Shown here: positions 1 to 64,000 of the stretch, in pieces | Position numbering within the stretch: position 1 is the stretch's first letter | How the letters are laid out: the number at the start of each line of letters is the position of its first letter | DNA from: Marsupella aquatica | Lineage: Eukaryota > Plantae > Marchantiophyta | DNA length: 64,000 bases | Assembly: GCA_973895155.1 (NCBI GenBank) | Contig: OZ316895.1 | Span: 2,653,659 to 2,717,658 of the forward strand | Direction of reading: 5' to 3' | Position numbers and translations under genes: made by a program | Notes under the pieces: generated by a model | The model's database searches: none | What the model saw: only the letters and a program-made list of their open reading frames with translations | Told to the model about the DNA's origin: nothing

Positions 1-169
1 TTATATTTAACAACATCTTTTCTCCTAACAACATCTTGGGTGACATGACATCTTTTCTTTTAATAACATCTTGGGCATCATGATATCTTTTCTCTTAACT
101 ACATCTTGGCCGTCACGACATCTTTTTTTTGCATGACATCTTTTGTGCAACACACAGGTATTGAGCTCG
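1..169 (+). mobile_element. 3' end of a non-autonomous Helitron-like element with an ACATCTT minisatellite (cut by the window start)
   Basis: Repeated 'acaacatcttggg..acatctttt' units as at 20060-20689, ending TGTGCAACACACAGGTATTGAGCTCG|T. This is homologous to the hairpin+CTAG|T end at 20664-20690. Confidence 0.55.
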
Positions 170-478
170 TCCTCAATAATGAGAAAATGTCATTAGCATA
201 AACACTTTGGCTTTCCTCTCTGTTTTTTTTAAGGCTTCCCTCTGTCCTGGTGTTACCCAACATCATCCTTAAATAAATCTGTTGTAGATTTCTACTAGAT
301 CAGAGAGTTAATGGCTTGTCTGAAAGGATAAAATTTATCACAAAAGAAGGCATCCGTGCCAATTGTGTGTGTTCCCTGAACAGAAGGCCAAGCTTAATTA
401 GTAAGCTTGTGGCTCCTTAGATTTAAGCATAATGCACTGGGGTTTAGATTTTTGTTTCAATGACCAAGTTTGGCACTA

Positions 479-1164
479 CCGTCTTCCCCCAAACACAACG
501 CCCAGGCACTATATTCGAATAGTGGGCCATGGGGCGTTATATTTGAATAGTGCGCCCAGGGCGTTGTGTTTGAGTTTCAACACTATGTTTTGGATTTTTT
601 TTACCTTGTGGCATTGTGTTTGAATTGTGGCGTTGTGTTTGAATAGTGGCGTTGTGTTCAAATTTAGGCATTGTGATGAATTTAGGATGTAAGCAGGAAT
701 GATAGGTATAGAATTTAGGGTGTAAGCAGGAATGAAAGGCTAATGCTTCCAGACCATTTCAGCCCTGGCCAAATCTCTGATTTCTAGTGCGTTTGCACAT
801 GGATGTAACTATTTGCAAAGTTGTCAAGTGCCATTTCAATTGAGGATGTGTGGGCAATATTGCTCCAGAAATTGCTCCTAGCATTGTTGTCAAGATGTGA
901 AGGTTATCAATAGTTTTTTGTTTACTTTGCTTATGCTTTGATTGTAATTCATGAACTTGCACTTTTTGTGTTCAATGCTGTCAAGATTAGGAAAAACTCA
1001 AACACAACCCTGAACACTCAAACACAATGCCATATTCGAACACAATGCCCGGGCGTTGTGTTAAAATGACGTTGTGTTCGAGTTAAAATTACTTTTTCTT
1101 ACCAATACTAAAAAAATTCAACTTTTGAACACAACGCCCTGGCGCTGTGTTCGGGGGAAGAGGG
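479..1164. mobile_element. MITE, Tc1/mariner(pogo)-like
   Basis: Imperfect TIRs CCGTCTTCCCCCAAACACAACGCC (479) and GGCGCTGTGTTCGGGGGAAGAGGG (ends 1164), flanked by TA at 477-478 and 1165-1166. Many internal AACACAACGCC/GGCGTTGTGTT subterminal repeats; no coding capacity. Confidence 0.65.
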
Positions 1165-3770
1165 TAGTCCTACAGGAATGCCTAATGGATATTCCCTCTT
1201 TAAATGTTGTTATTAAAAAACAATGCCCTTATTCAAATACAAGTCCTGGGCTCTCTAATACAAAAGGACCGTACCTGCGAGGAACTACCAGCCTTTTGTT
1301 GCGATTCCTTGTGTTCTTGGGATGAAGACCACATAACAGTATGATAAGTCAGCTTTCAAGTAATAATATTGTCCCTTGGACCTTTTGGCCAGAAATCTTC
1401 AGTTTCCTACCTTCAGCCATTTAGGAGGTCTCGTCCTGCTCAATGATGAAACTCGACCTTCTGGTTTTGTTCCCCTTCTCTGCTTTGGTAGGTTTTTCCT
1501 TTCCTGCACTCTTGGCCATAAGTGTTTTTTGGCCCAAAAATGTTGACATTTACTTTGTCCTCTCGAAAGATCCTCACAATTCAGAAAGACCATATATCTG
1601 AAGCAGAACGTGGGAGTAAATTATCAAGGTGTATGTAGATGAATCCGCGCTTTTATTCACTGTTGGTGCGATCTAAAAGAGTAGAGATTTCTGCAAGGTC
1701 TGGTCCTGACGAAAGCAGACACGGCCCCAAAAAAATTCCCAATCGAGGTTTTCAAGAGTACTGGCCTTCCACACTGGCCTTCCACACTAAGAACTTCCAG
1801 TCTGCATCATTTAGAAGATCTTCGGCTTAATGTACACCGAACGAGCTGGAAGCCGAAGCTAAGCAACTAGGGGCATTTCGTATTGTGCAACGAAATCACG
1901 ACTGTAGAATGAATATAGTTACCCAAGCGTATTCAAAATTGCCAGCACAGGACCCACTGCACTCTTCGTTAAATTCGCCTAAAAAAGTTAGCCTCCTTAC
2001 CACACAGCTCCACCAACATGAACAGCTCCTGAGATGTGGATCTTCCAACAGTACAGTAAGGAGCATCCAAACGAGAACCAGGCAGATGCAGATCCGGCAG
2101 AGTTCAATAAAACTGGAAATTGAGGTTCAACCCCTCAGAAAGGTCTTTCTCTACAACGACTATATCGGTAGCACAGAACATGAAGCTTCTATAGCACGGC
2201 CACTACCTGGCCTTTACTCGATTGACTCCCATTGTGAAGACTTAACACTATCCACCAGCTCGCTACCAATAGCAAGATTGGTAACTAGGTTACAACTACC
2301 ACATATTCCGACAGCTCTCTCACACAAGGGACTCAGGCACAAGCCAATATCACTGAACAGCCTTAACCAGGCACCTACCAGCCATACAGGCAATTTCCCT
2401 CTAGGTCTGAAGCTACGATCTGCCAACAATGACCTATGGCGAAGTAAACAAAAGAGGAGCTACTACGTCTCCACATCACATTGCCACTACGGGGACAATC
2501 ATTCACAGCCGTATAGCCTAAATGGCCTTCCCTACATTCTTGTTTCCACAACGTCCTGGTTACATTTATCCGCGAGCTTTATCCAGACTACTCAGCATGC
2601 TAGAGAGAACCAGCCCATCCGTACAATGTTTTTGGCTTACCAGCTACTTCTTTGTACTCCGAGTTTAATGGCAGTCGGATATGTTCTTCGGCATCCAGAT
2701 CAATCTGATTCAGTTTAAGAACTCTCACTCGGTTCCAAGCCAACATTCCTGATACTGATTCGACTTTTGAGTATCCCAACTCTTTGCCCTGTATGAGAGT
2801 TTCTTTGGACAAAACTACGGAAAGTAGCAGGGGAAGACTTGAAATTACGTCGCACAGAGAATTTCCCTGAGACAATAAGATGTTTCTGATTGGTTTAAAA
2901 GATATTGGTCCTCCGAGCAACTTCCAATTTGTTTTGTAAGCAACTCCATAAATTTCTCATTTGTCAGTTGTGGACACTAACTAGAACAAGTGCGCTACAG
3001 TAATGAATAACATCGAGACTCTCCCTCGAATTCGAGTACAATTGGCCAAACATCACCAGACTCGATGGCGGTCACTACATGAGGAGTGTCAAGGGGCCAT
3101 GACATACAAGTTTTCTGCTTCCAACTTACTGGAGTCAACTTCAACAGCAAAAAACTCAAGAGCGCACATAACTTGCGCCGTTCAATAATGTATTAAGGTC
3201 TACATTGGGTGACAAAAGTTCACTTCAGACGAAGACTCGAACTACAACTGAAGCGCTGAAAGAGCAAATAAAATCCAACACAACAAGGATGACTCTTAAG
3301 ACTGCCCAGTAAAGGAAACAGAGTATGTCAAGTATGCAGGTTTCATCAGCAACTTATTTCTGATCTAAAGAGCCTCTAATTTCCACACTAATCAGACTTA
3401 CTGAATGAATCATCGATCTTTTGACAGCCTACATTGCTAGAGAACGGAGAGCAAAAACGCTTATTTCACGAGTGAGTCGACTCAAAACTACAAGCGTGCT
3501 TGACAAAGACGCTTCACTGCGATGTTAATCCTTAATATAGTCTTCTCATTTTGTACAGTGCGGACTAATGTGGGTCAAGCTGCACTCAGCATGCCTCCTA
3601 GCTTTCCACACATGCAGGGACACTCCTCAAATTCGAAGAAACTATGAAAAAATATTACAATGAAAACTTCTGATTACAATTTGCAAAGAACCTCCCTGAA
3701 AAATGTAGGTAAGGGAATTTGATCATCTAGATACCCCAATTTCGATGTTTGAGGTATGCTTACCCAAACC

Positions 3771-5021
3771 TCACCCTAGATAGCGAAGAAGTACACCGTC
3801 GTTACCAATGATGAAACCTTTCTTGGGGTCAATGAATTTTACCGTATACAAATTTGCGCCAATGTTGTCTGCTGCTTTGTCCCGGACCCAACTTTTGCCT
3901 CCATCTAAACTCCTGAGCAGTGTTCCACTCCCTCCTACAGCCCATGCTTCCTTTGGGGTTCTGTATCCAATATCAAGAATGCCAAAACCTCTGCTAGTAA
4001 TCTTAGCTTCTTCAAAATCTTCGGTGATCCCAGTTCCTCTGCTGAAGAAAAGACCACCTCCGCGAACAAGGAGCCACAAGCCTCCGTCAGCCCTCCATCC
4101 CATGCTCTGAATTCTCCTAGCACTAGTCCTATTGTGCGGCTGCCAGTAAGGCTGGCCAGGTTCCCATGTCAGGAAGAAATTCCCACGACTGGAAACGGCG
4201 ACATATCCTCCATCAGTGGACCGATTCACCGTGTTGAATGTGCCATTATAGTAACTAGCCCCACTGATATCACTCGACAATGTCCGATTCAAGGTTGCCG
4301 AGACAGTTTCTGCAACAGCAGCCTTCCAATTGTATCCATTGTTCGATGTCACATAGATGGCTCCTTCGTCTGTCACCATTTCCGCACTCTGTTCCCCGGT
4401 GGCTTTGATAATCACTGGATTTCCGGGCAGGCGAGCACTGAGTGGCACTCTCTCCCAACTCTCTCCAGCATTCGTTGTATGAAGAAGAATTGCAGGCTTC
4501 CCAACAATCCAACCCTCTTTGCCCTGGAAACTGATCGAGTTGAGCCGGAAATTGAAATCATCCTCCCCAGTGGGAATGGTCCGTGGGATCCAAGATTTCC
4601 CTCCGTCCTTCGTCTCCAGAAGAGTCTGTCTGGTTCCCAACAGGAACCCATGCTCAGGCTCATCTGGAACAAACGCTAGGTCGACCAGGACGACTCCGGC
4701 ATCCACTGGCAAGGGGATTCGCTCCCAATCCTCAAGCTCCTCCTCCGCTATAGCAGACCCGGCGTCCAACACAGTCGATGATCCCACTAGCGCCAGAGAC
4801 AACAATCCTCCGGACACCCCACCTAGCAATTCCCTCCGCCCGAAATTGCCCTTCTCTTCATTTCCATTTCCATTTCCATTGGCAGAGGCTCTGGCCATCA
4901 GCTGGCAACCATGGCGAGAAGCAACCACATTGGCAGCTCGTGGCAGTGCACAGGCACCCAATTTCCGCGCAGCAACGGATCCGAGAGCAGCACCGACGAT
5001 CGTGGTCGAAACCGCGGCCAT
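3771..5021 (-). CDS. HCF136: Photosystem II stability/assembly factor HCF136 (Ycf48), chloroplast precursor, single exon
   Basis: Continuous ORF from ATG 5021. Ala/Ser/Arg-rich transit peptide, twin-arginine RRELL lumenal signal, BNR/Asp-box repeats (TKDGGKSW, TTNAGESW, SLDGGKSW) and Ycf48 motifs VSSRGNFFLTWEPGQPYWQPHNR and IGNDGVLLRY. Confidence 0.96.
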   Translation of the reverse strand: MAAVSTTIVGAALGSVAARKLGACALPRAANVVASRHGCQLMARASANGNGNGNEEKGNFGRRELLGGVSGGLLSLALVGSSTVLDAGSAIAEEELEDWERIPLPVDAGVVLVDLAFVPDEPEHGFLLGTRQTLLETKDGGKSWIPRTIPTGEDDFNFRLNSISFQGKEGWIVGKPAILLHTTNAGESWERVPLSARLPGNPVIIKATGEQSAEMVTDEGAIYVTSNNGYNWKAAVAETVSATLNRTLSSDISGASYYNGTFNTVNRSTDGGYVAVSSRGNFFLTWEPGQPYWQPHNRTSARRIQSMGWRADGGLWLLVRGGGLFFSRGTGITEDFEEAKITSRGFGILDIGYRTPKEAWAVGGSGTLLRSLDGGKSWVRDKAADNIGANLYTVKFIDPKKGFIIGNDGVLLRYLG

Positions 5022-6326
5022 CTCCAACAACAACAACCACTACAGCTCAAACGAAATTGATAACACAGTCCGAATGCAAAGCTCGCCTGGTTCTCTTCCC
5101 ACTACTGTAGTGGACGCTAAACCTCAGCCCCAGCGAGAGCACATTCAGCCTTTTTCCTCGCGCAGCTACGATCTTCTTCGTCCACCACAGAGGCGATTGT
5201 TTTCTCTGCTGCTGCTATTACTGTACTATGGATGAAGGGCCACTATACCGTGGATGAAGGGCGGATGGGCAATGGTAGACTCGTGGCGCGAGCGCACTGT
5301 AGATGGATGGATAGAATGACGAACCTGTTGGCAGGAACCCGGGTCCACCATGGAACCCAGCCCTTGCCACTGGGTTGGGACTGTCATTCCCCATCCCCAA
5401 CTTTCTCCATGAAACTCCATTCATATTGGGGGCATGTATCCGTGGGTGGGTGGATAGATGAACTTATTATTAAGAACCTGGTTCCCATCACTGGGGAGTG
5501 GGAGTGTCAGACCCCTGCTCCCAGATTTGGCTCCATGGAACTCCTTTCATATGAAGGACATGTCGTTTGTACCTGGAGATATGAACCTATTAGTGCGAAC
5601 CTGGTTCCCACCAGTAGGAGTGCTAGTGACAGACCCCCACTACCAGGTTTTGCTCCAAGGAACCTACTGGTAATTCACTTAGAAAAAACCCAATGTGGCA
5701 GTCTTGGGTGGCTGACTAGAAGATGTCCTTTGTCCTCCCATGGACTGTGAGTGTGTGAAGTTGGGGCTCGATAGGCTGGTGCTGTAGCATGTGTTCAATC
5801 TACTCAAAATTTGATGCATACACCTGCCTAGGGCTTAGAGGGGCTTTACAAGACCAGGGGGGGCATGTATCTCCATCCAACGCAAAGTGGAGGGCCAATT
5901 GCACACTCTGAAGTTAAAATGCCTGAACCACTAACGTGTCAGGTCTGAAGATAATAAATGCAAAGACCCTAAATAGAAGTGGCCCGGTGGTCATTTTTTT
6001 AGACCAACTGAAGAGGAGGTCTAAGTTTTTGACAAAAAAATGTGCACACTGCAGAAAAAAAGGGAATCCAGAAGGGACCCAGTGCCCCTTAGTTCATGTA
6101 AAGTGAAGTGTGGTCAGTTTCAAAATTTGAATGGCTAGGTTTGCAGCTCACACATAGGAAAGAAAGAACTGTTGCCACCGAGTTCTTGTAAAGGCCCCCT
6201 AACCTAAAGTCCTCCCCCTTGCAAGGGATATTTTCCAGCCTTTACTATTAAGGGAATCTGATTTCAGGTGAAATAAGTAAATAAGTAAGATGTTTTTCTT
6301 GACACAAAAACTTGACAAAAATCTAT

Positions 6327-6500
6327 GTATTCAGTAGTAGGTTCAAATACAATAGATGCAGGAATATATGGATGGATAGAACCCAGGTATTCGGTAGTAG
6401 GTTCAAATACGATATATGCAGGAATAGATAGATGGATAGAAGCCGGGTATTCAGTAGTAGTTTCAAATACAACGGTTGCAAGAATAGATGGATGAATAGA
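6327..6500. repeat. 60-bp tandem repeat, about 3 copies
   Basis: Unit GTATTC(A/G)GTAGTAG(G/T)TTCAAATAC...GATGGATAGA starts at 6327, 6387 and 6447. Confidence 0.9.
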
Positions 6501-9100
6501 TATAATCAAGATGGCTTTGGGTCCCACAAAGCTACACACGGTGATCCATTATAGTGCTGGGACACAGCACCTTGCAACTGTGTGATTGAATTTTTCACAA
6601 ATGCACACATGTCATGCTGCGACAGGATGTAATTTCCCTGCAAATCCAAACCACCGATTTAGAATTTAATGGTTATGGTCCATTTCTTCACTTTAGGGTT
6701 GACAATCATGACACACAAATATGCTCCACTCATGAAGTGCCTACTACTTGCCCTCTGTTTGCTCGCCACGCTGTGTATTTTCTGCTGATTCTTGCATTGG
6801 CTATCCCATGGGCTATCCCATGGGCTATCCCATATTATTTGCCAACCCACACACGTTTTGTCCATTTTGTTTGAGCCATTAAAGCATTGATAAGCTGTTG
6901 ACAATGCTTTCAGGAGATCATGAACTTTTACCCTCTATAGCAAATTAGTTTTGCCCAAACATCACAGAAAGTATTTTTCTGGTTGGTTTACCCGTAGCTC
7001 AAAATACACAAAAAAAACAAGCATCATTTTTTTAACCCAGCCAACTTGACCCCTTCCCCTTCATGAACATGATCCAATGTAATTCACATGGCTCAAAAAC
7101 TTTTGCAAAATACCATACAAGAAGGGCCTGATGTGTGTTGTTGCAAGGTGTCACCCAGCACTACGTAGAGATTTGTTAGATTTAGGTGTAAATGGCCAGT
7201 TTCCCACCAAGGTTCATTTGTCACAATCTGACTGCTCTCCTTAAATCTAGGGAGATCTAACAGTCATATAAATCCAATAAACATATACAAGCAATATTTT
7301 TATTACTATCTCCTCCGTTAACACAAGGGAGCGCACTCACCACCCCCGGAAAATTTCAAAAATCCTTAAAAAAAAATTCGCCCTGGTTCCATGGATGTGT
7401 ATTTGGGAGTGGGGGCCGGACCGCCCCCGTTCCACCGAAAGGAGCCCGGTTCCATGGCAGGCCCAGGTACCCGCCAATGGGTACATCCGTTCGAACAAGT
7501 CACTTGAGCGTTTGGTTGATTTGATCTCAGGCAGTGGATGATTACCTCAGCGGAGAGTACCGGGGTTGCCCCTCCCGCGCGACACACAACTTTGAAAAGA
7601 TAGCTTGAACGTAGGCGTATTAAATGATCCCGCTCCCTGCGTGCGTCAGACCGTCGTTGATCTCCCTCCCTCGGACGCCCTTTGTGTGTTCATCGATGCT
7701 CTCGCTCGACACGGTAATGGCCGCATCTCGGGGGAGCTGCCTGTTCCCTCTGCGCTCCTCACTCACCTCCTGTCAATTTTAAAATTTCTTCTCTGTCCGT
7801 CATCATCCCTCGTGTGAGCGTGTCATGCCCAATCCTCCCGCCACGAGATCCCTTTTACCCGCCATTCAGTCAACGGCTTCCTACGTTCAGTGGTACTGTA
7901 GGTGAATTCCATTGAAAGCATCGTTTCTTTGTGTATATATGGTGCTCTCCCGTTGCTATTGTCCCTCCCGCTGCAGTAAGTTGACCCCTTCCGCTGCTGA
8001 AGGATTTGGCCATCCCACTCCATTATTATCTCCCTAGAGCTGCATTTGTCTCCGTGCTCATCTTACTTTGCTGCTTTGCGCTCCTCTCCTCCTCCAGAAG
8101 CGTGAAGGTTACAGATTCTTGTGTTCATCCTCCGTTCGGTGGTGATCCTTTGGTTTTTCTGCTCTGTTTTGCATGACGGATTTGTTGATGAGCATCCATG
8201 TGCGCTGAGCCATTCTCTTGATTCGTGTACTTTTTTCCCCCTTTGCAATTGGCCGATATTCATACCCCTGCATCCTGAGAGTTTTGCATTATTTTCTGCC
8301 GCTTGATGCAATGTAGAAATCTGTCTGCGTCTTTGTTGTCCGCTGTTTGGTGGTTCTGCCTCTCAACTCTCTGTGTGGTGCGTAAATTTTCGTGTGCTTC
8401 TCCTTTCAGTGGTTACCTGTCCAATCGCCTGTGTAGTCAGCTCACCAATCCTTGATGATTCACGATAACTAGGTCTCCTTCAAATCTGTGCCGCATTGTT
8501 TCCGGGCTAGATTTCCTTTGCTTCTGATCAGTGGTCTTGCTCTTCATCTCCATCCCTTGATCCACTGCTCGCTTAGATTTATTCTTTTTAGAGTCTGTTT
8601 GTCATTCAAGGATTTCGTTTTCAGCAGCATTCTTATCACCAGTGCAACACCATTGTCGTCAGACAACAACTTGTCTTCGTTTCCTTTTGTTTGGGACGTA
8701 ATAAATCAATTGGCGATTCCATTTTCTGCCTGACCTACTGGTTGGCCTTCTCCTTCTTCCGAATCCTGAGTGATCTTTTACGTTGAAGTCTCTATATGCA
8801 TCCTTCGTAAAGTGATGTTCTAAAACAACGTTTTTAAGTTTTAAGTCGAGTTCTTTACAGGCGAAGAAGGGCCTCTTGCCCGTTACTGTGGATTGATCCG
8901 AGTTAGCTGTAAAGCAGTGACTCTCGTGACCTCCGATTTTCTGTTCTCTGCAAGGGGAGTTTCTCAAATCTGTTACAAGAGTTATACAGGGCAGTATGGG
9001 GTTCTAGCCAAGGTAGTACTCTGCGCACGATTCGCACCACAGGTGCGGAAGGTATTAGATCGATAGATTTTATATCATCCGTGTCCGCATTATTCCCAAA

Positions 9101-12100
9101 ATGCGGGTGGAAGTTCAAGTGCCTCTTGTGTTGCGGCCCTCGAAAATCCGACGCAGTGAAACTGGGGAGCATTGTAGCAGCAGCACTGAGCTGTCGGGTT
9201 GCGAATGGGATCGTGGTGGAGGAATAAGAGGAAGCCCTCCTAGCGAGATTGGTATTGCTGCAAGTTGCGGTAGGAATGACGAGTTATCACACCACCTCCC
9301 TCCAGAGGCGGAAGGGACGATTGAGATGGAGATAGAAGGGGCACGGGCCCAATCATCCTACAACCGAAAGGATAAATCCCTCGGCCTCCTGTGCGAAAAG
9401 TACGTACCAAAAATCCTAGTCTTTCTCTAAAACTTTGCATGGTATCGAGTTTTAGCTGCGAGTATGTTTTGCGCATGTTAGTCTTAATAATCATTCAACC
9501 AGTCCTAGGTTTGGTCCCTCGGTGTCTGTTTGCATAATGGTCGAGTGCTGTGACGTGAGCGGGCTGAACTTTTGAGCATGGAGCTGACATTGGTTGTGTA
9601 TTGACAGCTTCTTAAATCTGTACGGGAATGAAAGCGGAGAGTGCATTAGTCTCGACGAAGCAGCCACCCGACTCGGTGAGTTGGTTTCCTCCTCGATTGG
9701 CGGTTGTTAGTTCGATCAGCCGAATTCCTGCTTGTCCTGAAGTGTCCTCTTTTCCATGTACAAACTCTGAAGTTATCGCACATTACAGCGTAGCTTTTAT
9801 CAGCTTATTGCCGCTCGCATTTAAGGTTCCAGGTTCTGTAAGCATTTATTAGCCATTGTCTCGAAGTTCGAAGTGCATGCATGTGTTTATCATAGGCGAT
9901 CCTACAGTGGACGGCGAGTTCCTTCGATTGCGCGCAGGAAACTTTCATCCCAATGAGGCTCTTACACTCAACTTTACTACTAATCTCAGGTGTCGAAAGG
10001 AGGCGGATTTATGACATTGTAAACGTTCTCGAAAGTATGGAGGTAATAATCTACGCCGAAGACTAAAGCTGCCTTTCTGGTGATTCTCCGTGCCTCGTGA
10101 CATGTTCAGCATTCATCTCCGTTTTGCGCGTCGGAATTGATCTCGCCTTACCATTTGTTGCAGATTCTGGTAAGGAAGGCCAAGAACCGATACACGTGGC
10201 ATGGGTTCGACCGGCTCCCTCAAGCGTTGCAAGCAATGAAGGTACCTTATTGCATGCGGTTCCATTCCGAAACAGCAGTGCATCACTTCGCGGTGGTTTT
10301 CATTGTTATGTTCGTCTACCTATGTCCAAATTGGTCATCACAGTGGTTGCATAGGCAATTTGACGAGCTCGTTTATCTTGCTCGCTGTTATAACGTTTTA
10401 CAATACCTTGCAGGAGACCGCTTTTCGCGAGTATGGCCACAATGGCTTCAGAGGAACTGCACCCGCATCGGAAAACAAAGAGGTATGGCCACAGGCACGT
10501 TAAGAATCATCGCCTGCGAACAGTTTCGTTTCTGAACTACCCCCCTCTTTGCAGTTGCAGTGTCTATCTATGAGATGCCAATTCTCAGTCCTGCGGCAAG
10601 ATAGCCCCGGCAAAATTTCCCTAGAAGCCCCCCGATTCGCCTTTAACAGCATACATGTAGTTCCCAGTTTTGGTCATTCTATAACGCCAATGAATGGACG
10701 ATTCCTTTTTTGAGGCACCGAAAGGGTTCAAAAGGGCTTCGGTCCGAGGGCGTTCACGCACAGCCAAGATGCACCCTTTGCGATTGACAATTAAAGTGAA
10801 TTTCTCGACGTTGTTCAGCCGCAGGAGTTGGGCTCATCTGACGACGAGAAGCAAGTTGGCGCGAAATTCAAAATGATGGGGTCCTGTATATCCGTTGAGG
10901 GCGACCGGTGCTTGAGACCTTTGGACGGGAACAGTCCCATATCTGTTCTGTCAGGGGTGGCCGAGTCCCAGTTTGAGTCGGACCGCACCACAAACGAAGC
11001 TAGACAACCGATTCGGAATCAACGGAACCGCATGTCTAAAGAGAAAGCAGGTACTGTACTCCGGATGTTCTTTGCCTGGACCCCACGTATCTGGTCTACA
11101 AAAACAACAGCTGGGTTGCCATCGATGGAAATCACTAGTATTCTCCAGAACGGAATCCTGTGATTGCGTTGCATCTAATTTCTGTTGCACGACTAATTGA
11201 AATTGTACATTACCAACTGTCAGATTGCCGGCGGGAAAAGTCACTGGGCCTTCTCAGCCAGAAATTTGTCCAACTCTTCCTTGTGTCAAAGGTATCACTA
11301 GCATCCCTTCGTTGTCTGGACACGTTTTTGGTTGAATTTCGTCGATCATATTGTCTTCATTTTTGGTTTTTGATCTCAGTTTCTATCGTCGGTTGGCAGA
11401 CCCAAATTGTTTCTCTGGAGGATGCGGCTAAAATACTCCTAGGAGACTCGATCGAAGCTTGTAAGCTGAAAAGTACGTCTCTCCCAAATCTTGACTGTCA
11501 GAGGTCATGTCAACAATGAAAGAGTAGATGTAGTTGCCTGGTATGCCTTAGTCTCCGCTCAAGTTCAGTCATTCTCCTATGCGTCGTGAGAATCGCTTGC
11601 CGACATTATAACTGACGTCCTCCGTGTCCTTACAGCCAAAGTAAGGCGTCTGTATGACATTGCGAACATTCTGTCGTCTCTGCAACTTATTGAGAAGGTA
11701 AGCTCCTATTCTCCGGTATGGGCAATTCCCACTCGTGCCATTTCGAGATTGTATTCTCGACATTTTCAATTCCCATTCGTGCCATTTCGACATTGTATTC
11801 TCGACATTTTACGCAATATTACAGATTATAATTTCCACTCCACAATATTGCAGACCCACATGACCGAGAACAGGAAGCCAGCTTTCAGATGGCTTGGTAC
11901 TACTGAAGGTAGGTGATTCTTTTCAGATGTTCCCTCAGGCAGTCCTGGAGTTGTTTTGTGCTTCTCTTCTTCCTTCATCATCGCTTACATTTGCGAGGCT
12001 CCCCCAGCCATTTGTGCTGTCTATCTCATTCCATTGTTCTGGTTGCACGGACTCTAACCAGACGAATTTTTGCAGGTGAAAGCTCGACGAAGCGGATCTT

Positions 12101-13109
12101 CGGCACTCACAGATTGGCAACCAATGCCGGTTCCTGTCCTTCTAAAGAAAGACGGGGCCTGAAGAGGGCAAACACTGGAGGGTACACGGCAGTTCCAGCC
12201 CAAACTACTGCCTACAAGAGACAAAATGGGAAGCAAGTGCAAGCTCCTGAAGCTCGCGAGCCTATCAACAAGCCAGTTCCAGTGTACCCTTCAACTCTAC
12301 CGGATCTTCGCCCAGTTCACGAGGTCTCAGCACCGGCACCGATCTCCAGGGGGCTCTCAAAAGGTGTCATACTCGGTCCAATTGGCGGATGGAGAGAGTG
12401 GAATGAAACACAAGCAAGCAGTCCTGATAAGCAGCAACAACCTGCAAAAGCTGCATCTCCTCAAGAAATGAAGGGTGTACCTTCATCTGTTGCGAGCACG
12501 TCAGCAATGAGCCCGGTCACCTTGAACTTCCTGGGTGGTTGTGCACAAGCGGGTGCCGTCGAAGCGTTCCCATTGATTGCAACACATCCAGGATTGTGCT
12601 TTCCTCTGTGGCCGTTCCAAGCAATGCGGCAGCTGATGACGGGGATCCCCTTCTCTCAATCCCCGTCGGATTGGGCCAAAAATTTTGAAGGACTGTTTAC
12701 AGCGGCTGATCGTACTCCCTTAGATTGGGCCAAAAATCTGGAAGGAATTTTTACAGCTGCGGCAATGCAATACCAAAATGAAGGTAGAGTCAGACTCATC
12801 TCTGGTTGCTAGACAACCCGCGTGTCTCTCATCACCATTTTCCTTTGTATCCAGAGTTGAGGGCATTTGTAGTTTACTTCGTGGCTTTGTAGGAAGGTTA
12901 ATAGCCGATGTCAACCGCTTCAAGCTGGTCTTTTGCTTCTGTCTTGTTTGACTTTTGGCGCAACGTTATTGACCAATAGTCTTCTTTGTGCAGCATTGGG
13001 ACAAGTTTTTTCTCACTATGTGGAACAATGGAAAGCGTGGTACACTCAAGCTACAACAGGAGGGTTTTCCCCTCCCTCGGAATCACGTCCCCCATCTTGC
13101 ACCTCCTAA
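9101..13109 (+). CDS. DEL: Atypical E2F (DP-E2F-like, DEL/E2Fd-f family) with duplicated DNA-binding domain. Exons ~9101-9399, 9608-9675, 9990-10042, 10164-10241, 10414-10482, 10825-11050, 11224-11291, 11400-11472, 11636-11697, 11854-11908, 12076-12783, 12994-13109
   Basis: GT-AG exons splice in frame. DBD1: YNRKDKSLGLLCENFL..LGVERRRIYDIVNVLES..KAKNRYTWHG. DBD2: RREKSLGLLSQKFVQLFL..KVRRLYDIANILSSL..RKPAFRWLG. DEL C-terminal motif QYQNEALGQVFSHYVEQWKAWY. Start codon uncertain (9101 or 9326). Confidence 0.92.
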
Positions 13110-15084
13110 TACAGTCTTCCGGTGCAAGAGGCTTTAGGGCTAGACCAATGGTACCCTCTATTACCAAGCATTCAGGCAACGGAATCGACAGCAAGATTGA
13201 CAATTGGCAATCTCAATTACGAATAATGTCGTAAATCTGTGTCGATTGCTCATACTTCATGTGTCAATCTCAACTCCCATGGACACAGGCCATCTCGATT
13301 GATTGTCGGAATGATAAATGACAATCTCAATCACCAAAGACAATGCAATCACAATTGATTGCAAAATTATTCTTCCAGCTTACTGGAGCCAATCATTATT
13401 CAACCCAACGCCCGTTATTCTTTTTGTTGGTCAGTCCTGTGTTGGACTCCCAACCAAAACAATAAACTATCCGTGAAGTATCTTGTTGCTATTGGAAGTA
13501 ATTATGTCAAGTCTTTGCACATTGATGGACTCCAAGCGAAACAATAAACGACCAGCTAAGTAGATGTAATTTATGTGAATTCCTTTGCAATAAGCCACAT
13601 GGCTGGTTTCTGTAATGAGTCTTTGGACATTGATTGCTGGTCAAAGAACACCGATATACGCAAAATGTGGATGGTCCTTAGCAGGAGAGAACTCGATTAG
13701 AAGACTCACAACCGGGTGTACGAGTTGTACCCTGGTCTGTTCCTCAGCTTTATCAATACTTAGATTTGAAAAGCAGTATTGCAAGGTCAACGAGCCTCAG
13801 AGATCACAATTAATATGGCCTTTCAAGAAGTTTTAGACGACATTGCAATTTGGGATTTGGGATTTGTGTGCTCCGATTTCCAATTCGTCCTGTCTCTGGG
13901 TGTACGTCATTCCGTGAACTACATGTCTGCAAAGCCTTTTCCTGTGAAAACTTTGTTTGGTTTGTCCAGGATTCCAACGTTGCTTGCGATATTGCTTCCA
14001 AGGAGTGGGTGTGGATTGTTAAGGATTCCACAATTACTTGCGACATTGCTTCCAGGGATGCATACTGTAGAGCAGCTGTGAACCTGTCATAGGCACTACG
14101 AGAGTTTTTTCTCGATAATCCAGTGTGGAGTCAAGGTCAGCTGTTGGATTCCAGAGAAGTAACTAGTTTTCCAACGGTGGAAGCACACTCCTGGCTGCAA
14201 GGTCCGAAGAAAGCGACTGGTAATTTGCATATTGTAGTGTGAGACGTGCCACTTACCGAGTGTGCACTGTCCTATTCCGTTTTTCAATACCTATACACTG
14301 GTTGTGCTCCGTGCTAGTTGATAGCTTTCAATTTGTTCATCTAATGGTATCCCCAAGGTTGCAATATGGACTCTTTTCAGTGGTCCGTTGATGAGAAATT
14401 CGGATATCTTTGGTTCCTTTGTGTCATTGGACAGATGCTTGCTTTCATGCCAATAAACTGTACACAAGTGTCGAAGATAATGATATTTATTCACTCGTGT
14501 CGTTGGCAAGCGCAATTGTGACTCTACAAAAACCTGTTGACATGTGAGGGGCCCGTTTGTCCTCAAGCTCACGCAACTAACTAGAACTGTCTCTCTACTA
14601 TACTGTTCCCGGACCAGGTTCCCGCACAGACAGATATTGAAAGCACATCAAGACCCCGTCCTCAAAATGTAACTTGGGTTTAGGAGGCCCAGGCACAACA
14701 GGGGCAGCACTCTCGAATGAAACCATACCTGCTGCATTGAAATACATTTTAAGTCTACCAGACTACGCTTTAAAAATCCTCGAGAGAAGCTGCTAAAAAA
14801 TCCAGGAAGTCACAATGACTAACTGACAGGACCGGAAAAGGAGTTAGACAACTCAACCGTCATGTAAGTATGACCGAGTTTGATCAGTGTTTGCAGATCG
14901 CTTTGACGAGCTGCTTACTAAGGACGACGGATTTTGGTTCCGTGCAAACGTGATAAACAACCTTCTCCTGAACCTTCAAAGTTAAATGGGACCTTGGACA
15001 CATCCAAACAGGAGCCCCACCAAACAGATTCCCAGGTCCCTGAACAGACAAACGAAGTACAAATGTGGGCATGCTATTTTCGTC

Positions 15085-17939
15085 TCAATGATTGACACTC
15101 TTTTCATAGGCTGTCCATCCAGCCAACCGATATTCCTTAGCAGCAGACGCCGGGTCCTTTGCTTTGATGATGCCACGGCCAACAATAATAACATCGCTTC
15201 CTCGTTCACCAATGACCTGAAGAGATAGTTCAGGTGAGGAAACATTCATTAATGTGACATTCATACCTTGTAGAGCCAGAAAATCCCACAGATAACCTAC
15301 TCTACAATAGAGACCAAACAGCAACCTAATAGAGAAAGGAAGCAGTAAAGACTGATCCCGGGGAGGCTCTGCAGCAGCTACGGCTCCTGAAATATTCCAG
15401 CGATCAACACTCAACTCACGTAAAGGGGATGTGAGTCATTAGACGTTTATCAAAGAACAGTCTTCTAGATAGCCTTCTTACAACAGTCCTAGTCAAAAGA
15501 ACCTCCCAAATAAGTAAACTACAATCATTCCTCGCCTATCAATCTGGCATGGAAGGGACGTATGAGTACGACATACCGATCCTGGAGTGTTATACTGCTG
15601 TCCTAGTGAATCTCCTCCTCCACCGATCTGAACACCAGGAGTCATGTGGATCAAAGCTGCGCTTCCAGGGCCCTCGGGCCAAGATGCTGGATTGACGCAG
15701 ATGAACCCAATAACAAAATCTGGGTGGTCAGCTGCAATCTTCGCTGCAGCAGCAGTATATTCGCCTTTTGCTAAAGTTCCAGAGGAGCTCATCTCAGCCA
15801 GGAGGAGTAGACCCCTTCCTTTCGGTAAACCCTGAAAACCACTCGATTATTCAGGTGAAGCGGGATACACAGTTGGGAACTCCTGTGCTGCTCATTTTCC
15901 GCAAGCCCCTAAAAGTAACTTGTATATGGTTTCGGTATGGAAAGATGATTTTACGAAAATATGAAAGTTCAGAATAAGGACTTTGTAGGACAGTGGTTTG
16001 CAATACGAAGGAGCACAAAAATGTTACCTTCAATTTCAAACCATCAACTATCCCTGGCCCGGGAATTACATGGGCATTGATAATGTCAGCCCATTCTAGG
16101 ATTTTGTAGATTCCTCTGCATAAAAACGTAGATCAGTATTTATAAAGTAAGCCCAAAATGATTCTTACAAACATAATTACAGTAAAAAATCAAACAAAGA
16201 CCCGCTCTTTACATGTAGCAACATAGTTTGCCACACTACTTTGCATCACGCTAGATCCCGGTGCTCTGACTGATTATCATTGATTCACTCTCCCTCGTCT
16301 CCCTCAAGACAAAATATCATTTTCGCATTTTGAGCTTCATGCATTAAGTCTTTTAAGGACTTAATACAGTGCTGAATATTGCTGCACTCCAACACTATTA
16401 GATGAAGACTGGGTACTCTCGAATGCAGCAGGAATTTGGAACCATCAAGCTTAAAATTATAAAAACTAGTGTGTGCACATTCAATGCATTCTATGCTTTC
16501 TGTCTGTTTGTTCCTCACCATGAAAATCGACAAAGGTCTTGGATTTTGAAGACAAAAGAGTAAGGTGCATTTATCTCACCCTTCATACTGCATCGTAACT
16601 GTGTTTCCAATGTCAGCAAACTTCCGATCTTCAAATATGAGAAAGTCATGCTTATCTGCAATCTGGATCAGCAAAACACCTGTTCAGATGACGTAAAATT
16701 GAAGCAACAACCACAACTGTTTGCTAGTGCGCGAGAGCGGTACGCCGTAGTATAACGTTGAGTAACGAGTTGAGGTGTAATTCAGTCCCACAGTTTGAAA
16801 CCTACTTTGAAGCACAGGAGATCGACTCAATTGGATAATTTTGACATTTTCGAAACGCAAAAACAACAGCTAGACAACAGCGTACCTCGCGAAGCTTGGC
16901 GCCAAAGTCGGATGTGAAGTCTGGCAAAATATCTACATGTGTTTTAAGGACGCAAATCTCTGGTCCAACCTGCACAAAGACACATCATGTCATGTCCGCG
17001 TTACTTGTGTCTTTGGTCAGGTCTTAAGTTTTGACTGATTTCTTGAATGTAATTACCAGAGAAATCTATATTTTGTAAACACAAGAATTGGCATGGGCAG
17101 CGGAGAAGTAGACGAGCAAAAGAGTGCATAGTGGGGTGGAGATAAATTACAGCATCAGCAATCTTCAGAAGTTCTGCAGCAGTAGAAACGTCAGCGGCTA
17201 CAGACAAATTGCTCTTCTTCCTCTCGATCAGTTCCCATAGCTTCTTCCCTGTAGGATTTTGAGAAAGCTCAGCCCTCTTTCCATAAGGCAGCCTCCTCGA
17301 TTTGACGGGTACCACAGGTGCTGGGGTTCCGTTGACAGTTGTCTGATTGTCAGCAATAAATTGCTTCACGGAAGCTGCAACCTCCTCTGTCACTTTCCCA
17401 TATTTCACCAGAGCATCTACAATCTGAGTGACGGTTAGGGCAGAGTGCAGCTTCAGTCCATGCTTCTCCAAAGTCGAAGATCCACCCTGCTGTCTGTCAA
17501 TTAATACCACCACATCCGTCACCTTCAGCTTAACAGCATTAAGCGGATCCACGGTCTCCAGCACTGATGCACCACTGGTGACCAAATCCTCAATGACAAG
17601 GCATGTTTGGCCCTCTTTGAATGCTCCCTCTATCGCCTTCTTGGTGCCGTAGTCCTTCACCTCTTTCCGTCTCATAACCATAGGGATGTTGTGAGCCAGC
17701 GAAATGCAGGTTGCAATCGGAAGCGCCGTGTAAGGAACACCACAAATCACGTCGTACTCAGCTGAGGAGACTGCTGCCCACATAGCCTTCGCCACTTTCT
17801 CTAGAAGAGCTGGGTACGACACTATCACTCGGAGGTCTATATATATGGGAGAAGTGATCCCACTCTTGAGCTTGAAGCTGCCGAATTTCACAGCCTCAAC
17901 TTCGTTCAACGCCAGGATGAGCTCCAGAAGTTCGTCCAT
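15085..17939 (-). CDS. UMPS: Bifunctional UMP synthase (orotate phosphoribosyltransferase + OMP decarboxylase). Exons ~17939-17151, 16969-16886, 16662-16580, 16115-16029, 15831-15577, 15216-15085
   Basis: OPRT motifs [40 protein letters not shown] motifs [35 protein letters not shown]. Canonical GT-AG introns. Confidence 0.96.
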
Positions 17940-18241
17940 CGCTGCTGCTGGCAACCAAATCCCACTGTCTCCCAACAAAATCAAGGTCCCGCGTGAGGAA
18001 AAACGAGAATGTGAGGGCGGCTTAGCGGATATCTAAGCCTCAGCCGCAAGCAGAGCGAGCAAGATCGACATTGAAGTCTACGCAATTCCTTCACATCACT
18101 CTTGCGCTCTACAGCGACATCAGAAAGCTCCCGAGAACGAAAGCAGAAAGCCAAAAAGGAATGCTCACGGATATCGACACACACAGACGCACAATTGTTG
18201 CTCGGTGAGGCCTTCAGCTCCGAAGCTACAGCAGTGTACAA

Positions 18242-18507
18242 TTCAACGACATTCCTTCGGCATTCATTCGAAGAATCTGTGAACAGATTGGCTTAGAAGG
18301 TTATGTCGGGGAAGCTTTACAGACGTCGTCGCCTCCGGTGCAGGATCTCAAATTCAGGGAGCGTATTTAAAAGGGTCTTCAACGACATTCCTTCGGCATT
18401 CATTCGAAGAATCTGTGAAAAGATTGGCTTAGAAGGTTATGTCGGGGAAGCGACGTCGTCGCCTCCGGTGCAGGATCTCAAATTCAGGGAGCGTATTTAA
18501 AAGGGTC
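18242..18507. repeat. Near-perfect tandem duplication (136 + 130 bp) upstream of UMPS
   Basis: TTCAACGACATTCC...TTTAAAAGGGTC at 18242-18377 and 18378-18507; the second copy lacks TTTACA. Confidence 0.92.
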
Positions 18508-18651
18508 CATATAGAGGCCGACCTATTTATCCACATTGAAAAAGTTCTAATTGACAGAGTTTTTTTTTATTTCCAAATATGCCAAATATGCCCATGGTTG
18601 AGAAACCAAATCCGTGATGGACTTGAAGTTTGTCTCCCATCATCCCCATGG

Positions 18652-19116
18652 AATCAAGAACTATAATAAAGAGTTGCGCCTTTTTTTCTTTTTTTAAAAG
18701 TGGTCCCCAAATTTGCAATTTCGGTGTCAAAAAAATCTAAAAAAACTTAGTATAGAAGAAATAAATTAACAAATCAAGAACTATAATAAAGAGTTACGTA
18801 CTTTTTTGAAGTGGTTGTCATTTGAATTTGCAGTTTTTGTGTCAAAAAAAATCTAAAGAAACTTAGTATAGAATAAATAAATTCATCAATCAAGAATTAT
18901 AATAAAGAGTTGTGCCCTTTTTTGAAGTGGTCGTTATTTGAATTTGCACTGTGTCAAAAAAAATCTAAAGAAATTTAGTATAGAAGAAATAAATTCACCA
19001 ATCAAGAACTATAATAAAGATTTGCGCCCTTTTTTGAAGTGATCGTCATTTGAATTTGCCATTTTTGTGTCAAAAAAAATCTAAAGAAACTTAGTATAGA
19101 AGAAATAAATTAACCA
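18652..19116. repeat. AT-rich ~115-120-bp tandem repeat, 4 copies
   Basis: Unit AATCAAGAA(C/T)TATAATAAAGA...TTAGTATAGAA.AAATAAATT starts at 18652, 18772, 18888 and 19000. Confidence 0.9.
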
Positions 19117-20059
19117 AACCCTGCAAAAAGGTAACCCTACAAAACAAGTACAAACAATTTTTTTATTCTTCTCTCATATACTTCCCTATAGTAGGCCAAT
19201 GGATTCCCCCCTCTATCCTCCTATTGTCCTTGCAAGTACATACCTTGACATAATGTATTTGTTAGGACAAGCCCAATCCCTTATCTCTCTCAATTCTTCT
19301 CTATACAATATTTACCCATGCCCCAATGTGCAATTGGTTCTGTCCAAGAGCCAATTTGGTTTAGTAGAAGGCATACTAAATTCTTTCTTCTCATTTTACA
19401 AGAAGTTTGCATTTTTTTCACCTTTTCTAAGGCCAAATAGATATCAAATCATTTAGCTAAACGATAACTTTAAACAGTGTAAAACAATTTATAAGTGCAT
19501 TTTGTACTCAAACTAAGAAATATGGTACACTTATCAGTAAGCACATAATCCAATGAGATTGCATTTACTGATAAGTGCACACCCATTTTAGGTAAAAGGA
19601 AAATTTGGACTTATGGACATCAAATTTAGGGCAAGTATTCACATTTTGTGTAATGAGTCACACGGCTGCTCACCTGTGGAGATGCCATTTATTACTAAGT
19701 GAAAATTTTAGGGGGTGTGCACTTATCAAGGAATGAAAAAACAAATTAGTGCAATCGGATAGTGAGAGTGTCACTTATCTAGAGTTTACTTTATTTGCAT
19801 GTGCTATACAATGAACTCAATTTGGACTTGCCCCTCCACTTGGTACTTGCTCCAAGAAAACAAGTACACTAAAAAAAATGGATATGTTTTTGAATGAAAT
19901 GGCAACACATTGAGGGCAATAACTAAAGCTTCATCATGTGCAGTTTCTTCACATTTTAAAAGGTTTACAAGGAATTAAAAAATGAAAAATACAAAGACAA
20001 AATTCATTCTTAACTAATGATAATTTGTGGTTGTTGTTACTCATTTTCTGCGCCCTTTT

Positions 20060-20689
20060 TGTGCAACAGTTTTTTCTTAAGAACATCTTATGCGACACCA
20101 CATCTTTTTTCCTTAACGGTATCTTGGGTGACACAATATTGTTTTTCTTAAATAACAACAGCTTGGGCGACACAACGTCTGCTTTTCTTAATGACATCTT
20201 AGATGACACGACAACTTTTTTCTTAATAACATCTTGGGCGTCATGACATTTTTTTTCTTAACAACATCTTGGGGGACACAACATCTTTTTCTTCATGACA
20301 TCTATTGTGCAACACATGGGTGTTTTTTTTCACGACATCTTTTGTTCTCAATAACTTGGCCGACACTACATCTTTTGTTATCACCGGCATCTTGGCCGAC
20401 ACAACATCTTCCTTCTCAACAACCTCTTGGCCGACTCGACATCTTCCTTCTCAATGACCTCTTGACCGACACGACATCTTTTATTATCACCTGCATCTTG
20501 GCCAACACGACATCTTTTGTTCTCAACAACATCTTGGGCGACATGACATCATTCTTTCTTCTGAACGACCTCTTGGCCGACACAACATCTTTCTTCTCAA
20601 CAACCTCTTGGCCGACACGACCTCTTTTGTTCTCAACGACATCTTGGCCGTCACGACATCTTTTGTGCAACGCACAGGTATTTAGCTAG
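20060..20689 (+). mobile_element. 3' part of a non-autonomous Helitron with an ACATCTT minisatellite
   Basis: Degenerate ~37-40-bp units, then hairpin TGTGC-AAC-GCACA (20664-20676) and CTAG|T (20686-20690), the canonical Helitron 3' terminus. 5' end not located. Confidence 0.65.
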
Positions 20690-21968
20690 TGTGACACATA
20701 AATTAAGCAATTTACACATAATGATAGCAATTTACACATAATGATGAGAAAATTTAGGTAATTAATGTTCTAATTAACTGTTGACTTACATTTCAAGTAC
20801 ATTAGGAGACTCTCCATACTTGAAAGTGACCTGAAAATATGCATTGAATGAAACAAAAGTTTGTATTGAATGAAACAAAAATTTACATCTAGTATTGTAT
20901 TTGAAATTTTTGAGACCAGCAAAGTATTGGAAGCGCTTATTGTAACAAAAGCAACATTCTTTGAAAAATATCATTTCTTGGAGCTCTGCAGTGGGAAATT
21001 TAATTGAAACACTCTTTGTGAAAGAGCAACGCTCTCTGAAAAATAAAATTTCTCAACAATGCCTTCTTAGATTAAAATCTGAGATAGTTTTGTTGCAGCA
21101 AAATAAGTCAAACCCCTCCTTAAAACAAGAGCGACACTCTATGAAAATTACAATTCTGTCTCAAGAGCAATGCTCTATGAAAATCAAGATTTACACCCAG
21201 TTTTCCTAGTGCAAAAATTGTTATATTGGTTCATGGTGATTGTGTTGCTTGTTCCTCCTTTTTGTGGGATTTTTGTGATCTGTTATAAACATAAAAATAT
21301 TCTTGAGGAAAAAATTGAATTAATTTTGCTTTTGCTCATTGAACAAACTACTTGAGGGGCTAGAATAAATTGTAAAGAGCTTAGTCTATATAATTTTATT
21401 ACCAGAAAGGCTAGATAAGGCATACAAATACTAAACATTCTTTACATATTTTATGTTTTTTTATTGAACTCTAAAAAAATGGTTAAAGTGACTAGCTTGA
21501 GGGAAATGCCACGTTTAACCTGACGGGCAAGTTGAGGGCTTGCCAAGCACATACGACCGTCAAATGACGGCCAAAAAATATGCAATTTGACGCATATTCC
21601 GTCTGATTCCCTGGGACCCTGTCCAAACCCTCCCTCGGACCCTGCCCGGACCCTTTTAACATTCAGCCTGAACCCTTCTACCCGGACCAGAACCCTGCTC
21701 CAAGAGACCGGGATGACAGGATGACGGCCTCCAATGTCCAATTTGACAGGCAAGGTCAAACTGGGGAAAAGGATATCAAGAGAATAGAACGAGGCTTGCA
21801 ATCAATGCTCATCTGGTTGGTACATGGTATCTTTGGACAAAAATGGACAGAGGTGGTGCTTTGACAAGATACTTTTGGACAAGTGAACAAAAGTGATGAT
21901 CTGACATGATATTTTTGGACACAAGTGTAACAAATAGTATCCGAGCATATATGTGTGTTTAAATCAAA

Positions 21969-22296
21969 CAGCTTTTTACTAAGTTGACCCCCAAACTAGA
22001 CGTTATTACAAATGTAACCCCCTAACTAATTTAATTACAATACTACCCCCCAAACCGTCACCGGTATTCGCACCTTCGAAAGCACGTCATGGCTACCTTA
22101 ACCTACAGTTGCTCCCCTATGCCCGGCCCTTACCCGCCCTTGTAAGGCCTGCATACACGCCCAACAACTTCCCCCCCCCCCAAGGGATCTCCGCTTCCCG
22201 CAGCACCCGAGTCGGCCCCGATAGCACAGGCTCAATGTTTCCTTCAAGAAAACGTCTAACACCTCAACAAGCACCTGTGCGCCTTTCCTTGAGAGA
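21969..22296 (+). repeat. Left TIR of MULE
   Basis: Reverse complement of 35822-36222. The outer ~90 bp are almost identical; the inner part aligns with indels up to CCTTTCCTTGAGAGA. Confidence 0.92.
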
Positions 22297-22491
22297 AATT
22301 TAAATGCAAATTGATCCTATCACCTGAAATCTTTGCCTTCCATAGGCACTCACAGTATCCTTGATCAAGCTCTGACTTCCAAATTTCCGCAGCAGATTAG
22401 GGTCACGATTGCAAAAGCTGTGCAATCTCATTTTTGCTGGATTTCAGGTCCTTTTTCAGTTCCATTGTGTGTACTAGTACTTGCCTCTACG

Positions 22492-22589
22492 ATGGTTGAA
22501 ACTTGCGATTTGAGGGATGAAGTTGTAAGGTACATTGAAGCTTCATTTGAGCTGCAGAGATCCACCGTTGCAAGGTTTTCAGTTGCGCT
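22492..22589 (+). pseudogene. Probable 5' fragment of the MULE transposase gene, split off by the CACTA insertion
   Basis: ATG 22492 reads MVETCD..RFSVA(L). After removing the CACTA and one GCT the frame continues LRFVAHDAGHCALEQRDLEKVEL from 32263. Confidence 0.45.
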
Positions 22590-23234
22590 CACTACAACAC
22601 TACCGACCCCTTTTGCGAACCCCGTCCCATCGCAACTAACAAAGGACCAAATTATGAAATTCCGGCGTTTGCGAAATGCTACGCATCGCAACCCTTTCGC
22701 ATTCTTTGAAACCCACAGCTTCGCAATTGGACTTTCGCAACCCCTTCGCAACACCTTCGCACACTGCGAAACTTATTTTATCGCACATAAATCACATTTA
22801 TGCGATCTCGACAGACTCTTTATCGGTTTGCGACGCGCTCTGAACTATAACTTACTTGCGAAGCTATTTTCTTGACAATTCCGTTGCCATTCATATGGTA
22901 TCGCATAACTGCGTCAGTCAGGGTGTCACACAATTGCGGAACCAAAAGTATCGCAATGTTCCAATACTCAATGTATGGCAAGTTTGCGATAGTATGGCGT
23001 TCGCATGTGTGTCACAAGGATAGTTTGAGGGCTGGGTTTTGTATATTTGGGTTCATAATTGGGTTGGGGTCTTATTGCTCCACATGAAGATACCAAAGCA
23101 AAACTTTATATATGCCAAAAATCCCTGAATGTACAAAAATTAGGGTTTTCTAAAACCCTATGGGGTATCAAATACCAAGACACTGTCCTTTGACTAATCC
23201 ATATGCCATATGGAGTGAACTACATCTGCATCCT

Positions 23235-25297
23235 CTAGAATGGAGCCCGCCTACTCCTCTTTGCTGGCCTCTTCCCCTTGTCCTTCTTGCTTTGGGCGGG
23301 ACGAGCTGGACGGGAGGGGGGTGGTGGTGGTGGCGGCGGTGGTGGTGGTGCCTGCTGCTCCTCCCCATCTGGCTCATCCTCATCATCGTCATCATCCTCA
23401 TCATCGTCATCATCCTCATCATCATCCTCCTGGTCTCCTGGTGTGCTAGGTGTGGCAGCACTCCCTGCCCCTCTGGACCCACTCGTGGTGGCCCCGGTAG
23501 TGTCCCCATCATCAGCGCCGCTATCCTCCTCACTGCTATCCTCACTCCCCTCCTGCTCCTCCTTATCCTGCTTCCATGCCACAAGGTTAATTCGGGTTTA
23601 GGGTTAATAGGAAAAATGTATAAACCTTATAAATGGAATGGGTGCGGGTTTAGAAAGGGTACTACAAATCACTCACACTAGCCAACTCTGCATCAACCAA
23701 CTCAAAGAGATGTCTGGCCCCATGCTCTGCCCCTATCTCCATCTCCTTTGTTGTTATCTTGCGGCGGTACCTCTTATACTACCACAAAAAAATGAAACAC
23801 CAAAACATAAGGGGCCCGGGTTAGTAACTAAGGGTACTTAAGCAAAAAAGGAATCCTAAAAAGGGTAAAAAGGGTACCCTAACCAGAAAAAAAACCCCAT
23901 TACCCTAACAAACATTTGTCACTCGACACTAAACATTTTTCAAAATGAAACAAGCTTTGCGAAACTCCCACCTTCGCAAATTCAAATATATTTAAGTTTG
24001 CGAAATAGACTGCGAATCGGATTGCTTCGCAATGGCTTCGCAAACCTTACGGGAAAAAGGTTATAATAGAGTTTGCGAAACAATTGCGAGGCAACCCGCT
24101 TCGCAATTGTTTCACAAACTGTGCTTTTAAAAAAATCCGAGAAATGGCTAAGGCACGCAATGTGTCAGGGTGACCTAAAACGAAAGGGGAGGCCATAAGG
24201 GGTAAAGCAGAGGTCTGCGAGGGGCATTGCAGGCAAGCAAACAACAATTGAAGGCAAAGGAAAAGAAGCAGGGGAGGAGGGGAGAGGACTCACGAAGGTT
24301 GCTTTCAGGCCGGGAAGTCCACCTTGCCCCATCTTGTGTGTGGTCTTGGGGCGTTTGCTGACTCGGTCTGCTGCAAGGATGAACTTCTGGGGTGGTGTCC
24401 CCACTTCATCCACGATGTGCTGCAGCTGTGAGACCTTCTCAGCCAATGCCTTGAGGTCTTGGTCTGACTTCCCGGCCTGAAGTGCCTTGGCCTCCTTCTC
24501 CTTCCAGAATTGGAGGTCCTTGGCTGCTTTCAGCTGCACCTCGACCTTATAGAACGCGTTCCACACATCCTCTATGAATTGCACTGGCCTCCTCACGTTC
24601 CTGTACTCCTGCAAGCTTGCTAGGTAGGCCCTCACCTTCCTCCTATCATGGTATCGTGCTTGAGACATTGAATTTGAAATTCTATCTGCAAGCCACTGGT
24701 CATCAATCTCTGCTCCATTTCTGAATGAATCTTTGACCTGAGTCATTACTTTCCTCTGCTCTGCTCTGCTTAGTTTCCCCCACTCAACACCTCGTGCAAA
24801 GCTAGTCCTCACAGCAAGCCTGATAGTGCTCTTTGCCCCAGTGTAGGCCAACTCAGTAGGAATGCCCTCAACCAAGGCAATCAATGGCAGCTTCTTCCTC
24901 TCTTCCTCCTTTTTCCGCTGCGCCTCACGTTGTGCTCGAATCTCATCTCGTTCCTCCCTTCTCCTCTTCTTTTCGAGGGCTGCAGGAGAGAGTACTCCTC
25001 CTTCTTTCGTTTCTTCTCTCTGGCCTTCTCCTCAGCTGCAGCCTTTGCCTCTTTCTCCCTCTGAGCCTGCCCTGCTGCAACCCCGGTTTGCAAAGCTTGC
25101 CCTAGAATTGCACTCAAAGAAGCAATCCCAACTGGTGTACTCAAATCCAAATGGCTCAGCTGTGTGGCATTGAGATGCTCGGCCATCAAATTTGTCCATT
25201 GATTACTCTCCTCATTCCTATTCCCTCCATTGCCATTGCCACTCCCACTCCCACTTGCCCCTGCCCCATCCCCTCCACGCCCTCCACTAGAATCCAT
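23235..25297 (-). CDS. CACTA second gene, TnpA/Ptta-like. Exons 25297-24294, 23778-23677, 23567-23235; one apparent 2-nt frameshift at ~24990
   Basis: Phase-0 GT-AG junctions join the exons. Gly-rich N-terminus, charged coiled coil, THKMGQGG motif reminiscent of Transposase_24, long Asp/Glu tract, poly-Pro, basic C-terminus KKDKGKRPAKRSRR. Removing one CT from the (CT)n at 24985-24994 restores the frame. Family assignment is tentative. Confidence 0.65.
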
Positions 25298-26655
25298 AGC
25301 TATCCAACACCAAGCGCGCAAGCTCTCCTCCTGCCCTCCCTCACTTCAAAAAACGTCGAATGGGCCTCATAACCCAGCGGGAAGGTCCGAATGCCCAGAC
25401 AAAACACATTTGCGATGCAGTCCGCATCGCAATTTGCGAATCAGCCTGCTTCGCAACTAGTATCTCAACTTTCCAAAACCAACCACACGCTTCGCAAAGC
25501 CTTCGCAAAGCTGCAGAGACGCAAAAAAACGCTCTTGGGCTCTGTTTTTCCGAAGCTGTTGCGAAATATTTTGCTTCGCAAATAATGTGACCAAATTCTG
25601 AAGCAGGTTGCGAAGCAGGTCGGTTCTCAATATCGTGGCAATTCCTGGCAAATTTTTTTTTCACATTCTTTCCCTCCTCCTTTTGTTTAGGCCATGTAAG
25701 TTATACTATGCCCTTTTGTGTAATTAAGAAATTCCGCCGTTTCAAATCCCGGCGTTTGTTAGGGTTGGGTCTTGGATGAAGCTGGTTTTTTTAGGGGTTA
25801 AAAGCGAGATTACCAGTCAAACCTTCCGTTTTTTAAGCTATACATGGTGTGGGTGTAGGCTAATTTTGATAAGAGTTGGGTTTTGGTTTAAAATTAATAA
25901 GTGAGGAAAGGGCTTAGGATTAAAGTTGGGTTTGGGTTTAGGGTTTAAGTCTTTAATTTTGGGTTTAAGCAGGGTTTGCATTTATGGTTGTAGGCTTTTA
26001 GGGTTCAAGCAAGGGTTTAGGGTTTAAAACAAAAGAGAGGAAGGGGATTGGGAGTGAGGGTCTAGGTTTTTGTAATAGGTCAGAGGTTTGGGGGTGAGGG
26101 TTTGGAAAAGGCAAAGCAAGGTTAGATGAGATTAATGTTTTAGTTGTTTTACCATGGGTTTTAATGGGTTTTAATGGGTTTTATGGATCTTTTGGGTTTT
26201 AATGGTTTTTCCATGGGTTTTATGCTAACAAAGGAGGAGGAGCTATGACAACTTGCAGGGTGCGGCACTTTTGCATGAATTGATACTAGCTAATGCGTAT
26301 GCATCGTGAGAGCCCGGGCATCTAGAGGTACGGACTAAAATAGATGGGTCTAGTTAGGCTTATTCATGTAATTAAAAATTTTGGTTCCCACTATCTATAA
26401 AGAGGACATGTATGTAAGGTGTTCGCTTTGTGTACTTGCAGCTTTTCGCATACTTCCAGATTCGGTTCATTATTTTAGAGCCACAAGACCTATTGGCACC
26501 GCTGAGCCTGGGTCTCAGAAAGGTATTTTTTAGTGTTCCTTTTGTGTTTGGTTTCATGTCATCATTACTTGAGAACTTACATTTGTCCAGCTTGATATTG
26601 TGATGTTATTTGGTAATAACCCCTAACTTGCAAATTATACATCTTTGTAGGGGCA

Positions 26656-27806
26656 ATGTCTTCATCTTCTGAGATCTCCACCACAGATTCTTCCTCCTCC
26701 GATGAAGATATACCACCTCCTCCTCAACCTCACACGACTGCACCTCCTCCTCGTGGTCCACCCCGTCAGCTTTGCCAATGTGCCAAATGTGTGGGTCAGG
26801 TTTCCCAAAAGTCCTATATATGCACCCAGCATATTGAGAGATATGGACGTTACGGACGTCATACAACAGGGGCTTCCTCATCCCATGTGGTAAGTGTTTA
26901 CGCCTTAGTTTCTACCCTATTTCCACATCGCAATGGTGAAGGTTTTTAATTTCACACCTCTTGTTGTTTGTTTTGGTTTGGGTGGAATAGGTATCTAGTA
27001 GGCCTAGACCTGCGGCATCAGCACCTTATGTCCCATCACAAGGTGTTCTAGATGCTATAGGCAATGCATTCTCACAAGCCTTGGGTCTAGCAACAGCCCC
27101 TTCCAGTCCTAGGGCAGTTGGGGGTGAGCCTGTTGTCCCAAGAGGGAGAAAGCATTCCAAGAGACGGCCCCGAGGGGATATTGATTTGTACAAGGCAGTG
27201 GTTACCGGTAGGTGGGGTGATTGTGAGTTTACTGGCAGATGTGTTCCTATCATCAAGGACTGGGATCCCCAGACTCTTGGTTTGCCACAAGAGCTTTCCT
27301 ATGGTGAGGAGGTAGAGGTTTGGGGAAGACGTTGGGTTATCAAACCTTCCACACTTGGGGATAGACATGGCTATGGAGTTTTTGCTTGTGAAGACATCAT
27401 TGTGGATACCGAGAGTGGTAGTGGTGGACGCAGTCGAGAAGGACCTACGTTGTTTCCTTATGGTGGACCCATCTACAAGAGAAGACATTGGAACATGATC
27501 CTTGCACAACATCCTGAGTGGAAGACTTATGCCTTGGAGTTAGATACTTTTGATGGAAACACTAGGAGGTATAGTGAGCAGCGGGTGATAGATGGGGACC
27601 CCATACAAACTGGGAATATAGCTGGTTTCATAAACAGTACTGTGGGGACTCGCCCCAAGCGTAGGCAAAATTGTGAGTGGGTTTTCATTGAGGGTCCTCC
27701 ACCAGCCCCTTATGGCCAGACATATCATCATGACCATTGTCTGGTTGTAGCTACTAGGACCATTCACTCAGGTGATGAGTTGTTTACTCACTATGTGTGG
27801 GATTAG
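26656..27806 (+). CDS. CACTA-encoded SET-domain protein, ~349 aa. Exons 26656-26889 and 26991-27806
   Basis: Exon 1 has CQCAKC-x11-HIERYG (transposase-associated Zn-like). Donor GTAAGT at 26890 and acceptor AG at 26989-26990 are in frame. SET motifs in order: IKPSTLGDRHGYGVFACEDI, PYGG, IDGD..GNIAGFINS, VVATRTIHSGDELFTHY. No stops. Confidence 0.85.
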
Positions 27807-27949
27807 AAAATGACCATACACATGGCGTTTGGCCACATTTTGTATTTACACCAGTACCGATATTATTTCATGTTTGCACACCCCCATATATTCTTCTACA
27901 TGTTGTAACTATTTTCTTTGTAACTTTCAATTGTTTGCATTGTTTTTAG

Positions 27950-30900
27950 AATGTGCGACCCTCTCAAAATATGTTACCGCGAAGATTGAGAGCAACATAT
28001 CGGGAAATGGGTATGCCGGAAGAAGGACAAGGCTCTGAGTCACATTCCTCATCAAGTGACAGTGGAAGCAACAACCCTGATCGCAATGTACCCAGAACAT
28101 ATGAACAGGTTATTGATGACCAAGATAGAGCCATGGATGATTTTATGGTTGATTGGTTTGGTGTTGACGTCCCTGGTGATGATGCTGAGGTGTCTGCTGA
28201 TCAAGGAGGTCATGTGCCCCCCAATGATCCACGACCAAGACATACCCCCGAGGGACAGCGCCAATGGGAGGAAGCAGAGGAACGTGCCCGAACTCCTATC
28301 TATGAGGGTGCTCGTTTGAGTCGTCTTTCTGCTATCTTGGGGTTGATGAATCTACAGGCCAAACACAAGGCAAGCAATGCCTTGTTATCTGATATGTTTG
28401 CACTTTGCCATGACCTTATGTTACCTTCTGGCAATGTGTTGCCAGGAACTTGGAAGGAGGCCAAGCGTGTTCTCTCATCAATTGGCATGGAATATCACAT
28501 CATTCATGCATGTGTGAATGATTGCATGTTATTTCATGGGGCCGATGAGAAGAAGACAGAGTGTACTGAATGTCATGAGCCACGGTATGACCCCAACATG
28601 ATTACAAAGAAGGTGCCAAGAAAAGCTGTTCGTTGGTTTCCCATCATTCCTCGGTTGTTGCACATGTACAGGTGTTCTGATTTGGCAGAGTTGATGGTAT
28701 GGCATAAGACTCATCGATCAGAGCCTGGTGTTATGCGGTTGCCAATTGACTCTCCTGCAGTCAAACATATTGAGGAAACATGGCCAGACTTTGCACATGA
28801 TCCTCGTCATGTGAGGTTGGGATTGGCATCTGATGGGGTTAGTCCTCATGCCCTTGGAGGCAAGGGAAGACCTACATCAGTTTGGCCTGTGGTTGTGATG
28901 AATTACAACCTTCCACCATGGCTATCCATGAAGAAGGGGTTCCTCTTGCTGTCTTTGATTATTCCAGGTCCAAAAAAGGTGAAGAACTTTGACACTTATT
29001 TGGCACTATTGATTGGAGAACTCCAAAAACTGTGGGGTGGAGTGTGGGCATATGATGGCAGGAAAAATACAGGAGGCATTCCACGTGTATTTAAATTGAG
29101 AGGGGTAGTTTGTTGGACAATGCATGACTATCCTGGTAAGATGACTTTTTGACCATATGCCACCCTTCTTTGATATGCTCTTTAATATACTTGTTTGTCA
29201 TGTGACAACCCTAACATTTAGTCTGGTTTTATTTTTGGTGTAACCAGGGTTTGGCTTTGTCTCTGGATTGCAAACTCAGGGGTACAAAGCTTGCTCCACC
29301 TGTGGTCCACAATTGCAAGATATGGCGATTTGGTCCCCATGGCTTAGGAAGATTGTTTACATTGGGCATACAAAGTTTCTTCCGATGGGGCATGAGATGA
29401 GGTCTGACCCACTTTTATTTTCCTGCTTTGACATGCCCCTTGGTGATATGCGGGAAATTCCGGAACCAACAACTTTTGGGCATTGGAAGTCACTAGCTGA
29501 TAGGGTGGCAGACCCTGATGATCCCCTCACCTTTGATGGTACTGGGTTGACGAGGTGGAGTATACTAGCCAGTTTGCCCTATTGGTCAGAGTTGAAGATC
29601 CGCCATCTTTTAGACCCCATGCACATAGAGGGAAATGTGGGGAAGGCGTTGATAGCTCATTTTTATGGGGAGAAGGACACTAACTTCAGGGAGGCATGTG
29701 AAGAGTTGGAAATGCATCCAGATGTATGGGTACAAGTTGATCCTGCCACAGGTTTGGAACATCATCCTTCTGCTCCTTGGGTGCTTAGTGTTGGCCAAAG
29801 ACGTGAATTCCGAAATCGTATAGGGGAGATGCGGTTTCCTACAGGCTATGGTGCCAATTTGAGGAAAGCTTTTGGGATGGAGGACAATCACAAATGGCCA
29901 CGGTATCTCAAGACACATGACTATCACCACTTATTGCAGCATATATTGCCAGTGGCAATTATAGGGTTGGGGACCAAAGAAGTGCAAGATGCCATTTGGT
30001 CATTGGGTCGTTTGTTGAGATGGATATGCTCAAAGGAGATATATGTGGAAGAGATTCCTGGAATGGAGGTATTGGCTGCTGAGGTGGTTTGCAAGTTGGA
30101 GAAGGCCCTCCCTCCTTCCTTCTTTGATTGTCAAGTTCATTTACTTGTGCATCTTGTGAGGGAGGTTGCCATTGCTGGTCCAGTTCATTGTCGATGGATG
30201 TACTGGCTTGAGCGTTACATGTCAGTCTTGAAGGCTTATGTACGTAACCGTGCACGAGTGGAGGGAAGCATAGCTACAGGATACTTGGCTGCAGAGAGCA
30301 TGTTTTATTGTAGTAACATCTTGGCCACCATTGATCGGACTTTACCACGTACTTGGATGGAGGAGAGGCAAGAGGAGGAGGACCGTTTAACAGGAGCAAC
30401 AAAAACACGCATGCTTACATCAACAGAGTGGACACAGTTGAATACATTCATGTTGAGTAATAGCAATGTCATGGATGAATGGAGGGAGTTTTATGACAAT
30501 GCCAAAAGAATGAGTCAAAGGGCAAGGATTTTTTCTAAGTTGCATGAGTTTATGAAGGAAAAGTTGGTTGAGTTGGATGGCATTTTGGCACAAGGAGGAG
30601 ATGTCTCACAGTTTCCTACTATGACAAATGACATTCGGACCATTGTTCATGGCCCTTTGAGAGTGGTAACATCCAAGACGGCCATGTGGACCCAAGGGAG
30701 ACACTTCAGGTTTCACTAGTTCCTAACCTTGTTTTCCATATTCATGTACTACTACTTAAGATATAGTAATCATTTTACTTAAGATAAGTGTGTTTTTCTC
30801 TTTTGGTATGAAAGGTTCCTCATAACATGATTAGTGTTTTTTGTGTAGTAGTAACAATATATGGGTCTTGTTAATTTCAGGATTTCTTCCCTTGATGAGA

Positions 30901-31359
30901 AGAGGGCTCGTACTTTTGATTGTGGAGTTCAAGGGCAGTTTTGTCAGGACTCCCGGAGTAGCCGACATGACAGGAACATTGTTCGTGATGTTGTGCCACA
31001 CTATGGGAAGATAGAGGAGATTTTGGTGGTCTCATATGACAACCAATCTAAGTTTGAGGAGTATGTCTTCAAGTGCAAGTGGTTCAAAGTGAACCTTGTT
31101 GGTAATAATCGCACTGTACTCCAAGATGAGAGTGGGTTTACACGGTTGAGGACAAGTGCCACTAGTTTTCAAGCATCTCATTGGCAAACGTCAGAGCCAT
31201 TTACTTTCCCATCTCACTTGGAGCAATGTTTCATACCCCTTAGACCCAGAGTGGTCAATTGTCATCACATATGTGCCACGGTCTCGTTCCATTGTTTCAG
31301 ACAAGCCAGACACTATTTTTGTGTCAGATGTAGAGGACATTGAAGGTGACCAAGTGTGA
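27950..31359 (+). CDS. CACTA transposase TnpD (Transposase_21, DUF4218, DUF4216-like). Exons 27950-29135, 29248-30709, 30881-31359, probably preceded by 26656-26889; frameshift near 31230
   Basis: Motifs IHACVNDCMLF, RLGLASDG, WPVVVMNYNLPPW, MHDYPG, LDPMHIEGNV, LKTHDYH, HLLVHL, GPVHCRWMYWLERY, FKCKWF. Intron phases match at 29135/29248 and 30709/30881. The C-terminus DPEWSIV lies in a shifted frame. Confidence 0.93.
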
Positions 31360-32262
31360 GAGACACTTATGGATATTTAAACAAAAAAATCTATATCATG
31401 GATTGTTCATGTTGTTTCTTAATTAATATTTCATACACCATTAGTGTGGTAGGTATTTTCATTTTGGACTCCTACTTTCAAAAGAGGTCATGCATATAAG
31501 TGGCATGGCTTATCCCTCCCTTATCCCTCCTCCCTCTTTGAACCCAAACTCTCCTTCCTCTTCCAAAAACTCCATAGCTTTTTCTCCTCCCTCCCTCTTC
31601 GCTAAAGTCTCTCCTATTTTTAGTAAACCCTCTTTGGACTCCCTTCTTCCTCCGTCCCTCATCCACCTTCCAACTCCCTTCCTCCCTCTTTCACCTTTCA
31701 CCTCCCTCCCTCCTCCTCCCCCATTCAAACTCTAACCTAGATGCACACACAAGTCTAACATAAACGTTTGCGAATTGTTTGCGAAACTAAACAAATCCCA
31801 ACCAAATCGCAATTCTGCCATTTAAACCGTTTCTCAATTATTCCATACTATACGCTTCACTATTTTGCGATATCCAGACCATCCCACCTTTACCATCCAC
31901 ATCGTTTCGCACATTTGCCATACAAACCCATCGCAAATTGTTTGAAGCTAACCTTTTTGCAAACATCCTCCAATACTAATTGTTTCGCATCATTAATGTT
32001 ACCGTGGTTTTGGACTTTCGAAGCGGTCGCGGAGCCTTCGTAATGTGTTTTGTAATCTCTGTAGTTTTGCAAAATATTGTGATACAATAAAGTTCGCAAA
32101 ATGTTTGCGATGCAAATCGCATGGAAGACCAAGTTGCGATACCACAAGTATCGCAAATTGCGATGCGTATTGAGTCATCAACGATTTGAAGCATCTGGAA
32201 TCGCAAACGTGTGTCCGGACGCAAATGAGCTTCGCAAAAGGGCAAAATATGTTGCAGTGGCT

Positions 32263-34589
32263 GCGATTTGTAGCACATGATGCTGGTCACTGTGCACTTG
32301 AGCAGAGGGATTTGGAAAAGGTTGAATTGTAAGGTCATTCCTTTTACAGGGGAAGGAAGGGCTGCATGGGATTTGCTACATGAAGTTCACAGAATTAAGG
32401 AACCAACTCTAAAATTCTCGACATTGGTAAGAGGACTGCGCTTGTCATAACCATTTCGTTCCATGATCTATGCTTATATTTTTCTGAACTGCAATTATCC
32501 ATATAAAGCTTGCAATTCTTATGTCATTGCCCTCTACAGTGCACGATGTTAGGAGAGTTGCAGCATCTAGTCCTAAAAGCAACAAAATTGAACATAGGGA
32601 CAACATTTGAGAGCTGGCCAGACCTGAAAAAATTAGTTGTGGATGAGCGTGTGGGCACAGAGAGACTTCTGGTGACTGATAAGAAAGATGATTATAAGTG
32701 GAAATTGAGATGCAAAGTGAGTACATGCCCTTAGAGGCTGAGAGCTACAAGTCCAGAACAAAGATAATTACCATTACAAAAACCTGTCTGCAACACACTT
32801 GTGAACGTGCTGATCATTACAAACGGCAAATGCACAACAACTCTGATAGGCTTGTAGACAAAATCATGGATATCATTGCCAAGAATAGGCAAACACGACC
32901 ATCTTTCCTGAGAGATTTAGCTCAAGCTTGGGTCCATCCTGACATCAAATACCATACGGCATATGCTGCAAAACATCGGTGCTTGAAGCGACTTGATGGA
33001 GATGAAACAAAATCCTTCCATCTCATACCAGCCCATTGTCATCACATCCTTGAGCGGGATCCCACTGGAGTTGCAAAGTATAGGGCACCTGATGGTCATC
33101 TATACCTGTTATTTGTCTGCCCTTCAACATCCAAGGAAGCATTCCGTCACTATAGGCCCATGGTTGCATTAGATGGAACTCATACTCGATGCATGTACCC
33201 TGGCATTTTGCTGTTGGCCACTTGCTTGGATGCTAATAACACTGTCATCTTACTAGCATATATCTTACTAGCATATGCTTGGGTGCCGTCTGAGAATGAG
33301 GCAAACTGGCTGGTCTTCCTGAATTTATTGAGAGATGCAATTCCAGATTTGTGTCGCCCTGGTGTTGTATTTATTTCTGATCGAGAGAAAGGTCTAACTG
33401 ATGGAGTGCCTGAAGTTTTTCCCCATGGACATCCGACATATTGCACATGGCATCTTGGGGAGAATGTGCAGAAGCACTATGGTAAGGAGATGAGAAAGCT
33501 TTTTGATGCATGATTGCCTTATGCTGTTACACCAACCAAGTATGAGCTGCAACTATAGGCAATTGAGGAGAAGAATAAGCCGGCTGCAGAATACATCTGT
33601 AGGACAGCAGACCCCAAGTACTACTCCAAGGCCTACTTTCCATCTAGAAGGTTTGTGATGCAGTGGAACTCTCTCCTTCAATTATACTTTACAATGTTCT
33701 TGCCTTTCCATGAAGTATTTTGTTCTTCTAACTAATTTTGATGGGTGTAATGGATTTCACATGTTGCCGTACGTGGGGACATGAAACCTCACAACAAGCA
33801 GAGAGTAGTAATAGGGCATTGAAACCTCGACGCCAGGAATTAACATTGAACATGTCCCAGAAAATTTGGGATTATATGATGGTGAAGTATTTTGAGAAGC
33901 AGGAGTTGGCTGAAACCATAACAAGCCCCCAGGTAACATCATGGCCACTTTGAATGAGGTGGAAGAAAAGGCTGCTCATTTTACTGCCCATCCATCCCAT
34001 GCAAATGAGGTCAGAATCACTGATGATAATAACCGACAATTTCTAGTGCAGCTTGAGCCAGAGTGGTCATGCAGTTGTGGTGAATTCTAGGACACTTTGC
34101 TGCCTTGTTTACATGCATGGCGAGCAATTAGTTGGCTGAAAAAATGTCACTATGATTATGTTTCTCCCTACTACAGCACTGAGACATTTAAGAAGACCTA
34201 TGAGTGTCATATGTTGGCTTTGATGAGAGATGGGCTTGTTCCAGACCCTTGGTGTGGTCCTCCATTGAAGGATGCTCCTCCATTGAAGGACCACAGAGCG
34301 ATTAAGGATGCGGTTTGATGAGGAGGAGGTGTGCAGATTACCAAGGAAGTGTGGGGCCTGTGGAGCATGAGGCCATGATCGTCGGAATTTCCCGGAACGT
34401 CAAGCAGCTAAGCAAGTTGTAGAAGGAGGAAGCACTGATGTGGCAATTGGTTCACCTGGAGATGGAGAGGACTGTGATGTGAATGTGGAAGAGGAAGCCA
34501 CTCACACTATCAATGGTTGGGGTTCACAGGAGAGCATGAACATTGGAAGCTTCTCACAATTACTAGCTACAATGGAAACCCAATCGTGA
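32263..34589 (+). pseudogene. MuDRA-type transposase pseudogene (MuDR N-domain, MULE DDE domain, SWIM, Zn knuckle)
   Basis: IGTTFESW..LRCKVSTCP*RLRA; PMVALDGTH..ATCLDANN..FISDREKGL..YCTWHL; SWIM CSCGEF*DTLLPCLHA; knuckle CGACGA*GHDRRN. Stops at 32732, 33511, 34088 and 34368, plus frameshifts. Confidence 0.92.
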
Positions 34590-34994
34590 TGCAATATGTA
34601 GGTTTAGTCCAATGTAGCTTTAGTGGAGTGCAGGTTCGGAGACAAATTTATGGAACTATTTCTATTTCTTACCTTTATCAACAGCCTTGTGTTGTGTTCA
34701 ATGTTCATGAACTGGCCAGAACAGTTCACAAAAATCATTGTTTTTGAGACACCTCAATGAATGCAAGTATCCAGGTTATGTTTTTGATATACAGCTTGAG
34801 TTGGAATGAATGAAAACGTGAGTTGGAATGAAAGAGAAAACATTGTATTGCTTACAAAATTTGCCTTTGAGGGCCATACATCAAAACTGGAAGCAAATGC
34901 TTTGCTGTGGACTCAAAAGACAGAGTACTACCAGGAGCTGATAAATGCAGCAAACTAAGAACTATACTGGACAGAACTATAGCAAGTTTGTTCT

Positions 34995-35579
34995 CTATAG
35001 ATAGCCAGCTGCATGTCCTCGCCTAATGCGCATGAGTCCATCCTATAAGTATGCACATGCCTCCTGCTTGGTCTAAAAACTTTTAAATTTACACCCACTA
35101 AACCCATACACCTGTTGATTGCATGCCTCCCATGTCTCATAGATGCCAGGGGTAAAGGCACGCACAACCGCATAATATCTACGTTTCTGTCCAGGAAGGA
35201 CACCCATTAGGTGGTCAGAAGGTGGTTCTTGCTCAATTGCCATATTCGTAGGTGCTGGTGTTGGTTTTGTGCCATGCTCTGGTTCAAATGTCATGTTCAT
35301 AGATGCTTGACGAGTACCCTGTTCCTCCAAATAATCAAAAACTAATTTTCCTTCATTCTGCATAGCCCTAGTTGTTTGCATCTGCATAAGACAAACAGTA
35401 GCAGCTGGGCTCGGGGCTGGGCTTGTTTGCTCCCGTGTAGTCTTGAGCCAAATCTGCACCTTGTCCTGACCCATCTCCATGGCATTGGACATAAATTGAA
35501 AAATAGATCCAATGACACCCAACATTGCCCAAATACATACTGCAAGTGCCTCAAGAATGGAGCTTGAGGTGTTTGACAT
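34995..35579 (-). pseudogene. MULE second gene with a C-terminal RNase H1 N-terminal hybrid-binding (Cauli_VI-type) domain
   Basis: YYAVVRAFTPGIYETWEACNQQVYGFSGCKFKSF*TKQEACAYL matches the RNase H1 HBD pattern YAV.G..PG.Y..W..C..QV.G.....K.F....EA..F/Y. A premature TAG at 35073-35075 lies inside the domain. Hydrophobic N-terminal segment. Confidence 0.8.
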
Positions 35580-35821
35580 TGTTTGTCTCTTGGGTGGCCC
35601 TTGGTCGGCAGTCACCAGTAGAGGGCACAGTCACTGGTAGAGCTCGATTGATCAGCGCTCGGAAACAGATGGCAAATGACAAGCTCAATGGCTGCAATCG
35701 TAGCCGACACGAGAAGCTACAACTGATTGTAGAGCTGAGAGCTGGCCAGAAATTGCTCAGCGTTGAGCTTGAGCACTTATAGCTACGATGGCCCCTAAAT
35801 CCGTAGCTGCAATGTGAGTTA

Positions 35822-36222
35822 TCTCTCAAGGAAAGGTGCGCAGCTTCAATGTGAGTTTTCCATCTACAAAGGTGCACAGGTGCTTGTTGAGGTGCTCGAC
35901 ATTTTCCTGAAGGAAACGTTGAGCCTGTGCTGCCGGGGCCGACTCGGGCGCTGCGGGAAGCGGAGACCCCTTTTTTTGGGGGAGGGAAGTTGTCGGGCGT
36001 GTATGCATGCCTTACAAGGGTGGGGCAGGGCCGGGCATAGGGGAGCGACCGTCGGTTAAGGTAGCCAACCCGGGTTTGAGCCGGCCAATGACGTGCTTCT
36101 GGAGGCGCGAATACAGGTTATGGCAACCGGCGACGGTTTGGGGGGTAGTATTGTAATTAAATTAGTTAGGGGGTTACATTTGTAATAACCTCTAGTTTGG
36201 GGGTCAACTTAGTAAAAAGCTG
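35822..36222 (-). repeat. Right TIR of MULE
   Basis: Ends ...GGGGTCAACTTAGTAAAAAGCTG, the inverted counterpart of 21969-22296. Confidence 0.92.
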
Positions 36223-36828
36223 TTAAATCAAATCCATCCAAGTTTGGGTTGTCCATGGGGGCTTCATAGACAAGGTATCAATCTATCCTGACTTTAAGTT
36301 CCATGGTTGATGACAAGTTCTCTAATCTAACCAAGGTTACCACGTATCAAAATTGTGGCGTATTTATAAATACAGTTTCTTTTTTCTCTTTACAAAGAGA
36401 CCCATGGTTGATGACAAGTTCTCTAAATAATCTAACAAGACATGGCTGAAAACTTTAGGGATTAGTTATGATATTAGTACATGTCAAGGTGACAGAGCTG
36501 GCGAATGCCATGGGAGTTCCCTGAAACTGGAGAGATTAGTTCCCATAGTAGTAGATGTCAAGGTGACAAAGGGGGCGAATGCCATGGGAGCCTCTTTTCT
36601 CTTTTTTTCTGTTGACGAGCCGAGCCTAAATGCCCATTATTTGAATGAGAGTAGATGATGACAAAAATAAGCATTCATATCATCATTTTGACATCCCATC
36701 CTGCTCTCCATTCACATACATTTGGTGGGACCTTAGAGTTACAGAGGCTTCACCTCGAGAAACAACCCTAGATTCTATTCGCAAAATTAGTAGTAAGATT
36801 GGGTTTTTCGCACTTTAATATATATACA

Positions 36829-37204
36829 CGAGCCCAATGCCAGTGCGTTGCACTGTGCAAGGAGGGCTGGTCCCATAGGGAGAAAGCGCATGGAATGTAA
36901 GCGTGGGAAGGGAGGCGAGTGAGGCAGGCAGGCAGCCAGGAGGGCACGAAGCCCTATGCATGGAAGGGAGACGTGGCAAGGCAGGGCCCGAAGCCCTATG
37001 CACAGAAGGGAGCAATTACGTGGGCTTGCGCCTGCCTGTGTGCGTCATTCCTGGCATGCGTGTCTCGTTAAATGATCGGACGGATACGAAAAAAGAGATG
37101 CTTTAATCTGACAGTTCAGTTTCATTCCCGCTGATATTCAAATTCATAACGGGACGACAGACGAAAGTGGCCAAATGGGCGGGATTGCCTATTATAGTGT
37201 TAGA
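36829..37204 (-). mobile_element. Complete 376-bp non-autonomous Helitron
   Basis: On the minus strand: A|TCTAACACTATAAT (5' TC), then hairpin CAGTGC-AAC-GCACTG and GCATTGGGCTCG|T. Inserted between A and T with no TSD. Internal direct repeat CGAAGCCCTATGCA. Confidence 0.7.
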
Positions 37205-37700
37205 TACACATGTAACGCCAAATTAACCTGGAACAAGGATAGCCGGTAGATCTTCCTAGATCTTGCAAATAACCCACAGCCTTGATCTATGTTTGGCCCC
37301 CTGCCATTTGGAATTGGATCCTTCCAAATCCTTCTCTCCACCGCAATCACCATGTTGGACATTCATTCACAAGTATGGCCGCGAGGAGGACCAAGGGGAA
37401 GAGGCGAAATGGCTACTGAAATGCTGAAATGGCTGCTGAAATGCTGATGGAGTAGCAATGGAGGTGAATCGAGAGATCGAGGTACAGTGTGGACCGAGAT
37501 CGAATAGGGGTAAGTTCGCTCACTGTCTTCGAGCAGGGGCGGGGTGACGAAGAGGTTGAGGAGGAGCTAGGAGCTAGGAGGGACTAGAAAAGAGGAAGAG
37601 AAAGTGAAAAAGAGGGAGAAGCTATGAGTGAATTGAGAGAGGGAGCAGGCTAATTGTGTCGGGTTTGGAGCCGCAGGTTTAGATTCTGCCACGGCAGCAA

Positions 37701-37747
37701 TCCTCTCCTCTCCTCTCCTCTCCTCTCCTCTCCTCTCCTCTCCTCTC
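37701..37747. repeat. (TCCTC)n microsatellite
   Basis: Pure pentanucleotide run. Confidence 0.9.
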
Positions 37748-38328
37748 GCATACCATCAGATTAATCCCAAGGTGTTCTTCCTACATATCGTGGTTATTGA
37801 TGTAAATGCATACTACTTTCTGCTTGTTGTGATCTTCGTTTGGATTTTTCTCATTCTTCTGCATGTGGTGAAACCTATGAGTTTTAGTCATTCACTCATT
37901 GTTGTTCACTGGGAGGTACCCCTAATCGGTTTGAAATAGGCTGCCAGGAATAAATCTTTAGGTTGTAGTCTAACTTCTTGTTAAATTTACTTTTATGTCA
38001 CCTACTCGATCGTTCGAGTCCTAAATTCAAGCTGTCTATTTTGTTGACGTGATTCACTACCAACAACTTCATGTGAAGGATTCCGGTTCCGCTTGATAAT
38101 CTTCGCAGCTTGCTTCACACAATAGCTTCCACTTTGTATCCAGGAGAAGCACCCGTTGATCCCTGAGAAATGATAAATTGCAGTTCACAAGTTGGATGGA
38201 TGGCGAATGGTCGGCAATAGTCTACAATCTAAAGAACAGACGCAGGAATGTGGGCATTGGGGACAATTACTTGAGAAGCGAAGCGGCGAGAAGGGAAGGG
38301 AAATAGAAAGAAAATGAAAATGAAAAGA

Positions 38329-38380
38329 GGAAGGGAAGGGAAGGGAAGGGAAGGGAAGGGAAGGGAAGGGAAGGGAAGGG
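38329..38380. repeat. (GGAAG)n microsatellite
   Basis: Pure pentanucleotide run. Confidence 0.9.
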
Positions 38381-38912
38381 TAGCGATCCTCCATAAAATT
38401 CATAGGTTGTGTTCAGTCCCGGAGATTAGGCTCACATCAACCAGCGGCACCCCCTTTCGACTGTCAAGCAATGTGAGTTTTGTGTTGACGTCCTGCAAAA
38501 TAGACTTTCAAAGTTGATTTCGTATCCAAGAAAACAGAACTCAGATCATTTCTGGATGAGTGATACAGACCTTCCGCAAGTTTGACATTCAAACTCGATT
38601 TTGAAGCCAATTGAAATAGAGTCCGGGATGCTTTACATATTCTCAAACGAACTTCGGGGGCATTTTTTGGAAGCTACGGCATTATGAGGACTTCTGGGAT
38701 TGTCCAAAAGGTGGAGTTAATGCAGAGGGTATGACGACGAAATGTGGATCACAGTCGCAATCTGCACATTGTTATGATCGCTGTTTGAGATCATAACGTA
38801 CACCTTATCAATTGGGAAGCTCACATGTGAAGGACCGCTGAAATATACGGGTGACACTCGAAACAGAATTCTCATCAGCTACCAGACTTTCTAGTGGTGT
38901 CCACCGAGAGTG

Positions 38913-39617
38913 ATGGCGTCTGCGTATGGGCATATCGCCCGTCCGTCTCCAGCTGGTGCGGGAACGCTGGCTGGCATTCTCCCGCTGGAGAAAATCCTGA
39001 AAGACAACACGGCGGTGCAAGTGTTCCACATCTCGCCTCTGGGAGAACAAGGGGCGATTTTCGCACCGCGGTATCCTAAGTTGGTGAGCCGAATGCACAC
39101 GCTCTTCAATGCGGAGATCGAAGATGGCAACACTTACCCGCAGGAGGAGCTTCTTGACGAGCCCCAATTCCGTGCCTACTTCCTGGCATACGACGCCTTT
39201 GTCGTCGTGCAGGTGCCAACGACAAGGAGTAGTAGCGAGGGAGATCTTCTTCTTGACGATGGGAACGCTGACTGGGAAGCGAACCTGCTTGGCTTCTTCT
39301 ACGTAAAACCCAATTTCCCTGGCCGCTGTTCTCATATTTGCAACGGTGGTTTCTTCACAGCACCAGTAGCTCGCAACCGTGGAGTGGGGCGTTGTATGGC
39401 GGAGGCTTTCCTTAAAGTGGCTCCCGCTCTGGGATACAAGTCGTCTATGTTCAACCTGGTGTTTGTGAACAACACTGCATCTGTGAAATTGTGGCAGTCG
39501 TTAGGATTTCGTGAGATCGGGCGGATTCCAAAGGCTGGTCGGCTCCGATCTTCTCCTGAGCTTGTAGATGCTATCATGTTCTACTATGATTTCACCCAAA
39601 GGCACAGGGCATCATGA
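38913..39617 (+). CDS. GNAT N-acetyltransferase, Mpr1 (L-azetidine-2-carboxylate acetyltransferase)/Spt10-like, single coding exon
   Basis: Motifs EIEDGNTYPQ, GFFYVKPNFPGRCSHICNGGF, acetyl-CoA loop RNRGVG, and APALGYKSSMFNLVFVNNTASVKLWQSLGFREIGRIPKAG, as recalled for the fungal Mpr1/Spt10 family. Confidence 0.88.
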   Translation: MASAYGHIARPSPAGAGTLAGILPLEKILKDNTAVQVFHISPLGEQGAIFAPRYPKLVSRMHTLFNAEIEDGNTYPQEELLDEPQFRAYFLAYDAFVVVQVPTTRSSSEGDLLLDDGNADWEANLLGFFYVKPNFPGRCSHICNGGFFTAPVARNRGVGRCMAEAFLKVAPALGYKSSMFNLVFVNNTASVKLWQSLGFREIGRIPKAGRLRSSPELVDAIMFYYDFTQRHRAS

Positions 39618-40737
39618 TCTGTTGGCGTCGACCTAGGAATTGGTCAGGAGTACCTTTGGGGAGGGGGTCAAAGTACCCACAACTGCACATCCACAGCAAT
39701 ACAATCCTCTGAATGCAAACTCAGAGGACTGCGATAACTGCCAGTAAGATCGAACAGCTGATATCTCGACGCTGCTGGATTGGTTTTAAGCCCAGCCTAG
39801 ATCAAATGCAATTGAACTGTGAGAATCACTTACTCCTATGATATATTCTAACGTACGGTGAATCAGGGCATTCACTGTTTCCTGAAAGGGCATTGGAGTC
39901 GCAGCAAGGAGGACCGTGATAGATATGTCGATGGCCCCAAAGCTTGTCAATCCTGCCATTGCAGAATAAGATCATTTGACTACTAAGCGTACCATCAACG
40001 AGCTTATGAGGGTTCCAGATTGAGAAACAGTGACCAAATCGGCCGGGAGACGGAAATTTGAGATAAGAGTTAAGTCTTCCTTTCATGGTAGTGATGTTTT
40101 AAGCTTGCCCAAGAGGCGAGGTGGAAAAAAGATCAGCTGTTCGCATATATCTAGGGTCTCTCCTCTTTCTGTGTATGTGAATGCAACTAATGTTGTTGGG
40201 GGAATGTCTGATGCGGTCAGAGAGGGTTATTTAAACACTATGTCTCTAGTTTGAATGGAGGTCTAAACTCGAGACTAAGCGTTAGAACTCTGGTGCAATT
40301 GATGGTGGTGTTTAGCTCAAAATTGTACAGAAGATTTAATTTAAACTTGTATGCAAATTTGAGAGAATCAAGGTTGCCTTCACAATGTATCCCTCCAGTA
40401 ATTGGCTTGTCATGAACACGATTGGTGCTAGGATGCAACTGGAGAATCACACCCTTCTTGAACTTTCTTTTTGCCTTGAAACGAAATGAAGACGCACCTG
40501 TTAGATGTTCTTCTGAGCATGCAACATTACAGGGTAGCCCACAAGGGGGACATACCTGGCGACTTAGCGAAGGGACCGCAGCAGGAGAGAGAAAGAGGGT
40601 TAAACCAGGGACCCAAAATGGCCAACTAGAGTCTAAAAGATAACTCTCTTCGTACCTTTTACCTTTTGCCGTGTGGTTGTTGAGAAGATGACGCTATTCC
40701 ACTTCAGCCTGGTCATCGAATTCTAGCTTACTTCAGT

Positions 40738-40921
40738 TTCTTTTCAAATTATAGCCCAATTATTAAAGGGGGAATTTCAGACCTTGAGAGACACATATAA
40801 AAGCCTCATTCCCTGTCCTGTGGTTTCAAATTCTTTTCAAAATATAACCCAATTATTGAAGGGGGAATTTCATACCATGAGAGACATATAAAAGCCTCAT
40901 TCCCTGTCCTGTGGTTTCAAA
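40738..40921. repeat. ~92-bp tandem duplication
   Basis: TTCTTTTCAAA..CCCAATTATT..GGGGGAATTTCA..CATATAAAAGCCTCATTCCCTGTCCTGTGGTTTCAAA twice, with further partial units to ~41070. Confidence 0.85.
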
Positions 40922-41627
40922 CTGCAACTACATCTTGATGTTTACTTAAACCACACCCACCCATATAACGCCTCATTCCCTCCCTCACTCCTTAAACCAC
41001 ACCCTATCATATACCCACCCATATAAAAGCTTCATTCGCTCCCTCACTACTCCTCATTCCTCTCCTGTGGTGAACCGTGTCACCATCAAAAGGAGGAGCA
41101 CTTGCCAATAAAAGATTATGCACTATCAACTTTTGTGGAGCTCAAGCACATTCCTCAACTTGTGAGCTCACATTCCTCGGTACCCTGTGGCTCTTTATAT
41201 GTGCACTGAAGGTTATATGTGCACTGAAGGTTTATGCAGGAATCTTCACTCGAAACAGAAATTTGACACCTCTCAAGTTGTAACAGATTGAGGTGGAAGT
41301 CCCATCTAAACTCCGACCGTTGAAGTCCCATAGGATTGAGTTGGGAGACTTGTCGTGCGACTCTGGTGGGACTCACTTAGGCTTTCCTGGTCTACACAGA
41401 TTGTGGCTTTCTTACCTGACTCCTCCAACCTGCCATGATTTTATTCAGAGCCTAACATATCCCCCAGGTCAACTTTCAGGTTACAGAACAGTACTAACGT
41501 ACATTGCAATATCTATTGGTCAGTTTCATCTCTCAGCATATTTCATCTCTCGCCATACAGAGCATCTGGTGGGTCGCTTGCCACGTCTTTGGAGAGACCA
41601 AAAAGCATAGATCATGCCTCCAACTGA

Positions 41628-41839
41628 AAGGAGTGGACTCTCGATTTCTATCAATTCCTGCGGTGTCATCGCGTTGGTGTCCTGGTACAAACTGACTCCT
41701 TGCGTTCACGATACCTTCAATACAAGAATATGGGAATGTCTTGCCAAGGGAGTGGAGTGGACTTTCGATTTCGACTCATTCCTGCGTTGTCATCATTTAG
41801 TGTCCCGGTACAAACTGAATCGTTAAGTTCACGATACCA
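41628..41839. repeat. Diverged ~88-bp direct repeat
   Basis: GGAGTGGACT.TCGATTTC..TTCCTGCG.TGTCATC..GGTACAAACTGA..GTTCACGATACC at ~41630 and ~41754. Confidence 0.75.
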
Positions 41840-44269
41840 TCGATAGAAAAGGAAATGAGAAAATATTCGAACGGCCGCTTGTCCCGTACAACAAGGTGCG
41901 ACTCGTAAGGAAATTGTGCAGGGACGTCAACACTCACGTCGGAAGCGTCTCCACAAGACTACATCTCTGATCTAAATGTTCACGCATACTTCCTTTTACA
42001 CAAAGGACGTCAAGTTGGTAGTCAAGCCTCTGTCATGACGAACACTGGAAGAAGGAAAGAATACAAAACCTGTCCCAGAAGGACTTTAGACCACAAGCCG
42101 GTTCCACCTTTAATCAGATGCAAGGAGACACGTAAAGGACCGTTTAAACTGAACGGGATGAACTTGGCGGCCGGAGTATCAGTTGTTGACCTCGACAACA
42201 CGGAAGATGGAAGCCATGAATCCCATGCTATCAGTCGCGTTGCTTATTATCTACTTGTACCTTCGGAATCTTCAACTCCTACGACGGACAACCCTTTCGT
42301 CGTTACACTACTCCACCTTTGATACTCACGTCTCAGACCCCAGGCTCAGAATCTTTGAAATCTTCGAATTTTGTTCTCGAGGTACAAGGGCTATCTCCGT
42401 CATGTACACTGCAGACCCACGTCTCTAGGCACCTCCCTCAACCAGCTGGACAGCATTATTATCCCCCCCACACCCCCCCGCCCCCGCCCCCCTATCGGAC
42501 CATCACATATGCGAGACAAAGACTGAGGCTTGAAACGTTCCTACAAAGGACAAACTGATCCATTTGTCCGAACCCCAGAAGCTCTATCAAACACCATTTG
42601 TCCGAACCCCATAAGCTCTATCAAACACCATTTAGCAAGCAAACATGTCTCACCAAGCACGCACGAAGGTTGTGAACGTCCAAGCTTGCAATACTGTGAT
42701 ACCATGAGACCAGTTCGTACTTTCAGAGACTGCGATGAGAGTCCTGGGGGGATTTCATCGCTCATTGCAGGGATATGATACCCGAGAGGTTGGTAAAAGT
42801 TAAAGACACAACAGCGAGAAGGGCAATGAGGAATACACCACTGAGACTCTGGAGGGAAAAAAACGTCCGATAGCCGGTGTGTGGTTGAGATGAGCAAGAT
42901 GTTAGGGGCCTGAGGCTCCTCCTGAATGTCGACGATCTGCTGCTATTCCTGGTATTCATGTCGATTATCGAGACCGCCTTTAACTGACGGCTTCTAAATC
43001 AGCATGAACAAATCAAGATTGATGGCAGAAGAGACGCATGTCGAGCACTAAGCTGACGCATCTCTGGCGAGAAGTTTCCCCAAAAAGCATTCGCAATGAA
43101 AGGAAAAGCTTAAGCAAAGGCTTGGACACAACTATCCCTTCCAACGACATCAAACAGCGGACGGCCTCCTCTTCCCTCAGAGCACCTCACGAAAACTTAT
43201 GACGAAGTGAATAATCGAAGCCAAACAAGCAGACAATTACTCCAAAACCTCTATCGAGGAAGAAAAAAGGTCAGCAAACAACTCCCTCCCCCCCCCTTCT
43301 GCCAGATTCCAACATAGAGCACCTCACGGTAAATTACAACGAAGAGCTAAGATCGAGAGCGACTGAAAATTCAAAAGCCTCTGCCAGTTGTGTTGTCATT
43401 CATGCGGATGCCACGTACAGCCACGACTTAACGGAGCACATTACCATTCCGAGAACCCCATTGTCTCCGCTCCACAAATTGGAATCAGTAATAGCTCATA
43501 ATACAAAGCGAACAAGCGGATCAATATTTTTTAATCGAACGTTCCCGAAGTTGATCAACATCCGAATACCGCCAACGAGTGAGGTCATCAAACCTCATCC
43601 TTCTACCCTAACCCCAGGCTCAGGACGGGATCACAATGGAAACCAAACAAGTGGACCATTATCAATTATTCGACGACCACCAGCGATAAAAAGTCATCAA
43701 AGCCGGTCTCCCACACCATTCCCACCTCAGAAAAGGCTCGTAGTTGAAACCAAGCACGTGGATAAATATTCCAAGTCAACTAAACAGGAAAAGTCATCAC
43801 AACCAATCTCCTACAATGTTCCTCATCTTCCCACATGGACACTACGGGTACGCGAGCAAGTGACGCTCCCTACAACCTTCAGGTCTCCGTTCCCAATCAA
43901 GCAGTAGGTCAAACAGTCTCCCCACCAGCCTGCCCCGGCAGTCCAAATTTCTCCGCATGTCCACTACCTGTAGGGCCTCCGTTCGCAATACAACACTGGT
44001 CAAATCAAACACTGAACGACATCTGAGTAAACAAGGCCTACACCAGTTCATAGAATACTAGAACCTCAATTCACCACCGCCATCGCCCGCAGAAACGCAG
44101 ATTGGAGCTCGACTGTGGTGCTTCTCGTCAAACAGTTGGAACGACGGCTCTCCAGGTTTTCCAGGTTTTCCAGGTTTTCCTCCACCGCAGTAATGTAGTC
44201 CTGTAGGACGCGAAAGATGAGGATGACGAGAGACCAATTATTGCACTAAGAACGCGCGGGCATTCGCCT

Positions 44270-44509
44270 GCCATTTGAACCCTTGGATCAACGATCTCTA
44301 CTTGATCCATGGGTTCACAAGCTATTAGGGACGAGACATAAGATCGATAATATTTAATGCGATTAGCGTTGATTAGCCACCATTTGAACCCTTGGAGCCC
44401 GGGCCTTGGAGGCTTGGCTCAATGATCTCTACTTGATCCATGGGTTCACAAGGGATTAGGGACCAGACATAAGGTCGACAATATTTAATGTGATTAATAT
44501 TGATTAGCC
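44270..44509. repeat. ~110-130-bp tandem duplication
   Basis: CCATTTGAACCCTTGGA..GATCTCTACTTGATCCATGGGTTCACAAG..TTGATTAGCC twice. Confidence 0.85.
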
Positions 44510-47500
44510 TTGTAGGTAGCTGGTCACTTTTCCTGACGGTGGTATAACTTTTCATTCAGTCATGTCCCCTTATCATTAAGAGAAGTTTCATGTTTGACCC
44601 ATCTCCCTAGGCAGGCCTGATGGCAGCATTTGAGTAAATTTAAGGGCAAGGCCCCAATGATTAAGAGCCTTTCCTTTCAAGATCTCCAAATTTCATAACA
44701 AATTAAGTATTTTGTTTTATTTACAAGAACACACACATTATTTGTAGAGATTTTGTGGACAATCAAAATTTACTTTTTCCCTGCATGTTTGGGAATGTAG
44801 AGGGCCGATATTCCCAAGGACCATCATATCCAAGACAGCCCTAAATAGTGTGTGTGCATTCCTTTGGTTACCAGTTGCCTCTAGGCTGCATGATATAGGA
44901 GCTCACAGGGGCCAGGGAGACCTTGAGTTTGAATCTTGCTGGCAATGAAAGCTTTTGTCATTCAGTGCACCCAAATGCGATGTTTATTCAAATCCTCTTG
45001 ACACTCAAAAAATGTTGGACTTGCCTAATTGCATATGTGGGGCAGCTATATAGTTAATGAGCCTCGAGCTTGAGTTTCTTTATGAATCACAAGTGCCCAT
45101 GCCCTATGCAGAAGGCAAACCAAACAAAGCCACACTGAATGTGAACTGACAAAGAGGAACAAATACAGTAGACTGGGAAAAACTACAGTAAAGTAGACAA
45201 CCATGAATTGTACCAGCTGGGATTCATGTACGATACACTATACTGGATGTTTCATTGGCGTCCATGTGGGCTTCTTTTTCTTTCCTGGGACTTGGATTTC
45301 AAAACTTTACGATCCAAGTGAAACCCAAGTTCAAAATTAATCCGTGGACCCCCATGTTCATCCAAGGAATGTGTGTATGATTAAGTGAAATCAATTTTCA
45401 TCAAGGTGGTAACCGACGGTTTTGAGTCTCGAGATGGTGTTGGTGTGTGCTCGTACAAAAACAAATGCTCAAAATATAGAGATTTATCAAACAGAAGGTT
45501 GAATGTGGAGGAATTGAGTTTTTTGATAGGTTTTGTTTACACATTGGAGAACTCATCTTTCAACCATTCTTGATTGATTGTTTGTGAGTTACATTGAGTA
45601 TTACCGCCACAAGACAGATTGGAGCACAACACTCAGCTTTGGTAAAAGAGCGCTTGTCGATTCGGTGGGAAGAACACACAAAACGAGTCATCACTTCACA
45701 CAAAGGATTTGTAATTATTTTTATTTAAGAAAGCTATGGTGTGAGGGGAAGACCAACAATTGTTTCTTTGACATAGAGACTGCATTTGGCGTCAACTTGT
45801 GTTCAGAGTGAGCTTTAGTTGAAGACTATCTAAGAAATGCGAACAATTCAAGCCGGGAAGCAAGCATTGTGGACAAGCGATGGCGACGTAATCAAAGAAA
45901 TTAATTTGTAGCGGCTAAGTTTGTGACGGTGACAAGATTGTGATATCTCTTAATCGAGAAAGGATTTCCAATGAGCCTCAAATTGACAAATTTTGTCAAG
46001 TTCCATATGAGTTTTTGAATTTCTTCGTCTTTCCAATGAGTGTGAATATAAGAAAGTTTGATCATGAGTTCATGAATTCTTTTAGCTTTCCAACATTGAG
46101 TCCGACATTGACGAATTTCATGTCAGATTTTGTCATGGTACCCAAGAGATCAGGAGGTTTTCAAATGTGTGACATTGAGATTATTTGTAAGAGATAGAGA
46201 GATCATGAGTATCTAAATTTCTCTAGCTTTCCAATGAACCTAACATTGATAGATTTTGTCAAGTACTAAAGAGATGATGAGTTTTAAAGTTTACTCTAGC
46301 TTTCCAATGAGTGTGACATTGAGAGATTTTATCAAGACATTACTAAAGAGATCACAAGTTTCTAAATCTTGATCTTGAGTTTTCAAATGAATCAAACATT
46401 GACAGATTTTATTATTTAGGTTTACAATGTGAAGCCAAAGGGGTTTTAACTATGTACATTTATATCGATTGCTTTTTTCAAACTTGCAAACAATTAAAAA
46501 ATACAAGCATTTTAATATAAAACACTGATATATTTTTGACACACAGCAAAATGGTAACTTTGTTTTACTAAATGACATCTCTTCCTTTGTATTTTGGTTT
46601 TTTTTACGTTTAATAGTTACGGCATGGCGCCCAAAAAATTACGTTGCTTCTGCCACAAACAGGAATGTGCACATTTGTTATTGTTAAAAGTAGGATCATT
46701 CCTGTTTGTGGCTGGTTGTGGTGATGTGGCGCAACCTCATGGCAGAGAATTTGCAAGAGACACCTAATGGGGGTCCATAAAAAGGAAAGAAGACATGATG
46801 GACTCCAGTGTTTGACAAACAAGTACAGCTAGTAAGGACCATTTTCCGAGTGTTGTTGTGAACTGACCAACATGGTTGCTGGCTCACAAAGGAAATCAGA
46901 AAAGAAATCTGGATGGTAAAGGGATTTATACCATAAGGGGTCAATTACAACAACCATTTACAATCCAAAATAGGGATTTGTCTACTTGACATTTGTTTTG
47001 TAAAATTAAAGAACTAATTCAAATGCGCTATTAGAAATAATTAGATCCGGGCTACCATATCTGCAGGGCTACTCAAAGGATGTGAACAGGCCAAAGCTTA
47101 AGGAAATGCATTGTGCATGAGAACTGTTAAAAATTGTATTCCAACAATAAGTATGAGAGTAATTTTTAGCTAACATGGTCTAGGAAACCACACTTTAATT
47201 AGTGTTATCTCTCCAAACATTTGTAAATTACTGTTATTGGGTTTAAAGTGGACTTCACTCGTAGTTTAGAATTACAAATTAGTCTATATGAACACAAAAT
47301 CTGCTATAAGACCAATTAGTTGTGAAGTGTAAAATGTCGAAGTCATACACACAAGAAGCTTCCTAAGAAGAAAGGACCAATTCACCAAAAATGACCAAAC
47401 AAAGCAGAATGGATTACAAGCAAAATAGGTTAGAGAGGACAATCACTAAATTCAAGAGCGCAAATGCAACCCCAAATACCTAAGGACCTGGATAAACTAA

Positions 47501-48131
47501 AACAACTTTTTCCACCGCAAAATGTGAATATTCATACAACAAAATACACTTTTTGAGCTCAAAGCCACATTTTAGCATACTCTATCTGAGTTGCAGGTAC
47601 GGAAGTCCTTTGTCAAACATGGTAGTCCATTTAAGTCCAGATTTAAGTTCCTTTTCATCTTCTCTATTATAAATTAAAAACAGTGTGCTCTACGTTTAGA
47701 AGTATGTCTAGATGTACCTTTGACACCAATTGAGGATTTATCAAAGAAAATACAATATGAGTTTATGGAGCAAAAATCTCATGGGATTCCTAAGCTCACT
47801 TATATGATAGGATTTCCTTTCTTCCATCTGTCCATATTAGGGACAATTAGTTCAAGTACCCCTTGGTTATGTAGGTTTGATTTTAACAAGTTGGTCTGGA
47901 GTGATCATGAAGAGTTGCATGTATTGGAATAAGTTTGCATGTGGAGATGAAAGGACAAATTGAGTAGACTATTAGTGGTACCAGCCCATGAAATTTTTTA
48001 TGTAAGTAGTTCTAGACACGTCTACAATCCATGTGATACTCCATAAACTCCATGCAAAATGTTATAGTAGTTGAAGAGTTTCTTGTGTTCCTTTGTTATT
48101 TCTCTCTCCATAGTAGTTGAAGAGTTTGTTA

Positions 48132-48464
48132 GGGCTAGGTTCCATGGGGCTGGGAGTGAGGAGTACAGATGTGTGTCAAAAAGGGTTGAGCCAATAAATT
48201 ATAGCTTTTCCAGGGACTGAAGTATGTACAAATATTTTAGTATGTAGGGAGTATGATTTTCTCTCACACTCCCTATATATTAAACTCTAGGGGTGCCCCC
48301 TCCCCCATATAGTAACAGTCCAGGGCATTCTAGTTCATTGGCTTTCAAGTCAAATTCATACATTTAAAATATTGTGTACACCTTGGAATATGGTGTATTT
48401 GGGCCCCATGGGGTCTCAGAGGGAGTGATTGTACTCCCTACCCCTGGCCCATGGAACCTAATCC
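48132..48464. mobile_element. Probable MITE
   Basis: Imperfect ~35-bp TIRs GGGCTAGGTTCCATGGGG..GGAGTACA and TGTACTCC..CCCATGGAACCTAATCC, flanked by (T)TA and TA(A). Confidence 0.55.
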
Positions 48465-50262
48465 TAACTTACTGCCCCCTGGTATTCACTTGGCCTAGTA
48501 GCCAAAAGGTTTCATATTGTCCCTTGGTATTCTTTTGTACAATAGGTGAAGAGTTTCTTTATGGACCCCAAGGGAAATTTCTTCCAGAATCTGGAAGCAC
48601 GGGCAACCATATCAGCACTATTGGTCACAAACAAGAACAATCAATTGTGCAAGAAGAACCCCAACATGATTATATTTGTTTGGCAAGAAAAATAATTAGT
48701 CTGCCTCAATTTTTAATATTGTCATGATTTTTGTTGTATTTACAAAAATGACACGGTTTAAATATATAACTCCCCTGGTTACCTTGGGGAACTTGTTATC
48801 CATATATAAAATTGTGATATTTTTGTAAATATGAAAAAAATATAGTGACACTATTGTCAATTAGAACACCTTTAGTGACAAATTACTTAAAAACTGTTAA
48901 TTTCAATTAAACCAAATGGATCTTCTTTCTCACGGCATTTTGTATCTCATCCGAGTTCAAAATGCTCATTTCGAGGACAAAAGTACTCTAATTTGTTCTC
49001 TCTGTTCTCCATTGAATCATCTTGAAGTGAACAGCAAGCAAGGGTAAATGATTGTGTGTTGCAGGTGGAAGGAGTTACTAGTGCGCTCTGGGGGGTTGCC
49101 ATTACTGGAAAGATTCATGCTCCAGTCCCTCGCGTAAACAAAACAAATATCCACGGCCCCAACACCACTCTCACGAATACTCCGTGAGCCTCAGCCGTCG
49201 ATCGACCAGGTTTCAACTTCCGAATAAATCGGTAAATATGGGTTCCTTGGGGGCCCCACTTCAGGGTCACAGTGGGGCCCACACAGGGGCTGCCGGGATA
49301 ATAATTAGGTAGAGGGGAAGGGGCGAGGGGCAGTGACATGGACTTCGCCATAATGGCCTGCCCCGGTTGGATCGACCCAGTGCAGCCCATCTACGGTGGT
49401 CCGCCGTGGTTGGCTGGACCCATGGCCACGGAGTGACGCAATACCTTCCCTCTTGAAATGGACCTGTCTCTGAAGGCTCTGGCTGGAGTTCAGGGGATGG
49501 ATGGAATCTCGAAAGGCAAGTGAGGGTAAGGGCATGAGGGAGTGAGGGGAGGGGACTGGCTGCCGCGCCCCGAAGGGTATATAACGGGGGGTGTGCCTCT
49601 CCATTGGGCAGAGTACGCAGATTGCGAACAGAGAGCGGTTCCCTCACACAAAAGGCAAATTTCTGCTCCTCTGTGTCGAGACGAACGGAGATCGGCAGCA
49701 GCACGCAGCACCTTTACAATCTGGAACTGGAGAAGAGAGGAAGACGCATGGAGGAGCCGTTTTCTTGAGTGAAGGTGGTGAGTTGAGGTGAGGGCAGGAG
49801 GAGGCCGAAAGCTCGCCGTGGTTGGTTTCGATCTGGATAGGAAAATTTTGAATTCCAATTTCTTTGGTGGCTGTGAGTGGCCCGAGATTCGGAAGCAGGG
49901 TAGCGGATTGAGTCGTCTTCGGTGAGAGTGAGTGCGAAGGTGGAGTGAAGGGCAAGTATAGGGTAGAGTTGCGGACGGTTGACGTTGTTGCGTTGCCGAT
50001 TGGTGCATTTTGCGATGGACAATTTGTTCTTAGAGTGGAATTTGGTGGATCGGAGGCTTATGTATGGGCACAGGGGGAGGTATCGGTTTCTTAGCTGGAG
50101 AGTATGTCTTCGGCACTCGGGGTGAGCGAGAAGAGGAAGTGCAAGTTTTGGAGGTGCAAACTGGAAGTGCAATCTAGCAGGACCGGCAGGGATTTGGAAG
50201 TGATGTGAATTAGGTTAAGAGTGATTCCGGTCGCGAGGTGTTCTCTTTGTCCAAATCAATGA

Positions 50263-53200
50263 ATGTCAAGCATGGACAGGATGTTGCTCGACTTGAATTT
50301 GCCGCCGCCTCCTCATTGGTCGCCTCAAGCTGTCCGCGTGATTCCCCCGTCCGTGGACACTAGGCCTCCTTCCCCTTCTCTTGATAATGTAACTCACAAT
50401 GGTGACGCTGATCCTTTGAAGCCGAAGCTTGGGGCAGGTGATTCAGCCTCTCCAAGATGCGCGGTGAAGCAACCACTGGAGAATGGTTCTCGTCCCGACG
50501 TCGAGGCCTCGGCATCGGTTACAAGCGATCCTTGTCCGGCAATTCAAGCCGCGGAAGTTGTCCCCATAGCTAATGGTTCCGACACTGTGACCCCTGTGAC
50601 CAGCAGCAATCCAGGGAGCAGCAGCCCTTCAACAACAGGTAAACATCCGGTCGAAGTTCCGGAAAATGAGCTCAATGGGAAAGGAAGCGACTCCAGCTTG
50701 GTGTCCTCCGTACACGTCGTTAGTGACGTGGAGGACCAGGTTGAAAGGCCACCCGGTAGATCTGTACTTGAGGATTCCGATGATACAACGCCATCTGTAG
50801 CTGATGACACGTCTGGAGATCGCGGGGGTGGTGGTACCAAAGTGCACAAACGACTGAGGACACTTGGTCAATTAAGAAATAGGAAGGTGGAGAAAAATGC
50901 AGCTGCTGCGGGCCCGGAAAACACTCAAAATTTAGAAACTCTGGAAGATGAGATAGTCGGTGATCGAACCAGTGCGCATGCACGGGAGGAAGTTTTGGCA
51001 TCTGTAGTAAGCTCCCGACCTTCTATACAGTTGAGAATTAGGAAAGGAGACAAAAGTGTAACGACAAGTAACGGTGACTCAACATCGAGGAGAAACGCGT
51101 TTAGTGGTCAGATTCTAAGTGATGGCGGAAGTAGCCCAGATCGAAGCGAAGAGCAGGAGCCTTTTCTGCCATTCGGGAGGTTTGCGAAGATTCCCAGTCA
51201 ACCAAGGAGCAAGAAGACTGAGAAGCGAGCTAACTTTGTGCCACCAATTGTAGTGTCAGAGGTCAGGTATGAGGTGGTTATCGGGAAAATGGAGGCTGCC
51301 GAAAGGAAGACGTTGGACGGTGGAAGTGGGAGTGGTATTGGAAAAGCCAGCATTGGCGACAAACCGATGATCGATGCTGTTGAAGAGGGCGAAGTAGGTG
51401 TCCAAGGAGAGAAACTCGAAGAAATTAAGGAGCCGTCTCGGACGCCGTCAGATGCTGGATCTCAATCCGCAGGAATGAAGAGGTCTGGAATGGGCTTGAA
51501 AGATGCTATGCCAGGGAAAAGACGCAGGCAAACTGTACTTTTAGAAGTTGGCGAGTCACTAAAACAAGCTCGTCCTCTGAGGATTCCAACTTCGGACGGT
51601 CCGGGGGGTCGGATTGTACGAACGCGTCGTGATGTTTCGCGACCGTCCTCAAGCCAAGTGCCCGAGAAGCAAGAAAACCAAAGCAATCAGGGAGCTACGA
51701 GTTCAGGTCAAGTGGAATCCATGTCTCGGAAAGCTGAAAATGTAAATGACGAATCAGCAAAATTAGACAGAATTTCGAACTCGCAACCGATCGAGAGTAT
51801 CGGTCAATTCCGCAGACCTGTTCTCAAAAGGCAAATATCAATATTATCCGACACATCTGGGAAAGGAGTTTCCAGTTTCGGCAGAGTAGACTCTGCAAAA
51901 GGTCTGAATATTGACGAAACTCGAATCTTCAGCAATTCAGGTGACGGATCAGAGCTACAGAAACCGCGCAGAGTTCCTCGAAAGACCGATGTGAAGAAGC
52001 CGACGGGAGAACTCAAAGATGCTTCGATAGAGCGCCTTCATCGCGAGGCTACTTCTTTCAAATTGTGGCAGACTTCTGGTTTGTACCTCAGCTTAAGTAC
52101 TCTGCGTTTCGTTCTCCATTTACTGTGCGCTTTTGTTTCGTTAAAAGTCGCTTATAGTCTCTGCATCATACTGCCTATATACTCGAGAGGCTGTATTATT
52201 TTCGTCCCTTCTAAGTATGGGAACGGACGTGCATTTCAGTTCATCTGAGTGTCTCTTGTGCTGTAAATGATGGCTGGCAGTGGTTGGTGGGGTACTTTTT
52301 TTTTATCGTTCTCTTTCGGATTACAGTTGTAGTGGGCTGTTAGCAACGCGGCTAGCATCGTTTTTGTTTGGTTGAGAAGTCCTTGAATGCTCAGTGTTTT
52401 CTTGATATTCCCTGCAGAGTAAGTCGATAGCGCTTTTACTTCTATCATATAGTTGACTCGGTGCTGAAGCAGAAATTGCCCTTATAATTTGCGGTCTTTT
52501 TGGTAGTACACCCTTGGAATGTTGGCTTTTGTCACAGCATTCACCACTGGATTTTTGTTGTAGACGAAGTACTTTGATTTCTTAGTCAGTACTGAAGACA
52601 GTAGTTGCTCACATATTTAGGAGCAGCAATCTCTTTTCTCGGTAAGGCCCAAGGATTCTGGTACTCAATTGCTTGATCTCTGAGGGGCGTTGTCCAGTGG
52701 GATGCGTGAGCTGAGGCACTCAATTTGGGGAATGACATCAGGTGTGAGATGGTTCTGAGCACAATGAGGTGAGGGAACCTGATGGGGGCCTCTCGGGCAC
52801 TCGGTGCGCAGGTTTGTATGTGGCTTTGCTGTGTATCACATGTGCATGTGTGGTGGGCGGCTGCCCCGTTCAGTGAGTGTGCCGCCTCTCTATGGCAGTT
52901 CAGAAGCTGAATGAGAAGGTCGCCTGTGCACATGTTCGGACACAGTCAACTAATGGAGAAAGAAAGGCAAGGCACCATGTGCTCATGTTTGGTCTTGATA
53001 ACTGACATAAACAAGTGTGCCTGCATTCCTTGCATTTTCTTGTGGTTGTCTTATCTCCACTTCATAATGACACTCCTTCTGTTACTTGCTTTGGTAAGAA
53101 AGTAAGTTGGCACGGGAAAGTGCAATGCGCTGCGAGCTTTTATAAACAGAGTAAAATGGTTTCTCTGTTACTGGTAAAATTGTCGAAGGCATCGTATTTC

Positions 53201-56200
53201 TGTTTCGGTGGGTTTTTCTCTGGTCGCTGGGCATAGGCAAATGGCGTGTGGACGGAATGGAAAGACTAAATCTTCAGATTTTATCCGTGGATACGGGACT
53301 AACGACAACCAAATTGTGGAATGGTGCAGGTGCTACGGACCTGCAGCAAGTTCCGGGTAGATTTGATTCTGTGGAAGATTATGTTCGGGTTCTTGAGCCA
53401 TTGCTATTTGAAGAATGTCGTGCGCAACTGAACAGTTCGTGGGAGGAGCTCCTTGAGGGGAGTGTTAAGGATGCCCATGTTCCTGTCACTGTCAAGGGGG
53501 TTGAGCGACGTGAGAGAGGTAAAGTTCAAATTTGTTGCAACTTCTATGTGCTTGAGACCATATCTTTTTCACGCTGGATTTGTAAGTTTTGATTCTGGCT
53601 TCCTGTGCCATTGGTGATCTTGTAGTTCTGTACTCAGTTAGGTATGATACTGCTGGATGGTGTTCAATCTTACTAACATGTCACATCGACACTGGTAGCA
53701 GGATGGTATGACGTGGTTGTGCTTCCCGAGAATCCACACAGCAAATTCAAGTTCAAAGAGGGTGATGTTGCTGTTATTTCCACGCCTAAACCGGGATCAG
53801 GTCAGGTTCACCCTAAAAGTCCCAAAGTGCTCATTTGGTAGAAATTTTCCAGTAGATTGAAAGAACGAATGAAGTAGAAAGTTCGTGGAACCGCTAGTAG
53901 GGCAAGGGACAGAGAAGTACAAACAAGGAAGAGTCCAGTTTGTTGGTACAACTCCTCCTCGCTGATCAGCGACCTAAGCAACTGTGGTACTAAAGCATAG
54001 CTGGACATGTGTAATTCTCTCAGATTAGTGATGCTTATTGTAACTTATTGTAAGGTCGGGTATTGAGCGAGCTTTTCATGCTTTCATGGTCAAAGATTGC
54101 AGGATTTTATTGTTATTCCGTATGTAAACATATTTTTCTACAGGGTACTCAAAAGCCTGTGTTAACAGGGTGTAAGTTGTTGTCGCAGTTGGAAACCAAA
54201 AGGGGAGAATCAAAGGGTTACCCTTCAAGGAGAAAGACGGAGCAGTGTCAGGCCGCATTACTGGCATTGTTAGGAGATACTACCCAATCGACGTCCGGGA
54301 CCCTCCTGGTGCAACCTTACATTTTCATGTCTCACCAGATGAATTGGATGACGCCAGGTTTGTTTGTTGTTGCATGTGCCTCATCATTTACACTGTTTGC
54401 AAAGATATCTTTCAGATGCTGCAGATACGTCAAAGCTTGCCTGGGTGGCGGGTTTCCCCACCGTTTATTAGTGGTTTACACTCAATTTCACCTACTTTAT
54501 TAGTGAAAATCATTTCGAGGTTGGTCTGATGCTATGAGGCAGTCACCAACTTGAAATTCACCGTCTTGTCCATGATGGAAAATCTCCTGGAGTGGGACAC
54601 TCCATTTAGGGTTTGGAAAGTGAGCACTGACAATACTTTTCTGCTCAGACAGAATGATAATTATTACACTTTTGCTTTCAAGTCCTCCACACTGATTTAG
54701 TGAAGCCCTAGTGTTTGATCATACGTTTCATCGGGGTAACTGTGGGGGAGAGCTTAAATGCAGAACACGTTTTGACTTTATTGATGACGTTGTATTTAGA
54801 TGGATTGTTTTAAATGAATCGAACAATGTCCCGAGGACTGCTTCTTTGTTCTGCTAGCTTGACTCTTGTGTGCTTATTGCTGGTCCAGTAACTTATTTAC
54901 TCGAGATCACGTTAGTGAGGAGTGCACTGATCGGTATTTCTGAATGCTTGTATTTCTGTGTAGCAGTATCACAGACCCAACGACTGTCAATGGAAATGTG
55001 ATGAAAGATCTGGACCAACAAGGAGTGACCTGGTATCTAACAGTGCTGGGGGGAGTGACCACCACTCAACGTGAATACATCGCACTACATTTTCTCCAAC
55101 AATTTCACCCAAAGGTTGTTTGTTCTGTCCATCTCTCTGCCCTTAGGACAATTTAGATGTCTGGAAGCGCAAAGCTTGATCTGTACGGGCATTGCTGTGT
55201 GGCAAATGTCTAAAGTTATAGGTTTCAGGATGAAGTTGTTCCGACGGTTGACAGATTGTAAAATCATTTCTATGTATTGAATGTGGACTGCAAGACGACG
55301 GTGGAAGGATTGTAAACCGGAAGGTGTCATTACGCCGACAGTACCTAACTTGACCGGATTGTTGAATGCAGATGTTGAATGCTATATTGCAGCCTCGGCC
55401 AGAGCTGTTCCCTGGATATGCTGATCAGGAACCACCTGCTATGCCCGATTGTTTCACACCAGCTTTTGTTCAGCATCTGCATGAACATTTCAATGGTCCA
55501 CAACTCGCAGCGATTCAGTGGGCAGGTGCGCACACAGCTGCTGGTAGCGGTAGTACATTGGGGGCAGCGGGGGTTCCTAAGCAAGAACCCTGGCCATTTA
55601 CCTTAGTGCAAGGACCTCCTGGAACAGGAAAGACCCATACGGTTTGGGGTATGTTGAATGTAATTCACTTAGTACAGTATCAGCGTTATTATCAAGCACT
55701 CTTGAAGAAACTTGCCCCCAACAGTCTGACATCCGAGGAACCTCCGACCAACAATCAAGTTAGCTATGAAAATGGCTCCATCGATGATGTCCTCCAGAGG
55801 ATGGACGATAGTTTGGCTCGAATGCTACCAAAGCTGTGCCCTAAGCCTCGGATGCTTGTTTGTGCGCCTTCTAATGCTGCCACGGATGAGCTGCTATCGC
55901 GTGTCCTGGATAGAGGATTTATTGATGGCGAGATGAAAGTGTATCGCCCAGATGTCGCACGTGTAGGGTCAGATCCCTCTTCTCGGGCTGCGCAAGCTGT
56001 GTCCGTGGAGAGAAGATCAGAACAGCTACTATCAATGGGACGGGACCAAGTAGTTGGTTGGCTTCAACAGCTCAAAGGGAAGGAGATGAACTGCTCTCAA
56101 GTTATTACAAGTTTGCAAAGGGACTTGAATGAGGTAGCCACCACACGATCACAGGGGAATCTCGGGATTGATCCTGAGAAACTTGCAGCTCAAGATCAGG

Positions 56201-57896
56201 TCCGAGACACAAAGCTCCAGCAACTTGCAGCACTAGTTGAAGAGCGAGACAAAATCCTGGTTGAAATGTCACGCCTCTTTATAGTAGAAGGAAGATATCG
56301 AGCAGGTTCTCAGTATTCTCATGATGATGCCCGACAGAAATTAGAAGCCAGTTTTGCCAATGAAGCAGAGATTGTGTTTACAACAGTGTCAAGCAGTGGT
56401 CGTCGGATTTTCCAAAAGCTCGCACACGGGTTTGATATGGTGGTCATTGATGAGGCTGCCCAAGCGAGTGAGGTGGCTGTCATGCCTCCCCTCAGCCTGA
56501 GGGCGGCACGCTGTGTCTTGGTTGGTGACCCACAACAGCTACCCGCGACAGTGATTAGCAGAGTTGCTGATACAATGCAATACAGCAGAAGTCTCTTTGA
56601 GCGCTTTCAACAGGCAGGCTGTCCAGCAATTCTCCTGTCTGTCCAGTACAGGATGCACCCACAAATCCGGGATTTTCCATCTCGGTACTTTTACCAGGGT
56701 CGCCTCGTGGATAGTGAGAGTGTGAAATCGAAGCTGGATGAGGTTTACCACAAGGACCAGTTACTACAGCCGTACCTGTTTTACGATATCTCTCAAGGTC
56801 GAGAGTCACATGGTGGATCTTTGTCTTATCAAAATAAACTCGAAGCTCAAGTTGCAGTTAGATTGTATCTGCACCTTCAGAAAACAATTTCTGCTGCGGG
56901 AGTAGCTAATGTGTCGGTTGGGATGATTACGCCTTATAAGCAGCAGCTGCGATGCTTACAATCAGAATTTGAAGCTCTGGTTGGTTGTAAGGCTGATTCC
57001 AAAGGAGTGTACATAAACACAGTGGATGCTTTTCAAGGTCAAGAGCGGGATGTAATTGTGATGTCTTGTGTACGCGCATCAACTCATGGTGTGGGGTTTG
57101 TCGCTGACATTCGTCGAATGAATGTAGCACTCACTCGAGCCCGCAGGTCCCTTTGGGTAAGTTTAATCTTCCACATCTTCTCTTCACTCGTCGGTATTAT
57201 CATGTTGCAAAACTGTCTTAGTCAATTATGGGGCCCAACGTACAAGGGTGTCCTGGGGATAACCCCTTCCAATGTTGCTGTATCTATATGTACGCCAAGT
57301 GGATTTAAGAACAAGTCAAATTGGAATCCCAGGCACGGAAACAATTTTCACTGATTATAACGTAGCACAATGTTACCAGTGTAATTTCCTCAAAACATTC
57401 TCAAGGACTGACGATTGTTTAATGTGGACAGGTTATTGGTAATGCCACTGCCTTAGTCCAATCCGAGGATTGGGCGGCCCTTATTGCCGATGCAAAGACT
57501 CGAGGTTCAATTGTGGAGACATCAACATGTATTGCTCAGGGTCTTCTTCCTGACAATCCCCCCGGAGTTACAGTCCTTTCTCAGGGTGGTCAAGGATTGT
57601 TAAGGCATGCACGTCCAGGAATTCTATCATCAGGGAGAATAGAAGCCGTTTCTGCAAATGGGAGCTCCCACTTTGGCCCAGGAAGCTTCAGCACGGCTGG
57701 ATTGGGTAGAGGAAGGCAACAAGATGATGGATCCATGCATGGAGGAGATAGTGAGCGATGGCCGGTCTCTGGACACCGGGGCACAAGAGTACCCCGTGAA
57801 GGTCCAAGACTTGGTTTTAGTCAGAGGAGCCAACCTCTAGGCAGGTCTTTTGGGGGCAGGGGTACAAACTTACCTTTTCGAAGAGGCAGGGGATAG
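50263..57896 (+). CDS. SEN1/UPF1-like (DNA2/NAM7) superfamily-1 helicase. Exons ~50263-52078, 53330-53518, 53702-53800, 54189-54357, 54964-55114, 55372-57156, 57432-57896
   Basis: Walker A QGPPGTGKT, CAPSNAATDE, IDEAAQ, LVGDPQQL, QYRMHP, TVDAFQGQE, RRMNVALTRAR. Plant SEN1-like motif FDSVEDYVRVLEPLLFEECRAQ. Long disordered N-terminus and RG-rich tail. Splice phases are consistent. Confidence 0.93.
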
Positions 57897-60800
57897 TTAC
57901 AGATCACACAGAGTGCCAGGACATCTTGGCTGATATATGTAGACACTTAGGAACAAATTCTTGTAGAGCAAAAAGCTTTACTTCAACAGCCCATGCGATC
58001 CATAGAATGCAAAGGTATGGGGATTTGTTTCCCCAATTGGGCAGAAAACATTGTAAGTATTCCATATCGCCCCTCATGGTTGTTCATGGTCAGGAGGGTC
58101 AAAAGGCCCCAGGTCCTGATTTTTGTAGGTGCTAGCGTCTCTGGATGCCACGTCTTCACACCCAGGGCAGTTTTGGAGATCGTCGTTAGATGGCAGGGCC
58201 AATCACTGCATGATCTAGAACGCAGGGAGACTTCTGCGTCTGGTGACCGATGCTGCGCCTTGCCCGCTGGTACCACGAGGAGGTGCATTGCAAACGTTGT
58301 TGAAAATGCATCCGCAAGCTGGTAGCTCCTTACTCTTCTACCTTTGACAGGATTTTAGCCTGGGCCCCTAAGTTCCTGTTCCCTGCCAGTCTTTGTCTTG
58401 TACATTTGTCGAGTAGTACTGCCTTGTGAAATATTTCAATCAATCGTTCCTAAAAGAAAAGTTTTATCGCCCAAAATTTGAAGGGTACTTATTGATCTCG
58501 GACTTCCATATTAGATATTTCTTCTGTCCTTTGAATGATTGTTCAAATCTTGGGTTAATATCTCTCCTGTAGAATGCGGGGCATCTGTCGCCATGTCTTG
58601 TTTTTACGTCTGCTACCTCCAGCCTCAAGATCTTCCATCTTTACTGTGTTTCGGACTCCTGCCTTAAGTGCCTGGCTTGACATAGGGAGACCTACTTGAA
58701 GGCTATTATTTAGGACGTCTCCTGTGATGGTTTAGTGCGTTACACTGCTCTGAGCAGTGGAGCAATGAGTAAGATATGAAACAAAATCAAACAAAGGTGA
58801 GTCCAGGCTGTCGAGTGCTTGAGTGATTTCTACCTGATCTTGGTAAGATGAGCTGAGAAGAACCAGAAAAAGCATAGCTGCTCAGAGGTGAGCGATAACG
58901 CCTGTGTGTCAGACTCGTGAGTAATCGGATTGGCTTGACTGTTACGATCCATGGACAACAGCTCTGTTTGCACTCGAATACAGCAGCACAATGCTTGTAG
59001 TATACCCTCCCATTTTCTTCAACAAACTCGAGACCACTGTTGAAGAAATTTAAAATGTACATACTAATACGTTGTACTATTCTTGGCCACAAATGCCACC
59101 CACACCGTTGCTCTAAATAATCGAAAGACCTTGTAGTGCGTTCCTTAGTTTTTGTTTGTCGGGGGATCCCTGATATCTTCCTCTCAAACGTATGCTTCTT
59201 TATTCTAACTTCCCAAAGTAAAATCGGTGACAACTGAACTACTGTTTCACTCTCTAGAACTTATTCTACAAAAACTTTTCGAGGTTAGGTGCTGCTAAAA
59301 GAAATATGAAAGCAGAAAAAGGGATTGCTCTACATAATATCCAAGTAATGCCAAGGAATAGCATCACAGACATTATTGGAAACACTTTGTACTCAGTTTG
59401 CTTCCAATCCACTGACCATAGGAAGAGATGATCTGTGACTGAATCAATTTTGCTTTGCAAAATATAGATCTCCAGGATGGGTTCGACTATTTGTAACTCA
59501 GCCACACTAGAATTGATAATATGCTGAGATGTAACAGAAAGCAAAATACATATTATCAATGGAGGAGAATTTTCATCAACTGTAGGCAGAAATGCCATTC
59601 CTGTAAAATTTAAAGTGCTTTCAAATTAGCATTTCGGTTTCTGTTACGGGCTGCAATTTTCATCCAAAAAGCGTAAGACCGAATTCAGGTACTTATTTAA
59701 GCGTACCTTCGAAATAATGCAAACAATTTCCTTCGAAATTATGCAAATCCCCCGACGGTTGCTGAACTCACATGGTGCATCAGAAAAAAGCTTCCCACCA
59801 TTGCACCGGATGAGGTCTGGTGAATTCCAAAGTGAAGGCTGCGAAAATTTTCGCGAATAAACATTTGCATTCGCAGGGATGGAGGTTGAGACGATACAAT
59901 CTGAAAGGTGCAAATTCCACCCAAGGACCATCTTGAGAGTATTGAGAAAATCCGATACGACAGGAGGAAGAAGTATTCTTTTGGTTCTTGTCATTGCATT
60001 CATTACTTGGTTTAGATTATAAAGTCCTGCCTTCTTGGTATAATATTCATGAAGGTTGAGATAACTCAGACAATTTCCATAGCATTTCTGTATGTCTAGT
60101 AGGCAGAACCTGTAGGCGTTTCAGAATCGTCAGTCACAGCAAATCTATGATTGCATAGTTATGTGATTCCAAGCTTCATGCGTTGCCTGGGTGACTGTCG
60201 GTAGGATTAAAAAACCTGGAATAAGCAAACTCTTACATCAGGAGAACTAAGAGTTGCTTTGTCATTGCGTGTGGAAAAGGGCCAGCCACTACTCAAACCT
60301 TTAAAATAAGGAGTCCCATGAGATCCATATCAGAAAAATTCTTTCGTGTCAGTTGTCTGCGATAGATTTTCAACTTGCAAAGAGGCCAGGAGAGAAGTCC
60401 AGGCTTAGATGTATCCTTTAACGTACATCAGTCCACTCCGAATCATAATTTGGATCGATCATTTCTGGAAGAAAACTTTGAGGCAAGACATCGTCATTGG
60501 CGGGGCTTAGATCCGTGAGGGCCTCAAGCTCGCCGCGGCTGCCTTGCCCTGCCCTTCCATTTTGATCAACAAAGATGGACGTAAACGTGCAAACATGTTC
60601 TGTCAGTTACGGCAGGCGAATAATTACATTTCTGCATTCTCTCAGTCCTCTGACTGACATTTGACCCGTTGTTCACACTTCACTGAAACTTCAATTATAG
60701 TCCAGTCCAACACATAGAGAGGTGAGTCTATAGTGCAGGTGGTCTCAACGAAGTGTCACATGGCAGAGTACAGTGCCCAAGTAGCGATCTCTAGTAATAA

Positions 60801-62272
60801 TGTCTGGCCATGCCATCGCCCACGATGGCGGTGCTGCCATTCCGCATTGCAACTGGAAGTTTCGAGCCTTGACAAATGGATGCAATCAATAAACAGAGTA
60901 ACAGACCGTCAACGAACAGAAGAACGCGTACGCGTCCTTTTGTTGTACCTTTTGTTCCTCCTTACCCTCTTTTATCTCTGGCGTCCGGGCGAATTCGAGA
61001 GTCCGGTCTTTTATGCATCTCCAGGGACTTTGGATACCCGTACCTTTGGCGACAGTACGTAATGTGCCAATTATGAGGATTAACTCCTCGCGGAGCTGTA
61101 CAGGTCTCGACAGGCTTCGTGTGTGCCACGCGATTCCTTTGGACCATTACTTATCACGAAGTACATCCCGAATTTTCTTTGGTGTACGTTCGTGACACTG
61201 TTATCGGACGTCAGCATTATTTTGGCTAGCATCACAATAGTTTCCATCGTTCTCCATTATAATAACTCATGAATTGTATTTTGTCATTTCCAAGTTCCAA
61301 AAGCTGCCATCTCCTATTTCAGACGAATTAATGACATATTCATTAGAATAGTTGGATGTGGAGACATGTTTGGAATACACCTTTACCACATTTACAGAGC
61401 AGCCTGGATCTCGTGGAAAGATATCTCTCTAGCTTTTTACTTCAGGGAAGAGGAGCTCGCAAACGTAAAATGGACTTATGGCATGGCAAGCCGCGACTCG
61501 GAGCAATCCAGCTGCGCCTTTTGGAGGAGTTGCTACCGACTTTCCTTTCGAGCTTCTTTGGCCCAGTTTGCCCAAATCACCGATCATCATCAATAAGATG
61601 TACCCTCGATATCGTTGTTTTGTTGGAGGGCATCCGTCCTACCCAATAATTAAAGATCCGTTGTGATTGAGAGCACAATATTCCGTAGGCGGAGAGTAAA
61701 TAGGGTCCCTTAAAAGTTTCTAGTTTCCGTATCCACATGTCTAATTATTCTGCAATCGTTACTGTGTAACGAATTTCCCGTTCAATTCGGACCTTGTTCA
61801 TAGAAGTCCTCTAGCTTTCAGATGCTTTTGTATACAGATCAATTCTTTTCTACAGTTCAATACCGAGAGAGCTGTGACATTCTGTTTCTGGCCTCTTCCG
61901 GTACTGTAGCAAACCATCGTCAAGATAATTGAAGAGTGGCCACAGTGATTTACATTGCAGTTTAAGTGCGATCTGCTATCTCTCATCCTCTAAAAGATTC
62001 AATTGCCAGAAAAACCACAAAACTATCACATGAGGAGTTTGGAGCCCCTCGAGCGAATTCTCATGAGTAAGGTTGTTTCCAAAGTAATCAAGGCTCTGTA
62101 ACAGCTTATTCTTTTGCCTGCCACCTGCTGATGACCAATTGTAGGAGAGTTTGAACGACCTGGTCAAAAAAGACCAAGCATTGAGACCAAAGGGAATGCG
62201 GTGTCAATATCAGACGACAGAGACACCAAGACTAGTCAAATAGCACCAGTATCAATCTTTTCAATATTCTGC

Positions 62273-62394
62273 AATCAATTGGTATCAAAAGCTGGAGAGT
62301 TTTGTTCAATTTGGACATGCATCAAATCTTTTCAGCATCCTGCAATCAATCGGTATCAAAGCTGGAGAGTTTTGTTCAATTTGACATGCATCAA
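62273..62394. repeat. ~70-bp-period direct duplication
   Basis: CAATCAAT.GGTATCAAA(A)GCTGGAGAGTTTTGTTCAATTTG(G)ACATGCATCAA twice. Confidence 0.85.
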
Positions 62395-64000
62395 TCGTAC
62401 AGACAGAAATCTCTCAAGTGGAGACTGCAAATCTACAGTACTTATAGACAGATCTGGTTTTTCGATGATAAAATAAGATTAGTGGTTCCACTTATCACTT
62501 CCATTGCTTCACCTTGTTTCCCCTTCTCACTTTCAATGATTCACATGCAGGATTACGGTCGAGCTAGGCTAGTTGTTGAACTAACTTTGTACTCTAGCTG
62601 ATGTCATCTCTCTTACTAGGGTTTAATAGGGTTTAGGGTGTGTTGGGTGGGACAAGTGCCACACAATCTATTTCAAATGAAAAACTTTGGTGTCATACTA
62701 AACAACCATATGGATATGTCTTGCATCCACTCATTGTTCAAGCTCTCTTGACAGTGCCTAAACAATGTTTCCATCAACTTAGATTCAGCACAGGTTTCAT
62801 GAAGATGGAGCAAGGTACCTATTGCTCTCGCACACCTTGGCAGCAGCTCACACCAAAAATTTGCATTGCAATCTGGCTTAATATGCCTTGTCTTTGGATT
62901 CACTTGGTTTCACCCTTTCTATCAAACCTCAATTTCAAGGTTCTTGGCATGTCTGGTGGAGTGAAGTGGGGAATATTAAAACCGCAACATCTACAGTATG
63001 TCTTTTAATTTATAGTTTACTTGGTGGGCTATGGAATATATTCATTACCTTCTACAGTAAATCTGCAAAAGGAAGCTTGATCTGACCTCCACTTTAAATA
63101 TTTACATGATAAGCCGAGTCAAGTGTGGTTGATAGCCATTCCCAACATTTTATGGATAACTCATAACTGGCAACAGGAGAGTGGTTGACACTTTTGGAAT
63201 ACAAATAACTTTAGCCACATCCCCATTGCAGTTGGAGTTATATTGGAGTGAAAAGCTCCTTAGAAAGCCATCAGAATCATAATTTGAAGAATATATCTAT
63301 GAGTTTTAAAATAACGTTCCCTAGCAAACAAAAACTGTATCTGCTGGAGGAAGGTAAGAGTGAATATTAATGGGAGAATCTATAAGTACTAGACCCACAC
63401 GAACAATTATTGATTGAAGCACATAAGTAGAAAGGTGAGAACAGAATGATATTATGAAGCGGTTGAAGGGTCACAACATTCACAAATAATTTCTTGCTGT
63501 CCACATGCATCTAGTTTAATAATCCTTTTGAAACAGAAACGAGTGTTCTCAGCAGAAGATTACAGCAACCAATGACCTTCATCAGATTCTGCCCTCAAAT
63601 TGTGTGACCACCTCCCCCAAAATTTGAGCCCATAAAGTGCTACCAAGGGGCTTTATACTTGGGCTCTTAAACAATAACCTTTCTCGGTGGTTATCTGTGG
63701 GGGCAGGCAAGAGGTGGGTGCCAAAAAGAAGAAAGATGCTACAGCAGGTTGGGTCACTACTTCACTCTCTTACTACCTTGTTAATTGCCTTTGGCTTTGC
63801 TTCTGGCACACCCTTGTTTGCGGCACCTCTGGTCTGTTCGTTTTACTAACCCTAGGGCCCAACTCACATGTGAGCGACCTTCTGTTTTGCGACCCTCAAA
63901 CAACAAGATGTCATCATCTGATTCACTTAGACTTTCACACCATCAGCCCCTCATGAGGCAGGCCTGATGGCAACTTTCTGGGAAACCCAAGGGCAAAGGC

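Follow-up and report, generated by a model that had tools for sequence, protein, structure and literature searches.

The liverwort Marsupella aquatica carries a CACTA/EnSpm transposon that encodes, next to its transposase TnpD, a protein with a SET domain. Judging from its sequence and that of its relatives, the SET exon is an integrated, long-conserved component of the element. Escape from silencing is known in plant transposons for only a few DNA-binding factors, namely VANC and TnpA. If the mechanism proposed below holds true, the element would be the first case in land plants of a transposon shown to act as its own chromatin writer.

Structure of the element and its genomic setting

We refer to the whole stretch of 64,000 nucleotides that was analysed as the window. 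Its features are the following:

3771-5021, minus strand: host gene, single-ORF YCF48/HCF136
17001-17939, minus strand: host gene, UMP-synthase-like phosphoribosyltransferase
21968-36223: MULE hosting the CACTA insertion (long terminal inverted repeats, 8-9-bp duplication, decayed MULE transposase from 32698)
22590-32259: CACTA/EnSpm element with GCT duplication (ends and empty site in run X3)
22590-23010: 5' terminus and subterminal TCGCAA repeats (12 in the 22-kb bin vs 0-2 per kb outside the element)
23231-25345, minus strand: divergently transcribed gene; frames 24881-25345 and 24165-25031 overlap, probable acidic/Pro-rich last exon at about 23231-23580
26524-26650, plus strand: probable 5'-UTR intron, from donor- and acceptor-like ends in the sequence
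26656-26889, plus strand: exon 1, 78 codons, Ser/Pro-rich start and putative CxCxxC-x13-H zinc finger, phase-0 donor at 26890
26991-27806, plus strand: SET terminal exon with basic linker, N-flanking module (about 27186-27320) and SET domain (Pfam, alignment, model); GxG at 27369-27377, Tyr at 27459, Asn-Ser at 27633-27638, Glu at 27777, Tyr at 27792
27950-29135, plus strand: TnpD exon 2, phase-0 acceptor, first Asp and HDYPG of the Tnp2 core
29248-30709, plus strand: TnpD exon 3, CxxC, HxxxH and Glu; DUF4218
30881-31360, plus strand: TnpD exon 4, weak DUF4216, frameshifted near 31231 in the window copy
31760-32259: 3' subterminal TCGCAA repeats and 3' terminus (sequence)
38913-39617, plus strand: host gene, GNAT acetyltransferase
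50263-57354, plus strand: host gene, superfamily-1 (AAA_11/AAA_12) helicase

Termini and duplication, as read from the sequence, delimit an element of 9,670 bp with the 5' end CACTACAACA and a 3' end that is the reverse complement of CACTGCAACA. The ends are CACTA and CACTG, and a target-site duplication of 3 bp, GCT, lies on each side. A contig of run X3 joins position 22575 to position 32260 with a single GCT. This empty site confirms both ends and the duplication, and with them the original prediction of an element defined by terminal inverted repeats and target-site duplication. TCGCAA clusters are found at both ends and near 24-25.6 kb, and they are present in related loci, too. The surrounding MULE has terminal inverted repeats at 21967-22296 and 35822-36224 that are about 330-400 bp long and 90-98% complementary; stops interrupt its transposase beyond 33513. 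Opposite to this decayed transposase, an ORF on the minus strand (35073-35630) encodes an RNase H1 N-terminal domain (Cauli_VI, PF01693, E 8e-13), possibly an accessory or captured gene. Direct repeats of about 35 bp, belonging to one family, form two clusters 20 kb apart (window 1-170 and 20087-20690) and are probably subterminal repeats of another transposon. The YCF48 protein is 95-97% identical to that of Calypogeia fissa, 83% to that of Marchantia and 80% to that of Sphagnum, as would suit a host among the leafy liverworts close to Calypogeia.

The frame of the SET exon is open over 271 codons and matches PF00856 with an E value of 4e-6 (27.6 bits, cut-off 22.4, Pfam scan), and all SET motifs that had been predicted are present in it and in order. 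A GTAAGT donor at 26890 joins exon 1 to the SET exon in frame, resulting in a predicted protein of 349 amino acids. The Calypogeia fissa gene model P0001 (351 amino acids) has the same two-part structure, and many Sphagnum and Calypogeia gene models join exon 1 to the SET exon. The claimed splice to a transposon-type zinc exon is hence upheld as a predicted in-frame junction, but the attribute "transposon-type", which we take from a resemblance of motifs, finds no Pfam support; exon 1 has no match above cut-off and no transposase-associated family appears at E values up to 10.

TnpD matches PF02992 (E 1e-37) and PF13960 (E 2e-34) above cut-off and PF13952 weakly (E 0.012), and it carries the C(2)C and H(3-4)H motifs of DDE-type Tnp2 transposases, as these are given in PMC12730594. 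Exon 2 of TnpD begins 143 bp past the SET stop, at AG|AAT in phase 0, so that the SET exon does lie directly upstream of TnpD as predicted; in the loci compared this spacer measures 136-147 bp. GT follows right after the last exon-1 codon in 16/16 loci scored, and AG precedes TnpD exon 2 in 21 of 23. The seven codons ahead of the first TnpD methionine are conserved at the protein level, with synonymous changes, whereas the adjoining intron is not conserved (17/40 identical bases against 48/60). This argues that translation enters TnpD from an upstream exon, for which exon 1 is the candidate. Exon 1 and TnpD exons 2-4 together form 1,114 open codons that include the Tnp2 motifs. Thus, the donor of the zinc exon fits TnpD exon 2 in frame as well, which points to alternative splicing, with the SET exon inferred to act as an alternative last exon within TnpD intron 1. 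Reading frames and splice signals make it probable that the SET and TnpD isoforms share exon 1.

A direct junction of exon 1 to TnpD occurs in none of the 14 longer database proteins with exon 1. Most of these continue into the SET exon or read through the intron, and one runs from exon 1 through a partial SET into TnpD. A full SET-TnpD fusion protein was rejected as a product, since the copies conserve the SET stop and lack a donor-like motif close to it; the last such motif common to both copies compared is found inside the SET domain, at 27673. The database models with a fusion (P0056, P0149, P0174, P0176) are probably read-throughs of gene prediction.

The original prediction had described an intact ORF. 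This holds for the SET frame, but not for the rest of the window copy: the last TnpD exon is 8 bases short at 31231, where contigs of three of the four runs have them, and the gene on the reverse strand is broken up into two frames that overlap. The window copy may hence no longer be autonomous, with its SET frame intact. In peat-moss-type copies the counterpart of the window's TnpD exon 3 has, about midway, an extra interruption of about 150 bp (L001:2627-2774, similarly in L014, L030 and L031), a probable intron.

The reverse-strand gene occurs in 9 of the 14 loci that extend 2 kb or more upstream, and its region in the window differs by 16-25 gap letters from the contigs of all four runs. 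It gave no Pfam match above cut-off. The product is presumably helical with TnpA-like features, and it is probably a TnpA-like DNA-binding protein. A TnpA-like gene in liverworts and mosses would be of note, since such proteins are apparently confined to flowering plants according to 10.64898/2026.08.24.746577.

The SET fold and its family

An AlphaFold (AF2) model of the SET module, built from an alignment of 79 rows with 25-85% identity to the window, reached a mean pLDDT of 91.4 and a pTM of 0.87, superseding an earlier fold from 35 close sequences (pLDDT 49.8). Foldseek returned 288 PDB matches with this model at E<=1e-3 and, among the matches listed, all are SET proteins. In VIA, COMPASS/Set1, SET8, PRC2 and SET7/9 are tied at Z scores of 12.2-11.2, the top ten matches having 15-27% identity; the best one (Z 12.2) aligns 124 residues with an rmsd of 2.6. 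SET proteins of giant viruses match at a distance like that of other solved SET structures. In a profile search of the PDB the SET of bacterial LegAS4 came first (E 2e-6), followed by EZH2 (E 0.002), whose match spans 31 profile positions only, in the C-terminal motif. A single-sequence search of the PDB with the SET exon gave nothing at E<=10 and a shallow profile only E values of 1.3-1.6, while SET clusters ranked first in the ESM Atlas (0.97, Streptophyta). The modelled fold does not single out a substrate, its top matches being tied across H3K4, H4K20 and H3K27 enzymes.

Catalytic-type residues are widely conserved in the 79-row alignment. The exon has both the GxG motif and a C-terminal ELxxxY with the terminal Tyr. 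G62 is kept in 73/77 rows and G64 in 76/78, position 92 (the first active-site Tyr) is Y or F throughout (61 Y, 18 F), and Y115 is kept in 73/79, N150 in 66/76, E198 in 65/67 and the terminal Y203 in 60/65. All the motifs listed in the original prediction are there, with the correction that the usual His of the NHS motif is Ser in 72 of 76 homologs. Similarly, the absence of pre-SET and post-SET domains stands insofar as the window protein has neither a Cys-rich pre-SET nor a post-SET zinc cluster, but a conserved N-flanking module of about 45 residues is present and modelled with a pLDDT above 90. Pfam detected no N6-adenine methylase domain in the window protein.

A word search yielded 49 SET homologs among 188 candidates, 44-86% identical, and all named ones come from Calypogeia fissa or Sphagnum. 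When 1.84 billion representatives were searched with a profile, 128 SET-family matches reached E<=1e-3; 20 of these were looked up, and those with a name belong to Riccia sorocarpa (5), Calypogeia fissa (1) and Ginkgo (1, E 4e-4). The Pfam scan set consisted of 51 proteins, 49 of the 128 together with P0001 and P0007, and showed SET or Transposase_21 only, the sole exception being an S-layer protein of marginal E value, probably a false match. Neither the window protein nor the 51 homologs had a flanking domain of host SET proteins (pre-SET, AWS, post-SET, SRA, PHD) in Pfam. Pattern searches, which see close relatives only, found no close SET relative in viral contigs (0/10 candidates) or prokaryotic genomes (0/24 candidates). 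A close host gene, the possibility raised originally as a near-identical source, did not emerge from the profile search, the 51-protein Pfam scan or the PDB profile. The window SET is thus predicted, on the modelled fold and these searches, to form a separate minimal family with no clear host donor. Membership in the host families SUVH, ATX/SET1, E(z), ASH1 and ATXR5/6 was rejected, given the missing flanking domains and the 15-27% identity to solved members. Two proteins, P0226 (Ginkgo Gb_21150) and P0163 (Calypogeia CAM6103004.1), are distant long-branch members of the SET family with Cys/His-rich N-termini and possibly represent other TE lineages or domesticated genes. A 90% cluster of "SET domain-containing" Sphagnum models has 360 members. 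Hundreds of such models are likely transposon exons and would inflate counts of bryophyte histone methyltransferases.

Conservation, copy number and the moss-liverwort relationship

In a metagenome scan we recovered 41 related loci (L001-L041) from 144 candidates, which are not fully independent owing to probable shared insertions (e.g. L009/L039, L035/L036 and L022/L034/L037). Most of them (36/41) share 85% identity or more with a Sphagnum jensenii protein. TnpD starts within 400 bp downstream of SET in 24 of the 28 loci with at least 250 bp of downstream sequence, and in each of the four loci without TnpD nearby the SET is truncated. Of the 20 loci with at least 500 bp of upstream sequence, 17 have exon 1, and the other three are 5'-truncated. 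A CACTAC 5' end was found in five loci with four different flanks. L030 is a full-length peat-moss-type copy of 9,893 bp with an ACA duplication on both sides, matching ends and a degenerate 3' tip. Gene models of Riccia combine SET with Tnp2, their TnpD being about 43-49% identical. Further copies with SET and TnpD, for which the original prediction had called, thus exist. Among the 128 distant SET matches, six gene models have TnpD sequence and five a CxCxxC..H exon (by pattern), although most of the 128 are short predictions without context, so that the linkage to TnpD is established for part of the family.

We estimated dN/dS by the Nei-Gojobori method on tblastn-projected codons, comparing the window with 40 loci (one had too few codons). 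Values for SET are 0.13-0.28 at a dS of 0.6-1.3. TnpD exon 2 gave 0.09-0.15 with one outlier of 0.33 (4/19 loci saturated), and TnpD exon 3 gave 0.11-0.17 (7 loci). Together with the position of TnpD within 400 bp in 24/28 loci, this bears out the claim that the SET exon is integrated and not of the Pack type. Close peat-moss-type copies, compared with one another, give a dN/dS of 0.87 for SET and 0.70-0.75 for TnpD, and stops interrupt SET in 14 of 40 loci. The value of 0.87 indicates that most copies decay after insertion.

Runs X1-X4 behave as DNA, and X1 may be the window's own source. Contig depth of the element compared to unique host sequence is 361-438 vs 13.8 in X1, about 1370-2740 vs 28-66 in X2, about 1350-2040 vs 60-91 in X3 and 573-650 vs 47-58 in X4. 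In every run the near-identical element contigs hence exceed unique host contigs in depth by a factor of about 10-40, a rough ratio and not a copy number, which suggests recent multiplication of the element. In X1, contigs on 26323-30874 reveal a second, more divergent family at a depth of about 530-620 that matches the exons and not the introns, and these contigs break at intron positions equal to those of the window. The organism thus appears to have two or more multi-copy SET-CACTA families.

In a quick SET tree of 77 of the 79 rows (two with less than 60% coverage were dropped), the window groups with Calypogeia, Sphagnum and unnamed rows, and this group (12 rows, SH-aLRT 97) stands apart from the Riccia rows. 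Liverwort and peat-moss elements share about 70-77% DNA identity in coding regions, and the Riccia relatives about 40-50% protein identity. Horizontal transfer of the element between bog mosses and liverworts is possible. The tree grouping and a dS of 0.6-1.7, where unsaturated, between the window element and related loci speak for it, but introns of the window and of peat-moss-type copies are barely alignable (z 1.5, 2.0 and 4.2), and paralogy among TE families could yield the same tree.

Function of the SET product and comparison with known systems

We predict, with good confidence, that the element maintains its SET product as an active lysine methyltransferase. This prediction draws on the conservation of catalytic-type residues under purifying selection. 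In the mechanism that we propose, exon 1 would be spliced to the SET exon and the message would end inside TnpD intron 1, giving a Zn-SET isoform, while skipping of the SET exon would give a Zn-TnpD isoform from one transcript. The Zn-SET protein, predicted to depend on SAM, would mark histones on the element's own chromatin. Either the shared zinc finger or the TnpA-like product of the reverse strand, binding the TCGCAA repeats, might bring the enzyme to cognate copies; the targeting role of exon 1 is conjecture. The mark would oppose silencing by H3K9, H3K27 or DNA methylation, so that the element stays expressed and mobile, a direction of action that we adopt by analogy with VANC and TnpA. 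The chances are about even that this whole chain, in which the SET isoform is a chromatin lysine methyltransferase favouring the element, applies. A more general picture, in which the zinc exon of an ancient bryophyte CACTA lineage addresses either the transposase or the SET writer to the element, the mark is anti-silencing and the elements possibly moved between peat mosses and leafy liverworts living in their midst, is tentative and, taken as a whole, somewhat doubtful.

The structural matches include SET7/9 and SETD6, enzymes with non-histone substrates. The methyltransferase could hence be active on TnpD, the TnpA-like protein or a host silencing factor and tune assembly or stability of the transpososome, in line with its likely co-expression with TnpD from one unit and with the absence of a histone-reader domain in all 51 homologs scanned. 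However, histone-lysine enzymes account for most of the top structural matches and for the best profile matches, and the papers on TE-borne SET genes read such genes as histone methyltransferases, if only as untested proposals. We therefore regard a non-histone substrate as rather unlikely.

The enzyme might instead write a repressive histone mark (H3K27 or H3K9), which would be self-limiting or shift the element from DNA methylation to reversible silencing of the Polycomb type. Among eukaryotic proteins EZH2 gives the strongest profile match (E 0.002), the tied top folds include PRC2, and many Marchantia TEs carry H3K27me3 according to 10.1101/2022.10.24.513474. The element is also depleted in methylation-prone sites: in the SET exon the ratio of observed to expected CG is 0.25 vs 0.56-0.96 in four host genes, and that of CHG 0.74 vs 1.18-1.27. 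This indicates that the element lineage has been methylated for much of the time, which is not favourable to the reading of an efficient anti-silencer. The EZH2 match is, however, limited to 31 positions of the C-terminal motif, and the characterised accessory regulators of plant TEs, VANC and TnpA, activate, so that a repressive mark appears unlikely.

That the SET fold is catalytically dead and serves as a decoy or reader, binding histone tails or sequestering host silencing enzymes, is improbable. The Ser in place of the NHS His in 72/76 homologs, the missing post-SET cluster and the Phe at the first active-site Tyr in 18/79 rows would fit such a role, but GxG, Asn and the terminal Tyr are kept over wide divergence. 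The NHS His binds SAM through its backbone, and the SET of LegAS4, crystallised with an H3 peptide, likewise lacks this His in the alignment. A neutral captured fragment of a host gene (Pack-CACTA) or an artefact of gene prediction is very improbable: the decay of most peat-moss-type copies (dN/dS 0.87 among close copies, stops in 14/40 loci) would suit it, but TnpD decays likewise, and it is contradicted by a dN/dS of about 0.2 across lineages, the fixed position in 24/28 loci and the lack of a host-type SET protein among the 51 homologs.

SET-carrying DNA transposons are already known; distinctive here are the land-plant CACTA context, the exon probably shared with the transposase and the SET family of its own. 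The original prediction knew of no SET domain as a CACTA component, which does not hold for the superfamily: red-algal Plavaka elements (EnSpm/CACTA superfamily) carry PAG2, an N6-adenine methylase joined to a SET (10.1101/2025.02.11.637652). There, too, an EnSpm-superfamily transposon stably bears a PF00856 SET with a proposed role in chromatin modulation. In contrast, PAG2 is a separate fused gene in a three-gene cassette of 17-19-kb elements (10.1101/2025.02.11.637652), with termini described in PMC12730594 as TGT or CATCA, while the liverwort element has CACTA ends and a stand-alone SET exon between a zinc exon and a plant-type Tnp2. Identity with PAG2 was rejected, given the missing methylase domain and the CACTA ends. 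SET genes are also reported for HarbingerS and oomycete (Phytophthora) MuDR elements (PMC12730594, citing Kojima and Jurka 2014) and for Phytophthora proto-Helentron-Pi, where the gene is Clr4-like with a reported similarity of 50% (PMC4067079). Compared by description, these belong to other superfamilies and hosts; the liverwort SET is at most 27% identical to solved SETs, its transposase is Tnp2, unlike that of Harbinger, and its SET exon probably shares exon 1 with the transposase. No SET-encoding CACTA element of land plants was found in the literature searched, most subscription papers, Repbase Reports and bioRxiv supplements being outside its scope, and the accessible parts of PMC11982613 and PMC4158355 held nothing relevant.

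TE-borne SET genes have been annotated several times, and in the parts of the literature covered none was assayed. The family described here (about 205 amino acids, confidently modelled, single-exon, dozens of divergent homologs) occurs in a lineage with the models Marchantia and Physcomitrium and makes the question whether transposons write their own histone marks directly testable; if targeted, the protein would be a compact sequence-specific epigenome writer. SET8, LegAS4 and giant-virus SETs resemble it in having a SET core without Cys-rich pre- or post-SET, LegAS4 also in the missing NHS His, but the liverwort protein is set apart by its 15-27% identity, its own N-flanking module and insertions, with no clear nearest family.

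Anti-silencing by transposon proteins is described for the sequence-specific factors VANC of Arabidopsis VANDAL MULEs (PMC5735166) and TnpA (10.64898/2026.08.24.746577, PMC13547354), and fungal TET/JBP transposons are thought to counter silencing (PMC12730594). As far as described there, VANC and TET/JBP remove DNA methylation or oxidise methylcytosine, whereas the liverwort SET would write a lysine methyl mark. A survey of 962 Spm proteins mentions accessory domains without naming them in the part available (10.64898/2026.08.24.746577), and the terms "SET domain" and "methyltransferase" are absent from the main text of this paper and of PMC13547354. Maize En/Spm and Arabidopsis EN/SPM3 produce TnpA and TnpD by alternative splicing (10.64898/2026.08.24.746577, PMC13547354), and the liverwort element would similarly obtain a second product by alternative splicing of its transposase gene. 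However, TnpA is an HTH protein, while the second liverwort isoform has an enzyme fold, and the TnpA-like gene of the liverwort element seems to be separate and on the opposite strand.

What the first reader, a model, noticed from the sequence alone, without database searches (positions are those of the whole stretch)
26656..27955. One Zn-binding exon can feed either the SET domain or the transposase
Seen: the phase-0 donor at 26890 is in frame with both acceptors, 26990/26991 (VSSRPR.. SET, stop 27806) and 27949/27950 (NVRPSQ.. TnpD). Exon 1 carries CxCxxC..H..G, resembling the transposase-associated domain normally at the TnpD N-terminus. The SET exon is therefore an alternative terminal exon inside TnpD intron 1. 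Inference: splicing or polyadenylation choice switches between Zn-SET and Zn-transposase, and the shared module could direct the SET protein to the element's DNA or transpososome. This mirrors SETMAR-type fusions, but within a TE.
Basis: partly seen in the sequence, partly recalled or inferred. Interest (0 to 1): 0.78.

Follow-up and report, generated by a model that had tools for sequence, protein, structure and literature searches.

The report
Bryophyte transposon shares exon with methyltransferase
A cut-and-paste jumping gene, likely from a moss or liverwort, carries a conserved gene for a predicted protein-methylating (SET) enzyme inside the first coding intron of its transposase, and one small predicted zinc-binding exon is likely spliced onto either protein, which would let the element switch between moving and marking chromatin.

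Summary
In a complete CACTA (En/Spm) element (22590-32259), the phase-0 donor at 26890 is in frame with acceptor 26990 (SET, stop 27806) and acceptor 27949 (TnpD). A relative with 68% SET identity keeps the 234-nt exon, the donor, both acceptors and the stop. dN/dS is 0.09 for the Cys/His part and 0.23 for the SET core. SET has no usable start of its own, and Sphagnum and Calypogeia gene models join exon 1 to it. Exon 1 has the CxCxxC-x13-H-x4-G spacing of the TnpD N-terminal domain PF13963 (31 of 43), which TnpD here otherwise lacks, but Pfam itself does not hit it. So exon 1-SET is well supported and exon 1-TnpD is likely. Neither junction is shown in RNA, and no exon 1-TnpD gene model was found. 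The SETMAR comparison fails, because SET and transposase end up in different proteins. SET cargo is known in other transposons and alternative splicing in En/Spm; the shared coding exon was not found in print. This scan noted the same layout earlier in peat-moss genomes.

The parts
22590..32259 (.). Complete CACTA (En/Spm) element, 9670 bp; 10-bp terminal inverted repeats with one mismatch; 3-bp target duplication GCT at 22587-22589 and 32260-32262; TCGCAA subterminal motif 42 times inside vs 20 in the other 54 kb of the window
   Evidence: joint 22575/32260 in run X3 (table 5c)
26259..26327 (+). Likely upstream 5' exon (non-coding or carrying a short upstream ORF); its 3' end and donor are conserved in L001
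   Evidence: start inferred from a candidate acceptor
26442..26522 (+). Likely non-coding 5' exon without ATG; sequence and donor at 26523 conserved in L001 (80% over 56 nt); 5' edge uncertain
   Evidence: same block kept in a divergent family (table 5)
26656..26889 (+). Shared coding exon 1 (78 codons, phase-0 end): Ser/Pro-rich start, then the Cys/His module
   Evidence: homologous N-termini in gene models
26773..26847 (+). CxCxxC-x13-H-x4-G motif, predicted zinc-binding; likely a divergent transposase-associated domain (PF13963)
   Evidence: dN/dS 0.09; no direct Pfam hit
26890..26990 (+). Short intron to acceptor 1 (101 nt, GT..AG, 43% T)
26991..27806 (+). SET exon, 271 codons plus TAG; Pfam SET at about 27369-27794; first in-frame Met only at codon 169
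27807..27949 (+). T-rich spacer: likely 3' UTR of SET and 3' end of the long TnpD intron; acceptor 2 at 27948-27949; three TGTA motifs, no AATAAA
27950..29135 (+). TnpD exon 2 (Transposase_21 first part); Met at codons 8, 20 and 22; no CxCxxC in its first 180 residues
29248..30709 (+). TnpD exon 3 (rest of Transposase_21, DUF4218), after a 112-nt intron, in phase
30881..31359 (+). TnpD last exon (weak DUF4216); this copy is 8 nt shorter than other copies near 31231, which shifts the frame of about the last 40 codons
   Evidence: (table 4)
23168..25345 (-). Divergently oriented partner ORFs, the likely ORF2/TnpA-type gene; the 287-aa ORF has no Pfam hit above cut-off
   Evidence: role inferred from position

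Best explanation
This CACTA transposon carries a conserved SET-domain exon between its Cys/His-bearing first coding exon and the body of TnpD, and one donor (26890) is likely spliced to either of two in-frame acceptors, which would give a 349-residue Zn-module-SET protein or the full-length transposase. Shown: the sequence anatomy, the SET fold, purifying selection, and conservation of order and splice sites. Inferred history: an ancestral TnpD had the Cys/His module and the catalytic body in one frame, as SET-less relatives still do. A SET coding block with its own acceptor and stop came in just behind the module and borrowed its promoter, start codon and module. Inferred working: the near acceptor makes SET and no transposase, the far acceptor makes transposase, so acceptor choice sets their ratio. 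Least certain step: the SET protein likely methylates a lysine in chromatin at the element's copies to ease silencing, brought there by the shared module (about 0.3). Its substrate could not be assigned.
For: Exon 1-SET: the first Met of the SET frame is at codon 169, past the first two SET motifs. Gene models from Calypogeia and five Sphagnum species join exon 1 to SET at the same place, including 10 of the 15 listed members of one 360-member cluster, at 343-348 aa. Exon 1-TnpD: PF13963 passes its cut-off in 47 of 73 TnpD relatives scanned (chosen from 150 for having N-terminal sequence). In 43 of them (4 near-duplicates left out) the commonest spacing is C-x13-H-x4-G, 31 of 43, the same as exon 1. 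A profile from these 43 domains ranks the exon 1 frame first of 1674 six-frame ORFs of the window (E 0.038) and above 1000 of 1000 full shuffles; profile-profile probability is 92% over 32 columns. TnpD exon 2 has no such motif. With exon 1 spliced on, the distance from the motif to a conserved TnpD anchor is 224 aa, against 82-228 in 44 relatives, and 220 and 228 in two SET-less ones (P0084, P0108) that share Gly-Arg after the His. Acceptor 2 is kept in L001. Three Riccia models place SET pieces directly before TnpD, one with the motif in front. dN/dS is 0.09 (motif part) and 0.23 (SET core) vs L001. The model matches SET domains: Foldseek E 4.5e-5, VIA Z 9.1, rmsd 2.8, 114 aligned.
Against: Neither junction was seen in a transcript. 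None of 8 proteins found with exon 1 as query continues into TnpD: 5 go to SET, 1 to a cut SET, 2 run into the intron. That search was insensitive and missed three known carriers. Pfam does not call PF13963 on exon 1. The likeness rests on five motif residues: 164 of 1000 shuffles that keep them score as well, and with the core profile an unrelated frame scored 8.8 vs 8.4 bits. TnpD exon 2 has Met at codons 8, 20 and 22, and a Met pair near 20-22 recurs in three relatives. The 224-aa distance is near the top of the range. The SET protein stops 3 residues after the last motif Tyr in 38 of 61 homologs and has Ser for the usual His in 49 of 61 (many are close copies; the canonical motif is recalled), so catalysis is uncertain.
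Confidence: 0.72

Rival explanations
1. Exon 1 now serves SET only. TnpD is made without the Cys/His module from its own ATG (27971 or 28007/28013), either from a promoter inside the SET gene or by splicing from the non-coding exon ending at 26522 to acceptor 2.
For: In-frame Met at codons 8, 20 and 22; Met pair near 20-22 in P0074, P0215 and P0221; 0 of 8 exon 1 hits continue into TnpD; a conserved upstream donor at 26523 exists.
Against: It would leave TnpD without a domain that 47 of 73 scanned relatives carry. The first Met differs between families (codon 8 here, codon 2 in L001) while the acceptor is kept. Acceptor 2 is in phase with exon 1, which this reading does not need. The motif-to-core distance fits a spliced exon 1.
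Confidence: 0.16
2. A SETMAR-like single chain: a donor inside or at the end of the SET exon joins module, SET and TnpD into one protein.
For: Four gene models join SET pieces to TnpD: P0028 (Sphagnum) and P0066, P0068, P0070 (Riccia); P0070 keeps the SET end.
Against: The SET stop is at the same place in L001 and in most homologs. Of 11 donor-like sites (6 or more of 9 matches) in 26995-27949, only 27585 is in phase 0, and it would remove the last two SET motifs. The four models join at different points, and three lose part of SET, as expected of prediction artefacts on decayed copies. A longer-protein search with SET found nothing (weak).
Confidence: 0.06
3. The splicing layout is as in the best explanation, but the SET product is not a histone writer. 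It is a catalytically weak decoy or reader, or it methylates a non-histone target such as TnpD itself, and its exon also works as a brake that diverts transcripts away from transposase. This can be true together with the best explanation's anatomy.
For: No post-SET region and His-to-Ser in the cofactor motif. The structure matches are tied across EZH2, SETD8, MLL/Set1, ASH1L and G9a at 16-24% identity, so no substrate class stands out. The near acceptor is close to the donor and would likely be the default.
Against: The GxG, YxG, Asn and last-motif Tyr positions are invariant or nearly so in 21 aligned homologs down to 42% identity. The Tyr lines up by extension with the catalytic Tyr of SETD8 and EZH2 (catalytic role recalled). 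dN/dS 0.23 excludes a mere poison exon.
Confidence: 0.4
4. The SET gene is a host gene or fragment captured by chance (Pack-CACTA type), and the frame match is coincidence.
For: CACTA elements capture gene pieces and extra domains (PMC8978399, passages); the chance of a double phase match in one copy is 1 in 9.
Against: The same order occurs in Sphagnum, Riccia and L001, and exon 1-SET in Calypogeia. Selection is purifying. SET is present in divergent families in all 4 runs laid, and none of 7 joints removes it cleanly. No ordinary host SET was among 42 hits.
Confidence: 0.03

Closest known systems
Maize En/Spm and Arabidopsis EN/SPM3, EN/SPM7 (CACTA): TnpA and TnpD from one gene by alternative splicing (PMC13547354, passages)
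   Same: CACTA ends, 3-bp target duplication, TnpD domain set, and two proteins from one likely transcription unit.
   Different: The second product here is a SET protein, not TnpA. It likely shares a coding exon with TnpD. The TnpA-like partner lies separately on the other strand.
Angiosperm CACTA ORF1 with TAD (PF13963)-Transposase_21-DUF4218-DUF4216 (PMC8978399, passages)
   Same: Same domain order if exon 1 is the TAD; same Cys/His spacing.
   Different: Exon 1 is too diverged for a Pfam hit, lacks the C-terminal part of PF13963, and is separated from the rest by a SET exon. The extra domains reported in the passages read (Peptidase_C48, Transposase_24) lie in ORF2.
SET-carrying transposons: red-algal Plavaka PAG2 (En/Spm superfamily), HarbingerS and oomycete MuDR, some Helitrons (10.1101/2025.02.11.637652, passages; PMC12730594, passages)
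   Same: A DNA transposon keeps a SET domain as cargo, with a proposed chromatin role.
   Different: Those are described as separate accessory genes, and PAG2 is fused to an adenine methylase. No sharing of a transposase exon is described in the passages read. No relationship of the SET sequences was tested.
One CACTA cluster with a SET accessory protein in a plant-wide table (PMC12973397, Table S6 row, 1 of 775 clusters)
   Same: CACTA plus SET in a plant; six Sphagnum genomes were in that data set, so it may be this family.
   Different: A single table row without species, gene structure or comment in the passages read.
SETMAR/Metnase (PMC4593633, abstract start in a search listing)
   Same: A SET domain and a transposase in one locus.
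   Different: SETMAR is one chimeric chain; that it is a domesticated primate host gene with a mariner transposase is recalled. Here SET and transposase are alternative products inside a mobile element.
VANC and TnpA anti-silencing proteins (10.64898/2026.08.24.746577, passages)
   Same: An element-encoded factor that may act on the element's own epigenetic state.
   Different: Those are described as sequence-specific regulators with shown hypomethylation. Here the factor is a predicted enzyme and no activity is shown.

Membership tests
CACTA (En/Spm) transposon | Terminal inverted repeats starting CACTA and a 3-bp target duplication | tested here: met
   5' end CACTA, 3' end reads CACTG (one mismatch), GCT duplicated
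CACTA (En/Spm) transposon | TnpD with Transposase_21, DUF4218, DUF4216 and acidic triad motifs | tested here: met
   First two above cut-off, DUF4216 below; SDG, HDY and LER motifs present (their assignment to the triad is recalled); last exon frameshifted in this copy
CACTA (En/Spm) transposon | Subterminal repeats and a second gene (ORF2/TnpA) | tested here: inconclusive
   Repeats present; the minus-strand ORF tested has no Pfam hit above cut-off
PF13963 transposase-associated domain (exon 1) | Pfam score at or above 27.7 bits | tested here: not met
   No hit for exon 1 or its homologs at E up to 10; 11.8 bits on my own profile
PF13963 transposase-associated domain (exon 1) | CxCxxC-x13-H-x4-G core at the N-terminus, ahead of Transposase_21 | tested here: met
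   Same spacing as 31 of 43 Pfam-positive relatives; hhalign 92%; distance within range. Works like a divergent member; not filed as a Pfam member
SET domain | PF00856 above cut-off and SET fold | tested here: met
   27.6 vs 22.4 bits; 59 Foldseek matches at E up to 0.001, all listed rows SET proteins; model pLDDT only 63
Active SET lysine methyltransferase | GxG, YxG, Asn-His and final Tyr motifs plus a post-SET lid (motif set recalled) | tested here: inconclusive
   GxG, YxG, Asn and Tyr conserved; His is Ser in 49 of 61 and the chain ends 3 residues after Tyr in 38 of 61
Active SET lysine methyltransferase | Methyl transfer to a defined lysine | not testable with these tools
   Needs an assay; structure hits are tied across subfamilies
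En/Spm-type alternatively spliced unit | Both junctions present in mRNA | not testable with these tools
   No RNA holder listed; conserved in-frame sites only
SETMAR-type fusion | SET and transposase in one polypeptide | tested here: not met
   Conserved stop, offset frames, no conserved donor that keeps SET whole

The most novel reading that the evidence does not exclude
A lineage of CACTA elements shared by mosses and liverworts encodes its own histone lysine methyltransferase and aims it with the transposase's own zinc module. One splice choice then flips the element between a chromatin-writing, anti-silencing state and a jumping state, and the missing post-SET lid is supplied by a partner at the element.
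Probability: 0.25. Interest if true: 0.85.

Novelty: new variant of a known kind. Interest (0 to 1): 0.62.

Why it matters
In the papers read, plant transposon anti-silencing factors are sequence-specific regulators (VANC, TnpA), and SET cargo in oomycetes and red algae has only a proposed role. This family offers a compact, multi-copy, apparently young element in land plants with a SET under purifying selection in both mosses and liverworts. A transposon-encoded histone writer can therefore be tested with one RT-PCR and one enzyme assay. If the shared exon is real, it also gives a handle on what the unexplained transposase-associated domain does, since that module would be grafted on two unrelated proteins. 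It also means that many Sphagnum 'SET domain proteins' in databases are transposon genes, not host chromatin genes.

Tried and rejected
RNA: no RNA holder listed among 4 runs. The four runs behave as DNA contigs and show no clean intron joints; this is no evidence either way. The joint 26895-27022 with GT..AG ends is a divergent DNA copy with unknown letters between, not a splice. No whole genome is held for this window, so copies could not be compared one by one. Locus scans: SET gave 1 locus in metagenomes and none in viral or prokaryote contigs; TnpD gave no locus. Longer SET proteins: none (weak, and Riccia chimeric models turned up later). PDB by sequence: none. The first structure model was poor (pLDDT 47.5; no match at E up to 0.001); the second was used. 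The protein atlas gave no usable hit for exon 1, and the SET domain was not assessed there. Poly(A) signal: no AATAAA-like hexamer in the window spacer; the TGTA motifs are ambiguous with branch-point sequence. No complex prediction was sent. Literature searches found no description of a bryophyte CACTA with SET or of a shared exon. PMC11982613 passages held nothing relevant. PMC4158355 passages only suggest alternative splicing of CACTA transposases. Repbase Reports were seen only as references, and bioRxiv supplements (Bostrychia Table 6) could not be seen; both may bear on novelty.
Full report
Setting. The finding lies in a complete CACTA element at 22590-32259. It has a CACTA 5' end, a 3' end with one mismatch, a duplicated GCT and 42 TCGCAA motifs clustered near the ends and the partner gene. 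It has inserted into a long-TIR Mutator-like element. The host is inferred to be a bryophyte, since every named SET homolog is from Calypogeia, Sphagnum or Riccia. Contigs of run X1 match 25830-27056 with 5 differences in 1226 nt, at much higher depth than the flanking Mutator element. This suggests a young multi-copy family, though depth is not a copy number.

Observation. Exon 1 has 78 codons and ends in phase 0 at a GTAAGT donor. Acceptors 26990 and 27949 are the most T-rich AGs of their regions and open the SET and TnpD frames exactly. SET passes the Pfam cut-off; TnpD has Transposase_21, DUF4218 and a weak DUF4216. The other TnpD introns (29136-29247, 30710-30880) keep the frame.

Conservation. 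L001, with 68% SET identity, keeps a 234-nt exon 1, the donor, acceptor 1, the stop and acceptor 2 with the same first codon, while intron and spacer differ in length. It ends 6 nt into TnpD. dN/dS is 0.09 over 34 codons of the Cys/His part, 0.23 over 167 SET core codons and 0.67 over the linker (one pair, Nei-Gojobori). A second family in runs X1 and X4 keeps the SET end at 27806 followed by spacer and TnpD. None of the 7 joints listed removes SET cleanly; one deletion cuts from mid-SET into TnpD. Three Riccia models place SET pieces just before a TnpD of about 50% identity, one with the Cys/His motif in front.

Exon 1 to SET. The first Met in the SET frame is codon 169, so this copy needs exon 1. 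Sphagnum copies do have a Met early in the SET exon, and some models start there. Models of Calypogeia and five Sphagnum species join exon 1 to SET at the same point. These are predictions and their RNA support was not seen. I put this junction at about 0.93.

Exon 1 to TnpD. Published CACTA ORF1s begin with the transposase-associated domain (PMC8978399, passages). Of 150 TnpD relatives I scanned 73 with N-terminal sequence; 47 pass PF13963. In 43 of these (4 near-duplicates dropped), 31 have the spacing of exon 1. A profile of them ranks the exon 1 frame first of 1674 window ORFs (E 0.038), and hhalign gives 92%. Against this: Pfam does not hit exon 1, 164 of 1000 motif-keeping shuffles score as well, and with the core profile a chance frame scored slightly higher. 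The likeness is thus the motif and its spacing. Position supports it: TnpD exon 2 has no such motif, and splicing exon 1 on gives 224 aa to a fixed anchor, within 82-228 of 44 relatives and next to the two most exon 1-like SET-less ones at 220 and 228. No exon 1-TnpD gene model was among 8 hits of an insensitive search, and TnpD has early Met codons. I put this junction at about 0.78.

No fusion. The frames are offset and the stop is conserved. The only phase-0 donor-like site among 11 would cut SET before its last two motifs. Four database models that join SET to TnpD do so at different points and are best read as artefacts, though P0070 keeps the SET end and cannot be excluded for Riccia.

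The SET protein. A model of pLDDT 63 matches SET domains with EZH2, SETD8, MLL/Set1 and ASH1L tied, so no substrate can be named. GxG, YxG, the Asn and the final Tyr are conserved in 21 aligned homologs. The His after the Asn is mostly Ser, and the chain ends 3 residues after the Tyr in 38 of 61 homologs, leaving no post-SET region (canonical motifs recalled). It may need a partner, or may not be catalytic.

Mechanism. Most likely one promoter, two short 5' exons (conserved), then exon 1, then a choice of acceptor. The near acceptor gives module-SET, ending in the spacer or running on as a long 3' tail; the far one gives module-TnpD. The SET block likely arrived behind the module of an ancestral single-frame TnpD such as P0084. 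That the shared module targets SET to the element is untested inference.

What is known. Alternative splicing of TnpA/TnpD is established (PMC13547354, passages). SET cargo is reported for HarbingerS, oomycete MuDR, Helitrons and red-algal Plavaka of the En/Spm superfamily (PMC12730594 and 10.1101/2025.02.11.637652, passages). One of 775 plant CACTA clusters has a SET accessory protein in a supplementary table (PMC12973397). Eight searches found no account of this bryophyte family or of a shared exon; Repbase entries could not be read. Three earlier notes of this scan describe the same layout in peat moss. They agree with my prior reading and are not counted as evidence.

Verdict. The feature is real and conserved, and it is a new variant of a known kind. 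The best explanation stands at 0.72 and interest at 0.62.

Noticed in passing
window 21968-36223: The CACTA element sits inside a Mutator-like element with TIRs of about 330 bp, an 8-9-bp target duplication and a decayed MULE transposase at 32698-33513; empty-site joints occur in three runs.
   Followed up: partly
window 26293-26325; L001 272-304: A conserved upstream exon holds a 10-codon upstream ORF ending at the same place in both copies; another frame of the same stretch also looks conserved but has a stop in the window. It may be a translational control of both isoforms.
   Followed up: partly
window 27792-27806: The SET family ends three residues after the final Tyr, with an invariant Trp two residues later and no post-SET region; the position matching SETD8 residue 334 by extension of the alignment is Thr.
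   Followed up: partly
window 23168-25345 (minus strand): A head-to-head partner gene with an acidic/Pro-rich last part and no Pfam family for its main ORF; probable TnpA analogue binding the TCGCAA palindromic repeats.
   Followed up: no
window 31231: This copy lacks 8 nt present in other copies, shifting the last 40 or so TnpD codons, so it may depend on siblings.
   Followed up: yes
window 20070-20670 and 18650-19120: Degenerate tandem arrays of about 36-nt and about 116-nt units upstream of the Mutator element.
   Followed up: no
window 38895-39617 and 17001-18032: A GNAT acetyltransferase ORF without an apparent intron and an ORF resembling the orotate phosphoribosyltransferase part of UMP synthase (label recalled, not tested) flank the nested elements.
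   Followed up: no
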